From the NCBI GenBank assembly GCA_965214605.1, contig OZ243961.1, positions 1,952,001 through 2,016,000 on the forward strand: 64,000 nucleotides of DNA, given 5' to 3'. This DNA is from an uncultured Candidatus Binatia bacterium (GTDB lineage: Bacteria; Desulfobacterota; Binatia; Bin18). Positions 1 to 64,000 of the stretch are shown in pieces. The stretch's first letter is position 1, and the number at the start of each line of letters is the position of its first letter. Below the pieces are notes generated by a model. It saw only the letters and a program-made list of their open reading frames with translations, searched no databases and was not told the DNA's origin. The position numbers were made by a program, and so were the translations under genes.

Positions 1-720
1 CCTGGAGACGTCCTCCCCCAATCTGAACGGTTTGAAAGACTCCACGAGTACGACACCCCGTTCATTACCACCTTTCTGGCCATCTATCTCGACAACAGAG
101 ACTATCTGGCTTGATACAACCCATGGGCCGAAAATTGCTATGGACACGTCCATCCGCATGTATACATCCGAAATGAGGCCGCACGGGCGGCTCTGCGGTC
201 ACTAGTGTCCTTGGTCTGCTGACCCTACCTACTCGCGCATGGCTTTTCTGAACGTGGTTGACGGCTTGGACGCTTCGCCAAAACCGACGGTTCTCATCCT
301 CCAGCAGAAATTTCCCCTCACTTGGCCAATTAAGGGAGGGCTGGCCCTCAGCATCATGACACCGGCAACGCCGGCGGTCGGCTGTCTCGGTGTTATCTCC
401 GACGGGCCGCCGCGTGACATTGATGCCATCCGCCCGCTGGAGACTGAGCGAGGTGAACGTCAGAGCCGGAACAATGGCCGTGCAGACGGTCAACGTCCTA
501 GCCAGCGTCACCGACATGGACATGGCTCCAGCTGAGCCGCTCCAGAGTTAGGGATGAGAACGGGCCGCGCAAGCTTCCGGCCGACCCCCCCCCCGGCCGC
601 CGTCCTGACCAAGGTCCGTGCGCTACTGGCTGAGGAGGGCCTTCGTATCGCGGCTCTACAGAAAGCCATAAACTCGGCCGAAGGCCGAGCTGCTTTCGTC
701 AACCAGAGCTATGCCTCGGA
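1..720 (+). pseudogene. RraA/HMG-aldolase-family pseudogene (frameshifts and stops; 5' end may lie outside window)
   Basis: Fragments in different frames: LHEYDTP, YNPWAEN, DASPKPTVLILQQKFP, GCLGVISDGPPRDIDAIRP (RraA-type G..G.v.dG..RD motif), AVLTKVRALLAEE. No continuous ORF. Confidence 0.65.
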
Positions 721-808
721 TAAAAACCCGCGCCCATAGCGGGGTCTTCCGTGTGCCATTGGTGAACGCTATACAAGGCATACACGCCGGGGAAAGGAGG
801 GACCCCTT

Positions 809-2056
809 ATGCTGAATCCTTACCGGGTTCTTGACCTGACAACTGAGCGGGGCTTGCTGTGCGGCCAGATTCTGGGTGACCTGGGTGCCGATGTGATTAA
901 AGTCGAGCCCCCGGGCGGCTCACCTGCCCGTCACCTTGGACCGTTTTATCAGGACCGGCCGGATCCAAACACATCCCTGTTGTGGTGGGCCTATAACCGC
1001 AACAAACGCAGTATAACGCTGGATATCACAACGGCCGAAGGCAAGGATATTCTGCGCCGTTTGGTCAAAAGCGCCCACTTTTTTATCGAATCTGACATGC
1101 CCGGCACGTTGGCAGAGCTCGGCCTGGGCTACTCCGAGCTGGCAGCCGACAATGCCCGCCTGATTTATGTTTCGATCACCCCCTTCGGCCAGGACGGCCC
1201 CAAGGCTAGCTATGCCGACAGCGATTTGGTTATCCTGGCGGCCGGCGGTCCGCTGATTCTGACCGGTGACGATGACCGGCCTCCGGTCCGACTCAGCGTG
1301 CCTCAGGCGTATCCTCACGCCAGCGCTGCCGCAGCCGCGGCGGCCATGATTGCTCTGTACGAATCCCTGCACTCCGGTCAGGGACAGCACCTCGATATCT
1401 CAGCCCAACAGGCGGTTGCCCAGGCTACTCAGTCGACTCTGCTGGCAGCTCCCTTAGGTGATGCCGACTCGCGGCGTATGGCGGGCGGGGCGAAGCTCGG
1501 CAACATTCCGATCCGCCTCATTTGGCCTGCCAAGGACGGCCATGTAGCGATTACCTACCTGTTTGGCTCGGCCATCGCCCATTTTACCCAGCGCTTCATG
1601 AACTGGATCTGTGAAGAGGGCTTTTGCGATGAAGCCACCCGCGATAAAGATTGGGTTGGCTACGGTAGCTATCTGTTCAGCGGCAGCCAAGAGGCGATTG
1701 ACGACTATATCGGCCTGACTAAGCTGGTAGAACGATTCACCACCAGCAAAACCAAGGCCGAGTTGTTAGAAGGCGCGCTCGCCCGCGGCCTGTTGATCGC
1801 ACCTATCACCACGACCGAAGAAGTTGTCCACAGCCCGCAACTTGTTGCACGCGAATACTGGCAGACGCTGGATCATCCAGAGCTGGGGCAGAGCTTCAGC
1901 TACCCAGGGCCGTTTGCCAAGTTCAGCGCCTCTCCGATTACCTACCGACGTCGTCCGCCAACGGTGGGCGAACATAACACCGAGATATATCTCGACGAAT
2001 TGGGCTTCAGTCAGCAGCAGCTGGCTGACCTCACCACACGGGGGATTATCACATGA
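809..2056 (+). CDS. Class III CoA-transferase (CaiB/BaiF family), probable non-catalytic subunit
   Basis: RVLDLT...LGDLGADVIKVEPPGG and NRNKRSITLD motifs; GGAGG RBS; stop overlaps next start (ATGA). Confidence 0.93.
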   Translation: MLNPYRVLDLTTERGLLCGQILGDLGADVIKVEPPGGSPARHLGPFYQDRPDPNTSLLWWAYNRNKRSITLDITTAEGKDILRRLVKSAHFFIESDMPGTLAELGLGYSELAADNARLIYVSITPFGQDGPKASYADSDLVILAAGGPLILTGDDDRPPVRLSVPQAYPHASAAAAAAAMIALYESLHSGQGQHLDISAQQAVAQATQSTLLAAPLGDADSRRMAGGAKLGNIPIRLIWPAKDGHVAITYLFGSAIAHFTQRFMNWICEEGFCDEATRDKDWVGYGSYLFSGSQEAIDDYIGLTKLVERFTTSKTKAELLEGALARGLLIAPITTTEEVVHSPQLVAREYWQTLDHPELGQSFSYPGPFAKFSASPITYRRRPPTVGEHNTEIYLDELGFSQQQLADLTTRGIIT

Positions 2057-3270
2057 CACGCACCGATGCACTGGCCGGGGTCAACATCTTAGACTTCATG
2101 TGGGCGATCGCCGGGCCGGCCTCGACGCGCATTTTAGCCGATTACGGCGCGACGGTCGTGCGGGTCGAGAGTACCACCCGCTTTGACGCGGTACGGACTG
2201 TCGGGCCGTTTCAGAGAGGCAAACCGGGCCTTGAAAACGCCGGCCTGTTCTACAACATGAACGCTGGAAAGCTGCCGATTACCCTGGATTTATCCAAGGA
2301 CGCCGCCCGCGAGGTCGTTCTCGACCTTGTCCGTTGGGCCGATGTGGTAACCGAATCCTTCTCTCCCAAGACCATGAAAGCCTGGGGCTTTGACTATGAG
2401 TCTCTGCGTCACATCAAACCCGACATCATTATGCTGAGCACCTGTCTGATGGGACAGACCGGACCCAGGGCCAATTTTGCCGGTTTTGGCAATTTGGCAG
2501 CTGCCATCTCGGGTTTCTTTCATCCCACCGGCTGGCCAGACCGACCGCCAGCCGGCCCATTTGGAGCCTATACCGACTATATTGCGCCGTGGTACAACGC
2601 CACCGCCATCATGGCCGCCCTCACCCATAAACACCACACCGGCGAGGGGCAGCATATTGATCTGTCCCAGGCTGAAGCCGCGCTGCAGTTTCTCGGTCCC
2701 GCCCTCCTGGATTATACCGCCAATGGGCGTATCGAGGGGCCGGCTGGCAACAGCGACCAGAACTTTGCCCCGCACGGCGTCTACCCTGCGCGTGGCCAGG
2801 ATCGTTGGATAGCTATCGGGGTGAAAAACGATCAACAGTGGCAATCGCTGTGTATGGTCATTGGTCGTCCAGAGCTGACCACCGACGTCCGGTTTGCCAC
2901 CCGAACAGCACGGCTGGCCGGGCAGGACGAGTTAGACAGCCTGATTGTCGACTGGACCGCCCAGCACGATATGTTTGAGGCTGAGACCATCCTCCAGAAT
3001 CATAACGTACCGGCCAGTGCGCTGCGCAGCATCCGTGAGCTCTACAACGACCCCCAGCTCCGGCAGCGGCAACACTTCGTCGAGCTATCGCATCCCAAAC
3101 ATGGCACCACTACTGTAGAGGGCTCGCGCTTCAAATTTTCCCGCACCCCGGCCCGCGTGGAGGGCGCTGCACCAACTCTCGGTCGCGAAAACTCGTACGT
3201 ACTAGAAACAATTCTGGGCTACGACCAGAAACGGATTACCGAACTCGTCGCAATCGGTGTGTTGGAGTAG
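2053..3270 (+). CDS. Class III CoA-transferase (CaiB/BaiF family)
   Basis: LAGVNILDF, AGP, LADYGATVVRVE, NAGKLPITLDL; likely catalytic Asp in GAYTDY; GEGQHIDLSQ. Confidence 0.93.
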   Translation: MTRTDALAGVNILDFMWAIAGPASTRILADYGATVVRVESTTRFDAVRTVGPFQRGKPGLENAGLFYNMNAGKLPITLDLSKDAAREVVLDLVRWADVVTESFSPKTMKAWGFDYESLRHIKPDIIMLSTCLMGQTGPRANFAGFGNLAAAISGFFHPTGWPDRPPAGPFGAYTDYIAPWYNATAIMAALTHKHHTGEGQHIDLSQAEAALQFLGPALLDYTANGRIEGPAGNSDQNFAPHGVYPARGQDRWIAIGVKNDQQWQSLCMVIGRPELTTDVRFATRTARLAGQDELDSLIVDWTAQHDMFEAETILQNHNVPASALRSIRELYNDPQLRQRQHFVELSHPKHGTTTVEGSRFKFSRTPARVEGAAPTLGRENSYVLETILGYDQKRITELVAIGVLE

Positions 3271-3330
3271 ACTGAGCATCCGCGTTGCGACACAGGACAA
3301 GACATTTCAGGAAAGACAAGGAGACCACCC

Positions 3331-4701
3331 ATGGGCTATGCCGCTCCACCAACCGACCTGCCCCGCTGCCCAGGCCCCTCGATGCAAGACATTCTCAGAG
3401 CCGACGCCGAACCTGTGCTATCGGTTCTCCAAGAACAGGGCTTTCTTGAGCTGGGAGACGCCGAGTTGCCCGTTGAGCGCTACACCTCGCAAGAATTCCA
3501 CAAGCGTGAAATACACAAGATGTGGCGCAAAGTCTGGCAGATGGCGTGCCGCTTAGAACAGATTCCTCAGACCGGCGACCATTGTGTATATGAAATCGGT
3601 GACGATAGCCTCATCGTCACCCGCGTCAGCCAGACCGAAATCAAAGCCTTCTACAACGCCTGTCTCCATCGCGGCACCCGGCTTCGTGACAAAGGCGGTT
3701 GTGTCCAAGCCTTTCGGTGTCCATTCCACGGGTTTACCTGGGGTCTGGATGGCAGACTCAAAGGCGTGCCGTGCCGCTGGGATTTTCCGACCATCAAAGA
3801 CGACGAATTCCGCTTACCCGAGGCCAAGGTGGCGGTCTGGAACGGCTTTGTCTTTATCAATATGGACCCCGACGCGATCCCGCTCATCGACTACCTCGGA
3901 GACGTGGCCCGACATTTCAGCCACTGGCCCCTGGAGGACCGTTACCTGGAGGCGCATGTCGGCAAAATCGTCAGAGCCAACTGGAAAGTCGCGCAAGAAG
4001 CGTTTATGGAAGCGTTTCACGTTCTTGATACCCATCCCGAGATCGGCTCGAGTCTGGGCGACTGGAACGCCCAGTACGATGTCTACCCCGGCGGCCATAG
4101 CCGTTTGTACAACGCTATGTATGTGCCTAGCCCGAGTGCCCGGCGGCGCGGCGTGTCCGAGCAGGAAGTCGCCGATGAAGGCACGACCATGCTAGGCTTC
4201 GATAGGGTCACCGTATCCGAGGGAGCAAGCGCCCGGGCAGCCATTACTGACCAGTATCGTCATGTCTTAGAGCAAAAGACCGGGGCCGATCTGTCGGGTA
4301 TGACAACAACGGAGATGGTGGACCTGATCCAGTACTTCGTGTTCCCCAACTTTTTTCCATGGGCTGGTCTGGGCGGGCCATTGGTGTACCGCTTCCGGCC
4401 TAACGGGCACGATCCAGACTCGTGCCTGATGGAGGTCATGCTGCTCTACCCCCGCCCGAACAACAGGGCGTGTCCGCCGCCGGCTCAACTGCGGATGCTC
4501 GGTCCGAATGAATCCTGGTCCGACGCACCCGAGCTGGGTACCCTAGGCTCGATCTTCGACCAGGACACGGCCAATATGCCGCGTGTCCAGGCCGGGCTCA
4601 AAACCACCCGTCGCTCAGGCGTTGTCCTGGGCCATTATCAGGAGAGCCGGATTCGGTATATGCACCACGTATTGGATCAATATTTGAACGCGGCAGACTA
4701 A
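3331..4701 (+). CDS. Rieske aromatic ring-hydroxylating oxygenase alpha subunit
   Basis: Rieske ligands NACLHRG...CPFHG; mononuclear Fe motif NWK...EAFHVLDTHP; C-terminal FDQD. Confidence 0.93.
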   Translation: MGYAAPPTDLPRCPGPSMQDILRADAEPVLSVLQEQGFLELGDAELPVERYTSQEFHKREIHKMWRKVWQMACRLEQIPQTGDHCVYEIGDDSLIVTRVSQTEIKAFYNACLHRGTRLRDKGGCVQAFRCPFHGFTWGLDGRLKGVPCRWDFPTIKDDEFRLPEAKVAVWNGFVFINMDPDAIPLIDYLGDVARHFSHWPLEDRYLEAHVGKIVRANWKVAQEAFMEAFHVLDTHPEIGSSLGDWNAQYDVYPGGHSRLYNAMYVPSPSARRRGVSEQEVADEGTTMLGFDRVTVSEGASARAAITDQYRHVLEQKTGADLSGMTTTEMVDLIQYFVFPNFFPWAGLGGPLVYRFRPNGHDPDSCLMEVMLLYPRPNNRACPPPAQLRMLGPNESWSDAPELGTLGSIFDQDTANMPRVQAGLKTTRRSGVVLGHYQESRIRYMHHVLDQYLNAAD

Positions 4702-5725
4702 ATTGGGCAGGCCAGTCTTTCAGGGTCGGTTGTGGAAAACGGTAGCGCTTTCTGTGAGGAGCCAACGCGGTAAGGCCAATGACAATTTTCCGGGGGACCT
4801 ATCTCTCGCCCGGATACCTCTCTACCGTTTTCGAGCCGCTGGAAGATCTGTGTCAATTCGCAGCAGGCGCCGTTGCAGGCGCCGTTACTGTTGATTTTCC
4901 CGCCCAATTCACTCCCCCAAGGGCAGAGTATCTGCAAAGGTGTGAATTGACACGGAGGGCCTGAAGGCCAGCATTGGGAATCGTCAGGCAGGCGAGCGCA
5001 TGACTCTTCTGGTTCCACAACAGACCAAGTCGCCTGCCCAGATTATTGATCCTGAAGTGAAAAGCTGAGGATAGAGTTCAGATCCTCTCCCCCCCAGCTC
5101 ACCGGTCTAGCGATACAGATAGGACCGATTCAGGCTAGCGTGGTTCTGTTCGACAATTCTGGTCGCGGCGTCAAAGTCTCGCTCCCGACCAACCTGAAGT
5201 TTCACAGGTCCTCCGGGGCGAAGAACCATAAAGAGAGACCCGGCAAAGGTCTCCTGACAGCGGCGCATCGCGTTGCGATCATCGACATCGCGGAGACGGA
5301 GAAAGTCCACGTGCAGATTTTCCATTCAACAGCGAACCTTCAGACCACGCAGAAGCGGGTTCAGGTCAAGAAACCAAGGCTGAGGCTAGAGGCCTTTTGT
5401 CCCCAGGCCGATCAAATGGTGAAAAGAGCGCCTCGGATGCTGGTGTTCAAACCGGGTGCGTTCACACAGGGAGCGTGTCCTGCGCAGTCTCAAATTTTGC
5501 GCTGCGGGGCTTCCGGATACCGACGCCGAAACGACTATTCAAACGCCTCGAGCCCTCCGACGATCAGCGTCGTAAGCAACTCGTCCTGTTCCGCGGACCG
5601 AGGTGGAATTTGAGCGTGCCGGGTTTTCTGTGTGAGCGTACTTTGCACCAGAGTGCGGCCCACCCCCTTGCTATCAGCAGATATCAAAAAAACACCTCCA
5701 GAGCAGATCTTTCGTGCGGAGCCGG

Positions 5726-5819
5726 TGAGCGCTGGACCTCATATCACAAGCCGACGTACCGCTCCTGATTCCAGGCATCAACCTGGTGGCGCTCACCTCT
5801 GAGCGCTGGACCTCATATC
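5726..5819. repeat. 20-bp exact direct repeat TGAGCGCTGGACCTCATATC (5726-5745, 5800-5819) with a partial inverted copy between
   Basis: Read directly; GGTGAGCGC (5724-5732) pairs with GCGCTCACC (5789-5797). Confidence 0.85.
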
Positions 5820-6029
5820 GCGCCGAGATTCTAGCACCTGCTAGGGGGGGCGTGGTTGATGGAGCCAACTTACTGGCAGGTGATGATTGTGGAGGTAATC
5901 ATCCCCGAAGAGATTGAGACCGCGGTGAAGTTGAGATACCCACTTCCTGGAGGGTGCTGCGGCGGGCATAGCATTCGCCAAGAGTGGGTTACACCTGAGT
6001 ACACCAGCAATGAAGTGAAACGTGAGAGG

Positions 6030-6560
6030 ATGATCTGATGCTGCACCGGAACGTTCACGCCATGTGGCTAGGCGGAAGCTTTACTCGTGGCGAGGACGAC
6101 CCGCCGTAGCAGTGTGGATATGCAGGTTGTGGTCACCCTGGACGATCCTGAGGACTGGCAGGAGTCCGACTGACCCAATCTACTCGGGGAAGCCAAGGGT
6201 GGCCGCTGCGCTTCGCCGAGGCACCCTTATCTGTATCATGTGATCCTCAGCGGAGGAACGATTATTGACTTTTTTGTCCAAACATTAGCCCCTCCTCTAT
6301 CCAGCCAGATACGCCCAGTTCATCATCAACAGCTGTGATGATGCGGCACTGGCCAATCGTATCCGAGCGGCAACCTGGCCCGAGCTATCAGACCTGCTGG
6401 AGGCTAACTCAAAGCCGCAATCGAAGAATTCTGGAGCATCTTTCATAAGCACGACAAAGTCCTGTCTCGCAAACCCGACGTGCGGGCATTGGTCGGCGTA
6501 GAGTTCGAGAGAGTGCTGCTGACGCGCCTATGGCAGGCCTGGCTGACCGGCACCCGGGTA
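6030..6560 (+). pseudogene. Possible nucleotidyltransferase-fold gene remnant
   Basis: Fragment VHAMWLGGSFTRGEDD...SVDMQVVV resembles the GS-x(n)-DxD Pol-beta NTase motif; interrupted by stops; boundaries approximate. Confidence 0.35.
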
Positions 6561-6808
6561 AACACAAGGCAACGATTCACCTGTTCGGCCCCGCTGCCCG
6601 CAAGCCCAGAGCGCTCCCAAAGCGGTGTCTGCTTTTAGCGCTTCTCTAGCCCTCCGCCAGAATATTCGTAAGATGGATTCGTCTGGTCCGAGCGGCTTTA
6701 CCTATATCGGGGAATGAGAACGAGCCGTTTGGCAATCCTGGGCGGCGGGTGGGGTCCTGCTGGGCATCGTGGATCAGACGGAGTAGTATGGCCTCAAAGG
6801 AGCAACCC

Positions 6809-7246
6809 ATGGCAAAGATCAGACATATTGCAATTGCGACCCAAAATGCTAAGGAGACGGCCAAGTTTTATGTTGAGGCGTTTGGCCTGACCCAGATCTC
6901 CAAGATCGAGACTCCTGTTGTATCAGGCGCTTTTCTGACCGATGGGACGATAAATCTGGCGATTCTTGATTTCAAGAACGATCAGATCGCCGGCGCTGAG
7001 CGAGGCAAAGACTGGACTGGCATCCACCACATCGGCTTTGAGGTCGAAAACTTGGAAGAGATCGCTCAGAAACTAGCCACAGCCGGGAGTACGCCCCGCG
7101 AGGACATCAATCAGGTGCTGGGGGGGCTAGCGAGTGGCCGCCGCGGCAACGCTGAGGTGAGGTATAGCGGCCCGGACGGGGTGATGTTTGACGTGTCACA
7201 GACCGGCTGGGTTGGCACCGACCGTCGTCACACAAAGCAATCCTAA
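6809..7246 (+). CDS. VOC/glyoxalase family protein
   Basis: MAKIRHIAIAT...FYVEAFGL...GIHHIGFEV...GPDGVMFDV; AAGGAG RBS before ATG 6809. Confidence 0.9.
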   Translation: MAKIRHIAIATQNAKETAKFYVEAFGLTQISKIETPVVSGAFLTDGTINLAILDFKNDQIAGAERGKDWTGIHHIGFEVENLEEIAQKLATAGSTPREDINQVLGGLASGRRGNAEVRYSGPDGVMFDVSQTGWVGTDRRHTKQS

Positions 7247-7277
7247 GCAGTCTGGTTATATTAAGGGAGAAGTGTAT

Positions 7278-8123
7278 ATGAACAGCTCTCAGATCGGAGT
7301 GGTGAAAGACTTATTTCGCTATCCAGTAAAATCTATGCTGGGGGAGCGGCTTAGCGAGCTTGACATCGGCACCGCGGGAGTGATTGGAGACCGCGCCTAC
7401 GCTTTGCGCGAGGCCAACGGCCGGGTGGTCACGGCCAAGAAATGGGCCCAGATGTTTGAGTTCTCGGCCCGCTATGAGACCCCACCCACAGCGGCAGACT
7501 TGGCTCCGCTCAGCATCCGCCTGCCGGACGGACGCCAAGTACAGGCCCAGGATCCCGACGCATCGGCCGTGCTGTCGGACGCCCTGGGACGCCAGGTCAT
7601 GCTTGAACGAGCGCAGAGCGAGCAACGCAATAAGGCAGAGATCGATCCGGCGACTATCTTTGGCGGCGTGCCACTTGAGCGGGCTGCCCCCGACTTGGGC
7701 ACCACGGAGTTGCCCGACTTTTTTCCCCTCCCACCCGGGACCTTCTTTGACTCGGCCAGCATTCATATCTTGGCCAGCAGCACCCTAGACCATGTGCGCG
7801 CACTAATTGGCGACGATGCACAGCTTGACGCGCGCCGTTTTCGGCCCAATATCGTTGTTGAGTCCGCTCCCGGACAAGAAGGCTTTGTTGAGGACAGCTG
7901 GCTTGAGGGGAGCCTTGAGATCGGCCAGCAGGTCAGGATCGTCCAGCTCCAGCCGGCCCTGCGGTGCGTGATGACGACCCACCAACAGGCTGAGCTTAGG
8001 CGTGACATGCGGATTCTACGCACGGTCGTTCAGCGGCATCGCAATAAGCTTGGCGTGTTTGCCGCCATTGATACTCCCGGTACAGTCCGGGCCGGCGATC
8101 CGGTTTTCCTGGTCAAAGACTAG
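7278..8123 (+). CDS. MOSC domain protein
   Basis: RYPVKSMLGE, GDRAYA, DARRFRPNIVV, conserved Cys in LRCVMT; GGGAG RBS before 7278. Confidence 0.92.
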   Translation: MNSSQIGVVKDLFRYPVKSMLGERLSELDIGTAGVIGDRAYALREANGRVVTAKKWAQMFEFSARYETPPTAADLAPLSIRLPDGRQVQAQDPDASAVLSDALGRQVMLERAQSEQRNKAEIDPATIFGGVPLERAAPDLGTTELPDFFPLPPGTFFDSASIHILASSTLDHVRALIGDDAQLDARRFRPNIVVESAPGQEGFVEDSWLEGSLEIGQQVRIVQLQPALRCVMTTHQQAELRRDMRILRTVVQRHRNKLGVFAAIDTPGTVRAGDPVFLVKD

Positions 8124-8137
8124 TCTGGCGCAATACT

Positions 8138-8893
8138 ATGGCGACCCATGACGAACCAAGCACTCAGGCCGAACAGATTCGACATGCCAAAATTGATCTG
8201 ACTGCAGCCCTACGCTGGGCGGATCGGCTGGGGCTCAGCGAAGGTATCTGCAATCACTTTAGTCTGGCCGTGCCCGGCACCACAAATCGCTTTTTGCTCA
8301 ACCCTCAGGGCGTACACTGGTCTGAGCTCCGGGTCAGCGACCTGCTTACCGTCGATTCGGCTGGCCATATCGTCGAAGGCCGCGGTCAGACCGAACCGAC
8401 CGCGTTTTTTATTCACTCCCGTATCCATCTCAGCCACCCGTCGGCTCAATGCGTGCTGCACACCCACATGCCCTATGCGGCCGCGCTGTGCGCGCTCAAC
8501 CGCGGCCGTGTTGAGTGGGTCAGCCAGCAGTCGCTCCGTTTCTACGGACGGGTGGCGTATGAACACGAGTACAACGGTCTTGCCCTAGACGAGGCCGAGG
8601 GACAACGGATCAGCACCAAGCTTACAAACAACAAAGTAGTCTTTCTGGCCAACCACGGCGTGATCGTTACCGGTCGGGACGTGGCGACCGCGTTTGACGA
8701 TTTGTACTATCTAGAGCGGGCGTGTATGATTCAGGTCCTGGCTCAGTCAACCGGCCTGCCGCTCAAACGCATCCCTCACGAGATCTGCCTACGCACCCGC
8801 CAGCAGTTCGACACCGAACGCAAACAGGCCCACTCGCATCTGGATTCCATCATCCGGATCTTAGCCCGCGAGACACCCGAGTTTTTAGAATAG
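8138..8893 (+). CDS. Class II aldolase/adducin family protein
   Basis: EGICNHFS, IHSRIH, CVLHTHMPY, LANHGVIV zinc-binding His motifs. Confidence 0.92.
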   Translation: MATHDEPSTQAEQIRHAKIDLTAALRWADRLGLSEGICNHFSLAVPGTTNRFLLNPQGVHWSELRVSDLLTVDSAGHIVEGRGQTEPTAFFIHSRIHLSHPSAQCVLHTHMPYAAALCALNRGRVEWVSQQSLRFYGRVAYEHEYNGLALDEAEGQRISTKLTNNKVVFLANHGVIVTGRDVATAFDDLYYLERACMIQVLAQSTGLPLKRIPHEICLRTRQQFDTERKQAHSHLDSIIRILARETPEFLE

Positions 8894-9069
8894 GGTCTCA
8901 CTATGCCTGCCATCACTTTTGGGACGACCCTGGGATCGTTTGGCGTCGGCCTGGTGTGAGGGCGGGGTTAACCTCGCGGCGCAGGGGCGGAGCCCCTGAT
9001 GAGCAGCACCTCATTTACCCACAGATTCTGCGGAAGACCCTGGATTCTTTTCAGTAGCCCATAGTCGCC

Positions 9070-10203
9070 TCAGCCAGTGCTCCTGATCGTTTCGTCTGAT
9101 TGTGGCTCAACAACTCCCGGTATATCCGTGAGGATATCCATCAACGGCCGATTGACGTAATAGTTGTAACGCCCGATCTTGTGTTTCTCGATGAAGCCCT
9201 TTTCCGTCAGCAGCTCCAGGTATTTGCCTGCGGTCAGGCGCGAGACGCGCAGGTCGGTCCGCACTGATTCGATCTTGGTGTAGGGGTGCCGGAACAGATT
9301 GTTGAGCAGGTCCTGGCTGTAGATCTTCGGCAGCTCCGTGCGGATGCAATGCTCGTAGGCCGTCATGGTTTCCTTGATCCGCTGGATGATCCGGATGGTC
9401 TGGCGCGAGGTGAACTCGACACCTTTCAGCATGTAGAGAAGCCAAGGCTCCCAGTCACCGGTGTCCCGCGTGGCCTGCAACAGGCGGTAGTAGTCCGCCT
9501 TGTGACGGATGACATAGCGGCTGAGATAAAGCACCGGGATATCGAGCAGCCCCTTGGCGACCAGGTAGAGGATATTGATGATGCGCCCGGTACGGCCGTT
9601 GCCGTCATAAAAGGGATGGATGCTCTCGAACTGGTGATGGATCACCGCCATCTTGATCAGGGGGTCGACGTCCCATAGTGCGTCGTCGTTGATGAACTGT
9701 TCCAGATTGTTCATCAGGCGCACGATCTCCCCATGATCCTGCGGCGGGGTGTAGACAGTCTCGTCGGTGCGCTCGTTCTTGAGCGCCGTGCCCGGTAGCT
9801 TGCGGATGCCGGCCTCGTTCTGTTCCAGCACCTGATTGATCTCGACGATCCGATTGGCGGTCAGCAGTCGGTCGCGTTTCACCTGCTCGAAGGCGGTCTT
9901 CAGGGCGGCTGCATACCGGCTGACCTCCTTGGCAGTCGGATTCTTTATGTAATCCGCGAACAGGTCGGTCTTGTAGAGATCATCGTGGGTGGTGATAATG
10001 TTCTCGATCTCGGAGCTGTCCTTGGCCTCCTGTAGAGCGAGGGTGTTGATCAGGATGCGCTCGTTGGGGATGGTAGCCGCCATGCCCTTGAGTTCGCCCA
10101 GATAGCGGTGGGCCGGGGCAAGGCTTTTCAGCACCGAACGGGATTCCAGTTTGGCAGTGGGTGGCAGCAGTGAGATGGTACCCTGGGTCGTCACGATATC
10201 CAC
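9070..10203 (-). CDS. Fic family protein (N-terminal inhibitory helix, probable C-terminal winged HTH)
   Basis: Canonical HPFYDGNGRTGR; SSEIEN inhibitory motif (S/T)xxxE(G/N); C-terminal VSRLTAGKYLELL helix. Confidence 0.93.
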   Translation of the reverse strand: MDIVTTQGTISLLPPTAKLESRSVLKSLAPAHRYLGELKGMAATIPNERILINTLALQEAKDSSEIENIITTHDDLYKTDLFADYIKNPTAKEVSRYAAALKTAFEQVKRDRLLTANRIVEINQVLEQNEAGIRKLPGTALKNERTDETVYTPPQDHGEIVRLMNNLEQFINDDALWDVDPLIKMAVIHHQFESIHPFYDGNGRTGRIINILYLVAKGLLDIPVLYLSRYVIRHKADYYRLLQATRDTGDWEPWLLYMLKGVEFTSRQTIRIIQRIKETMTAYEHCIRTELPKIYSQDLLNNLFRHPYTKIESVRTDLRVSRLTAGKYLELLTEKGFIEKHKIGRYNYYVNRPLMDILTDIPGVVEPQSDETIRSTG

Positions 10204-10213
10204 GTCAGCCCTA

Positions 10214-10318
10214 TGTGTATAGAAAATAGCTATTTTCTATACACAATTCTCCGTCATGTCAACAAATGTTTGTTTTCTATACATGAGTGGGTCCATATGT
10301 ATAGATTTCTACATATGG
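10214..10318. promoter_or_regulatory. AT-rich operator-like array upstream of the Fic gene
   Basis: Perfect 32-bp palindrome at 10214-10245; TGTATAGA/TCTATACA occurs four times (10216, 10236, 10276, 10298). Confidence 0.65.
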
Positions 10319-10319
10319 C

Positions 10320-10570
10320 GAGAATGTCGGTATTGTACTTCTGTCCGGCAGCGAGCTGTGAACGAGCCAAACAGGAGACCGTTCACTACTTGTCAACAGA
10401 GTACAACCACACCCTTGATCACCTAGTCGACAAGTACCGTGCGCCGGGCCCGGTCTCCGAGTGTCCGGCGGCCATTGAACGCTATGTCGAAGCTGGAGTG
10501 CGGCACCTCAACCTTATTCCGATTTGCCCTCCGCCGGCGGTTGTGGATCACTTACGCCGGTTCCGCCGAC
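10320..10570 (+). pseudogene. C-terminal remnant of an LLM-class flavin oxidoreductase
   Basis: YLSTEYNHTLDHLVDKY...GPVSECPAAIERYVEAGVRHLNL matches an LLM C-terminus; no N-terminal domain in frame. Confidence 0.55.
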
Positions 10571-10694
10571 GGCCCGTTTTCGACCGTCCAAAAACTCATC
10601 AATATCCTCAGCGCTCGACCGCTCCGGTCAAGCCTTTTGTTTCAAGCCGAGACAATGCTATACAGATCGTACTTACGAGAAGGAGGGACGACTT

Positions 10695-11696
10695 ATGGCA
10701 AAAGACTTTACCATCTGCGTGGGAACAGTCGGGGCGGGCGTGTGGTACAGTTCGAACGGTGGGGACAACTGGCGTAGGAGCAAAATGAAACTGCCCTTTG
10801 CCGATGAACCTGGTGAAATCCAAATCCGGGCCTTAGCCGTCTCGCCCCACGACCCGAACCAACTCTATGCCGGCTCTGAGGCTGGCCTCTACCGCAGTGA
10901 GGACCGTGGTGCCAGCTGGACCTATATTGAGTCACCGATGTACGGCAAGCAAATCTGGTCGGTGGCTGTGAGCCCGGACGATCCAAACGAGGTGTGGGCC
11001 GGCACCAAACCGCCGGCTGTGTATCACACCAAAGACGGTGGTCAGACCTGGAAACAGGCTCCGGTCGAGACGGCTCAGGAATGCCTAGCCGGTGCCCCCA
11101 AGATTACCGCCATCATGTTTGATCCTCGGGACTCTAAAACGATTTGGATTGGGGTTGAGATTGACGGCGTATATCGTAGCCAGGACGGCGGTGAGACTTG
11201 GGAGCGTCTGCCGGACTTGGGCGACAGCATCCTCAACCAAGATGTCCACGGCCTGACCATCAGCAATGGGCCGGAGCCAAAGGTTTTGGTTGCGACACCG
11301 GACGGTATTTGGTCCAGTCCTAACGAGGGCAAAAACTGGGATCTGCACGGCTTTCCACGTTTTTACGAAAAAGACAAGATCTCCTACTGTCGCGGTGTTG
11401 CCGTCAAACCCGACGACCCGGATACGATCTTTGTTGGGAACGGTGATTTTGTGCCGGGTAAGATCGGGGCTATCCAGCGTTCAACTGATGGGGGGAGAAC
11501 CTGGAAAGCGGCTGAGGTGTCGGCCACACCGAACTCGACGATCTACTGGTTTGGCACGCATTCGGCCGACCCGAACATCATCGTGGCCAATAGTCTGCAC
11601 GGCTATGTGTATACCAGCACAGACGGTGGCGCCTCGTGGGAAAAGGTCGAGCGTGAATTTGGTGAGATTCGGGCCATCGCTTGGACGCCAAACTAA
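10695..11696 (+). CDS. BNR/Asp-box beta-propeller protein (no obvious signal peptide)
   Basis: Seven Asp-box-like motifs (SSNGGDNW, SEDRGASW, TKDGGQTW, SQDGGETW, SPNEGKNW, STDGGRTW, STDGGASW); AGGAGG RBS before ATG 10695. Confidence 0.88.
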   Translation: MAKDFTICVGTVGAGVWYSSNGGDNWRRSKMKLPFADEPGEIQIRALAVSPHDPNQLYAGSEAGLYRSEDRGASWTYIESPMYGKQIWSVAVSPDDPNEVWAGTKPPAVYHTKDGGQTWKQAPVETAQECLAGAPKITAIMFDPRDSKTIWIGVEIDGVYRSQDGGETWERLPDLGDSILNQDVHGLTISNGPEPKVLVATPDGIWSSPNEGKNWDLHGFPRFYEKDKISYCRGVAVKPDDPDTIFVGNGDFVPGKIGAIQRSTDGGRTWKAAEVSATPNSTIYWFGTHSADPNIIVANSLHGYVYTSTDGGASWEKVEREFGEIRAIAWTPN

Positions 11697-11829
11697 AAAT
11701 CACTCCAGAGGCCACGGGAAGCCGCGGCCTCTTAGGCTTGAGGCGGAAATAAATCAGGATCTTTTGGTTCTCCAACGAAGGAAGATAGCAAGGAGCGGTT
11801 CGTGGAGCCGGGGTCAAGAGGAGGAATAC

Positions 11830-12198
11830 ATGCCCGCAGGACACACATACAGTTTTAACCATCGCCATCTGATCGTTGACGATGTGCCAAAGACCGTCGC
11901 ATTCTACCAGGACGCCCTGGGAGCCACGAAAATCCAGGAGCTGGAGTTTCGCGGGATCCCGATTGTCCGCCTGGAGATGGACGGCCTTCCGCTGACGATC
12001 TCAAAGCAAATCCACGCCGGGGTAGGTGATCATATCGGCCTGGCCGTCGATGATTTTGAGGCGGCAATCGCCGGGCTGCGTGACAGAGGTGTAGAGTTCA
12101 TCGTCGAGCCGACAGATATGGGCTTTGCCAAGTTTGCCTTTATTAAAGACGCGGCCGGCACTACGCTGGAAGTTATCCAGTTTATGGACCAAAACTGA
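11830..12198 (+). CDS. VOC/glyoxalase family protein
   Basis: FNHRHLIVDD...FYQDALGA...DHIGLAVDD...FIKDAAGTTLEV; GAGGA RBS. Confidence 0.88.
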   Translation: MPAGHTYSFNHRHLIVDDVPKTVAFYQDALGATKIQELEFRGIPIVRLEMDGLPLTISKQIHAGVGDHIGLAVDDFEAAIAGLRDRGVEFIVEPTDMGFAKFAFIKDAAGTTLEVIQFMDQN

Positions 12199-12215
12199 TC
12201 TAGGGAGAACACACT

Positions 12216-13121
12216 ATGGCAAGCATTCCGCTCAGCGAGGTTGAAATCTTCGGCAGAGGCGCTCTGCAGGTCGAGGATGTGGTGATCGACAAGGACGGCT
12301 TTGTATACGGCGGTGGCCGTAACGGTATCATGTACAAGGTCAGTCCTGACGGACGGGTCAGCGAGTTGGTGAAGCTGCCCGAAGGGTCCATTCCAAACGG
12401 GGTGACCATGGACAGAAATGGTGATCTGATCTATTGCGACCTAGGCAAACAAGCCGTGATGCGGGTAACTCAGGCCGGCCAGGTGTCGATGGTTGCCGAC
12501 CGGGTCGGCGACGTGAAACTGACCCTACCGAACTTTGCGACCTACGACGCCGAGGGCAATCTGTTTGTATCGAACACGAGCACGGCCGATATCAATACCG
12601 TGCTACCCGAGCTGTCAAGCCCGGCGCCCAACGGTGCCCTGGTGTGTATCCGACCGAATGGAAAAAACGAAGTCGTGGCAACCGGCATTTATGCCGCCAA
12701 CGGGACGGCGATCGACCCCCAAGAGGAAGCCGTGTACGTCTTGGAGAGCTCGCGGGACGACTGTTTGCGCATCGCCCTGAAAAAGGACGGCACGTTTGGC
12801 CCAGCCGAGATCTACTCACAAAACTTTCCCTCACTGCCGGACGGCCTGGCCTTCGATACGGATGGGGTGATGTACGTTACCTTGCCCGGCCGAGCCCAGG
12901 ACGGTGCGCTAGCCCTCACTAACCAGATTATCCGAGTCGACACCAACGGCGAGTGGACCCTGATGATCGATGACCCGGAAGGCCAAAAGTTGGTTGCCCC
13001 AACGAACTGCGGCTTTGGCGGGCCGGGGCTGCAAGATCTGTACTTTGCCAACCTTGAGAGCGATCACTTCAGCCGGATACACACCAATGTGAATGGCCAC
13101 CCGCTCTACCATCAGCGCTAA
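12216..13121 (+). CDS. SMP-30/gluconolactonase/LRE family propeller
   Basis: EDVVID, PNG, PNF...DAEGNL, ANG, LPDGLAFD, PTNCGFGG motifs. Confidence 0.9.
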   Translation: MASIPLSEVEIFGRGALQVEDVVIDKDGFVYGGGRNGIMYKVSPDGRVSELVKLPEGSIPNGVTMDRNGDLIYCDLGKQAVMRVTQAGQVSMVADRVGDVKLTLPNFATYDAEGNLFVSNTSTADINTVLPELSSPAPNGALVCIRPNGKNEVVATGIYAANGTAIDPQEEAVYVLESSRDDCLRIALKKDGTFGPAEIYSQNFPSLPDGLAFDTDGVMYVTLPGRAQDGALALTNQIIRVDTNGEWTLMIDDPEGQKLVAPTNCGFGGPGLQDLYFANLESDHFSRIHTNVNGHPLYHQR

Positions 13122-13519
13122 GATTCGACTGTATGCCGTATGTTCCCCCCGCGACAGGAGGGAGCTGGTTCCTGCCGCCTCTCCGTCACAAAGCGCGCTT
13201 CAGCGACACTTGGGGATGACCGCGCCCAGGCCCATCAAGGATCTGACTGTGACGTGGTCAATCAGCCCACCCTGTTTGAAACAGCAGATAAACTCGGTGG
13301 TCTGGAACTCTTCCTAGAGTGCCTTGACCGGATCGCTACAGGAGGCTGGAGCGCCACAGTCCCCCAAATTTTCTCAACCCCCTCATCAGACGTCCGCTCA
13401 ATACGTTCCTAGGAGCTGTTTATGCACCTCATCCCATCGCTCTTAATCATTGCCCTGGCTTAAGGACCTCACCTACCCTCAAAAAGTGCATCAGACGCTC
13501 TTCCCCGGCGCGCCTAGAC

Positions 13520-14180
13520 CCGACTATCTGACACATGGACCGGAAAGGCCGGTCCCTTGTTCTGCTTGACCCCGGTCGATAGCGAGCCACGCGGCATGAC
13601 TAGATAGTCGCACAGCTTGTCGGGTGGCTTTATCAGGAGTGAGACAAAAGATCGGCAGACCCTCTTCCCCAGCCAGCAAAGGCATCCAGAGGCAACAGTA
13701 CGAACCGGCGGATGGGGTTTCCGGACCGGCTTGGGAGTCAGGGGCTGATTTTGGACCTGAGAATACTTGCAGGAGGTCAGCTTATCGCTCGGCCAGTCGT
13801 GATAATTGCATCTAGGTATTCTCCCAACTCTTCTCGTGGGACACGCTGTAGCCGGAGAACTATACCGGCACAGCACCCCAACCGTCCTCGAACCCAAAAA
13901 ACGGCCATCGCTGAGTCCATCGGCCGTGGTCGCGCCCTTGGGGCCATTTTGATCGGTCCACGCAGGGACAGGGTCGTCACCGTGGAGCCAAGCCGAATCC
14001 GCTTCGGGCGCTGAGCTGCGGATGACAGCAGCATCCCCGGGGAAGGGAGACACGAAATACCGAGAATGAAACGGAGTTCCTCCAGCCAGACGGGGTGTCT
14101 AGCCCTAACTCGTCGCCCGGTTCAAGCCGGGCCCAGCATACCTTCAAGCACCTTGGTTCTCCCATTGTGGGTCGGTGCAT
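13520..14180 (-). pseudogene. LLM-class flavin-dependent oxidoreductase pseudogene
   Basis: Frameshifted fragments ELGLDT, MLLSSAAQRPKRIRLGSTVTTLSL, DGLSDGR, PKPVRKPHPPV. Confidence 0.7.
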
Positions 14181-14238
14181 TGATTAAAAAATCCAAAACG
14201 CACTCTTCTCTGCTGTGTGTTTCAGCGAGTGCACCGTC

Positions 14239-15000
14239 CTAGCTCCGTAACCGTGCATACACATCACCCGAGGTCCCATCCAGCGGGAGGCTTTCAAGCT
14301 GAGCCGCCATGTCACCAGGGCTGAGCCACGAGACTGACTGCAGGCGGTAGGATTCGCCTAGGGCCGCCGGTTTCCAGTTAAACTCATACGCTCCCAAACG
14401 GCATAAGCGCTCAATACAGCCCAGCGCGGTGTCCATGGCAGCCGGAATGTACTCAAAGGAGAGGGCAGGCAGTGGCTGTGACAGACCGCGCAGTACTTCC
14501 AGTTCGTATCCCTCGACGTCAATCTTGCAAAACGCCGGCCTCCCGTACTCGGCGATAAGGCAGTCAAGCGTCGTCACCGACACGGCAACGCTGGTATCCC
14601 AGCGCACCCAGGCGAAAGAGTCGACGCGTTGAACGGTGTCGATCCACTCCTGGGACAGAGTTGTCACCGTCGGGGTACGTTGGCTCACAAACAGCTCCTG
14701 CGCACCAGGGATCGAGCCCACCGCCTGTTCGACCAGGGTGATGGACGGATGATGCCGGTAGCAGCGCTTCAAAAAACGCATACAGGCGGGTTGGGGCTCA
14801 ACCCCGATAATTCGCGCGCCCAGGCGAGACCAGACCCGCATCTGGTTGCCAACATGGGCACCAATGTCAAAACACAGATCACCAGCCTGGATAAACTGGG
14901 TGTAGAAGCGGGCTAACTGGCGGCTGCGAAAGGGAATCATGTAATACATGAGCAGCGAGCGCAGCATACCCAGCTGTCCCGCGCCTAGGCCAAAGCGCAT
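14239..15000 (-). CDS. FkbM family SAM-dependent methyltransferase
   Basis: FDIGAHVG...GVEPQP; TLD...PAFCKIDVEGYELEVLRG...FEY. Confidence 0.9.
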   Translation of the reverse strand: MRFGLGAGQLGMLRSLLMYYMIPFRSRQLARFYTQFIQAGDLCFDIGAHVGNQMRVWSRLGARIIGVEPQPACMRFLKRCYRHHPSITLVEQAVGSIPGAQELFVSQRTPTVTTLSQEWIDTVQRVDSFAWVRWDTSVAVSVTTLDCLIAEYGRPAFCKIDVEGYELEVLRGLSQPLPALSFEYIPAAMDTALGCIERLCRLGAYEFNWKPAALGESYRLQSVSWLSPGDMAAQLESLPLDGTSGDVYARLRS

Positions 15001-15099
15001 CCCAATTTCCTCCTAGTTTACTCCTGAGGCATGCCCATATCGGGGTCGTCCCCGGGGACGGCGCCCTCCCCTTGCGCGCCCTGTTCCCGAATCCGCTCG

Positions 15100-15660
15100 G
15101 ACGGCTTACTCGGTTCTGGAACAACCCAAAAATAAAACACCAGGGCTGCCACCAAGAGCACCCGGGTAGGGACCAAAAAGGATGTGTCCAATCCCCGAGC
15201 GCGGCGACCAAAAATCCGGGCCTTCTTGGTCCAAAGATCCCCGCGAAATTCCCCATTCCATTCATCGTGGCGACCGGCTACAGCGTCTGTCCCAGGGGTA
15301 CACCGGACAGGCTTATAGTCAGCACCCGCCCGTATTCATGACATGGAAACCAGCGTGAGGCCAGTACCGTGTGGGACGGAAAACTGACCGCTTCGAACAG
15401 GACAACGCTGAAACGGAGGGCCCACATCAGGCCCAAGGCCAACGCGCCGAGCAGCGTCAACGCAGTAAAAACGGAAAAGCCGATACACAACGCCGCCAAC
15501 ACCCGACCCCTATTCCAGCGGTCGGCCAGCCGGGAATCTGCACTAGGGTGCAGCCACTGAGAACGGCCGAAAAGAGAGGGCCAAAGGGGGCCTTATCCCA
15601 ACCTAGAGCGAGCATCACGACTGGGCGGCGGAGTTGATCATGCTGCCATGGCTCGCAGGC
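15100..15660 (-). pseudogene. MFS transporter pseudogene
   Basis: Fragments QIPGW, FSVFTALT, RFSVVLFEAVSFP...SRWFP, MNGMGNFAGIFGP; frameshifts and apparent large internal loss. Confidence 0.7.
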
Positions 15661-15742
15661 CAACCGGTCGGTAACGAACGAGCCAGGCCATAGTTTCCCT
15701 TCTTATTGGCTCTCCACGATCTGCTAGGCCAACAACTAGAGC

Positions 15743-15852
15743 CTACGCCAACTCGGCAGGTGCGGTCAAAAGAAAACACCTGGCCGGACCGCACCAGTTG
15801 TGCCCAGGTGAGCGGCTACTCCAACTCGGCAGGTGCGGTCAAAAGAAAACAC
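15743..15852. repeat. 37-bp direct repeat pair (1 mismatch) with a 36-nt intervening segment containing a partial inverted copy
   Basis: CTAC(G/T)CCAACTCGGCAGGTGCGGTCAAAAGAAAACAC at 15743-15779 and 15816-15852. Confidence 0.85.
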
Positions 15853-16032
15853 GGCTCCCAGACTACGCCTGAATGTATGCATATAAGTTCGTTATTGGAG
15901 TGAGACTTGCCTGGGACCACACTGGAGAGATGGGAGGCTGATGTAATGCTTGATTCTGGCTCACAGACCCAGTAATAACGGGACTAACACGCTTGCGGCC
16001 GTCTGGAGAGGTCCAGGCAAAAGGAGGAAGCT

Positions 16033-17772
16033 ATGGCAGAGTTTGATGTGGTGATTAAAGAGGGCACGATTATCGACGGAACGAAGGTCCCGCGCTACCG
16101 TGCCGATCTGGGGATCAAGAATGGCAAGGTGGCCAAAATCGGCCGACTGCAAACCAGCGACGCGAGTCGCGTCATTGATGCCAGCGGGCTGATTGTCGCC
16201 CCAGGAGCAATTGATCTGCATACTCACTATGATGCCCAGATCCACTGGGACCCCTACTGCACGATCGGCAGCTGGCACGGGATTACATCGGTGACGCTAG
16301 GCAACTGCGGGTTCGGCTTTGCCCCGCTCCGAGCCAAGGATGCTGAGCGGGCGATGCTGGCATTGTCGCGCAATGAGGCGATTCCGCTCGAACCGATGCA
16401 AGTCTCAATCAAGGTAGACTGGGAGACGTTTCCCCAGTATATGGACCGCCTGGAGCGGCTCCCTCTGGGGGTCAACATCTCCCAGCTGTTTCCAGTTTCG
16501 CCGGCCGTGGCGTATGAGATGGGCGGCTTTGACGAGGCAAAAAAACGCCTGCCGAATGTCCAGGATATGGAGCGCATCCTGAAACACTTCCACGGGGCGA
16601 TGCAGGCCGGAGCGGCCGGCTGGTCGACCCAGCGGCTGGTCTCGCGTGGAGCCCTACAGCGCGACTATGACGGCACGCCAATGATCTCGGACATCCTGCC
16701 TGAGGATTTCTATTTGACCATGGCCCGCGAGCTGGGCAAAAGCGGTGGTGACGGCTTTATCCAAATTACGCAGTCCACGGTTGAGGCCGATCAGTCAGCC
16801 TTTGGCACTAATAGTGATATCGATTTTAGTGCCCAGATGGCCTCGGAGAGTGGCTGTTCGGTGTTATTCAACGCCATTGTGGTCAACGACCGCTTCCCCG
16901 AAGTTCACCAGGCCCAGCTGCAGCGCATTGCCGAGCATAACGCTAAGGGACGCCGGGTGCTAGGACAGGGCCTGACCACCCGCATGCCGGCGCGGCTGAC
17001 TCTGGAAGACTGGAACCTGTTTGACGACAGCGAGGCCTGGCGTAACGCGACGGTCGGCACCGTGGAGGAGCGCAAAGCTAAACTGTCTGACCCGCAAACG
17101 CGCAAGGCTCTCCAGCAGGACTTCGACAGCCCCAAATCGAGCGACTTTCTGTTTGGTGAGCTGCCCAAGTTTATAGCCCGCAAGGTGCGTCGGCCCGACC
17201 TCAAAGACACCTACGAGGGCTTGTCAATCACCCAGATTGCTGAGCGGGAGAATAAACACCCGATCGACGCCATGCTCGACCTGTCGGTGGCCGACGACCT
17301 CAGGACCGAATGGGCCGGGCCAGTTACCGCGGCCAATGTAGAAAACTTTAAGGATCTGATGGAATCACCTTACGTGCTGCCCGGCGTGTCGGACGGCGGG
17401 GCGCACGTCAAGTTTATCACGCCGTCCATCTATCCGACTGAGGTGTTGGCCTGGATGTCACGCGACGCCGGGCTGCTGAGCCTGGAGGAGGCGCACTTTC
17501 GACTGAGCGGGTTGATGGCGTGGGCGTCGTGCATCAAAGATCGGGGAACGCTCCGTGAGGGCCAGGCCGCAGATATCATCATCTACGATCTAGACAAGCT
17601 CAACGCCCTGCCCGACGAGATCGTCCACGATCTGCCGGCTGGCGAGTGGCGGCGGGTGCAGCGGGCTGAGGGTTATCGCTACGTCATGGTCAACGGCGAG
17701 CCGATTTTTGAAGATGGCAACTGCACCGGGGCGATGCCGGGCAAACTGCTGCGCAACGGCCAGGCGGGTTAA
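16033..17772 (+). CDS. N-acyl-D-amino-acid deacylase-type amidohydrolase
   Basis: APGAIDLHTHYDAQ, GNCGFGFAP, SDGGAH, DRGTLREG..ADI motifs; AGGAGG RBS. Confidence 0.92.
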   Translation: MAEFDVVIKEGTIIDGTKVPRYRADLGIKNGKVAKIGRLQTSDASRVIDASGLIVAPGAIDLHTHYDAQIHWDPYCTIGSWHGITSVTLGNCGFGFAPLRAKDAERAMLALSRNEAIPLEPMQVSIKVDWETFPQYMDRLERLPLGVNISQLFPVSPAVAYEMGGFDEAKKRLPNVQDMERILKHFHGAMQAGAAGWSTQRLVSRGALQRDYDGTPMISDILPEDFYLTMARELGKSGGDGFIQITQSTVEADQSAFGTNSDIDFSAQMASESGCSVLFNAIVVNDRFPEVHQAQLQRIAEHNAKGRRVLGQGLTTRMPARLTLEDWNLFDDSEAWRNATVGTVEERKAKLSDPQTRKALQQDFDSPKSSDFLFGELPKFIARKVRRPDLKDTYEGLSITQIAERENKHPIDAMLDLSVADDLRTEWAGPVTAANVENFKDLMESPYVLPGVSDGGAHVKFITPSIYPTEVLAWMSRDAGLLSLEEAHFRLSGLMAWASCIKDRGTLREGQAADIIIYDLDKLNALPDEIVHDLPAGEWRRVQRAEGYRYVMVNGEPIFEDGNCTGAMPGKLLRNGQAG

Positions 17773-17841
17773 CGAGAAGAGTGCTCAGATTCTCTCCCGT
17801 CCATCCCTAGGGAGATTATGCCTCTGGGGAGGAGGAACGAT

Positions 17842-18810
17842 ATGGACATGACAAGTCGGTTAGATCCAGAACTGGCAGATCCACTGGACGCCTGGCTCAA
17901 GGCCACCGGAGGCGGGATAAAACTACACGACATTCCAGCCGCACGGCGGATGATGGACGAACTGGTAGCGGCGCAAATGGCCAAGGCGCCGCCAATCGAG
18001 GGGATCAACTCCGAGGACCATCAGGCGCCTGGTTCTGAAGGTGGACCCGATGTCTTTGTTCGGGTTTACCAGCCTGACGATCGACCAGCCAGCGTGCCTG
18101 CTCTGCTGTGGATCCACGGCGGCGGCTATGTCCTGGGCAGCGTTGAACGGGACGATTTCTTGGCCAAACACCTGTCCAGAGTTGGGCAGTGCCTGGTGGC
18201 CTCTGTCGAGTATCGGCTGGCTCCCGAGCACCCCTTCCCAGCTCCGGTCGAGGACTGTTACGCTGCCCTTAAGTGGCTGGCAACCCACAGTGAAGACTTC
18301 GGGGTCGATCAGTCACGGATCGCCATCGGCGGAGCGAGCGCGGGTGGAGGCCTAGCGGCTGGCCTAGCCTTGCTGACTCGCGACCGAGCCGAGATTAATC
18401 TCTGCTTTCAGCTGCTGATCTATCCTATGATTGACGACCGCAACATTGCCGCCGCCAGCCAGACACGGCCGGATACCTTGGTGTGGAGCCGGGAGAACAA
18501 CCTGATGGGCTGGCGCGCTTATCTTGGTCATGAACCGGGCGGGCCGGAGGTGTCTCCGTATGCCGCTGCGGCCCGGGCAACCGACCTGAGCGGCTTACCG
18601 CCGGCCTATATTCCGGTCGGCGACCTCGACCTTTTCCTGGATGAGAATGTGACCTACGCGCAACGGCTGCTGGCGGCCGAAGTCCCAACCGAACTGCACG
18701 TCTATCCGGGTGCCTTCCACGGCTTTAACGGTTTTGTGCCCAGCGCTCATATCTCACAACGCTTTAACACCGAGCGCGACAATACCCTCAGGCGTATGCT
18801 CCACCACTAA
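17842..18810 (+). CDS. Alpha/beta hydrolase, HSL-type esterase/lipase
   Basis: HGGG oxyanion motif, YRLAPEHPFPA, GASAGG nucleophile, DLF, HGF catalytic His; start chosen after GGAGG RBS. Confidence 0.92.
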   Translation: MDMTSRLDPELADPLDAWLKATGGGIKLHDIPAARRMMDELVAAQMAKAPPIEGINSEDHQAPGSEGGPDVFVRVYQPDDRPASVPALLWIHGGGYVLGSVERDDFLAKHLSRVGQCLVASVEYRLAPEHPFPAPVEDCYAALKWLATHSEDFGVDQSRIAIGGASAGGGLAAGLALLTRDRAEINLCFQLLIYPMIDDRNIAAASQTRPDTLVWSRENNLMGWRAYLGHEPGGPEVSPYAAAARATDLSGLPPAYIPVGDLDLFLDENVTYAQRLLAAEVPTELHVYPGAFHGFNGFVPSAHISQRFNTERDNTLRRMLHH

Positions 18811-18821
18811 CTGAGATTATC

Positions 18822-18858
18822 GTCACCCCCTGCCGAGTGAGCGCAGTCAGGGGGTGAC
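18822..18858 (+). terminator. Stem-loop after the esterase gene, putative terminator
   Basis: GTCACCCCCTG / CAGGGGGTGAC 11-bp inverted repeat; weak U-tract. Confidence 0.5.
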
Positions 18859-19628
18859 ACTCTCTGTGCGTACAGATGAAGTGAGGCAAGTGCATTTCGC
18901 CTGTGAATTAATACTTTATCAAATCCTCTCGTCCTTGGACGCTCTTCGAGGGCGTAAAGCGATTCTAGGTAATCGGAGCCGAAACCTGACAGCCGCCCCA
19001 AGCCCAAGGAAGGAAGACAATCAGGCAGGGGTACGAGTGCTAAAGAGGGCCCACATTAGACCAGAATCAGATCAGGATTGTGCTTCTTAATCGAAGGCAT
19101 CCAAGCATTACAGATTCTTACAATTGAGAGGACGTTTAGAACTCGACCAATTGGTAAAATGAATAGTGAGTTGAACGAGTCGGATAGGAGCACCATCAAG
19201 AAAGGCGTCCAAAAATACATGCAGACGGAGTGAGAAGAGAAACAGAGCAAGTCCCCTCCTTCTGAGGCAGGGATACTCAGGAGGACGAAGGAAGGGTCAG
19301 ACACTCGTACGGAGAACGGGCAGGGACTCTTTCCCGTGGTTTGGGACGCTAGCATCCGGGACCACCAAAACGAGAATTAGGGCTCGTCACGTTTGGGTAT
19401 AATTTCCCAATTCTCTGTCTGCAGGAAGCTCCACCCGCTTTTTACAGCCCGTGGGGGATTGCTCACGGGCTAGGGAATACACGAACCGCCCTTTTGCATT
19501 CCCTTCAAAAGGGATTAAGACCTGATTTCTTGCGGTCAAGTACAACTGCGTCCATCACCTCCCCCATTCGGGAGCGTCTCCCACTTAGAAAAACGCCACC
19601 CTATGAACTGAAACGAGAGACCCGGCCA

Positions 19629-20858
19629 TCATATCCGCTCGATAATCGACGCAATCCCCATTCCACCACCAATACACATAGTGACAAGCCCAGTGGTTTT
19701 ATCCTGACGCTCAAGTTCGTCGAGCATGGTTCCTATCAGCATACTCCCCGTTGCACCGAGCGGGTGACCAAGCGCGATCGCACCGCCGTTAACGTTGACC
19801 TTGTCCGGGTCAATGTCACAGTCTTTCATAACCTTCAGCGGCACCGAGGCAAACGCCTCATTGATCTCAACCAGATCAATGTCTTTGATTGTCATACCGG
19901 CTTTCTTGAGCGCCCGTTTGGTAGCCGGGACCGGTGCCGTCAGCATGATAATCGGCTCAGCACCGGCCGTTGCGGTGGCCACAATCCGGGCACGAGGTTT
20001 CATGCTATGGCTGCGCGCATAGGCTGGCGAGGCCAGCAACAGCGCCCCTGCTCCATCGACAATACCGGAAGAGTTTCCAGCGTGGTGGACGTGGTTGATG
20101 TGGTCAAGCTCAGTGTAGCGTGACAGAGCTTTTTGGTCGAAACTCAACGTATCGCCCTTTTGCACGTATTTGCCGAGTTCGGCGAATGAGGGCGGTAGTG
20201 TGGACAGCCCCTCCAGAGTCGTACTTGGGCGTGGATGCTCATCGTGTTCGAGCACGACCTTACCCGTGGCGTCACGAACTGGAATCAGGCTCTTGGTGAG
20301 ACGCCCCTCTTGGTGAGCTCGGGCGTAGCGCTGTTGGCTCGACAGCGCAAACCGGTCGCAGTCTTCACGGCTGAAGCCCTCAATGGTGGCGATCAAATCA
20401 CCCGAGATACCCTGCTGGACAAGCGGGTGGAGCCGACGCAGCTTTCGATTATGCCCGTCGATACCACCCCGGTCGGCGTTCATCGGCACGCGAGACATGG
20501 CTTCTACACCGCCGGCAACGACTAGATCTTGCTCCCCGGACTTAATACCCATGGCCGCAAAGTTGACCGCCTGTTGGCCCGATCCGCAGAAGCGGTTAAT
20601 CGTCACGCCGGTTGAATCGTTCGGCCATTCCGCAGCCAGCACCGACATACGGGCGATACACATAGCTTGTTCGCCGTAAGCGGTGACACACCCGACTAGC
20701 ACGTCTTCGACATCCAGCGGGTTGACCTGATTGCGGTCCTTGATGGCGTTCAGCGTCTGAGCCATCAGTTCCTGGGGGTGAATGGTGGCCAGTGCGCCGT
20801 CTTTTTTGCCCCGTCCACGAGGAGTTCGAACTGCGTCAATAATCCATGCTTCGCCCAT
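19629..20858 (-). CDS. Acetyl-CoA C-acetyltransferase (thiolase)
   Basis: DAVRTP, NRFCGSG (catalytic Cys), [29 protein letters not shown]; GGAGG RBS before ATG 20858. Confidence 0.95.
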
Positions 20859-20970
20859 GGTTTCCTCCATATATGTCCTGGTGGGAATTTCAGCCAAGCC
20901 GCAAGGTCAGAAGCGGGGATGGCGAGTCATGAAACGATACTCCTGACACGCCACCGCCGTCGTCGTCTGC

Positions 20971-21624
20971 TCAGTGCGGTGTCAGCGCCATCGCCATCAT
21001 GACCGAACGTTCAATTTCGACGATCACGCCGGCGACTTCGCGGCCGATTAGATCCATCTTGCGGATCTGCTGAACACGGGGAGCGGCTCGGTCGATCTCC
21101 CGGGCAGAGAATATGTCAGGGAGGAAGTCGCAGGCATCGACCAGACAGATCATGGCCACATCCCTCGGATCGGGGGTATCGTCGGACAGCAACACGTCTG
21201 CAATCCGCAATCTGACCTCACGTTCGACACGTCCGTCAATCGTCGGATAGCGCCGGGAACGGAAGACCCAGAGAAACTTCTCGTCCTGAGACTCTAGAAT
21301 GCCGCGCTCAATCAAACTGGCCAAGGCCTGCCGCCGGATCTCGGTCGCCCCCAGCCCGGCCAGCGTCTCTATCCAGCCCTTGGTATCCTTTGTTTCGGCG
21401 GAATTCGCGATACGCGTCAGGACTCGGTCGAGCATTGGGTTGCCGGTCGGTGTCGGGTCGAGAATCACGAGTTGTTTGGGATCGGTGTCAATTCGGTTGG
21501 CGAACGCCAGATCCATCAGGACTGCGCCAGCAAGGACATGCTCCACGGAGCTGCCACGAATCGGCAGGAAAACCCCGTCGTCGTCCAGCATCAACAGCAA
21601 TATCTCTTCGGCGAATGTCAGCAT
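20971..21624 (-). CDS. GPP34/GOLPH3-like family protein
   Basis: MLTFAEEILLLMLDD...LAGAVLMDLA...RID...LIERGIL...FLWVF..RRYP pattern typical of GPP34 proteins. Confidence 0.8.
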   Translation of the reverse strand: MLTFAEEILLLMLDDDGVFLPIRGSSVEHVLAGAVLMDLAFANRIDTDPKQLVILDPTPTGNPMLDRVLTRIANSAETKDTKGWIETLAGLGATEIRRQALASLIERGILESQDEKFLWVFRSRRYPTIDGRVEREVRLRIADVLLSDDTPDPRDVAMICLVDACDFLPDIFSAREIDRAAPRVQQIRKMDLIGREVAGVIVEIERSVMMAMALTPH

Positions 21625-21633
21625 GACACGTCT

Positions 21634-21969
21634 TCAGGACTGTGCCGCCAAGGCAGCTTCGCGTGTTTCGTAGTACTCGAGCATCGTCAGAAAACCGCTG
21701 ATCTCCATGACCGATTTGCAAGACGACTGGAGCGCGCAGAGCGCCAGCTTGCCGCCGCTCTGTTGGCATTTCTTGGCTCCAACGAGCACGGCGCGGAGGC
21801 CGGCACTGCTGATGTAATTCATCTTGCCGCAATCAAGCAGCACGCGGGTATCGCCGCGGGCGACGATCTCCGAAATGCGCTTCTCCAAGTCCGGCGCACT
21901 AAAGCCGTCGACACGCCCGTTCGGCGCGACGACGACCAGCGAATCTTTGGTTGTCTCTTCGATTTCCAT
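21634..21969 (-). CDS. STAS-domain anti-sigma-factor antagonist (RsbV/SpoIIAA-like)
   Basis: GRVDGFSAPDLE...LLDCGKMNYISSAGLR (phospho-Ser motif)...VMEISGF. Confidence 0.9.
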   Translation of the reverse strand: MEIEETTKDSLVVVAPNGRVDGFSAPDLEKRISEIVARGDTRVLLDCGKMNYISSAGLRAVLVGAKKCQQSGGKLALCALQSSCKSVMEISGFLTMLEYYETREAALAAQS

Positions 21970-22201
21970 CGGGCAGCCTTTCACTTCAATCTCAACTTGG
22001 ACAGCCGCATTGAATCGTCGGTTCCGAGCGGATCTCACTCGCTCTCAGGACGCAGGAATAGCATGAGAGCTTATATACGGCAACCCATCAGCGGCAGCTG
22101 GGCAAGCGTCATCTTGGCGAGACGAGCAATTGCTGGCAGAATAGAGACGAGGGACAGAAAGTCTGGGGAGGGCCTTCGCACTCCAGAAATCAAGCGAGGA
22201 G

Positions 22202-23428
22202 ATGAGTATGCACAATGGGATTCTCTCAGGACTGCGGGTTATCGACTGCGGAACCTATGTCGCTGGACCGGCCTCGACAACCATTATGTCAGATTTTGGG
22301 GCCGAGGTGTTCAAGATTGAGCGGCCCCAAGGCGGAGACTTGTATCGCTCTATGGGGAACCTGCCGGGGTTTGCCAAGGCGGAGCTCAACTGGCCCTGGA
22401 TTCTGACCAGTCGGAACAAGAAGAGCGTTACCCTTGACCTTGATTCAGTCGAGGGCCGAGAAATCCTCATCCGTCTGGTCAAAACCTCGGACGTGTTTGT
22501 CACCAACTATCAACACCCGCTGCTGGCCAAATTCCGGCTGACCTGGGATGACCTGCGGCCCGAGAACGAGCGTCTCATCTACGCTCATCTAACCGGCTAC
22601 GGCGATACGGGTGAGGACGCCAACGCACCGACGTTTGATGCGCTAGCGTATTGGGCACGCTCGGGCCTGATGATGAGCGTGGTCGGCATGGACGGGACGC
22701 CCGGCGGCCCACGGCCAGGGATGGGCGATCACCCGACCTCAGTGTCTCTGTTCAGCGCTATCATGCTCGGCTTGTACCACCGCGAGCGTACCGGACGGGG
22801 TGTCAAGGTCGGGACCTCGTTGCTGGCCAGCGGTGCCTGGGCCAACGCCTGCGACCTGCAGGCCAAATTCTGTAACGCCACCTTTCCGGAACGCCGCAGC
22901 GATGGCACACCCCCCAACCCACTGGCGGCCGGCTATCGGAGTCGCGACGGCAAAGCCTTTCTGGTTGTCTTACTTGATCCGGATAAGGAGTTTCCCAATC
23001 TGTGCGCGGCACTCGACCAAGCAGAGCTGGCGACCAACCCACTGTTCACCACCAATGAAGCCAGAACCGAAAATGCCGCAGCCCTGTTCGCTATTCTGCA
23101 GTCGCAGTTTGAATCGCGCGATCTAGCCGAGTGGCGAGAGCTGTTCAAGCGAGCTGACATTAAATGGGCTCCCCTGCCCCAGCGCGACGAAGTCGTCGAA
23201 GATCCGCAGATGTGGGCGGCGGGGGCGTTTATCGACCTGGAGTATCCTGGCTACGGTCAACTGACAACCATCAACAGCCCTATTTTTACCAGCGCTGGCG
23301 ACAAACGCACGCCAACGGCCGCCCCACCGCTCGGCGCGCATACGCGTGCGGTGTTAGAAGATCTGGGCTATAGCGAGGAGGAAATTACCGCCCTTGTCCG
23401 GAAGGGAACGGCGGGGACAGCCAAATGA
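22202..23428 (+). CDS. Class III CoA-transferase (CaiB/BaiF family)
   Basis: LSGLRVID, AGP, DFGAEVFKIE, RNKKSVTLDL, GMGDH (catalytic Asp), RERTGRG. Confidence 0.93.
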   Translation: MSMHNGILSGLRVIDCGTYVAGPASTTIMSDFGAEVFKIERPQGGDLYRSMGNLPGFAKAELNWPWILTSRNKKSVTLDLDSVEGREILIRLVKTSDVFVTNYQHPLLAKFRLTWDDLRPENERLIYAHLTGYGDTGEDANAPTFDALAYWARSGLMMSVVGMDGTPGGPRPGMGDHPTSVSLFSAIMLGLYHRERTGRGVKVGTSLLASGAWANACDLQAKFCNATFPERRSDGTPPNPLAAGYRSRDGKAFLVVLLDPDKEFPNLCAALDQAELATNPLFTTNEARTENAAALFAILQSQFESRDLAEWRELFKRADIKWAPLPQRDEVVEDPQMWAAGAFIDLEYPGYGQLTTINSPIFTSAGDKRTPTAAPPLGAHTRAVLEDLGYSEEEITALVRKGTAGTAK

Positions 23429-23430
23429 TT

Positions 23431-24075
23431 TTAGGGGGTGTGTTGCGATAGGATGGCTGGCAGGTCACGGATTGATTGCACAACGCGCGTAGCGCACGAA
23501 AAATCCTGGAATTGAGTGAACGCGCGTTCAATCACAATACACGCAAGGCCGGCGGCCACCGCCGAGCGTAGGCCGCGTTCAGAGTCCTCTATCGCAAGCG
23601 CTTCGTGGGGCTGAGCCGCGAAGCGCTCCAGCGCGGTCAGATAAGGATCGGGGGCTGGCTTGCTGCGCGCATAATCGCCGTTGGCGACAACGAAGTCCAT
23701 GTAGGACAGGATAGTCCGGTCTTGGTGAATGAGGGCAAAATCGGACTTCTTGGCCGTGGTTACAATCGCCATTGAAAAGGACTGCGACAGCTCGGCCAGG
23801 ACGCTCAACACCCCCGGAATTTCAATGTCCTCGGTCCGCAGACGTTCCTGGTAAGAGCGATCCCGGTTGCTTCGGTGAACAGCAATGACAGCCTCCGGGA
23901 CGCCCCGCTGTCTGGCCAGCTCCCACATTGTCTGACCTTGGGTCGTCCGCGCCAGATATTCATCTTCGTCAAAATATATTCCAATTTCAGCCAACGCGTG
24001 TTGGGTCGAGAGGAAGTACCAGTGTTCGGTATCGACCAACACGCCGTCATTATCCCACAGAATATATTTCAGCAT
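23431..24075 (-). CDS. HAD superfamily phosphatase (subfamily IA)
   Basis: WDNDGVLVDTE, KPAPDPY, IEDSERG motifs. Confidence 0.92.
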   Translation of the reverse strand: MLKYILWDNDGVLVDTEHWYFLSTQHALAEIGIYFDEDEYLARTTQGQTMWELARQRGVPEAVIAVHRSNRDRSYQERLRTEDIEIPGVLSVLAELSQSFSMAIVTTAKKSDFALIHQDRTILSYMDFVVANGDYARSKPAPDPYLTALERFAAQPHEALAIEDSERGLRSAVAAGLACIVIERAFTQFQDFSCATRVVQSIRDLPAILSQHTP

Positions 24076-24123
24076 TGGGGTGTTCTCGGCTGAACGTCTT
24101 CGCCTAGAGCCACCGTCATCTCC

Positions 24124-24582
24124 TCAGTCTGTATCCGCCCAGCTCTTGTCGTAGTCGGTCGCCATCCGCAGCTGGGCTCGCAGGTGTTGGATCTTCCATT
24201 TGCCGTTAAGCTTGACGTAGTCGTCTTGGTAGCGGGCGGCCTGCCACTTGGCCTGGTTGTTTTGATAAAACGTAAATGGTCCAAAAAAGTACCACGTTGC
24301 GCTCGCCCGGTTGCCGTCGATTTTAATGACCGGGTTGAGCACCTGGTGCTGGGAGAAGCTGATCAGGGTCTGGAATTTTTTGAACAGCTCACGGATAGCT
24401 GTATGCCCCTGAGCGTGTCCAAAGTCACCGCCCTCCCAGATGCCATCCGGAGCAAAAATCGTGGTGATGCGATCCGGGTTATGGTCGTCGTCACAGATGT
24501 CACAGTATTCGGCCTTGAGTTGCTTGATGGCCTCGATGTCTTCCATGCGGGTCAGCCGTTTTTCGAGTTCGGTCATGTCCAT
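24124..24582 (-). CDS. NTF2/SnoaL-like protein (LinA/BaiE-like)
   Basis: LTRMEDIEAIKQLKAEYCDICD...FAPDG...H...NPVI...YQDDYVK..GKWKI. Confidence 0.85.
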   Translation of the reverse strand: MDMTELEKRLTRMEDIEAIKQLKAEYCDICDDDHNPDRITTIFAPDGIWEGGDFGHAQGHTAIRELFKKFQTLISFSQHQVLNPVIKIDGNRASATWYFFGPFTFYQNNQAKWQAARYQDDYVKLNGKWKIQHLRAQLRMATDYDKSWADTD

Positions 24583-24596
24583 TGGGGGGGCTCCTT

Positions 24597-25703
24597 TCAG
24601 CTCATCTCAATGCCATATAGGCACTTCGCGTTGTTAAACACAATGTCACGCGTTACATCGGCCGGAATATCGGCAAAATGCTCCTCAATGATCTTGAGCG
24701 AATGGGGAAACGTCGAGTCGGCGTGCGGAAAATCTGAAGCCCACATATAGTTATGTTGACCAAAGAACTGCCACGCCGCCGGGCCGATGGGATCGTCCTG
24801 AAAGGTGGCCCACACGTTGCGCCGTACATATTCACTCGGTTTGAGCAGCAAGCGTTTGGTGTTGGGGATCTTGGCATGCACGTGGTCGAGCCGATGGATC
24901 CAGTTCGGCATCCAACCCACATCATTCTCGGCCGAGACCACTTTTAGATTGGGAAAGCGATCAAACACACCGCCGTACACCATCCGCGTGAGACACTGCT
25001 CAACAACGTGGATGACATGAATCTGGAGGTCGGCCGGAGTCGGCATGGCCGCCGTGCGTGGCATACCAGATACTAAGGGTTTGTGCAGCGAGATGGGAAG
25101 CCTGATCTCGGAGCAGACCTGCCATAGCGAATCAAAGCGCTCGTCGCTATAGGGGAACTCAACCGTGTCAGAGGCCAGAATCAGGACGCCTTTGATACCT
25201 AACTTTGCGCAGCGTTCAATCTCTGACACATCGGGCAGCGCGCTGAGCGGATACAGACCGATGCCGATCAAGCGCTGCGGGTTGTGGGAGCAGAACTCGG
25301 CGATCCAGTCGTTGTAGACGCGTACGCATGCCTGTTGCAGTTCTCCATCCGGCATATTGAGCAGGACGATCCCTAGGCTGGAATATAAGACCTCGGCCAC
25401 CACGCCGTCCAAGTCTTGATCCTTCAGACGTGCGGCCGGGTCCCATCCGCTGGGTCGGGCGGCTTCGTAGCCAGACTGCATGTGGACGCGTAGATCATCA
25501 CCGCTGCGTCCTGCAGCAAATACACCAGCCACCGTCAGCGGATGAATGCCAGGCCCGACAAACAGATAGGGGGCGGCCTTGGACTGTTCGCTTTTGATGA
25601 CCCGTGGGGCGTCATCACGATATTTGCGGTCGAGCCGTTTGAGCCACAGGTCGCCCGGCTCAACCATATGGGAATCGGCTGAAATTACGCGCTGTATCGA
25701 CAT
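24597..25703 (-). CDS. Amidohydrolase family protein (Amidohydro_2)
   Basis: ISADSHMVEP, RLKDQDLDGV..EVLY, YNDW, GVFDRFP, WASDFPHADST. Confidence 0.92.
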   Translation of the reverse strand: MSIQRVISADSHMVEPGDLWLKRLDRKYRDDAPRVIKSEQSKAAPYLFVGPGIHPLTVAGVFAAGRSGDDLRVHMQSGYEAARPSGWDPAARLKDQDLDGVVAEVLYSSLGIVLLNMPDGELQQACVRVYNDWIAEFCSHNPQRLIGIGLYPLSALPDVSEIERCAKLGIKGVLILASDTVEFPYSDERFDSLWQVCSEIRLPISLHKPLVSGMPRTAAMPTPADLQIHVIHVVEQCLTRMVYGGVFDRFPNLKVVSAENDVGWMPNWIHRLDHVHAKIPNTKRLLLKPSEYVRRNVWATFQDDPIGPAAWQFFGQHNYMWASDFPHADSTFPHSLKIIEEHFADIPADVTRDIVFNNAKCLYGIEMS

Positions 25704-25723
25704 GATTCGGGTCTCCCCTCAGC

Positions 25724-27409
25724 CTACTGTCCGCCTCGGATCACTTGGCCAGGAAGGACGCCGGTTTGCCGCTGTCCTTCGTACAAGACTTGGCCATTGA
25801 CAATGGTGTACTGGATGCCCTCTGCCTGGGTGACCAAGCGACGCCCACCGCCCGGCAAATCATGTCGGATTTCCGGACGCTCGGGCGAGTTGATGGTGTT
25901 TAGATCAAAGACGGTGATGTCTGCGGCCAGCCCGACTCGCAGCGCGCCACGGTCGTTGATGCCGAAGAACTGGGCTGGTTCTGAGGTGATGCGCCGGACC
26001 GCGTGTTCTACGCTCAGGGCCTGCTTGTCGCGCACAAAAGTCCCGAGCAGATAGCTGGGGTAGCCGGCGTTACACAGCATATCAACGTGGGCCCCGCCGT
26101 CAGAGATGCCGATCAGGGTGCGTGGATCGCTGAATTTTTTTGCGACCCGTTCCTCGTTGATGTCGAGCAGCGGCAGCATGTAGTCGAGCCCCAGATCATC
26201 CTCAAGCGCGAGATCAAAGAAGGCGTCCAAGGGCGCGACACCGCGCTGCCGGGCAATATCAGCGATCGTCTGCCACTCAACCGCCCTGAGCGCCGGGTTG
26301 GTGACTTCCTTAACCTTGGTCCGTTGCCAGATGTCACGAAAAACGGTGCTGCGCTCCAGATCGGCCTCAAACGCACGACGGAACTCAACGTCAGCATAGG
26401 TGCGTTTCTGCTCTTCGAGCGTGGCTTCCCCAAACACCGGCTTTGTCGAACGCATGCTGGCAAACAGAAACGGGTTGCGCAGATTAAACTCAAGCACCAG
26501 CGGTCGCACCGCCACCTGCGGCCGACTGCCCCGTTCGAGGAGTGGGGTAACGCGTGCCAAGGTGTTGGTCCACGCCTCGGGGTCATCGTCTCTGTCACGC
26601 AGATTGAGCCAGGTCACTGGCCGCCCGCTCTCTGAGACCAGCAGCTCTAGCAGGGCGTATTCTTTGTCAGATACCGCGCTCGGCTTTTTGGTCAGGGCCA
26701 CCTCAATCGTGCCTTGGCCGCGCGCCCGCAGCAAACTGGCGTAGGCGCGCAGTTCGTCGTGACTAGCCAGCCGACAGGCCAAGGGCTGGGCTTTGTAACC
26801 GAGATGCTGGGGGAGAACAGTCAGGGAAAGTCCTAAGGCACCGGCCTCAAGCGCTTCGTTTAACAGGCCGCGGATCTGGGTGGTTTCCAGCGCCGTTGCC
26901 TCACGTTCCATGGCCTCATTGCCCATTACAAACTGTCGAAAGGGTGACAGGGCTGCCAGAAAGCCGACGTTGATGCCCACCCCACGCTTGGCCGCTGCGT
27001 CCATATACTCGGGAAAGCTTTCCCAGTCCCACGGCAGGCCCTTGTTAAGGACCTCATACGGAATGGCCTCAACGTGGACTAGGTTAGCGGTAGCAATATC
27101 ACGCTCGGTAGGCTTGCACGGCGCCAATCCAACACCGCAATTGCCCATGATCACGGTTGTCACCCCATGCCACGATGAACAGGTGACTAGCGGGTCCCAG
27201 CAGATTTGGGCGTCATAGTGGGTATGCGGATCAATAAAGCCAGGTGCGACAATCAGATCAGACGCGTCAATCACCCGAGCGGCGCTGCCCGTGAGCGCAC
27301 CAAGCCCGACAATATATCCCCCACTCACTGCGAGATCGGCCCGAAAGCCGGGCGTGCCACTACCGTCAACAATTGTTCCATTTTTAATCAGTAGCTCATA
27401 CTCGGCCAT
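25724..27409 (-). CDS. N-acyl-D-amino-acid deacylase-type amidohydrolase
   Basis: APGFIDPHTHYDAQ, GNCGVG, SDGGAHVD, DRG...ADI; start after GGAGG RBS. Confidence 0.92.
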   Translation of the reverse strand: MAEYELLIKNGTIVDGSGTPGFRADLAVSGGYIVGLGALTGSAARVIDASDLIVAPGFIDPHTHYDAQICWDPLVTCSSWHGVTTVIMGNCGVGLAPCKPTERDIATANLVHVEAIPYEVLNKGLPWDWESFPEYMDAAAKRGVGINVGFLAALSPFRQFVMGNEAMEREATALETTQIRGLLNEALEAGALGLSLTVLPQHLGYKAQPLACRLASHDELRAYASLLRARGQGTIEVALTKKPSAVSDKEYALLELLVSESGRPVTWLNLRDRDDDPEAWTNTLARVTPLLERGSRPQVAVRPLVLEFNLRNPFLFASMRSTKPVFGEATLEEQKRTYADVEFRRAFEADLERSTVFRDIWQRTKVKEVTNPALRAVEWQTIADIARQRGVAPLDAFFDLALEDDLGLDYMLPLLDINEERVAKKFSDPRTLIGISDGGAHVDMLCNAGYPSYLLGTFVRDKQALSVEHAVRRITSEPAQFFGINDRGALRVGLAADITVFDLNTINSPERPEIRHDLPGGGRRLVTQAEGIQYTIVNGQVLYEGQRQTGVLPGQVIRGGQ

Positions 27410-27577
27410 AAGCTGCCCCTCCTTAACTTCAAGCGCCACATGCACAATACAGATGGCGGAAATGCGTCCTCTCTCCCTTCTAGGAGATCAGCCCCCGGCC
27501 GTCAACAATTCGGACCTTAATGTCTTGCTTCGTAGGAAACTCCTAGGTTAGGGTTGAGGCGTTTGCCGAGGAGGTCC

Positions 27578-28915
27578 ATGTCTACGCTCAGTCCTGCGCG
27601 AGTAGAAACGCCGACCCGGACCCGTTGGATGATCATCGGCCTGGTCTACTGCACCTACGTGCTGATGTTCATCGACCGGGTGAACATCTCAATTGCGGCC
27701 AAGTACATCATGCCCGAGTACGGCCTCAGCGAAGTACAGATCGGCTGGATTTTCAGCGCTTTTGTGTTTGGGTATGCGGTATTTCAGATCCCCGGTGGCT
27801 GGCTAGGCGACCGCTTTGGATCCAGGGGAGTGATGGCCGGGGCAATCCTGTGGTGGTCGTTTTTCACAGCTGTGACCGCGCTTGCCGGAGAGCTGTTTGT
27901 GGCCTCGCTTATCGGTGTTGTGGGCACGTTTCTGATCGTCCGGGTGTTGATCGGTATTGGTGAGGCCGTCGCCCCTCCGAACGGCAATCGGGTAGTGGCC
28001 AATTGGGCCGCAGCCCAAGAACGTGGCCTAGCGGTCGGCATTACGGTTAGCGGCAGCTCGCTGGGCGGGGCGCTGACGCCACCGCTCATTGTCTGGGTTA
28101 TGGTCACTTGGGGCTGGCGGGCAGCCTTCTATATTGCCGGCGGCATAGGCATCTTCCTGGCCCTGATATGGTACTGGTTGGTCCGGGACCGGCCTGAGCA
28201 GCATCCGTGGGTGAACGCCGCAGAGCGGGAGTATATTGCCCAGGCACCAACAGCTGAGCAGGACGAGCACGGCGAGGCCGGACCGGCGCTCGGACCCATG
28301 CCATGGCGGGCGATTCTCAGCTCCCCGAGCCTGTGGATGCTCACCGCCGCCTACACGATACTTGGCTATATCGGCTACATCTATCTGTCCTGGTTCTACC
28401 TGTACCTGGTCAACGTGCTGCACTTCTCGGTTGAGAGCGGCGGGCTGTACGGAATGGCCCCGTTTATAGCCGGGGCGATAGGGGCACCGTTCGGCGGCTG
28501 GCTGACGGATCGCCTGAGTCAGCGTTTTGGAAAACGCGTTGGACGCTGTGGGACCGGATTCGTCAGCATGCTGCTGACCGCGGGATTTATCGCTATCGGG
28601 GCTGGTGTAGGAAATCCCTACCTAGCGGTGCTCTTCCTAGCTCTAGGCGCGGGGACCTTGTTTTTGGGGGTGGCGGCCTACTTTGCAACAACGATCGACC
28701 TGGCCAAAACCTATGCCGGTACGGTGGGTGGTTTCATGAACATGGGTGGCAATCTGGGCGGAACGCTCTCGCCAACCCTCACCCCGTTTCTGGCTCAGCA
28801 CTACGGCTGGGACAGCGCGCTGTATATGGCTGCTGGGCTGGCAGCCCTAGCGGCTCTCTTTTGGCTAGGAGTCCATCCCGAACAACCCATACGGCTGAAA
28901 GCCGAGATGAGCTAG
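27578..28915 (+). CDS. MFS transporter (anion:cation symporter-like)
   Basis: DRVNISIA, QIPGGWLGDRFG, R..IGIGEA, many hydrophobic segments; GGAGG RBS. Confidence 0.92.
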   Translation: MSTLSPARVETPTRTRWMIIGLVYCTYVLMFIDRVNISIAAKYIMPEYGLSEVQIGWIFSAFVFGYAVFQIPGGWLGDRFGSRGVMAGAILWWSFFTAVTALAGELFVASLIGVVGTFLIVRVLIGIGEAVAPPNGNRVVANWAAAQERGLAVGITVSGSSLGGALTPPLIVWVMVTWGWRAAFYIAGGIGIFLALIWYWLVRDRPEQHPWVNAAEREYIAQAPTAEQDEHGEAGPALGPMPWRAILSSPSLWMLTAAYTILGYIGYIYLSWFYLYLVNVLHFSVESGGLYGMAPFIAGAIGAPFGGWLTDRLSQRFGKRVGRCGTGFVSMLLTAGFIAIGAGVGNPYLAVLFLALGAGTLFLGVAAYFATTIDLAKTYAGTVGGFMNMGGNLGGTLSPTLTPFLAQHYGWDSALYMAAGLAALAALFWLGVHPEQPIRLKAEMS

Positions 28916-29639
28916 GGGGCGGACAAGGGCTTGGGCTGTCGGTGGCGTGAGCTTGCAGTCCGTGCCGGTGGCGTAGATCCAAGGGCGGATTAGGCCCCAG
29001 GCATCTCGTAGGCGCGCAGGAGAGCGCTCCGGTAAACTTCTGCCACTCATGCCACTTAATCGTAGACGGTCTCCATCACCTGGAGCTTGTCCGGATCACA
29101 CCCCGCGACGTCGGCCGGCATGCCTTCGCGCAGCTACCCATGGTCACGGATACCGAAGGCCCGGCCCAACATGGTTGAAGATGGTAGACCTCTCCCAAGT
29201 CTACAATTTGCCTGCCGCGAATCCACTGGATCAGGAAGTGGGTCGGACAGCCGCTCAGAGTCGGGAACAAGGTACGTGCGCCGTCGTCCGAGCCTCCCAT
29301 CAGGGTTGGGAGATGTTTGCCGACAGTGTCTTCATCACTGTTTAGCGAGTCCTACGTGGCAAATTTGGCATTCAGGTCTTCTTCAACCGCGAAATCGAGC
29401 ATGGCATCGACGGCCGGATGCTTGCTCTGATCCTGAGCGATCCAGCCGATAGTCTTGCCTCGTGGCGACCGGTTTTTTCCCAGTCCATCGTTTTCCACAT
29501 CCTTACGCAAAGCAAGCCGCCGGACCGGGTCGGCCAACGGCGGTTTCATTCCGGGCCGGTATCTCTCATCAATTGTCCAGAGAGTCCGACAGGCTCACGC
29601 TTGAGTACGCCTAGCCACGAAAATAGTAGGAAAACCAAC

Positions 29640-29955
29640 CAGCGCTGGGGGAAGCTGCCGCTCAGTCGCGTGTGGCACGAGGATGTACGCGACCTCCACT
29701 ACGCAATGCGGGCGATGGCGAACCGGACGCTGGACCTTCTGTCGCGGATGTTCAACATGGCCGAGTCCTGGGGATTGATGCCGGAGGGAAGCAATCCGGG
29801 CCAGCGAGGTGAAGTACTGGGAGCAGCCGCGCGAGCGGTTCCTCATCGTGATTGAGTTCCGCCGGCTCGGACGCGCCCTCGCTGAGGCGGAGGCGAACGG
29901 CGCCGTCCCGGTGCCTGCCGCGGCGGCAATCCGGCTCCTCATGCTGACCGGATAC
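29640..29955 (+). pseudogene. Tyrosine recombinase/integrase fragment
   Basis: DVRDLH...ANRTLDLLSRMFNMAESWG...SNP / RERFL...LGRAL...AAIRLLMLTG, truncated just before the catalytic Arg; frameshifted. Confidence 0.75.
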
Positions 29956-30045
29956 CCGAACACCCTTACGGACAGAAGTCGCTTTTCGGCTTCGACGACA
30001 GGGGCAGCGTCCAGGCCAGACGTGCGACCTGTTGGAGACGAGATC

Positions 30046-30425
30046 ATGACCGAAGACAATCCCCCAACTACCGAATCCGGCGATCATTTGGGCGAGAGGC
30101 AGGCCGAACCGCGCACGTCGCGAACGGTTCGGTTCTTCGATTCCGATTGGGAACGCATTGAGCGCGTGGCCAAGGAGCGTGAAATCTCTGCCGCCGCGCT
30201 GCGGTGGGCTTCGCTACCGGCAAGCTCACGGACAACTCCGAGGCGTTCCCGTCCGAAATCGGAGCCCAGATCGAGCACGTCTATCGCGGCGTTTACCTGC
30301 TTTCGACACTCAAGCGCGACGAGATGCTCCGCGAGGGGCAGCAGGAAGAGGTCGATCGAATCCACAAAGAAGCCCGCAAATCCCAGGAGTCGATCCGCAA
30401 TCAGACCTCCAAGCCGGTCGCATGA
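30046..30425 (+). pseudogene. Small ribbon-helix-helix-like protein, frameshifted
   Basis: RTVRFFDSDWERIERVAKEREISAAAL (RHH-like), continuing in another frame as IEHVYRGVYLLSTLKRDEM. Confidence 0.4.
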
Positions 30426-30532
30426 CCGGGTGTCCAGACAGGAAAAACATGGCGATGCGCTTCCTATTCGTTCGGCAACAGGCCGGGGGAATCCGCTGCC
30501 TGGGATTGCGGAGACGCCCAGTGTCTCCAGTA

Positions 30533-31630
30533 ATACCAGCGGTGCTTGGTTCAGACTCATGAAGGGGATTCCCTCACGGCCCGGTTTCTGATTCAAGGTT
30601 GGAGGCTTGGATTGGAGGTTGGTGATGGGAGCGGCGATCCCCTTGCGGGGAGATTTCGATACGGCTGGATTGCGTCGTCTTGCGAAGCGGAGCCGGGACG
30701 GGGCACAGAGCCATCGTCTTTTGGCAGTGGTGTTGATCTACGACGGTTATCCCCGTTCGGACGCGGCGCGCTTTGCGGGAGTCGGGCTGCAGATCATTCC
30801 GGACTGGGTTCTGCGCTTCAACGAGAGGAAGGTCCGGAGGGCTTGCTGAACCGCAAGGCGCCGGGTCCACCTTACAAGCTGAGCGAGGAGCAGCGCGCGG
30901 CGCTGGCGGCAGTCGTGGAGAGCGGTCTGGACCCGGCGGTGCGCGGCGTGGTTCGTTGGTGGCGCTGCGACCTGGCGGCATGGCTTCGGGATCGGTTCGG
31001 CGTGTCGTTGGCAGGGACGACGGTCGGACAGGAGTTGCGTCGCATGAGCCACGCCAAGCTTTCTGCACGCCCGCGCCACTATGCCCAGGACGAAGCCGCG
31101 TTGGCGGCGTTCAAAACTTCCCCGCACGTCTGAAAGGAGGTTCGCGCCAGGCTCGGTGACGGCGTCGAGGTCGGAGTCTGGTAGCAGGACGAGGCGCATG
31201 TCGGACAGAAGAACAAAATCACCCGGCGATGGGCGAAACGCGATGCGCGCCCGGCGGCGCCCAAGGACCAGAGAACGACTTCGGCCTATATCTTCGGTGC
31301 CATTTGCCCGATGAAAGGCAGGGCCGCCGGGCTTGTCATACCCCGGGCCGACACACACGCGCTCAACGCCCATCTCGAAGAGATCGCCCGAACTGTGGAA
31401 CCCGGCGCCCATGCCCTCGTCATGCTCGACCGGGCCGGATGGCATATCTCATCGTTCCTCGAAGTCCCCGGCAATATCACCTCAATGCCGCTCCCGCCCT
31501 GATCGCCGGAACTCAACCTGGTCGAGAACGTCTGGCAGTTCCTGCGCGACAACTGGCTCTCGAACCGCGTCTTCCAAAGCTACGACAACATACTCAATCA
31601 CTGCTGCCATGCCTGGAACAAACTCGTCTC
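30533..31630 (+). mobile_element. IS630-family insertion sequence, inactivated transposase, right end truncated
   Basis: HTH region (GLQIIPDWVLRFN...GVVRW..CDL) and DDE motifs QDEA, LDRAGWH, SPELNLVENVWQFLR; in-frame stops at 31182 and 31500 plus frameshifts. Confidence 0.88.
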
Positions 31631-31659
31631 ACAGCGAACTGCCCGGGTTCCGAGCCACC

Positions 31660-32020
31660 ATGCCTCGATTGCGGCGCCCTGCCGGACGATCTGGCGATCA
31701 GCCATCGGACCCGGGTCGAGTTCGCCTCGCTGCTTGCCTGTGAAGTTCGCATGGGCAGTCTGGATGCCGGTACGGCGCGCGACGCGGGCTCACGGTTCGA
31801 GACGTTGATTCAGGAGTCCTTTGTTGCGCTACTGCCGACGCGCGACGACTTCGATCGCGCCAAGGACTGGATCGGCCATTTCGATACCGGTCTGAGAGCT
31901 GGAGATGCCCTGCACCTCACCATCGCGGGGAACCACGGCGCGGACGATTTATAGCCTGGACAAGCTGATGATCGCAGCGGGCAAGACGCTGTGCTTACCG
32001 AGCTACGGGGATTGATGTGA
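31660..32020 (+). pseudogene. PIN-domain (VapC-like) toxin remnant, N-terminus lost
   Basis: LAISHRTRVEFASLL...LRAGDALHLTIA...SLDKLM; abuts the truncated IS630. Confidence 0.7.
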
Positions 32021-32077
32021 TGGCATCGGTCGGATAAAAATAGTTGAGAAGATTACTCCGAGCTACGGGGATTGATG
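31998..32077. repeat. 20-bp exact direct repeat CCGAGCTACGGGGATTGATG (31998-32017, 32058-32077)
   Basis: Read directly; the 40-nt intervening segment is partly AT-rich. Confidence 0.85.
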
Positions 32078-32089
32078 CCTCCATGACGG

Positions 32090-32403
32090 TATTTCCGGAC
32101 GGGCTCGATCAGCCGCGCCATCGGACTGGTGACAGACGTACGAACTTGCTCGCAACATCAATACCCTGCCACAAGGCGATGTTCTTCGCCGAGAACGACG
32201 CAAGCGGCAACCGGATCAATCACAAAGCAGCAATCTCGGGCGGCTTGCAGATCGTTCCTGCAGGGGCCGCGCGCCAAGTGCTCGCCGATGACTACGCGAG
32301 AATGCTAGCCGACGGGATGCTGCTTGGCGAGAACGAGCCATTTGATGCGCTGATGGAGCGATGCGCGGCAATTGAGACGCGGGCCAACGGGTTGAAACCA
32401 TGA
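32090..32403 (+). pseudogene. C-terminal remnant of an AbiEii/AbiGii-type nucleotidyltransferase toxin
   Basis: HKAMFFAE...GGLQIVP...LADDYARM...FDALM resembles the AbiEii-family C-terminus; N-terminal catalytic part absent. Confidence 0.6.
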
Positions 32404-35400
32404 CAGCGACCTCACCCGAACCCGGCCGGATCGCGCTGGTGCGCCAGCGCCGATATCTCGTGGAAAACGTAACGCCTCCTCCATCACCCACCGAAGCCAC
32501 GCTCGTCGATCTCTCCTGTCTCGACGACGACGCGCAGGGCGAGCCGCTCTCGGTGCTGTGGGAGCACGAACTTGATGCCCGCGTACTCGAAGACGACGGC
32601 TGGTCGGCAGTTGCCGACAAGGGATTTGACGATCCCGCCCTGTTCGCCGCCTACCTCCGCGCGCTGTCGTGGAACTGCGTGACGGCAACCGACCCGAATC
32701 TCTTTCAAGCGCCGTTCCGTGCCGGCATCCGTATTGATGCCTATCAACTCGACCCGCTGCGCAAGGCGCTCAAGTTGCCGCGCGTGAACCTGTTCATTGC
32801 TGATGACGTCGGGCTTGGTAAGACCATCGAGGCTGGCCTAATCGCGCGCGAGCTTCTGCTGCGCCGCCGTATCGACCGGATCGTCGTTGCATGTCCGCCT
32901 GCGATGCTGGACCAGTGGCAGGACGAGATGGAAGCCCGTTTCGGTCTCACTTTCACCATTCTCGACCGGGCCTATGTGACGCGGATGCGCCGCGAGCGCG
33001 GCTTCTCCGTCAACCCCTGGACCACCCATTCTCGCTTCCTCATCTCCCACCGCCTTCTCATTGACGAGGCCCACGCTTCGGGCTTGCGTGACTGGCTTGG
33101 AGAGTTCGCCCCGCAATCCCTCCTAATTCTCGACGAGGCGCACAACGCCGCGCCCGCGAGCGGTGCACGTTACGCGATTGATTCGCAGATCACGCGCGCC
33201 GTCCGCGACATCGCGCCTCGTTTCGAGCATCGTCTGTTCCTGTCGGCGACTCCGCATAACGGGCATTCGAACAGCTTTTCCGCCTTGCTCGAAATTCTCG
33301 ATCCACAACGTTTCTGCCGTGGAGTCCGCGTCCTTAAGGGGCAGCTCGACGAGGTGCTGGTCCGGCGGCTCAAGTCCGATATCCGGGAACTCGAAGGCGG
33401 GTTCCCGAAGCGCACGGTGGCCCCGGTGAGAATCGACGGGCTGCCGCCGGACGCGCCCGAGCTCGTGCTGCCGAAGCTGCTGGATGCCTACCGACTCGTG
33501 CGCGAAGAGAGGCTCAAGAACGAATCACGCTCGCGGCAAACCGCCGGCGCATTGGTGATCGGCGGGCTGCAGAAACGTCTGCTGTCCTCCGTCGAGGCCT
33601 TCGCGAAGACGCTTTCGGTGCACCGCAAGAGCCTGGAACGTGTGTTGGAGAAGGCTTTGGCCGTCCCCACAACGTCGGCAGCGCCGCATGCCGATCTCCA
33701 ACGTTTGACTGTGGACATGGAGCCCGACACGGAGGTCTTTAGCGCTGACGATCAAGCTCTCGACATCGACGGCGAAACCATCCCACCGGACGATTCAGAA
33801 CGACCCGACCCGTCGGATCTCGAGTTGGCCGATCTCATGACGACGGCCACAGCGGCATCAAGCGACAGCAGCCAGACGGAGACGCGCGAGGCGCTAATGC
33901 GCGAACTCGCGCTTGTCGACGAGATGCGCGATGTGGCCGAGGCGAGCCGATACGGGGCTGACCCGCGCGTTCGCAAGATCATTGAATGGATCGACGCCAA
34001 TCTGTGTCCAGGTCTTGCAGCGCCCGGAGCAACACTCCCGCAATGGAACGATCGCCGCCTGCTTATCTTCACTGAATACGAGGATACGCGCCGATGGCTC
34101 CAGCGCTGCCTGAACGAGGCGATCGCGTGTTCCAGTCAGGCATCCAAGCGGATTGCGGCCTTCACGGGGATGACCTCCCGCCGAAGGCGGGAAGACATCA
34201 AGCACGCCTTCAACACCGAGCCGGGCGACGATCCGCTCCGCATTCTCATCGCGACCGACGCGGCACGGGAGGGCCTCAATCTCCAGCGCCATTGCTACGA
34301 CCTTTTCCATTTCGATCTGCCTTGGAACCCGAGCCGCCTAGACCAGCGTAACGGCCGCATCGACCGCAAACTTCAGCCCGCCGACGAAGTCTTCTGCCGC
34401 TACTTCGTGTTTGTTCAGCGGCCGGAAGATCGTGTTCTTCAGGTGTTGGTGAACAAGGTCGAGCGCATCCGGGAAGAACTTGGCAGCGTTGCCAAGATCC
34501 TCGAAGCCCGCGTCGCTCGGACCATTGGCGTCGAGGGCATGCGGCGCGACGGGCTCGACAGACTCGCGTCCAACATTCGGGATCTGTCGGCGAGCGAGCA
34601 GCGGCAAACCGTCGAGGAAGAGCTTGAGGACGCGCGTCTTCGCCAGGACAAGCTCCGCGAAGAAGTCGACGGCCTGCGCACACGCCTGGAACGCTCACGC
34701 ATGCATATTGGCATCGCTTCGTCACAGTTCCGCCAGACCCTCTCAATGAGCCTGAAGCTCGCCGGCGCGCCTGGGATCACGGCAACGGATCGGGATAGAG
34801 GGCAGGATCCCGACACCCCGCGCCGTTTTGTCTTTCCGGGAGATCACCGCGCGTTGGCAAGCGACTCCGGCTGGACCGCGGCACTCGACGCGTTGCGGGT
34901 GCGCAGACAACGAGGGGAGAGCTTTGGCGAGTGGCGCCGCCGGGCCTCCATCCGCCCCATCACGTTCGAAGACACCGGCCGGCTGGGCGAGAACGCCGTG
35001 CAGCTCCATCTCGAGCACAGCGTGGCCCGGCGCCTGCTCGGCCGGTTCACGGCACAGGGCCTGGTCCACCACGATCTGTCCAAAGCTTGCCTGACCGTTG
35101 CGCCCGATGCGATCCCACGAGTGGTGCTGCTAGGTCGCCTCGCCGTTTACGGACCGTGCGCCGCGCGCCTGCACGAAGAGATGGTGCCGGTCACGGCGCG
35201 CTGGATCGATCCCGAACGACGGCAGGACGCGCTCACGCCCTACGGTCGGGCCGGCGAGCAGACTACGCTGGCCTCACTGCAGTCGGCGCTCGACGAAGCC
35301 GGACAGGACAGCGTTCCGGATCAGGTGCGAGGTCGTCTCGCGGCATCGGCGCAGGCCGATATCGCGGATCTGCTGCCGCATCTGGAGCGACGGGCGGACG

Positions 35401-35714
35401 AATACGCGGAGCAAGCGAAGAGACGTCTTGCCGAACGGTCGGAGGCCGAAAGGCGCAGCATGATCGAACTGCTCAAGCGCCAGCGGAAGAGGATTGCCGA
35501 AGCCGTCAGCAAAAACGACCGACAACTGACGTTCGACTTCGATGCAGCCGAGCGGCGCCAACGCGAAGCCGATCGCCGCGCCTGGAGCCGGCGCCTCGAA
35601 GCCATTGAGACCGAGCTCGAGACCGAGCCGCGCCGGATCGCCGACACGTACAGCGTACGCGCCGTGCGCGTCGATCCGCTCGGCCTCGTCTATCTCTGGC
35701 CGCTGACGGGATAG
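32400..35714 (+). CDS. drmD: DISARM SNF2-like helicase DrmD
   Basis: ADDVGLGKT (Walker A), DEAH, SATPHNG, QRNGRIDR; first gene of a class 1 DISARM gene order. Confidence 0.92.
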   Translation: MTATSPEPGRIALVRQRRYLVENVTPPPSPTEATLVDLSCLDDDAQGEPLSVLWEHELDARVLEDDGWSAVADKGFDDPALFAAYLRALSWNCVTATDPNLFQAPFRAGIRIDAYQLDPLRKALKLPRVNLFIADDVGLGKTIEAGLIARELLLRRRIDRIVVACPPAMLDQWQDEMEARFGLTFTILDRAYVTRMRRERGFSVNPWTTHSRFLISHRLLIDEAHASGLRDWLGEFAPQSLLILDEAHNAAPASGARYAIDSQITRAVRDIAPRFEHRLFLSATPHNGHSNSFSALLEILDPQRFCRGVRVLKGQLDEVLVRRLKSDIRELEGGFPKRTVAPVRIDGLPPDAPELVLPKLLDAYRLVREERLKNESRSRQTAGALVIGGLQKRLLSSVEAFAKTLSVHRKSLERVLEKALAVPTTSAAPHADLQRLTVDMEPDTEVFSADDQALDIDGETIPPDDSERPDPSDLELADLMTTATAASSDSSQTETREALMRELALVDEMRDVAEASRYGADPRVRKIIEWIDANLCPGLAAPGATLPQWNDRRLLIFTEYEDTRRWLQRCLNEAIACSSQASKRIAAFTGMTSRRRREDIKHAFNTEPGDDPLRILIATDAAREGLNLQRHCYDLFHFDLPWNPSRLDQRNGRIDRKLQPADEVFCRYFVFVQRPEDRVLQVLVNKVERIREELGSVAKILEARVARTIGVEGMRRDGLDRLASNIRDLSASEQRQTVEEELEDARLRQDKLREEVDGLRTRLERSRMHIGIASSQFRQTLSMSLKLAGAPGITATDRDRGQDPDTPRRFVFPGDHRALASDSGWTAALDALRVRRQRGESFGEWRRRASIRPITFEDTGRLGENAVQLHLEHSVARRLLGRFTAQGLVHHDLSKACLTVAPDAIPRVVLLGRLAVYGPCAARLHEEMVPVTARWIDPERRQDALTPYGRAGEQTTLASLQSALDEAGQDSVPDQVRGRLAASAQADIADLLPHLERRADEYAEQAKRRLAERSEAERRSMIELLKRQRKRIAEAVSKNDRQLTFDFDAAERRQREADRRAWSRRLEAIETELETEPRRIADTYSVRAVRVDPLGLVYLWPLTG

Positions 35715-35717
35715 GTC

Positions 35718-38700
35718 ATGGCGGACCGCGAACGCCGCAACCTGATCTTCGCCCACCAGGAATGGCTGGGTTTCGTGCAGCCGGTGGGTCTCGTGGTCGC
35801 GCCGACCGTCATGGTCGACGCCCAGGTCGTACCGGACCGCAACGTTTCGGGACGCCAGCGGGAGTTTCGGGCGCTGTTCGACGCGAATGACGAGGCGAGC
35901 GTCGTCGCCGGTGTCTCGGAGACACGCGCAACGTACCGCGTCTCCGGAACTCCGCAGGGCTCCGTTCTGCATCGTGTGTTCCGGGAGTGGCTGGGCTGGG
36001 AGGACGACGACCTCGTGGAAGCGGAACGCCACCGCGACACGCTCGAAATCGCCCTGCCGGAATTGCAGGTGGTGCTCTCTCCGACCTGGGCCGTGCCGGG
36101 CGATCAGGATTCGGACCAGGCGTGGACGATGCTGATCCGGGTAGAGGACGAAGGAGCCGACTTCGACCAACCGCCCGGCGACGGCACCGGTTGGAATGCG
36201 AGCCGTCATGCCCGGTTCGAACGGCTGCTCCGGGAGACCGGCGTTCCGACCGGCCTGCTCTGCACCGATGAACGCATCCGCCTGATCCATGCGCCGGGAG
36301 GCGAGTCGTCGGGGCACATCACCTTCGAGTTCGCCCAGATGGCACTGCCGGCGGGCCGGCCCATCCTAGCCGCTTTCGAAATGCTTCTCTCGGCGGATGC
36401 GCTCTTCGGCGCCACCCCCGAGGCTGGCCTACCCGCGCTCCTGGCCAAGAGCCGCGATGCGCAGGCCGAAGTCTCAACGAAGCTCTCCCGCCAGGTGCTT
36501 GCCGCGCTGCATGAACTGTTGCGCGGCTTCGTCTCCGCCGACGCGCATGGCCAGGGGATCGTGACCGCGTTGGCGCGGCGCGATCCCGAACATCTCTACG
36601 GCGGGCTCATCACGACATTGATGCGGCTGGTCTTCGTTCTCTACGCCGAAGACCGGGGCCTCATGCCCGATCATCCGGTCTACCAGCAGCACTATTCCCT
36701 GGGTGGCTTGTTCGCCCGCCTGCGGGCCGATGCGGCAGCTTGGCCAGACACCATGGACCAGCGGTTCGGCGCCTGGGCGCAGTTGATTACGCTGTTCCGA
36801 CTGATCCACAGCGGCGGCGGTCATGCCAGACTCCGCTTCGTGGCGCGCAAGGGCGCGCTGTTCGATCCGGACCGGTTTCCCTTCCTCGAAGGGCGCGCGC
36901 CGGACCACGACCCGACGGTTCCCATGGTGCCGGACGCGACCGTCTGGAAAGTGTTGCAGTCTCTGATGGTGTTGGACGGCGAGCGATTGTCTTACCGTAC
37001 CCTTGATGTCGAGCAAATCGGTTCGGTCTACGAGGCTGTCATAGGCTTCCGCGTCGAGCTAACTACCGGCCGCTCTATCGCAGTGGCGTCACGGAAACGA
37101 ACCGGCGCCGCCGTTATCGTCGATCTCGACAGCCTGCTCTCACTCGACGGCGGCAAGCGCGCGAAGGCGATCCAGGACGCGACAGACCGGAAACTGACGG
37201 GCGCCGCCGTTGCCGCGCTCCGCAATGCAGCCACCGTCGAGGATGTGGTGGTAGCGATAGAGCGTAGCGTCGACCGCGACGCTACGCCCAATATCGTGTC
37301 GCCTCGAACGCCTGTCCTCCAGCCGACGGACGAGCGCCGACGGTCCGGCAGTCACTACACGCCGCGCTCCCTGACCGAGCCAATCGTTTCGGAAGCCCTG
37401 CGGCCGATATTGGAACGACTGGGGCAGGATGCCCGGCCCGAAGATATTCTCGATCTCAAGGTCCTCGACCCGGCGACAGGATCGGGTGCCTTTCTGGTTG
37501 AGGCCTGCCGTCAGCTGTCGGCCCGGCTGATCGAAGCGTGGAATCTGCACGACGGCCCGCCGGACCTGCCAGCCGACGAGGACGAGCTGCTGCACGCCCG
37601 GCGTCTCGTCGCCCAGCGCTGCCTCTATGGCGTGGACCGGAATCGAATGGCCATCGATCTCGCGCGGCTGTCCCTGTGGCTGGTGACGCTCGCACGCGAT
37701 CACGAGTTCACCTTCATCGACCACGCCCTGCGCCATGGCGATTCGCTGGTCGGCCTGACCCGCAACCAGATCGAAGGATTCCATTGGGATGCCGAATCGA
37801 AGGATTCCATTGAGATGCCACGGCCCCGATTTCAACTCGGCACAGAGACACCGGAAGTGCGTAAACATGTGACGCGGGTCTCCGAGATGCGTCAACTGAT
37901 CCGTGAACTCGGCGACGAGGCCCCTGAACACGAACTGCGAGAGCTTCTGGACGAGGCTGAACGTGAGCTCAGAAACATTCGCCAAGTCGCCGACTTGGTA
38001 CTGACTGCGTTCTTCGAAGGAGGGAGGCCGAAAGAACGCGAGAGCGTCCGGCTCAAATACGCGAGTCTGCTTCTTGAAGAGGACTGGGCTGCTACCGACT
38101 CGTGTGTGGCAACGAAGCTGCCGGTCGCACCGTTCCATTGGGAACCGGAGTTTCCCGAGGTGTTCGAGCGCGAGAACGCGGGGTTCGACGCGATTGTGGG
38201 TAACCCGCCCTTTGCCGGCAAGAACATGGTCGCCGCCGCGAACGTCGCCGGCTATTCCGACTGGCTCAAGCAGATGCACCCTGGGAGCCACGGTAACGCG
38301 GATCTCGTTGCTCATTTTTTCCGACGGGCATTTGGCCTCCTGCGCTCTGGAGGCGTGCTCGGTCTCATCGCCACCAACACCATAGGCCAAGGCGACACGC
38401 GCTCGACGGGCCTTCGTTGGATCTGCAGCAACGGCGGCACGGTCTATCGTGTCCAACGCCGCCTGAAGTGGCCCGGCGAGGCGGCGGTCGTGGTCAGCGT
38501 GGTTCACCTCATCAACGCAGCGGTGTATTCCGGGCCATGTCAGCTAGACGGCCGCAAGGTTGACAAGATTACCGCCTTCCTGTTTCATGACGGCGGCCAT
38601 GACGACCCGGCGCGGCTCGCGGCAAACGCAGGCAGGAGCTTCGTCGGCAGCTACGTCCTCGGCATGGGATTCACCTTCGATGACACCGACACCAAGGGCG

Positions 38701-39761
38701 TTGCTACGCCGTTAGCGGAAATGCGGCGGCTGATCGCTGAAGACCCGCATAACAGCAACGCCATCTTTCCCTATATCGGTGGCAAGGAGGTTAACACGAG
38801 CCCGACTCATGCGCACCATCGGTATGTCATCAATTTCCGGGACTACCCGCTGCGGCGGAAGGAGCTGGGAGCGACATGGCAAGACACCGATGACGGACAG
38901 CGCCAGCAATGGTTGCGTGTGGGAATTGTGCCCCTCGACTATCCGGCTCCGGTGGCGGCTGACTGGCCGGACCTGCTGACGATCGTCGAAGAGCGCGTGA
39001 AGCCGGCCCGGGCGCATCTCACGAACAACCCCATCGGCCGTAAACGCTCCCAGTTCTGGTGGTTGTATGGCTCACTCGCTAAGGAACTCTATGCTTCGAT
39101 AGCCAGCCTAGACCGCGTGCTTGTAATTTCAGAAGTTGGGCAGCACGGGGCGTTCGCCTTCTTGCCAAGTAACATGGCCTTTTCTCATACACTCAACATC
39201 TTCCCGCTTGACACCTATGCCGCCTTCTGCGCCCTCCAGTCACGCCCTCACGAGATCTGGGCACGGTTCTTCGGTTCGTCGCTGGGAGATCAACTCCGCT
39301 ACACCCCCTCGGACTGCTTCGAGACCTTCCCCTTCCCCGAGACGTGGGAAAGCCACCCCGCACTTGAAGCCATCGGCAAGGCGTACTACGAATACCGCGC
39401 TGCGCTCATGGCCCGAAACGGCGAAGGCCTGACCAAGACCTACAACCGCTTCCATAATCCCGACGAAGAAGACGCGGATATTGTAAAACTCCGTAAGCTC
39501 CACGCTGCAATGGACCGCGTTATTCTCGCTGCCTATGGCTGGCCTGACGTTCCTACCGATTGCGAGTTTCTGTTGGATTGGGAGATTGACGAAGAAACCT
39601 GGGGCAAGAAGAAAAAACCCTGGCGCTACCACTGGCCCAATGAAATTCGCGACGAGGTGCTCGCGCGCCTGTTGTCCCTGAACGCCGAGCGCGCGGCCGA
39701 GGAACGACTGACCGGAAGCGATGGTCGCATCCGAGCCGGGAACACCAAGGCCGCCTCATGA
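35718..39761 (+). CDS. drmMI: DISARM N6-adenine DNA methyltransferase DrmMI (type IIG/Eco57I-like architecture)
   Basis: GSHYTP, VLDPATGSGAFL (motif I), GNPPF (motif IV), C-terminal TRD-like region; lies between drmD and drmA. Confidence 0.9.
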   Translation: MADRERRNLIFAHQEWLGFVQPVGLVVAPTVMVDAQVVPDRNVSGRQREFRALFDANDEASVVAGVSETRATYRVSGTPQGSVLHRVFREWLGWEDDDLVEAERHRDTLEIALPELQVVLSPTWAVPGDQDSDQAWTMLIRVEDEGADFDQPPGDGTGWNASRHARFERLLRETGVPTGLLCTDERIRLIHAPGGESSGHITFEFAQMALPAGRPILAAFEMLLSADALFGATPEAGLPALLAKSRDAQAEVSTKLSRQVLAALHELLRGFVSADAHGQGIVTALARRDPEHLYGGLITTLMRLVFVLYAEDRGLMPDHPVYQQHYSLGGLFARLRADAAAWPDTMDQRFGAWAQLITLFRLIHSGGGHARLRFVARKGALFDPDRFPFLEGRAPDHDPTVPMVPDATVWKVLQSLMVLDGERLSYRTLDVEQIGSVYEAVIGFRVELTTGRSIAVASRKRTGAAVIVDLDSLLSLDGGKRAKAIQDATDRKLTGAAVAALRNAATVEDVVVAIERSVDRDATPNIVSPRTPVLQPTDERRRSGSHYTPRSLTEPIVSEALRPILERLGQDARPEDILDLKVLDPATGSGAFLVEACRQLSARLIEAWNLHDGPPDLPADEDELLHARRLVAQRCLYGVDRNRMAIDLARLSLWLVTLARDHEFTFIDHALRHGDSLVGLTRNQIEGFHWDAESKDSIEMPRPRFQLGTETPEVRKHVTRVSEMRQLIRELGDEAPEHELRELLDEAERELRNIRQVADLVLTAFFEGGRPKERESVRLKYASLLLEEDWAATDSCVATKLPVAPFHWEPEFPEVFERENAGFDAIVGNPPFAGKNMVAAANVAGYSDWLKQMHPGSHGNADLVAHFFRRAFGLLRSGGVLGLIATNTIGQGDTRSTGLRWICSNGGTVYRVQRRLKWPGEAAVVVSVVHLINAAVYSGPCQLDGRKVDKITAFLFHDGGHDDPARLAANAGRSFVGSYVLGMGFTFDDTDTKGVATPLAEMRRLIAEDPHNSNAIFPYIGGKEVNTSPTHAHHRYVINFRDYPLRRKELGATWQDTDDGQRQQWLRVGIVPLDYPAPVAADWPDLLTIVEERVKPARAHLTNNPIGRKRSQFWWLYGSLAKELYASIASLDRVLVISEVGQHGAFAFLPSNMAFSHTLNIFPLDTYAAFCALQSRPHEIWARFFGSSLGDQLRYTPSDCFETFPFPETWESHPALEAIGKAYYEYRAALMARNGEGLTKTYNRFHNPDEEDADIVKLRKLHAAMDRVILAAYGWPDVPTDCEFLLDWEIDEETWGKKKKPWRYHWPNEIRDEVLARLLSLNAERAAEERLTGSDGRIRAGNTKAAS

Positions 39762-42700
39762 CCCTGACTTCTACCCCCACCTTCAACGATAGCGCCTGCG
39801 TCCGCGACTATCTGGTGGAGGCATTGCGGTTCGACCTGATCGGTCCGCGCCCCGGAGACAACGTCCTTGGGCATGAATACCTGCCGCACGCGCCGTCTCG
39901 CTGGTACCTGACCGGGTTCCTGGCGCCGACGGGCGCACCGGGTGCCCAGCGGGCGCAGGATGCCGAAGAGGAACTCGACGAGCCGTCCGAGCCCACCCAG
40001 GGAAGCGACGATGCGAGCACGCCGGAGCGCGGCAGCGGCAAACGCGCCTTTCTGCCCTCGTCCATGGGTCTGAGCGTTCTGACGGACGCGTCCGCCAAGC
40101 GCCTCGACATTGCGCTGTCCTGGGGCGACTACGCGCCGGAGGAAGAGCCGGCACGCAATGCCGCAAACCAGGGCGACGAACCCGGCGATGATGCGGCCCC
40201 GGCCCGGCGCCGCTTTGCGCCTTGGGTCCGCCATCCGCGTGCAGAGACCATCTACATTGATCTGGAGGCGATTCAAGCTGGGACACCGGTTCGGGTCGAC
40301 GTGCCGGACAGTGGCGGTCTCGAGATTGTTTGCCTGGTTCGACAGACCTGGGTTCGAGAGGTCGAGGGCAATCTCGATGCCCGCGCCGTCTCCCTGTTCG
40401 TCGTCAACCGGCGCCCGGCACCAGAGGACGACGATCTGCAGGACACGGCCTTCGCATTTCAGGTCGAAATGAGTCTTACCGCGGATCGGCCATTTGTCCC
40501 GAGACACGACCCGCGCGGCCTCGAAAGCGACGACTGGGACGAGCGACTCGCCGACCTGCATTACCGGGACGCGGCGGAATACGCGGTTGGTCACAATGTC
40601 TCCACCTGGGCGGGCACATCCGATGGCGCATGCCGTCGGGTGCATACCGAATGGATGCCTCGCGCCGCAGTAGAACGCGTCAAACCATCGGAAATCCCAG
40701 ACGTCGAGTTCGGCATGGAGGCGCTCGGCACCCTAGAGGACGCGGCGGATGCGAAGCGGTCGCTGAACCCGCTGGTCCGCGCTTATCGCGATTGGATTGA
40801 GGACCAGCACGAGAAAGCGCAAGCCTTCTCCGGCGGGCGCCGGGAGGTCGCGGACGAGCTGGTGAGCAGGGCTACCCGTGCGGCGGATCGCATCCAGGCC
40901 GGCATCGATCTGCTTGACGATCCCGACCTGCTGGGTGCGTTCCGCATCGCCAACCGCGCCATGGCGGAGGCGGCGCGGCGGCGAAGGGCGCAGGAGGAGT
41001 GCATCCCGCCTGAAGCGGTAAACCCGCCTGAGTGGCGTCCCTTCCAGCTCGCCTACATTCTGATGAACCTTCGCGGAATCGCCGAGCCGACCCATGTCGA
41101 GCGCGAGATCGTCGATCTGCTGTTCTTCCCCACCGGCGGTGGCAAGACCGAAGCCTATCTCGGGCTGGCAGCGTTTACGCTCGTCCTGCGCCGTCTGCGC
41201 GATCCCGACCCGGTCCATCGCGGTCTGTCGGTACTCATGCGCTACACGCTCCGCCTTCTCACTCTCGACCAGCTCGGGCGCGCCGCGGCGCTTATTTGCG
41301 CGCTCGAGCTCGAGCGCGAGGCTGCACCCGGAGAACTCGGAACATGGCCGTTCGAGATCGCGCTCTGGGTGGGCCGCGCCGCGACGCCCAACCACATGGG
41401 CCAGAAGGGCGATCGGTCCAACGACACCGCACGCGCGAAGACGTTACGATTTGCGCGCGACACCTCGCGCGATCCGCCACTGCCGCTGGATCGGTGCCCC
41501 TGGTGCGGCACGAAATTCGGAAAGCGTTCCTTCCGCCTGGACCCTGACACCGATAACCCGAAAAATCTGTCGGTGTGTTGCGCAAACCGGCGCTGCGATT
41601 TCGCGGGAAAGCGTCACCTGCCCATCGTTGCAGTGGACGAGCCAATCTACGAACGCCTGCCGGCCTTCATGATCGCGACCGCCGATAAGTTCGCCGCCAT
41701 GCCGTGGAGCGGCGAGACGGCGGGTTTCTTCCGGGGCGGCGACGCGACCGACCCGCGGCCGCCCGACCTCATCATTCAGGACGAGCTGCATCTCATCTCG
41801 GGGCCGCTTGGCACCATGGCAGGGCTTTACGAAACAGCGGTCAACCATCTCTGCCAACGCCAAATCGACGGCAAGGAAGTGCGCCCGAAGATCATCGCGT
41901 CGACCGCGACCGTGCGCCTCGCCCAAAAGCAGATTCGCGCCCTGTTCGGTCGCTCCTCTGTGGCAGTGTTTCCTGCGCCGGGGATTGAGCGGCGGGACTC
42001 GTTCTTTGCCGAACAGGCGCCGCAACAGGAGGTGCACCCGCGGATCTATCTCGGCATCGCCGCGCAGGGTCGCGGGCCAAAGGTCATCTTCCTGAGAAGC
42101 ACGATCACGCTGATGGCCGCGGCTCAAGCTGCCTGGAACGCCGTGACCGGCGGCGGCGTCAACCCCGCCGATCCCTACATGACGGTCGTCGCCTACTTCA
42201 ATGCCCTGCGCGAACTGGGGAGCGCACGGCGCATTGTCGAGGACGAGATCGGTTCGCGCCTTCTAACCTATGCCGGCCGCAAGCGCCTCGACGATGCAGC
42301 CGGGCTGTTCGCCGACAGACGGATCGCCTTCGAGCCGGTCGAGCTGACCTCGCGCGTTGGTACAGCCAATGTCGCCGACGCCAAGCGCCGGCTCTCCCTC
42401 GACTTCACTGACAAGGAACGCGTGGACGTGGCTCTAGCCACGAACATGATCTCCGTCGGCCTCGACATCACACGGCTCGGCTTGATGCTCGTCTCCGGCC
42501 AGCCGAAAACCACGGCTGAATACATCCAGGCTACGAGCCGCGTAGGCCGCGATCCGGCGCGGCCCGGCCTGATAGTGACTCTCCTAAATGTCCATAAGCC
42601 GCGTGACCGCTCGCACTATGAGCGCTTCTCCGCCTGGCACGACTCCTTCTATCGTGGGGTCGAAGCGACCAGCGTCACACCGTTCTCTCCGCGCGCCCTT

Positions 42701-44944
42701 GATCGGGGCCTGCCAGCGATCACGGTCGCTCTGGCAAGGCTCGGAATCCCGGAGTTGACACAGATGTCCGCAGCCCGGGGCGTCAAACATCACGGCACGG
42801 AGACCGCGGCCCTTGCGCAGGCAGTTGCCGACCGGGCGCAAAACCACGCCGACGGTCTTCCTGACGGCTTCGGCGGTCACGTCAGGAACCGCGTTCAGAG
42901 TCTGATCGACGATTGGGTAAGGCTCGCCCATGAAGCGGCACAGGGCGGCGTGGCGTTCGGCTACGCGCGGGGCACTGGCACTTCGACTCCCTTGTTGCGG
43001 GAGATGATCGACCCGGATCGCGAGCGGCTGACCGACACCCAGCTTCGGTTCCGGGCGCCCCGTTCGCTGCGTGACGTAGAGCCGGGGGTGCTGCTCGGCA
43101 TTAAGACTCCTGAAGGACGGGACATCCGTAGGTTCCAGATGGCCGACAATATCCTCCGCCAAAGCCAGCTGATCACGACTTATGGCCCCGGAGCCATGAT
43201 CGATCTTCCCGAGTACTCGGTCATCGTCTCCGGGCTGCGGGACTGGTCCCACTTGCGGCGCGAAAAAATCGACGAGCCGCGCCTCGTCGCCAAGCTGCGG
43301 CGGTTGTTGGGCGTGCCCTCACTCGACCTCCGGACGCCGCAGCGTCACGAAGAGAACGCCCGGCAGGCCGCCGTGGGTGCACGCATCTTCCCGACCTGGT
43401 TCATCGTCAAGGACGCGAGGCCCTCGCCCCGCAATGCGCAGTGGCGGCGGCGCCGGCTGGTGCGACGGGATTATCTCGACGAGCTCCAGTTCCGGGATGA
43501 AGATGGCAGGCGCAAGCCGGTCGTGCCGGTGCGCTTCGTCTGCGGCTGCCGGCGCGGCCATATCGACGATCTGGACTGGCGCCGGTTCGTCCATCAAAGC
43601 GGCAGGACGTGCGAGCGTCCGCTCTGGCTCGAGGAACGCGGGACCGGTGCTGACATCAGCGACACCTTCGGCGTGTGCGACTGCGGTGAGGAACGCTCGC
43701 TCTACGAAGCGTCGAGTCCCGGAACCGGCGCCCTCGGTCACTGCGAGGGTAAGAGGCCTTGGATTGGGCAGTTCGCACGGGAAACCTGCGGCGAACCCTA
43801 TCGGTTGCTTGTGCGTACGGCGAGCAACGCGTACTTCCCTCAGACGATGAGTGTCATCTCCTTGCCTGAGTTCGATGCCGGATTGGCCGCGAAGGTCTCC
43901 ACGCACTATGACCGCCTGAAGGCGGCTGATGATCTGGGCATGCTCGCGAACTTCCGGATGATGCCGGAACTCGACGCCGCGTTTCACGACGTCGGCGATG
44001 AAACCGTGCTCGCCGAATACCGACGGCAGAAGGGCGGTGGCGAGCGAGAAGACGTTCCGGTCAAGACCGCGGAGTTCGAGATTCTCGACAAAGGCGACGA
44101 CTTTATCGGGGAGAATGACGCTCACTCTAAGTTCTACGCTCAAACGCTACCGCGTAACGATTGGGATCCCAACCGGCATACTCTCCTTGCCACCGTCGAC
44201 AAGCTGGTACTGGTGTATCGCCTGCGGGAAGTCGTCTCGCTTTTGGGATTCACAAGGTTTGAGGCAATCAGCCCGGACAAGGACGGGGAACTCGACCTCG
44301 ACGTTATCAGGGCCTCGCTCGCCGAAACGATCACCTGGTTGCCAGCGGTCGAGAATCAGGGCGAAGGCATCTTCCTGTCGTTCAAAACCGAAAAAATAAA
44401 GAGATGGCTAGCACGCCCCGGCGTCCAGGCACGTGGAAAGGTGCTCCTGGAAGGCTGGCAAACGTGGGCCGTAGAGCGCCACCGTCCTAAGGACGGGTTT
44501 CCCGGTCTACCCTATGTAATGCTGCATTCGCTCTCGCACCTGCTGATGACCTCAATCGCGCTCGACTGCGGCTACCCGGCCAGCTCTTTGCGCGAACGCG
44601 TCTATGCGGGCGACGGAGGCTACGGCATATTGATCTATACCGGATCGTCCGACTCTGAAGGGACACTGGGCGGATTAGTCGAGACGGGGCGACGTCTTGC
44701 CGTGTATTTTCAGCGTGCTCTTCACAGCGGCCGCTTGTGCTCTAACGACCCGGTGTGCGCGGAACATGCGCCCGACTCCCAGCTTGAGGGCCGCCTGTTG
44801 CAAGGAGCCGCCTGTCACGGCTGCCTTCTCATTGCCGAGACAAGTTGCGAACAGCGCAACGATTTTCTCGACCGGGCGCTTGTTGTTCCGACGGTCGGTC
44901 TCGGGGATGCCTCCTTCTTCGATCTTTCCGAGCACGGATCGTAA
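39758..44944 (+). CDS. drmA-drmB: In-frame fusion of DISARM helicase DrmA (aa 1-1127) and DUF1998 protein DrmB (aa 1128-1728, internal ATG at 43139)
   Basis: DrmA: WRPFQ, FPTGGGKTEAY, CPWCG, QDELH, ATNMISVGLD, YIQATSRVGR. DrmB: RQSQLITTYGPGAMIDLP, C..GH, HSLSHLL, CSNDPVC, ACHGC, ETSCE. No stop codon between them. Confidence 0.9.
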   Translation: MTLTSTPTFNDSACVRDYLVEALRFDLIGPRPGDNVLGHEYLPHAPSRWYLTGFLAPTGAPGAQRAQDAEEELDEPSEPTQGSDDASTPERGSGKRAFLPSSMGLSVLTDASAKRLDIALSWGDYAPEEEPARNAANQGDEPGDDAAPARRRFAPWVRHPRAETIYIDLEAIQAGTPVRVDVPDSGGLEIVCLVRQTWVREVEGNLDARAVSLFVVNRRPAPEDDDLQDTAFAFQVEMSLTADRPFVPRHDPRGLESDDWDERLADLHYRDAAEYAVGHNVSTWAGTSDGACRRVHTEWMPRAAVERVKPSEIPDVEFGMEALGTLEDAADAKRSLNPLVRAYRDWIEDQHEKAQAFSGGRREVADELVSRATRAADRIQAGIDLLDDPDLLGAFRIANRAMAEAARRRRAQEECIPPEAVNPPEWRPFQLAYILMNLRGIAEPTHVEREIVDLLFFPTGGGKTEAYLGLAAFTLVLRRLRDPDPVHRGLSVLMRYTLRLLTLDQLGRAAALICALELEREAAPGELGTWPFEIALWVGRAATPNHMGQKGDRSNDTARAKTLRFARDTSRDPPLPLDRCPWCGTKFGKRSFRLDPDTDNPKNLSVCCANRRCDFAGKRHLPIVAVDEPIYERLPAFMIATADKFAAMPWSGETAGFFRGGDATDPRPPDLIIQDELHLISGPLGTMAGLYETAVNHLCQRQIDGKEVRPKIIASTATVRLAQKQIRALFGRSSVAVFPAPGIERRDSFFAEQAPQQEVHPRIYLGIAAQGRGPKVIFLRSTITLMAAAQAAWNAVTGGGVNPADPYMTVVAYFNALRELGSARRIVEDEIGSRLLTYAGRKRLDDAAGLFADRRIAFEPVELTSRVGTANVADAKRRLSLDFTDKERVDVALATNMISVGLDITRLGLMLVSGQPKTTAEYIQATSRVGRDPARPGLIVTLLNVHKPRDRSHYERFSAWHDSFYRGVEATSVTPFSPRALDRGLPAITVALARLGIPELTQMSAARGVKHHGTETAALAQAVADRAQNHADGLPDGFGGHVRNRVQSLIDDWVRLAHEAAQGGVAFGYARGTGTSTPLLREMIDPDRERLTDTQLRFRAPRSLRDVEPGVLLGIKTPEGRDIRRFQMADNILRQSQLITTYGPGAMIDLPEYSVIVSGLRDWSHLRREKIDEPRLVAKLRRLLGVPSLDLRTPQRHEENARQAAVGARIFPTWFIVKDARPSPRNAQWRRRRLVRRDYLDELQFRDEDGRRKPVVPVRFVCGCRRGHIDDLDWRRFVHQSGRTCERPLWLEERGTGADISDTFGVCDCGEERSLYEASSPGTGALGHCEGKRPWIGQFARETCGEPYRLLVRTASNAYFPQTMSVISLPEFDAGLAAKVSTHYDRLKAADDLGMLANFRMMPELDAAFHDVGDETVLAEYRRQKGGGEREDVPVKTAEFEILDKGDDFIGENDAHSKFYAQTLPRNDWDPNRHTLLATVDKLVLVYRLREVVSLLGFTRFEAISPDKDGELDLDVIRASLAETITWLPAVENQGEGIFLSFKTEKIKRWLARPGVQARGKVLLEGWQTWAVERHRPKDGFPGLPYVMLHSLSHLLMTSIALDCGYPASSLRERVYAGDGGYGILIYTGSSDSEGTLGGLVETGRRLAVYFQRALHSGRLCSNDPVCAEHAPDSQLEGRLLQGAACHGCLLIAETSCEQRNDFLDRALVVPTVGLGDASFFDLSEHGS

Positions 44945-45597
44945 TGAAATTCGATGCCTTGGTGGCGGCCGACCGGCAGGACCTCATCCGCCTGGCTGGC
45001 CTGCTGGAAGCCGGCCTTCTGTCACCGCCCTTCAGTGCGCTGTCGCTGTGCGACCACATTGCCGCCGCACACGCCGACGCGGTGGCGCGGTGCTTCGGAG
45101 AACTCTCGCAACGGGACATGCCTCCCAGCCACATCGCGCTCCTGCTTCGCGCCTTCGCCGCCGGCGCACAAGCGGCCGGCGGTTCCTCATTGCCCGTCGA
45201 AGTTGTAGTCAGCGGGCCGGATGCGGCCGGCGGCGCACGCGATACCGGCGTGGTAATGCGGCAACTGTTCGGCAAGGCGCGCGAGCGAGTGTTGGCCGTT
45301 GGTTTCGCGAGCGAATTCGTTCGCAACGAGCGGCCCGGTAAGCGCTTGCCACGCGTCTACTACGACCCCCAGTCGCTGGAACCCGCAGGCCGCACGGCCA
45401 GTTCGATGCATGCCAAGTGCGTGATCATCGACGGTCGGGAGGCACTCGTGACCTCGGCGAACTTCACGGAAGCCGCACAACAACGAAACATCGAACTCGG
45501 TCTTCTGGAAGATTCGCATGGCATCGCGGGTCGAATCGAGAAGCATTTCATATCTCTAACTCAGAACGGCTTTCTTAATCGGATCCCGCTTCCCTGA
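44944..45597 (+). CDS. drmC: DISARM phospholipase D-like nuclease DrmC (217 aa; apparently internally deleted)
   Basis: VVSGP...RDTGVV..LF, HAKCVIIDG (HKD), TSANFTEAAQQRNIELG; TAATG overlap with the preceding gene. Confidence 0.88.
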   Translation: MKFDALVAADRQDLIRLAGLLEAGLLSPPFSALSLCDHIAAAHADAVARCFGELSQRDMPPSHIALLLRAFAAGAQAAGGSSLPVEVVVSGPDAAGGARDTGVVMRQLFGKARERVLAVGFASEFVRNERPGKRLPRVYYDPQSLEPAGRTASSMHAKCVIIDGREALVTSANFTEAAQQRNIELGLLEDSHGIAGRIEKHFISLTQNGFLNRIPLP

Positions 45598-45799
45598 TCC
45601 GAATTCCACAGTGCCCAAAATGCCGAGGTACCACATCATGTGAGATGAAAATTGCTCATCCAGTGCTATCTTCACAGAGGAGCATTTCTCGCCGCTCTGT
45701 CGGACTGCCGAGGACGCCCCTTCGTTCATCAGAATGGAGGAGCCACTAACGAGTCACACCAGTGGATGCGCCCGTTCCACAGCCAGAAATGGGAGCCGC

Positions 45800-46425
45800 A
45801 GTCCCTTCATGGTCGAATTCAAAACGCAGATGACGTTGCGCTTTTCCATGCGGGCGTCATCCACGATGAGGAGCTCACCAACACACAGACGCTGTAGCTG
45901 TTCGATAACGAGACTGCCCGTCTCCGAAGCGCCAACGAAGGCGACCGACAAGCGCCGCATCCGTTCGATAGTGCTCTCGCCGAACATCTGCGCATCCGAC
46001 GCGACAAAGCGGGGCGACCCCGCACCGCCCGAATCGGCATACCAAAAGTCAAGGTTATCGCCCGCGACTGCAATACAGTCTATGGGTTCCGACGCCTTGC
46101 CGGACCTCAGCACTCGACCGAACATCACCCCGTCGGGAAGCATTACCGCGCTTCCGTGCGCAATGTCCGCTTCCACCCACCCGCGGATCATCAGCAATAG
46201 GCGAGCATCGCCCTCATTGTCGGTCGCTGAGAACGCCGCGCCGCTCGAAGGATGACTGTGCACTTTGACCACCGACAGTCCTTCCTCGGCCACGCGGTCG
46301 AGCATTGGGGTGACATACTCCGGCGACCACGTAACCTGGGTGGCCGTGCGTTCGGAGCAGCGATCGTAAGGTATGCCTTGAATCTCCCGCACGGTTAGGC
46401 GCTCGCGCCTGTCACCCTGCTGCGG
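45800..46425 (-). pseudogene. JAB-domain/ThiF (E1-like) fusion remnant
   Basis: VKVHSHP...FSATD (JAB HxH..S..D), followed by RLSVAFVGASETGSLVIEQLQRL (degenerate ThiF GxGxxG); truncated at both ends. Confidence 0.75.
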
Positions 46426-46965
46426 GATAGTGCTGCGGCTATGGTGTCGAAGTCGCGCGGGCTGCGCGCCTCGAAGAAGGGCGACCAGCGGGGTCTCCGG
46501 GCATTGAGCGGGTTGAGCAGCGCGTCGCGGCCGGGATCGTGGAACGCGCGGAGGTAGCTCCCCATCTTGTCGTAGACGACGCAGCGCTCCCCGCTCGCGG
46601 ATCTGGGCGACGAGGGCCGAGAGCAGCACGGTCTTGCCCAACCCCGTGGTGGATGGTGTGCTAGGTCACGGCGCGCTCCGGGTAGGGGACGCCCGCGATC
46701 CGGTAGGGAGCGCGTTTGGGCGTGGCCGAGACGAGGTCACGCGGCGGCGGTGGAGCGGCCGGATGCGGCGGGCGAGGTCGCGCGTCATGGCGAGCTCCGC
46801 GCTCCTGATGTGGCGCCCGGCCTGAAGCTGCTGCCCCCGCACCCAGAACAGGGCTAGGAACAGCCCGGTCGCGAGCGTGGCGAGCTTCAGCCCCGCCGCC
46901 ACGCCGAAGTTGTGAACGAGATATGTCCGGGCGGGGCCCTGAAAGGCTTTGATCGTCTGCATGAG
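46420..46965 (-). pseudogene. Type IV coupling protein (TraD/TrwB-like) remnant
   Basis: TM segment then RHIRSAEL; GKTVLLSALVAQIRERG (Walker A region); after a frameshift VYDKMGSY...LLNPL..R.PRWSPFFE..PRDFD. Confidence 0.72.
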
Positions 46966-47236
46966 TGTCATCTGCGTCGTGCCAATAGTCGGGATCGGCG
47001 ACAACGCCTCTGTTTCGAGTGCCGCCCGGCTCCCGGCCAGACTCCGGCTCCCGGCGGCGCGGGACGTATCGGCTGGGGCAAGGCCGCAGTGGTGTCCACT
47101 GGCAGCGCGCAGAGGACCATTTGCCGTACAGGGCACCCGGGCGATGTCCGCCCCCCGATCACCGCGATCCGGGCGAAGACCCGCAGTCCGGAAGTCGGTG
47201 GTGATCGGCCCCGCCGGATTCGTGTGCTCGAAAGGC

Positions 47237-47254
47237 TATAGCGGATGCGCTATA
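47237..47254. promoter_or_regulatory. Inverted repeat TATAGCG-N4-CGCTATA, probable toxin-antitoxin operator
   Basis: Lies 8 nt upstream of the toxin-remnant ATG at 47263. Confidence 0.5.
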
Positions 47255-47262
47255 TATCGGGA

Positions 47263-47730
47263 ATGGATTGGACGGCCGCAACCGTGTCGGCCGTTGCCGC
47301 CGCAATGGCGGCTTTGCCCGTGGCGTTGCGCGCCCGGCGGCTGGAGATGGTGGAGCATGGCGAGCGGGAGGCTCTTCGTGCACCCCATGTCAGGCTTCTC
47401 GACGGGAAGCTCTGGGAGCTTCGGGGGCGGGCCGAGGGCGGCATCGCGCGAGGGATCAACGTGACGGCGGGTGGGGGTGGTGCATGTCTTCGCCGAAGCA
47501 GTCGCGCAAGAGGCCGCGTCGGGCGGTCGCGACCGCCTGGGAGCGGCTGCGAAAGGGGATGCCCTGACGAAGCGGAAGGACCTGAAGAGGCGCTTCATGG
47601 CGGCCCCCAAGTTCCGGGAGGAGTACGCGCGCGGCGACGGGGAGTATGCGCGGATCGAGGCGCTGGTGCCCCGTACGGCGGCGAAGCTGACGCAGGCGGC
47701 TGCCCGTGGGTTTGGGGCCGACGGCTGAGG
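47263..47730 (+). pseudogene. RelE/HigB-like toxin plus HTH antitoxin pair, degraded
   Basis: LPVALRAR...PHVRLLDGKLWELR...IARG; then LKRRFM..PKFREEYAR...AKLTQ; frameshifted. Confidence 0.7.
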
Positions 47731-48206
47731 CCGGCGACAGGCCGGCAGCGGGCGCGGGCGAACGATTTCCAGCGCCGACGGGGTTTCGCACGGCTACGCC
47801 TGGGTTGGAACGAATCCGCTTTCAGAATGATTACGAAGTTTTCAGATGATATCGTATTCTATTGAAATAGAATAATAATCTTCACATCATGGCATTCCAG
47901 GCTGGCACCCGGTCAAACAGCCCCATGGTTTCCTGGGTAAAATCCCTCTTGATCGGCACCCCAGATATCAACCAACAGAACAATCGTCTCACGATACGTT
48001 TGTTCGCTCCCCTCCAACGACTGACGCTTTCCGGTGGGCTTGTTAACATCAGACACGATGGCGTTCCAGTTCCACTGGCCGGCCACCGATCTTGGTCCAG
48101 TAAGAAATTGAGCTCTGTTTCTTACTTATTGCCGCGGGCAGGTAAGAAATGTTACGAAGTTATTAGTCGGAGCGGCGAGCCGTCTTTAACGACAGACAAC
48201 GAAGGC

Positions 48207-49346
48207 ATGGAAAACCGGGACTTTTCGCGGGGATTCTTACCCACCCCTGATCCGATGGTTCGCTTACCCGAGCCGTTCGGAGAGTGGGAAGAGGTCGCCG
48301 ACAATCTCTCCAAGCTGGCCTTAAGCACGGTCCTGCGTCCAACGCTTGAGCACCTACCGACCTTCCCCGTCACCGAGCTCCACACCCAGCGAGCGTGTGA
48401 ACGCGCCATGAGCATGCTCTCGTTCATGGCCAATCTCTATGTGTTTGCGCCCGACCAGCCAATTGCCACCCGCCTGCCCAAACCATTGGCCGTTGCCTGG
48501 TATCAAGTCAGCACCAGGCTGGGCCGTCCGCCTATGCTGACCTATGCCTCGCAGACGCTGCATAATTGGCACCGCCTCGATCCGCATGGGCCGATCGCAG
48601 TTGGCAATTTGGCCATGATCCAAAATTTTCTAGGTGGAATGGATGAGGAATGGTTTGTCACACTCCATGTGAATATTGAAGCAGCCGCCGGGCGAGGCCT
48701 CTCAGCCCTGTTCCCCGCCCAAGAGGCCGTGTTGAGACAGGATACCCAGGGCTTAGCCGGATACCTGATCGAGCTTGCTGCAAGCCTCCAGACCATGTAC
48801 ACCCTGCTGCAGCGGATGCCGGAGCGCTGTCATCCGGACACCTACTATCATCGTGTGCGGCCGTATATGTTCGGCTGGAAAAACAACCCAGACCTCCCCC
48901 ATGGCATGCGCTACGATGGGGTTGTTGCCTACAAAGACCAACCCCAACAATTTCGCGGCGAAACTGGTGCCCAGAGCAGCGTGCTCTACGCCTTTGATGC
49001 GGCCCTTGGCATCCAGCACGAATTTGACACTATGCGGGCGTACCTGCTGGAAATCCGTGACTACATGCCGGTTCAGGACCGGGTCTATATTGGGCAGCTT
49101 GAACGCGGTCCAGCCATCCGAGACTACGTCCGGCAACACAGATTCAGCGCACCCTCATTGCGGGAAGCGTATAACGAGAGTGTCCGCGCCCTGGCCCATT
49201 TTCGCCAGCTTCACCTCGACTATGCCGCCAGGTATATTCTCCAACCGGGCCTAGCCAAGAAAACGGCTGCGGTCGGGACCGGGGGCACCCCTTTTACGAT
49301 CTCCCTGCAAAAGCATCACGACCAGACACTGGCCCATCTAGTGTGA
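48207..49346 (+). CDS. Indoleamine 2,3-dioxygenase-like heme protein (IDO/PrnB superfamily)
   Basis: RGFLP, LGRPPMLTYA, DEEWF..HV.IE, GETGAQSS, YMP, FRQLHL (proximal His), GTGGT loop; start set at ATG 48207. Confidence 0.88.
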   Translation: MENRDFSRGFLPTPDPMVRLPEPFGEWEEVADNLSKLALSTVLRPTLEHLPTFPVTELHTQRACERAMSMLSFMANLYVFAPDQPIATRLPKPLAVAWYQVSTRLGRPPMLTYASQTLHNWHRLDPHGPIAVGNLAMIQNFLGGMDEEWFVTLHVNIEAAAGRGLSALFPAQEAVLRQDTQGLAGYLIELAASLQTMYTLLQRMPERCHPDTYYHRVRPYMFGWKNNPDLPHGMRYDGVVAYKDQPQQFRGETGAQSSVLYAFDAALGIQHEFDTMRAYLLEIRDYMPVQDRVYIGQLERGPAIRDYVRQHRFSAPSLREAYNESVRALAHFRQLHLDYAARYILQPGLAKKTAAVGTGGTPFTISLQKHHDQTLAHLV

Positions 49347-49437
49347 AGGCCAGGTAGACGCCAAATCTCTTTCTTGTCCCACCCGGGGCGTGCTATGGGG
49401 AAGGGAGAGCTGCATGTTTAGACAGACTAGGAGACCT

Positions 49438-50091
49438 ATGGCTGCAGCATCTCGCCGTTTTCCGCATGCTAGAGCAATTGATGCCAACGGCTTCTCTTGA
49501 TGGGGGCGAAAAGTATGTGGAGCTGCAGCATCGAGGCCAGACGCTCCGGGTCGGCGAAGATCGGGACAGATCCAGGATCCGGACGTTCCGGTCGGTATTC
49601 ACCCCGGCGGCGAGCCATCGAAGCGGGTTCACCGGCACCTCCGCGATAGGCGGCGGTGGGACTTGCGACACTTCAGTGCGTCTGGCGGGCAGAACCCCTC
49701 GCGGGCGTTTACCGTCTTGTTCGAGCACGGACTGTTCGATCAGTTCGCTGGGGTCAAGGTCGTCGTGCTGAAGTCAGGAGCCGGCCGGGCAGGCTATCTG
49801 CCGCTCAAGCGCGCGGTGTCTGACTGCCCTTTGGGCGAATCGATGCGGCTCAAGGAGAAGCCGAGTTGGTATCCTTAATCGTCGGTGCCGGCTGTCGCCG
49901 AACGAAAAAGCCTTTGTCTGCGCGGTCGATTTTCTCGGGACGGGCAAATTTTTCTGGCCGTCGGATTTTCCCTCTCTGGACCATCCGGGCAATCATATGA
50001 AAGAATACAAGGAACTGGTCGAGCCCACGCCGGACTCGCCTTGCCAAAAGGTCAATTGGTGGAGGCGCCGCCAAGGTGTACGGCCAAATAA
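49438..50091 (+). pseudogene. Amidohydro_2-family pseudogene
   Basis: AIDANG near the start; FEHGLFDQFAGVKVVVLKSGAG and LKEKPSWY fragments; stops and deletions. Confidence 0.6.
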
Positions 50092-50147
50092 AGGACGAAA
50101 AGCTGTGTTCGACCGTATCTTTCACGTCAACAAAGGAGGGCAGATAT

Positions 50148-50675
50148 ATGGCACGTGTTCCATATGTTGAAAAAGACACCGCCAGTGACGAAACCAAGGA
50201 GTTGTACGCCTCGTTCGAGCAACAGTTTGGCATCCCCCAGGTCCCCAATGTCGTCAAGGCACTATCTAACAGTCCCAAGCTAGCCAGGCGTGTCTTTCCG
50301 TTAGCCAATTACTTCATGAATGAGTCGACCCTAGACCCTCGGCTGCGTGAGCTGGCGGTGCTGACGCTGATGGATCGGCTGGACTGTAAGTATGGATTTG
50401 TCCGACATATCGATATCGCCGAACGAACGGGGATTTCGCGAGAGCAGATCGACAGTATCGGCTCATATCAAACCAGCGACCTGTTCAGCGACGATGACAA
50501 GCTTATTATTCGCTACGCCGAAGAGCTGACCCAGAAGGGAAAGATCGATGATGCACTGTTTCAGCAGGTCCAAGACCGCATCGGCCAGAACAACATCTTG
50601 GATTTAACCGCCGCGACCGCCTTCTGGAACATGATGGCGCGCAACCTGAACGCACTGCAGGTCGATCTGGAATAA
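50148..50675 (+). CDS. Carboxymuconolactone decarboxylase/AhpD-like protein
   Basis: MARVPYV, LDPRLRELAVL...CKYGFVRH; GGAGG RBS. Confidence 0.88.
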   Translation: MARVPYVEKDTASDETKELYASFEQQFGIPQVPNVVKALSNSPKLARRVFPLANYFMNESTLDPRLRELAVLTLMDRLDCKYGFVRHIDIAERTGISREQIDSIGSYQTSDLFSDDDKLIIRYAEELTQKGKIDDALFQQVQDRIGQNNILDLTAATAFWNMMARNLNALQVDLE

Positions 50676-50692
50676 ACCAGTCGGGAAGGATA

Positions 50693-52012
50693 CTAGGGGT
50701 CGCTCCCCAAACCAGAGGCAAACGCGGGACGGGCGACCTGTAACTCCGGGGCTGTGACAGCTGCCCCAGCCCCGAAGATGAACAGTCCGATACAGCCCAC
50801 AAACGCCCAGTCATAACTTCCCATATGATCAAAAATAGCCCCGGCGATGACCGGGCCGGAAGCACCCCCAATACTGAGGCCGATCGTGCCCAGCACCCCG
50901 GCGATGGTCCCAAACGCCCGCTGACCAAAATTATGGCCGACGGTTAGAGGCCACAGCACGATCATTCCACCGTAGCCCAGACCAAACAGGGGAACGAACA
51001 GCAGCAGGCTCCAAGCCCCCAACAGGTCCAGATACATGAGAAACCCGGTCCCGGCCGCCTGCATCAGCAGACAGATCGCCAAAATGTAGTGCGGACGGGG
51101 GAAATGCTCACTAAGCCAACCGGCCGCAAAGCGTCCAGCCATGCTCATGCCCAGACTGACACCGGTAAGTGTCGCCGCCAGCTCAAGCGACTGCCCCGCG
51201 TCTTGCAGAAACGCGACCTGATGAGTGTAGACCGCCCCGGCCGCCATCAGCCCGAAGCAAAAAGCCACGCCCAAAAGCCAGAAGGTCGGGGTGAAGAGGG
51301 CTTCTTTGAGCGTTCGGTCTCTCGTCGCCGGGACGTTCTGTGTGTCAGCCGGATCAACACGGTCAGCCAAGCCGTCCGAGCCCAGCGCTTGCAGTCCCTT
51401 TTCCTCTGGGGTATTGACAACAAAGAACCAGATGAGCGGAAACATTAGGCCAAGTGACAAGAGTGCTAACGCCTGATAGGCTACCCGCCAGCTAAACTCA
51501 GCGATCAAAAATCCGCACAGCGGCACTAAGACCAGCCCTCCACCGCTGGCACCGACCAAAGCGATACCCATAGCAAGGCCCCGTTTGGCTACAAACCACT
51601 GGGTCACGACCTTGCCCACCGGCATTGGACCGATGCCGGCCAGTCCTATGCCCAAGAGCAAATACCAGCCGTAATAGCTGCTCAGATTTTCTACCGTGCT
51701 CAGGAAGAGGAGGGCTATGCCGTCGATCACCGCGCTGAGTAGAAAGACTCGTCTGGCCCCAATGTGATCGACCATCCAACCCCAACCAGGCAGAGCTAAC
51801 CCGCCGATCAGTAAGTACAGCGAGAAGGCCGTTGCGGTTTCCGCCCGTGACCAGCCAAACTCTTCGGTCAGCGGCTTGAGAAAGGTCGAAAAGGTGTAGG
51901 TGAAGCCGCCGTCAATAATCGACACAAAAAACAGGACAGCAATGATAAACCAGCCGTAGAAGAAGCGCTCAGCGCCAGTTGTTCCCTCACTGTCCGTAGC
52001 GTGTTGGTCCAT
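50693..52012 (-). CDS. MFS transporter
   Basis: FFYGW, FGWSRAE, GWMVDHIGARR, WFVAKRGLAMG; many TM segments. Confidence 0.92.
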   Translation of the reverse strand: MDQHATDSEGTTGAERFFYGWFIIAVLFFVSIIDGGFTYTFSTFLKPLTEEFGWSRAETATAFSLYLLIGGLALPGWGWMVDHIGARRVFLLSAVIDGIALLFLSTVENLSSYYGWYLLLGIGLAGIGPMPVGKVVTQWFVAKRGLAMGIALVGASGGGLVLVPLCGFLIAEFSWRVAYQALALLSLGLMFPLIWFFVVNTPEEKGLQALGSDGLADRVDPADTQNVPATRDRTLKEALFTPTFWLLGVAFCFGLMAAGAVYTHQVAFLQDAGQSLELAATLTGVSLGMSMAGRFAAGWLSEHFPRPHYILAICLLMQAAGTGFLMYLDLLGAWSLLLFVPLFGLGYGGMIVLWPLTVGHNFGQRAFGTIAGVLGTIGLSIGGASGPVIAGAIFDHMGSYDWAFVGCIGLFIFGAGAAVTAPELQVARPAFASGLGSDP

Positions 52013-52220
52013 AGTGCAGATTTAGCCGAGCCTGTGAGTGTTCTTGTGGCCGCTGGCTAGCGCCCCTCTCCGCACGTGAGTGACACTTAGGGGTCGAACG
52101 GGAGCCATCTCCTGCCACTTCCCGTCAGTCTTTGTAAAAATGGGTGTCCTAGCAATGTCTGCCATATATTTCCCCATTTTCCGCATCTCCCGGTCGTCTG
52201 GTAGCCGCTTCTTGGATTCC

Positions 52221-52731
52221 TCATAGCCGCCCGCCCACCGCGTACGCGACCAGCGGGCTGATCGGCACCAGCTGAGAGATGTTGGCCCCTAGCGGCAGTG
52301 TGTCGATATGATCCATCCACTGTGGGAAAGTTTCCCAGTCAAAGGACATCGTCTGCTGCATCGGGACTAGGGGAATCACCTCGTTGCGCGACAGTGCCAG
52401 CATGGCCCACTCGGCATCTTTGGAATGAACGGGCGCAAAGCCAAATCCACAGTTCCCTATTGTGACCGAGGTCACGCCGTGCCAGCTGCCTATGGTCAGA
52501 GGTAGGGAGCCCAGTGGATCTAGGCATCGTAGTGGGGATGGAGATCAATCTCCCCGGCGCGATGATCAGGCCGCTGGCGTCCAGCACCTTTTTGCCGTCA
52601 TTGCTCTTGAGCCGCCCGATTTGTACGATCTTGCCGTCCCTGATACCGACATCGGCACGGTAGCGTGGAACTCCGGTGCCATCGACAACCATCCCACCTT
52701 TGATGACAGTATCGAACTGTGCCCATGACAC
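52221..52731 (-). pseudogene. Truncated, frameshifted N-acyl-D-amino-acid deacylase paralog
   Basis: FDTVIKGGMVVDGTGVPRYRADVG, then frameshifts at the HxHxD region; GNCGFGFAPVH; ends after roughly 170 codons. Confidence 0.88.
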
Positions 52732-52777
52732 CCTCCTTAATAATTAGGGACAAAAAACCGGCGTGGAGTGCCTAAAC

Positions 52778-53911
52778 TCAGTTAAAATGATACACCCGAG
52801 CAGCATTCCCGCCGGCTATCTTCGCTTTTTCCTCTGCGGTGCAATCGGCCAGAATATCCTCCAGAATCTGGCGAGTGCGGGGGAACGTCGCTTCTGGATG
52901 GGGGTAATCTGAACCCCACTGCAGATTGTCCACACCAATAATGTGGCGGTGCTGGATGCCTAAGGCATCTTCCTGAAAGCCCAGAAACACGTTGCGATGG
53001 AAATACTGGCTGGGCAACATATCGCCCGGGTAGCGATCCCAGTAGCCCTTCTTGAACAAGTCACGGGCGCGCTGGGTGTAGTTATAGTCAAGCCGATCAA
53101 TGAAATGGGGCACCCACGACAGCTCCATCTCGACCGCGCCGACCTGGAGTTTTGGATAGCGGGCGAAAACGCCACTATAGATCAACTGGGCCAGCGACAT
53201 CCGAACCCAGTAGTCAGCGTTGGCCAGAAAGGCCGGAGTCAACTCGTCGAACACAAAGGTTTGGCCGGGGCCAGGCCGATTTGTCCCGATGTGAAGGCCG
53301 AGCGGCATCTCCAGGTCTTGGGCGGCGGTCCATAGCTCATCGTACTTGGGGAAATCGTAGGTCTGGCCCTCACGCGGATAACAGGTGATCATAGCCCCCG
53401 CCAGCCCCATGTTTGCGCAGCGCTCCAGCTCTTTAATGCCGGCAGGCAAATCGTCAATGTCGAGCATAGCGATGCCCTTGAGCTTGTCCGGAAACGGTTT
53501 GCAGAACTCGGCCAACCAGTCATTGTAGGCCCGGAAGATGGCTGTCATGAGTTCGCTATCGGACATAGTAAACAACAGCAACCCGACCGTCGGATAGATC
53601 ACTCCGCCGTCCACCCCGTCCAGCTCCATATCTTTAACGTGCTCCTCCGGCAGGTAACCACCGGGTCGGACGTTTTCCATGGTATCGGCGCTGCTGAGTT
53701 TTTCTGGTTCCTCAAACCGTCGGCCGGTCTGGGCCCCGGCGAAAGCGCCCATGACCTTACGACCGTCGCAGAACCACCAGTCGCTTCCGTCGTCAAGACG
53801 CACAACATGTGGGGCGCGGTCGCGCCACTTGGGCTCAACTCTCGTTGACCACAGGTCGGCCGGTTCAAAAATGTGATTGTCCGAGGAGATGATCCTATAG
53901 GTATCCGTCAT
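52778..53911 (-). CDS. Amidohydrolase family protein (Amidohydro_2)
   Basis: ISSDNHIFEP, DMELDGV, YNDWLAEFC, GVFARYP, WGSDYPH, GGNAARVY. Confidence 0.92.
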   Translation of the reverse strand: MTDTYRIISSDNHIFEPADLWSTRVEPKWRDRAPHVVRLDDGSDWWFCDGRKVMGAFAGAQTGRRFEEPEKLSSADTMENVRPGGYLPEEHVKDMELDGVDGGVIYPTVGLLLFTMSDSELMTAIFRAYNDWLAEFCKPFPDKLKGIAMLDIDDLPAGIKELERCANMGLAGAMITCYPREGQTYDFPKYDELWTAAQDLEMPLGLHIGTNRPGPGQTFVFDELTPAFLANADYWVRMSLAQLIYSGVFARYPKLQVGAVEMELSWVPHFIDRLDYNYTQRARDLFKKGYWDRYPGDMLPSQYFHRNVFLGFQEDALGIQHRHIIGVDNLQWGSDYPHPEATFPRTRQILEDILADCTAEEKAKIAGGNAARVYHFN

Positions 53912-53930
53912 AGTCCCTCCTTATGTCGTA

Positions 53931-53970
53931 AAGAGTGTCGGGGCGGTTGGCTAACCGCCCCGACACTCTT
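53931..53970. terminator. Perfect 18-bp stem-loop between cupin and amidohydrolase genes (terminator or mRNA stabiliser)
   Basis: AAGAGTGTCGGGGCGGTT-GGCT-AACCGCCCCGACACTCTT. Confidence 0.55.
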
Positions 53971-53996
53971 CGGACTCCTCCCAGACGGCGAGGCTG

Positions 53997-54419
53997 CTAC
54001 AGTTCGGGCGGAGCCAGAATCGTGAAGCCAAAGAAGGGCTCACTGCTAGTGCGCAGAGTATGCGGGGCGCCGGCCGGAATCATCAGCACATCACCGGCCT
54101 TGAGATCTTGTTCTTTGCCTGACACCCGGGCGGTTGCACCGCCATCAATCACGTAAATAATCTGATCACCTTTGTGAGTATTCTCGGTGTCGTTGCTATA
54201 GTTGGCGGGCAGAGTAAATACGACCGTTTGGCTCTGCTCGGTTTCTTGCAGCTTCTTGACCGATTGGTCCTTATAATCGAACACGTTCGCCACATCGAGA
54301 CCATTCACCCCGTTCGCTGCGCCAAGCTCATTCATCTGAGCCTCAAACAGCTCATCCGAAATGAGCCCTTTCCGGTATGCCTTGAGGAGCTGCTGCACCT
54401 CAAAATCTTGTGTTGCCAT
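53997..54419 (-). CDS. Cupin domain protein with an N-terminal SHOCT-like segment
   Basis: THKGDQIIYVIDG...GDVLMIPAGAPHTL cupin motifs; N-terminal LLKAYRKGLISDELF. Confidence 0.8.
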   Translation of the reverse strand: MATQDFEVQQLLKAYRKGLISDELFEAQMNELGAANGVNGLDVANVFDYKDQSVKKLQETEQSQTVVFTLPANYSNDTENTHKGDQIIYVIDGGATARVSGKEQDLKAGDVLMIPAGAPHTLRTSSEPFFGFTILAPPEL

Positions 54420-54706
54420 ACTGCTTCTCCTTTCTCTGCGAGCTTATCACCGCCATACTCCCGGAGCAGGGCAAAAGTCAAGACTTCCCTGACTGCGACA
54501 CCGGGGCGGTTTTTAGCAGTCCGGAAAATCGGCCTTTTTCTCGTCTTCTTGTTGCCGGAGCGCTTGATCCCCAATACACCGCTTTTACCTTGCCAGCCCT
54601 GATGCGTCTCTTGCTTCACATCCCGATTCCGCCTACCTTGCCGGCTTAGTTAGTTGCCCGTAGCGTCTGGCCGCTCCGTGGAAAAAATGAGCGCTCCAAC
54701 TCAATA

Positions 54707-55246
54707 ATGAGGATAAACATGCGAAAATTTCGTCTCGCCCCAGCCTATCATACCGAACCGATTGTTTTCGGCTCCCAAGGACCGGCCTTCTCAACGCTAC
54801 GAATCGGCCAATGGGTGACCTATATGAAAGAGCAGGGCATCAAACGCGTCTGCTGCCTCCTGCATCAAGACCAGCTCCGCTCCTACAAGGAAAACCTGCT
54901 AGCCGTATACACCAAAGAGTTTGGATCGCACAATGTGTGTTGGGCTCCGATCGCTGACTACCACCTGTGCGACGTGGGTCTGCTCAAAGAACGGATTCTG
55001 CCCTTTCTCAAGGAGTCGGATCAAAACGACCAACCGGTGGTGGTCCACTGTTATGGGGGACGCGGACGGGCTGGCCAGATTCTGGCCGCATGGCTGATCT
55101 TTGGCCGGGGATTTCCGGTTACAGATGCCATCGCAGCAGTCAAAGAAATGGGCCGTAATCCCCATGAAGCGGCCGATTGGGGCAACGCCGAACCCGAGGA
55201 CTTGTACACCTTGCTAGAAGCCTGTCAATCCAGTCCGATTGTCTAG
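54707..55246 (+). CDS. Dual-specificity/protein-tyrosine phosphatase family protein
   Basis: VVVHCYGGRGR (CX5R) and PIADY loop; exact start uncertain (54707 or 54720 region). Confidence 0.88.
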   Translation: MRINMRKFRLAPAYHTEPIVFGSQGPAFSTLRIGQWVTYMKEQGIKRVCCLLHQDQLRSYKENLLAVYTKEFGSHNVCWAPIADYHLCDVGLLKERILPFLKESDQNDQPVVVHCYGGRGRAGQILAAWLIFGRGFPVTDAIAAVKEMGRNPHEAADWGNAEPEDLYTLLEACQSSPIV

Positions 55247-55367
55247 CGCCGAACCGGACGGCGGGAAAAATGAACGCTCGGCTCAACGCTTGACAGACTC
55301 CGATCAAGTATTCCATGCTGACGGTAGAAAGCCAGAACTAACAATGCTCACAATTAAGGAGGACGTT

Positions 55368-57116
55368 ATGGCTGAGTTTGATGTCATTATCAAAGATGGT
55401 ACCATTATCGACGGCACCCGTGTGCCGCGCTACAGGGGCGACGTTGGCATCAGAGATGGGAAGATTGCCAAAATAGGCCGTCTGAGCACCAGCGATGCCA
55501 AAAAGGTGTTAGATGCCAGGGGGCTGATTGTCGCCCCAGGCGGTATAGACCTACACACCCACTACGATGCTCAGCTACACTGGGACCCGTATCTGACCAT
55601 TTCCAGCTGGCATGGCGTGACCTCCGTCACAATCGGCAATTGCGGATTTGGGTTTGCCCCGGTGCACCCCAAGGATACTGAGCGAGCCATGTTGGCTTTG
55701 TCTCGAAATGAAGCCATCCCGATGGAGCCGATGCAGGTGTCCATGGCCTGGGACTGGGAAACCTTCCCCCAATATATGGATCGCATCAACGCCCTCCCCA
55801 AAGGCGTTAACATCTCCCATCTGTTCCCCCTAGGTCCCGCTGTCGCCTATGCGCTAGGCAGCTTTGACGAGGCCAAAAAGCGGTTTCCAAATGAAAAGGA
55901 AACCCAGGAAATTATTCGCTTGATGCACGAAGCGATGGATGCGGGGGCCAACGGCTGGTCGGCCCAGCAGCTGGTTCCGGGTGGCTCATCATCGGTCCAG
56001 CGCGACTTTGACGGCACGCCGATGATCACTGATATGCTCCCGGACGAGTTCTATATCGCTCTAGCCCGGGGGCTGAGTCAGCGTAACGGTGAGGGCTGCA
56101 TCCAGTTTACTCGATCAACAGTCGGGGTCGACGATCCGCGAGCAGGCATGCACAACGACTTTGATTTCAACGCCTTGCTGTCTGAAGAGAGCGGCTGTTC
56201 AGTCCTGTTTAACGCCGTGGCTGTCAATGACAAATACCCATATGTCTACCGTGCCCAGCTACGCTGGCTGGCCGAAGCTAACAAGAAGGGCACCCAGATC
56301 TTTGGACAGGCGGCCACGGCTCGGGCGCCCAACCGTATTACGTTCGAGGACTGGAACCTGTTTGACGATAGTGACGCGTGGCGTGAGGCGACCACAGGGA
56401 CGGTTGAAGAAAAGAAGGCCAAACTAGCCGATCCACGGCTCCGCCGGGAAATGCGTGAAGAGTACGACGCTGGTACCAAGTCGCGCGACTTCCTGTTTGG
56501 CGAACTAACAGAATTCATCGCCCGCAAGGTGCACAATTCAGCTCTGAAGGACAAGTACGAGGGTCTGTCGGTTGCCCAGATCGCCGAGAAGGAAGGCAAG
56601 CATGTTATTGATGCGATGTTGGATGTCTCGGTCGCGGACAATATCAAGACAGAATGGGCCGGGCCAGTGCTCAACCAAGATGTCGAAAACTACCGCGAGA
56701 TCATGGCTTCGCCCTACACCCTGCCGGGAGTATCCGACGGCGGGGCGCACATCAAGTTCATCACCCCTGGAACCTATTCAACCGACATGTTGGCCTGGAT
56801 GGTGCGTGATTCCGAAATCATGACCTTAGAAGAAGCTCACTTCCGGCTGAGTGGTTTGACCTCCTGGGCAGCCCGGATTAAAGACCGAGGCACCATACGC
56901 GAAGGGATGGCTGCAGATATCATTGTGTACGACCTGGAAAATCTCAAGATTCTGCCCTCAGAAGTCGCGCATGATCTGCCAGCTAATGAGTGGCGGCGGA
57001 TCCAGAAAGCCGAAGGCTATCGCTGGATCATGGTCAACGGTGAGGTGACCTTCGAAGACGGTCACTGCACCAATGCCACGCCGGGCGTCCTGCTGCGCAA
57101 CGGCGTGTCCGCCTAA
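55368..57116 (+). CDS. N-acyl-D-amino-acid deacylase-type amidohydrolase
   Basis: DLHTHYDAQ, GNCGFGFAP, SDGGAH; AGGAGG RBS; close paralog of 16033..17772. Confidence 0.92.
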   Translation: MAEFDVIIKDGTIIDGTRVPRYRGDVGIRDGKIAKIGRLSTSDAKKVLDARGLIVAPGGIDLHTHYDAQLHWDPYLTISSWHGVTSVTIGNCGFGFAPVHPKDTERAMLALSRNEAIPMEPMQVSMAWDWETFPQYMDRINALPKGVNISHLFPLGPAVAYALGSFDEAKKRFPNEKETQEIIRLMHEAMDAGANGWSAQQLVPGGSSSVQRDFDGTPMITDMLPDEFYIALARGLSQRNGEGCIQFTRSTVGVDDPRAGMHNDFDFNALLSEESGCSVLFNAVAVNDKYPYVYRAQLRWLAEANKKGTQIFGQAATARAPNRITFEDWNLFDDSDAWREATTGTVEEKKAKLADPRLRREMREEYDAGTKSRDFLFGELTEFIARKVHNSALKDKYEGLSVAQIAEKEGKHVIDAMLDVSVADNIKTEWAGPVLNQDVENYREIMASPYTLPGVSDGGAHIKFITPGTYSTDMLAWMVRDSEIMTLEEAHFRLSGLTSWAARIKDRGTIREGMAADIIVYDLENLKILPSEVAHDLPANEWRRIQKAEGYRWIMVNGEVTFEDGHCTNATPGVLLRNGVSA

Positions 57117-57156
57117 GCCCCCCTAAAGGCGATCCCGGTCCTCCCCTCTCCCCAAT

Positions 57157-57187
57157 AGGGCCGAAGAGAAAATATCTCTTCGGCCCT
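57157..57187 (+). terminator. Putative rho-independent terminator
   Basis: AGGGCCGAAGAGA-AAATA-TCTCTTCGGCCCT 13-bp stem, 40 nt after the stop. Confidence 0.6.
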
Positions 57188-58160
57188 CATTTCTCCGACG
57201 ATTGCCACCCTATGTGTTGAACAACTATAGGAGACGGATACTGTCTGGCTATTCAGCTGTGTATGAATGGAGGAGGCCTGCCGGGGTGGAGAACTTTTTT
57301 CAAGAGATGAAGAGGCAAATTTTGAACCAATAAGGGAGCGACGCTGGGATCCAATCGACTCCCGTCTTCTTCCTCAAACCCGAAAAGCTCTCAATGCCGC
57401 GCGGTGCTCCAGAGGCTAAAGTTCCGCACTCAGGTGCTTCAGTACGCTATTTTGCGCCACTGTGGAGGGGAGGGCATCGGTGGACCGCCAGGTCTCAAGG
57501 GAGTCCCTCACGCGTCCTCCACGCGGTGACGGGGAGGAGAAGACTCAATCAAGGACCATCTCCAGGTGTTGGGTCGCCTCATTCCCCTCAAATAGTGTCG
57601 TTTGGCCTGGCGTCGGGAAATTCTCGACCCGGACCCGTGCACCCGCCCCCCTCACAAACTCCTCCCCGGCAGTCGCCACCTCGAACGTGCTTCGGGAAAA
57701 CTCCGCCCCGCCATCATAATTGCAGTGATATTTTCAATAGGCTGACGACTCTGTTAGGAGAAGAAGGAGTTTTCGATTGCCTTCTGCAACGGCCTTCATA
57801 AGAAGCCGGTGTCGGTTTTGACCCCTGGTCCGTCCATCGGGGAATATGTGGCCTCAGGAGGCGGCAGGTTTCAGCACAGTGGTCAATCTCTTCACTCCCC
57901 GCACTCTGACTTGGGCATGAGCTTTAGCCCCATCTTCCCGGCTTTGCATGGGAAGCCGGACCCTCCGATGCCCATATGACTGTCGGCCGCCTGTGCTCGG
58001 GACGACGAAAACCGACAGACGGCACAGGGGTTTCCTCATCGTCGTCCAACCAGATTTTTTTGCGCCCCGGCTTCAGAAAGCAGGGAACGGACTCCGGGGT
58101 GGGATTCCACATGCAACTTTCTTCCTGTACTCCCGGATGACTCACCTAGTGCGCCGTATC

Positions 58161-59282
58161 CTATTTTAGTCCGGCAAAATACTCGTTGAGCGCCCGGAGC
58201 AATTCGGGCCGGTCGCTCTGGAACAGGCTCCGCCCCAAACGCTCCGCAACAGCAGCGGCCACATAGCTGGCAAAAACATGGTAGACCAAGGGCGAAAATT
58301 CCTCGCGCGCCTCGCCCTGTACGGGTAATACAGCGTGGGCATGACGGGTGACCTCGGCATCGTCCTTGTGGGTTACCGCAATGACCTGCCGGCCCAAGCC
58401 TCGTGCTGTGGCCGCCACCTCACCCGCCCGCCAATAGGAGCGGCCAGGGGGGGCGAGCACGAAGACGGGCATATCAACAGGATAGGCAAACCGCTCAACA
58501 TGCCACCACTCTTCCAAGTCCTGCCCCATGGCAAAAACGCCCGCCGCTTCGATCATCTTGGCCGCACTGAACAGAGCGGTACCATAGCTCGGCCCACTGC
58601 CCAACACCATCAGTGTGGGGCTGGCGGCAATGCGATCCGCCACCTCATAACAGCGTTCCTTTATGGCATCAGTGGTAGCATCCACAATATCGGCCAGTGC
58701 GACAAGTTCTTGGCGCAAGCTGTCCGCCTCGTGCTGAGCATATTTGCTCTGCCTCTCACCCAACTCAATCGCTACTAACAGCAGACCTATCAGGCTGGCC
58801 TGGTAGGTGCGAATCCCCGGGGAGCGTTCTTTTTGTGGCAATTCGACCACAATGGTGCGGTCTGCTACCTGTGTCGCCGCGCTGTTAGGCGTTCCGGTCA
58901 AGGCCACGGTTAAGACTCCGTGTTCTTTGGCACGTTCGAGGGCCTGCACCACGCGTCTGCTGCCACCCGAGGCCGAGATCGCAAGGAGCAAGGTTTGGGG
59001 CGGCGAAGCGGGACGCATCCATACCGAGCCATAGTCCAGGAAACGCTGCGCGCTCATTGGTTGACAGCTCACATCGGCGATCGTTTCAAAAGCCATTTCG
59101 GCGGCACACGAGGCGTGGTATGAATCCCCGTCCCCGGTCAGGTATACTTTTCTCACGGCCGTCCATTCTGCAGGGCTGAGGACAGGCCGAATCTGCTGAT
59201 CAAACGGGCGGGTCAGCCGTCGCAAATCGCCGGCTAAGCCTTCAACCTGCCTGGCCATCACCTCCGGTTTGAGTGGCTCCAT
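58161..59282 (-). CDS. Double SIS-domain sugar-phosphate isomerase/deglycase-like protein
   Basis: TGDGDSYHA, AISASG, LGSGPSYGTA..A.K..E, EEWWH motifs (GlmS C-terminal/FrlB-like). Confidence 0.85.
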   Translation of the reverse strand: MEPLKPEVMARQVEGLAGDLRRLTRPFDQQIRPVLSPAEWTAVRKVYLTGDGDSYHASCAAEMAFETIADVSCQPMSAQRFLDYGSVWMRPASPPQTLLLAISASGGSRRVVQALERAKEHGVLTVALTGTPNSAATQVADRTIVVELPQKERSPGIRTYQASLIGLLLVAIELGERQSKYAQHEADSLRQELVALADIVDATTDAIKERCYEVADRIAASPTLMVLGSGPSYGTALFSAAKMIEAAGVFAMGQDLEEWWHVERFAYPVDMPVFVLAPPGRSYWRAGEVAATARGLGRQVIAVTHKDDAEVTRHAHAVLPVQGEAREEFSPLVYHVFASYVAAAVAERLGRSLFQSDRPELLRALNEYFAGLK

Positions 59283-59310
59283 GGCTGCATCCTTGTATCG
59301 CCAGAGCGTG

Positions 59311-60114
59311 TCATTCTAGGCCCCGCACGATATCGACATACGCCTTCACCCGCTCAATATCGATCTGGCCACCCCAACCATCGCGCTCAAGGCAGGTACC
59401 CACAAATGCCCCGTCCGCCGCCGCCATCAGGCGTGAGACGTTCTCGTGGTTGGTGTAACCGGCCAAAATGATGGGCAGACCCGGCACGGCTCTGCGCACT
59501 GAGGCGATCATCTGCCGCGTTATATTTTCGTCAGGGTTCCCCAAGGACACGGCGTCCGCCCCAACATATTTCGCACTACGTGCCACCTCCGCAGTTGGTT
59601 TTGCTTCACCGAACCATTTGAACTGCATGGAGTCGACCTCGGCAATGACTTTGATACTCCCGGCATTGATCTTGTTGCGATACTCCATCACCTCGAGCGG
59701 ATTGGCCTCAACCATGCCGTGCGCGGTCAGGGTCATGCCCACTACTGTACCAGCCCGAATAAAGCTTCCCCCCGCTACCTTTGCCACTGCCAACGAAGCC
59801 TTCAGCGCATTGCGCATCAGCTGCACTCCGACCTGGAACTCGCCACCTGTGGCTTGGACGATGGCTTGAACGATCAAGCTCATTGCGGCTGTGCGCGCCG
59901 GGTCGGATTCGTCTTTGACACTGTAGATGCGGTCTACCGTCTGGACCAAGCATCCATCGGCCCCTCCGTCGTAGAGAGCCCGTGCCGACTCAATGGCGAC
60001 ATTAAGGGTCTGGTTGAAACTGCCCTCTTTATAAAACAGCGTACCGGGTAGGGGTTGGAGATGAATCATGCCCAGTACAGCTTTGCGTCTGCCAAGAATG
60101 GTAAAATCTCGCAT
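59311..60114 (-). CDS. BtpA/SgcQ family TIM-barrel protein
   Basis: GMIHLQPLPG, ALYDGGADG, GVQLMRN, ADGAFVGT. Confidence 0.85.
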   Translation of the reverse strand: MRDFTILGRRKAVLGMIHLQPLPGTLFYKEGSFNQTLNVAIESARALYDGGADGCLVQTVDRIYSVKDESDPARTAAMSLIVQAIVQATGGEFQVGVQLMRNALKASLAVAKVAGGSFIRAGTVVGMTLTAHGMVEANPLEVMEYRNKINAGSIKVIAEVDSMQFKWFGEAKPTAEVARSAKYVGADAVSLGNPDENITRQMIASVRRAVPGLPIILAGYTNHENVSRLMAAADGAFVGTCLERDGWGGQIDIERVKAYVDIVRGLE

Positions 60115-60168
60115 ACCGAGCCCTCCCCAATGTCCACCCAAAGTTCCAGTAGATGCTGAATTGCGGCT

Positions 60169-61923
60169 CTAGACAGCCCGACCGTGTCGCAGCAGTATAC
60201 CAGGCGTTGCGCCGCTACACTGTCCATCGGCAAACGTGACCTGGCCGTTGACCATGATCCAGTGATAGCCTCTGGCTTTTTGCACCCGCCGCCACTCGCC
60301 GGTGGGCAGGTCATGGGCAATCTCGATCGGTTCAATACCGAGTTTAGCCAGGTCGTACACCACGATATCGGCCGCCATACCGGGCCGCAGCGTCCCTCGA
60401 TCCCGAAAGCCGGCCGCCCAGGCAGGCATGCCGCTCAGCCGAAAATGGGCCTCTTCCAAGGACAGAGCTTGGGTGTCCCGCACCATCCAGGTCAACAAAT
60501 CGGTCGGCCACACTCCGGTCGTGAGAAATTTCATATGCGCGCCGCCGTCGGATAAACCGGCAAGCGTATACGGGGAATCCATGACCTGTTTGTGATGCTC
60601 AACCTTGACGTTCAGCAGTGGAGTTCGCCACTCGGTCTTGAGATCGTCGGCAACCGACACATCAAGCAGGGCATCAATAATATGTTTCCCCTCTTTCTCG
60701 GCAATTTGGATGACCGATAGTCCCTCGTAGGCGTCCTTTAGGTCGGCTCGGAACACTTTCTTGGCGATGAACTGGGCGACCGCCCCAAACAGATCAATCG
60801 ACATCTGGCCCGAGTCATACTCCTCCTTCATCGCCCGGCGAATATCAGGGTCGGCCAGCTTGCCTCGCTTCTCCTCAAGCGTGCCGACTGTAGCCTCACG
60901 CCAGACCGGACTGTTATCGAACAGGTTCCAATCTTCAAAGGTAAAGGTAAATGGCGCGCGGACCGTAGCCGCCTGGCCGAACACCCGCCTTCCCCTGGCG
61001 TTGGCCTCGGCCAACAGCTTGAGCTGGGTCTGGTAAAATCCAGGAAACAGGTCGTTGGCGGCAATCAGGTTGTACAACACCGGCCGACCGCTTTTCTCGG
61101 CCAGCTGCTCATTAAATCCAAAATCGCGCTGTAACCCGGTCAGCAAACTTCCAAAGCCTTCGCTCAGATCTCCGCCCGCCTGGGTAAACTGGATACAGCC
61201 CGCCCGTCGTTCAGCCAGCACTGCGGCCAAGCTCAGATAAAACTCGTCGGACAAGACATCCGAAATCATCGGTGAGCCGTCATAATCGCGCTGGACGGCA
61301 GCCAAGCTGTCTGGAAACAAACGCTGGGCTCCCCAGCCGACCGCCCCGGCATCCATGGCCTCGTGCAACAGGCGCTGAATGGTCTGTGTCTCTGCGTCGT
61401 TTGGCAGTCGTTGCTTCGCTTCCTCAAAGCCACCCATCACATAGGCCACCATAGGGGTGACCGGCATGAGCTGGGACAGGTTGATGCCCAGGGGAATACG
61501 GTCCAGATGATCCATCCACTCGGGAAAGGTTTCCCAGTCAAACGGCATCGTAGCCTGCATCGGACCGAGGGGAATGGCTTCATTGCGGGACAGGGACAGC
61601 ATGGCCCGTTCAGCATCCTTAGCGTGCACCGGCGCAAAACCAAACCCACAGTTCCCAATAGTTACCGAGGTCACCCCATGCCAGCTGCCGATCGAGCAAT
61701 ACGGGTCCCAATGCAGCTGCGCGTCGTAATGGGTGTGCAGATCAATCGCCCCAGGTGCCACAATACAGCCGGCGGCATCCAGCACCTGAGGGGCATCACT
61801 GGTATGAAGACGACCAATTTCGGCAATCCTGCCGTTCTTGATCCCAAGGTCGGCCTGATAGCGTGGGACCCGTGTCCCATCGACAACCGTACCGCCTTTG
61901 ATTACCACGTCAAATGCTGCCAT
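60169..61923 (-). CDS. N-acyl-D-amino-acid deacylase-type amidohydrolase
   Basis: DLHTHYDAQ, GNCGFGFAP, SDGGAH, DRGTLRPG..ADI; GGAGG RBS. Confidence 0.92.
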   Translation of the reverse strand: MAAFDVVIKGGTVVDGTRVPRYQADLGIKNGRIAEIGRLHTSDAPQVLDAAGCIVAPGAIDLHTHYDAQLHWDPYCSIGSWHGVTSVTIGNCGFGFAPVHAKDAERAMLSLSRNEAIPLGPMQATMPFDWETFPEWMDHLDRIPLGINLSQLMPVTPMVAYVMGGFEEAKQRLPNDAETQTIQRLLHEAMDAGAVGWGAQRLFPDSLAAVQRDYDGSPMISDVLSDEFYLSLAAVLAERRAGCIQFTQAGGDLSEGFGSLLTGLQRDFGFNEQLAEKSGRPVLYNLIAANDLFPGFYQTQLKLLAEANARGRRVFGQAATVRAPFTFTFEDWNLFDNSPVWREATVGTLEEKRGKLADPDIRRAMKEEYDSGQMSIDLFGAVAQFIAKKVFRADLKDAYEGLSVIQIAEKEGKHIIDALLDVSVADDLKTEWRTPLLNVKVEHHKQVMDSPYTLAGLSDGGAHMKFLTTGVWPTDLLTWMVRDTQALSLEEAHFRLSGMPAWAAGFRDRGTLRPGMAADIVVYDLAKLGIEPIEIAHDLPTGEWRRVQKARGYHWIMVNGQVTFADGQCSGATPGILLRHGRAV

Positions 61924-62075
61924 AACGTCCTCCTTGGCTCTCGTTGCAAAGATATAAGTCCCTAAGATAGCTGATATCCGGCGGCGGAAAAAGCTGGGCA
62001 GAACTGCTCCGGCCTTGCCAGTCTGCAGCTTGGCGGAGTAATGAACACAGAAGCACGAGTCATAAGGAGGAGCAC

Positions 62076-62930
62076 ATGGACATCGGTGTATTCTTTTTCA
62101 CCTCGGCCGAGTCGGCCGACCCGGCTATTATCGCCAAAAAAGCCGAAGACCTCGGCTTTGCTTCAATCTGGGTCCCGGAACATCCTGTACTGCCGGTCCA
62201 CACCACCGTCGGTTACCCGGCCGCCCCCGACCGACCCATTCCACGCACGGTTGGCATTATCTCTGACCCCTTCGTGTCCTTGGCCCGGGCGTCGGCCACG
62301 ACTACCAGGATCAAACTCGGCACTGGTATCTGTCTTGTCCCGGAGCGTAACCCCTTACTGTTGGCCAAAGAGATCGCCACCCTCGATCATTACTCTGGCG
62401 GGCGCTTTTTGTTCGGCATTGGTGCGGGCTGGCAAAAAGAAGAGTGCGAGATCATGGGCGGAGATTTTCCTCACCGCTGGACACAAACCCGTGACTCGGT
62501 TCTGGCCATGAAAGAGCTGTGGACCACCGACGAATCTGAGTATCACGGGCAGTATTATGACTTTCCGGCCCTCAAGTGCTTCCCTAAACCCGCCCAAAAG
62601 CCTCATCCACCCGTCCTGTTGGGCGGTGCGGCCAAGAATGTGTTTAAGCGCACGGTCGACTGGGGCGACGGCTGGATGCCGGTCAGCACTTCACCCAAAA
62701 CAATCAAAGAGGGCCGTCAGAAACTTGACGAACTCGCCGCCCAGGCCGGTCGTGACCCGGCCTCGATCAGCGTCCTGGCCTTCGGCCAACCCGGCCAGCT
62801 GCGCAAAAAAGAAGACCTCCACGGCCTGCAGGAAGCCGGGGCTGAGCACGCCATTATTTGGCTCAACTCATTCACGCAGGATGAAGTTGTTGCCGAGTTG
62901 GAAGAACTTGCAGCTGAGATGTTGCACTAA
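62076..62930 (+). CDS. LLM-class (F420/FMN-dependent) oxidoreductase
   Basis: AEDLGFASIWVPEH, DPFVSLA, RIKLGTGI, LDHYSGGR..FGIGAGW, PKPAQKPHPP. Confidence 0.92.
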   Translation: MDIGVFFFTSAESADPAIIAKKAEDLGFASIWVPEHPVLPVHTTVGYPAAPDRPIPRTVGIISDPFVSLARASATTTRIKLGTGICLVPERNPLLLAKEIATLDHYSGGRFLFGIGAGWQKEECEIMGGDFPHRWTQTRDSVLAMKELWTTDESEYHGQYYDFPALKCFPKPAQKPHPPVLLGGAAKNVFKRTVDWGDGWMPVSTSPKTIKEGRQKLDELAAQAGRDPASISVLAFGQPGQLRKKEDLHGLQEAGAEHAIIWLNSFTQDEVVAELEELAAEMLH

Positions 62931-62958
62931 TGGAAGTACTGACCGCTGAACGGTGCGT

Positions 62959-63840
62959 ATGATGAGGAGCTATCAATTCAAGCAGGTTGATGTGTTTACC
63001 ACCCGGCCTCTGCGCGGCAATCCCGTCGCGGTGGTACTCGGGGCTGACCAGTTGACGACCACTGACATGCAGCGCATTGCTACCTGGACTAACCTGTCAG
63101 AAACCAGCTTCGTGCTAGCCCCGGTCAGGGCCCGGGCGGATTATCGGCTGCGCATCTTCACCCCCAAGGGCGAGCTGCCGTTCGCCGGCCACCCCAGCAT
63201 CGGTAGCGCCCACGCCATACTGGAGAGCGGTCTGGTGGAACCACATCGCTCACACTTTGTTCAGGAATGCGAAGCGGGCCTGCTTCCCGTGCGCGTCAAG
63301 CGAGTGGGAGACACCCAACATCTGTTCGTGCAAACCCCAGCGGCCACAGTCACCCCCTTTGATCCAGCCCAGCACGCTGCCCTTGCCTCGGCCCTCAGAC
63401 TCAAGCTGCCGGCCGGGGCGTCCCCGCTCAGCGTTGATGTCGGTCCTGTGTGGTTGGTTGTTCAGCTGGACAGCGCGGCGCTTGTCCACCGCTTACGGCC
63501 CGACCTGGCGGCCGTGGCGCGACTGAGCCAAGCCCTACAGCTGACTGGGATAACCGTTTTCGGCCTCACCGGCGGAGGCCCGAGTGCGGTCTATACCCGC
63601 TCTTTTGCCCCGGCTCTGCATGTCCCAGAAGACCCGGTGTGCGGCAGCGGAAACGCCAGCGTGGCAGCCTTCTTGGCCCATTCCGATCAGCTCGGATCGA
63701 TCGGCCTGAGCTATGTTGCCAACCAAGGCCACGAACTTGGCCGTGACGGTTTCGTCCATATCGCCGTCAACATGCCTGACCGAACGATACAGCTTGGCGG
63801 GGCGTCGGTGACCTGTATTGAGGGTTCCCTGCAGGTCTGA
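62959..63840 (+). CDS. PhzF family epimerase/isomerase
   Basis: QVDVFT...GNPVAVV, NLSET, RIFTP..ELPFAGHP, EDPVCGSGN. Confidence 0.92.
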   Translation: MMRSYQFKQVDVFTTRPLRGNPVAVVLGADQLTTTDMQRIATWTNLSETSFVLAPVRARADYRLRIFTPKGELPFAGHPSIGSAHAILESGLVEPHRSHFVQECEAGLLPVRVKRVGDTQHLFVQTPAATVTPFDPAQHAALASALRLKLPAGASPLSVDVGPVWLVVQLDSAALVHRLRPDLAAVARLSQALQLTGITVFGLTGGGPSAVYTRSFAPALHVPEDPVCGSGNASVAAFLAHSDQLGSIGLSYVANQGHELGRDGFVHIAVNMPDRTIQLGGASVTCIEGSLQV

Positions 63841-63868
63841 GCAGGGGCGAACGGTCACTCGCCCCTGC
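63841..63868. terminator. Stem-loop between convergent genes (putative bidirectional terminator)
   Basis: GCAGGGGCGA-N8-TCGCCCCTGC. Confidence 0.6.
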
Positions 63869-63876
63869 CAGCAGAG

Positions 63877-64000
63877 CTAGCTGAGACCATAGAAGTTGAT
63901 GACGTTCTCACCCACGATCTTCCTCATCCCGTCTTCAGGAACGTCTTTGAGCGCTTCGGCCAAGAATTCCCGGGAGCGCGGCCAGGTCGAGTCGGTGTGC
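63877..64000 (-). CDS. Amidohydro_2-family protein, C-terminal end (runs off window)
   Basis: Manual translation: HTDSTWPRSREFLAEALKDVPEDGMRKIVGENVINFYGLS-stop. Confidence 0.8.
   Translation of the reverse strand, partial: HTDSTWPRSREFLAEALKDVPEDGMRKIVGENVINFYGLS

Follow-up and report, generated by a model that had tools for sequence, protein, structure and literature searches.

Introduction

The class 1 DISARM anti-phage system of Serratia sp. SCBI consists of drmD, drmMI, drmA, drmB and drmC, and structures of its DrmAB complex are available (7S9V, 7S9W; Bravo et al. 2022, PMC9142583). During activation, the C-terminal arm of DrmA serves as a pivot that moves (PMC9142583). YprA-family helicases at large normally carry the OB-CON-DUF1998 canopy on the same chain, and DISARM has been called the only branch of the family in which helicase and canopy are 'consistently' separate; the same work (10.1101/2025.09.15.676423) offers one hypothesis that ties the DrmA/DrmB split to further characteristics of the operon. 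None of the full texts searched described a DISARM system with DrmA and DrmB fused; preprint supplements, which lie outside this scope, might list such architectures.

Here we describe a DISARM locus in a stretch of 64,000 nucleotides from an uncultured Candidatus Binatia bacterium (this whole stretch is referred to as the window). The likely explanation, in our view, is a class 1 DISARM whose drmA and drmB became one gene through a real and recent one-base deletion, with the resulting single chain still working as DISARM.

Results

The DISARM operon of the window

The operon has the gene order drmD-drmMI-drmA::drmB-drmC, with the following open reading frames (ORFs):

32400..35714, plus strand: drmD, SNF2-type helicase, 1104 aa (NCBIfam DISARM_DrmD NF038317, 1041.3 bits, cut-off 610; PADLOC DrmD, 1024.9 bits; GLGKT and DEAH motifs)
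35718..39761, plus strand: drmMI, N6-adenine DNA methyltransferase, 1347 aa (PADLOC DrmMI PDLC02643, 1252.8 bits, residues 11-1336; NPPF and LDPATGSG motifs)
39758..44944, plus strand: drmA::drmB, fused ORF with an ATG start, 1728 codons/aa
44944..45597, plus strand: drmC, PLD-family nuclease, 217 aa from the overlapping ATG (PADLOC DrmC PDLC02587, E 1.4e-51; Pfam PLDc_2, 39.5 bits, cut-off 27; HAKCVIID motif)

The drmD, drmMI, drmA and drmB sequences scored above PADLOC or NCBIfam profile thresholds, and drmC above those of PADLOC and Pfam only. Against NCBIfam DrmC_I, drmC reached 125 bits, slightly below the cut-off of 133, and it kept the HxK(x)4D PLD motif. Pfam matches in drmMI were Eco57I, MmeI_Mtase and N6_Mtase. 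Catalytic motifs were undamaged in all four ORFs: Walker A, DExH, motif VI, the NPPF methylase motif, the Cys clusters and HxK(x)4D were intact across the operon. The drmMI stop overlaps the drmA::drmB start (ATGA at 39758) and the drmA::drmB stop overlaps the drmC ATG (TAATG at 44944), and drmC most likely starts at this ATG.

Judged from sequence, these profile scores, intact motifs and overlapping gene boundaries together indicate a class 1 DISARM operon that is complete and tightly coupled, encoded in four ORFs, not five. Both class 1 signature genes, drmD and drmMI, were recognized by profile and by motif. The locus holds the same five protein modules as the Serratia sp. SCBI system, with helicase, methylase and PLD motifs intact. 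However, whereas DrmA and DrmB are separate in Serratia and their genes are separate and adjacent in class 1 DISARM, here they form one uninterrupted ORF. The DrmA of the window is also of the short form (NCBIfam DrmAS, 1123 aa), compared with 1325 aa in the solved Serratia chain. The fusion of drmA and drmB, caused by a one-base deletion, is the single departure of the locus from class 1 DISARM; apart from it, the locus is ordinary class 1 DISARM, and it represents a minor variant of a known system. The description of the locus as a four-gene DISARM variant in the original prediction was borne out, as drmD, drmMI, drmA::drmB and drmC were all found and the rest of the operon was standard class 1.

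The operon is flanked by remnants of other genes, namely a C-terminal fragment of AbiEii at 32044-32403 and a truncated JAB-ThiF ORF at 45757-46641 on the minus strand.

The fused ORF

The original prediction had described an uninterrupted 1728-codon ORF holding complete DrmA and DrmB, with an out-of-frame TAG and an internal ATG at the junction. The ORF listing, the translation and the profile scores all agreed with the first statement, and both codons were read in the DNA exactly as claimed. The ORF is divided as follows:

39758..43126, plus strand: DrmA portion, residues 1-1123, with the conserved ...GIKTPEGRDI at its end
43127..43138, plus strand: junction with the deletion site (aligned between 43127 and 43128), the old stop TAG (43129-43131) and the 7-nt GTTCCAG that once served as spacer; read as R-R-F-Q
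43139..44944, plus strand: DrmB portion, residues 1128-1728, 601 aa, starting at the retained ATG

The translation had no internal stops and contained ...GIKTPEGRDIRRFQMADNILRQSQ... Within 43110-43141, the in-frame reading was GAC ATC CGT AGG TTC CAG ATG, giving D-I-R-R-F-Q-M; the TAG at 43129-43131 lies out of frame, and the ATG at 43139-43141 is codon 1128 of the fused ORF.

Both halves were complete by profile. The fused ORF scored 1116.7 bits against NCBIfam DISARM_DrmAS (NF038325; cut-off 950) and 553.6 bits against DrmB_fam (NF038324; cut-off 240), the latter over residues 1133-1712. The PADLOC DrmA profile (PDLC02568) matched with E 1.5e-270, residues 547-1123 corresponding to profile positions 1-607 of 611, and Pfam MZB was found at residues 1592-1690. 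The motifs GGGKT, DELH, TAT, QATSRVGR, CPWC and CHGC were all present. These profile scores and the length of the open frame are far beyond chance. By sequence, the only solved structures matched were DrmA (7s9v_A; E 2.8e-169) and DrmB (7s9v_B; E 7.5e-94) of the Serratia DrmAB complex. Free-standing DrmB proteins among 37 relatives were 599-610 aa long, with the N-terminus M-[ATPSQD]-[DEN]-[NDS]. A search of the window's own genome with a junction query gave one match only, and no second drmA/drmB copy was found.

Origin of the fusion

We scanned one genome per species for relatives and obtained 44 related loci (L004-L047) from MAGs labelled as many phyla, whose junction-region proteins were 68-89% identical to the window. 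Both junction motifs were present in 37 of the 44 loci, and all 37 were split. Among the remaining seven, six had the drmA 3' end with a stop 1-3 codons past the conserved D-[ILV], and the seventh contained drmB alone. Thus, wherever the drmA 3' end could be read (43 related loci), it carried a stop, and none of these loci was fused. In the 37 split loci, the frame of drmB relative to drmA was the same in four, +1 in 15 and +2 in 18.

These split cassettes resemble the window in the drmA tail (...GIKTPEGxDI), the length of the spacer and the start of drmB (MADNI...), but they keep a stop between drmA and drmB, whereas the window lacks one base in the preceding codon. When the window was aligned at the DNA level with ten +1-frame relatives, exactly one gap column was seen, with GACATCC-GTAGG in the window and GACATCCNGTAGG in the relatives. 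After the gap, the window and all ten relatives had a 7-nt spacer followed by ATG GCC GAC. The context of the deleted base was CC-G in the window versus CCCG, CCGG or CCAG in the relatives. The stops in 43 of 43 loci and the single gap against ten relatives show that the window lost one base, in the last sense codon of drmA, and agree with the earlier suggestion that a one-base deletion explains the fusion. The old stop, the spacer and the drmB start codon persist as fossils that are now read as R-R-F-Q-M.

Two observations date the event. Methionine at the start of DrmB was kept only in the window, and was absent within six columns on either side in all 23 other junction-bridging proteins. 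In addition, the window was a single fused tip in the DrmA-part tree, where its nearest rows were split proteins with up to 86% identity. Because the DrmB start Met is retained and the window is a lone fused tip among split neighbours, the fusion is regarded as very recent. A DrmA/DrmB pair was found in only one of the seven other same-genus genomes; it was split and only 35-38% identical, and this distance leaves no within-genus comparison.

Presence of the deletion in independent assemblies

The missing base sits in a short run (CC-G versus CCCG, CCGG or CCAG), and indels in short runs are a common type of error. Together with the split state of all 43 relatives whose drmA 3' end is present, this would fit a slip of the consensus at a short stretch of C or G, in an organism that keeps separate drmA and drmB. 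A run search located the window stretch in runs of several studies, and contigs of four runs from two studies were compared with positions 42140-44140 of the window:

Run X1 (one study): 42540-43297, other letters 0, gaps 0, word depth 6.2
Run X11 (the other study): 42442-43411, other letters 0, gaps 0, word depth 75.8
Run X13 (same study as X11): 42440-43379, other letters 0, gaps 0, word depth 6.21
Run X14 (same study as X11): 42442-43411, other letters 0, gaps 0, word depth 44.2

No indels were listed in the contigs of these four runs. The window may itself derive from one of these studies, in which case the other is independent. In both X11 and X14, a second contig diverged from the window at 43127 and continued CGTAGGCGCCCGATGG...; this contig represents another, co-resident relative in the split form (CCG TAG GCGCCCG ATG). 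Its separate resolution means that the assemblies distinguish the fused from the split form.

Because contigs from four runs and two studies bridge the junction unchanged, the deletion is real and not an assembly slip. Four independently built contig sets without a difference or a gap at the site, and a split-form contig resolved next to them, make a sequencing or assembly error very unlikely, and the caveat of a sequencing error in the original prediction was not upheld. As contigs drop rare variants, a minority unfused allele may still exist.

Other DrmA-DrmB fusions

The original prediction had contrasted the fusion with the separate genes of described DISARM systems, and had proposed a search for other full-length fusions. 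This search showed the novelty to have been overrated, as at least 20 other fused DrmA-DrmB proteins (1689-1812 aa, covering 94-100% of the junction-spanning query) were already public in protein databases. Two of them, P0059 from Singulisphaera sp. Ch08 (1778 aa) and one from a Bryobacterales MAG, are named 'DISARM system helicase DrmA' by NCBI; P0004 (1746 aa) comes from a Bryobacterales MAG. Among the 120 matches listed, 97 were free-standing DrmA (997-1289 aa), most of which end one residue past ...GRDI, and three fragments bridged the junction in addition to the 20 full-length fusions. An exhaustive search of 50%-identity representatives showed the junction bridged in one chain by 17 of the best 150; neither 20 of 120 nor 17 of 150 is a frequency, because a junction-spanning query favours fusions.

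All nine of the other fusions tested scored above both the NCBIfam DrmA and DrmB cut-offs. The connection between conserved anchors was 23 residues in the window and 22-31 residues in the other fusions. The older fusions (P0059, P0004, P0002 and P0003) thus resemble the window in forming a single chain with both profiles and a similar connection length, but unlike the window they have lost the internal Met, and their former stop is traceless. Independent fused lineages have diverged to 41-69% identity.

A different route to fusion is suggested by P0002, in which ...DISK GNS AAENIL... corresponds to ...DIN* GIS MAENF... of the split locus L008. The difference has the look of a stop turned into Lys where both genes were in frame, and not of an indel.

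We built two FastTree trees of the DrmA part of fused and split proteins. The first had 118 rows, 21 of them fused, with the three fragments left out. The second had 186 rows, again with 21 fused, after split DrmA from metagenome and genome loci had been added and P0131 and motif-less ORFs left out. The fused label required four changes in the first tree (three of them forced by well-supported branches) and seven in the second (five forced), and these changes stand for gains and losses alike because both trees are midpoint-rooted. In the second tree, the fused rows fell into seven groups, and the window, P0002 and P0003 each stood alone with split proteins as neighbours. The fused proteins include a clade of 11 members. 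The older fusions branch in six or more positions apart from that of the window.

Rarity of the fused state

The fused state is rare. In addition to the related genome loci described above, metagenomes scanned with 18 aligned fused proteins gave at least 80 loci at 46-54% identity, and DrmA and DrmB motifs occurred in one ORF in 0 of 80. When 401 genomes from the phylum of locus L013 were searched with P0004, 29 matched and none of the 29 was fused, some of these loci being without the junction motif pair. Open-frame lengths of 1745-1904 had suggested fusions in this phylum, but ORF and motif scans showed a drmA stop in every readable locus. A plasmid collection searched with P0059 gave 103 records; among the 25 matches listed, 23 were two annotated genes and two were unannotated, with no fusion among the 23.

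Predicted product of the fused ORF

The deletion shifts the old TAG out of frame, and ribosomes would consequently read the 7-nt spacer as R-R-F-Q and continue into the drmB frame. The predicted product is one chain of ~190 kDa, in which DrmA lacks only its final residue and DrmB is entire, its former start Met included. This would fix the DrmA:DrmB stoichiometry at 1:1 and make translational coupling (termination-reinitiation at the old TAG) unnecessary.

Separate DrmA and DrmB might still be made if ribosomes shifted frame onto the old TAG, initiated internally at the ATG at 43139, or did both. Both codons are kept and an AGG lies 6 nt upstream of the ATG, and the ribosome-binding site of the relatives is equally weak. 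However, GAC ATC CGT offers no slippery heptamer for a -1 shift, and programmed frameshifting was rejected on the ground that such a heptamer is absent before the TAG. The relatives probably use termination-reinitiation at the TAG, which would be lost in the frame of the window, and even with internal starts each DrmA would carry DrmB. We therefore regard continued production of separate subunits as extremely improbable, and a single chain as the expected product.

Structure model and likeness to single-chain helicases

An AlphaFold2 model of residues 560-1728 was built from a 66-row alignment and was of moderate confidence (mean pLDDT 69.9, pTM 0.62). The model had a strand at residues 1110-1116, and the junction block had a pLDDT of 72. 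It aligned with the DrmB chain 7s9v_B (Z 26.9, rmsd 3.4 over 485 residues, model 562-1165) and with the DrmA chain 7s9w_A (Z 17.3). It also aligned with MrfA across both halves, to 6znq_B (Z 14.8, rmsd 6.3 over 438 residues, model 78-1164) and to 6znp_B (Z 14.8).

This last result is in line with the likeness to single-chain helicase-DUF1998 proteins that had been proposed earlier. The window protein shares with the YprA/MrfA/SftH helicases (MrfA: 6ZNP, 6ZNQ) the combination of helicase and DUF1998 canopy in one polypeptide, and its domain order, a RecA1-RecA2 core followed by OB-CON-DUF1998, fits the single-chain layout. On the other hand, sequence identity to MrfA was only 11-12%, and the nearest kin by sequence were DISARM DrmA and DrmB, not YprA/MrfA. 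The contexts also differ, as the window protein is encoded next to a methylase, an SNF2 helicase and a PLD nuclease in an operon for defence, whereas YprA/MrfA has the MrfB/YprB exonuclease as repair partner or has no conserved context. The fused protein is thus YprA-like by layout and belongs to the DISARM branch by kinship, and the fusion restores the one-chain arrangement typical of YprA/MrfA helicases at large.

Discussion

The fused chain may fold like the DrmA:DrmB heterodimer, in which the C-terminal arm of DrmA already rests on the N-terminus of DrmB; if the chain folds in this way, DISARM function would be retained. In such a system, DrmMI would mark self DNA, and DrmAB would load on single-stranded DNA ends that are unmarked, with assistance from DrmD and DrmC. 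The fused form is probably viable, given at least 20 other fusions, a connection length within their range and the model alignments, and single-chain DrmAB is probably functional. Taking the allele as real, we consider it rather likely that the chain folds like the heterodimer and that the system still works.

The main alternative to a working fused chain is that the deletion is a lesion, leaving the tethered protein inactive or misregulated in a DISARM copy that is entering decay. The fusion is unique among close relatives, and drmC falls slightly below its NCBIfam cut-off (125 versus 133). Since the wrecks of defence genes (the AbiEii C-terminal fragment and the truncated JAB-ThiF ORF) flank the operon, decay in this island is plausible. 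Moreover, the DrmA C-terminal arm moves in activation (PMC9142583), and tethering this pivot could impair the activation switch. However, the 13.2-kb operon is without any other frameshift, stop or motif loss, and the connection in the window is of a length found in other fusions. Independent fused lineages have also persisted long enough to lose the Met and to diverge to the extent noted above, while keeping both profiles. These points make a lesion fairly unlikely, and we favour a chain that still works.

The original prediction had posed the alternatives of a natural covalent DrmAB variant and a very recent fusion. The evidence shows both, the fusion being natural and very recent at the same time. 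If this is true, the window and its near-identical split relatives form a natural matched pair for testing why DISARM is normally split, and an operon with and without the one base would test the role of subunit separation in assembly, autoinhibition and activation. A recent one-base fusion alongside several older fused lineages shows that the split is not obligatory and is easily undone. A broader reading, to which we give an even chance, is that the DrmA/DrmB split is labile, resting on one stop codon, and that return to the ancestral single-chain YprA layout has occurred five times or more, along routes that differ (by an indel in the window and by a stop-to-sense change in P0002), to give fully functional systems, with the event in the window caught almost at birth. 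Structural and biochemical studies could also find a single-chain DrmAB convenient.

Host range of related DISARM cassettes

Class 1 DISARM cassettes near-identical to that of the window, with junction protein identities of 68–89%, were found at the related genome loci L004–L047, whose MAG labels include Alphaproteobacteria, Gammaproteobacteria, Bryobacterales, Vicinamibacterales, Gemmatimonadota, Dehalococcoidia/SAR202, Rhodothermales, and others. In contrast, only one of the seven other genomes of the window's own genus contained DrmA/DrmB, with an identity of just 35–38%. This distribution points to wide horizontal spread of the cassette.

Two MAGs carried drm loci in duplicate. On one Gammaproteobacteria MAG chromosome, a C-terminal remnant of drmA, 127 codons long, occurred twice (L045 and L046), and two full drmA–drmB junctions with an identical junction peptide were present on the chromosome of one Alphaproteobacteria MAG (L037 and L039).

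Frame breaks in drmA

The drmA gene itself was split into two ORFs in some genomes and metagenome contigs (L162, in genome G321; L099; and L121). Judging from these loci, frame breaks in long drm genes such as drmA are not rare.

Genes flanking the DISARM operon

The following ORFs lie on either side of the operon in the window.

32044–32403, +: 119-aa ORF with an AbiEii C-terminal match (PADLOC, E 4.8e-13, profile positions 227–302 of 309)
45757–46641, −: 295-aa ORF with Prok-JAB and partial ThiF/E1 domains (Pfam) and weak PADLOC E1-E2 matches
47245–47862, +: Gp49/HigB-like toxin-family ORF (Pfam)
47889–49346, +: indoleamine 2,3-dioxygenase homologue, 485 aa (Pfam IDO, E 1.6e-94)
54707–55246, +: dual-specificity phosphatase-domain ORF, 179 aa (Pfam Tc-R-P, PTP-SAK)

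Directly upstream of DISARM, the 119-aa ORF, whose AbiEii similarity is confined to the C-terminal end of the profile, looks like a remnant of an abortive-infection toxin gene; an ATGA combines its end with the start of drmD. Further upstream, in a stretch of ~3 kb (29087–31951), no ORF matched a Pfam or PADLOC family.

On the downstream side, only the first ~50 positions of the ThiF/E1 domain are represented in the minus-strand ORF adjoining drmC, probably a defence gene of the ubiquitin-like-conjugation type that has been truncated. Beyond it, the Gp49/HigB-like ORF is followed by the dioxygenase homologue on the same strand. The phosphatase-domain ORF is surrounded by amidohydrolase genes, and the domains it matches are those of polymorphic-toxin systems.
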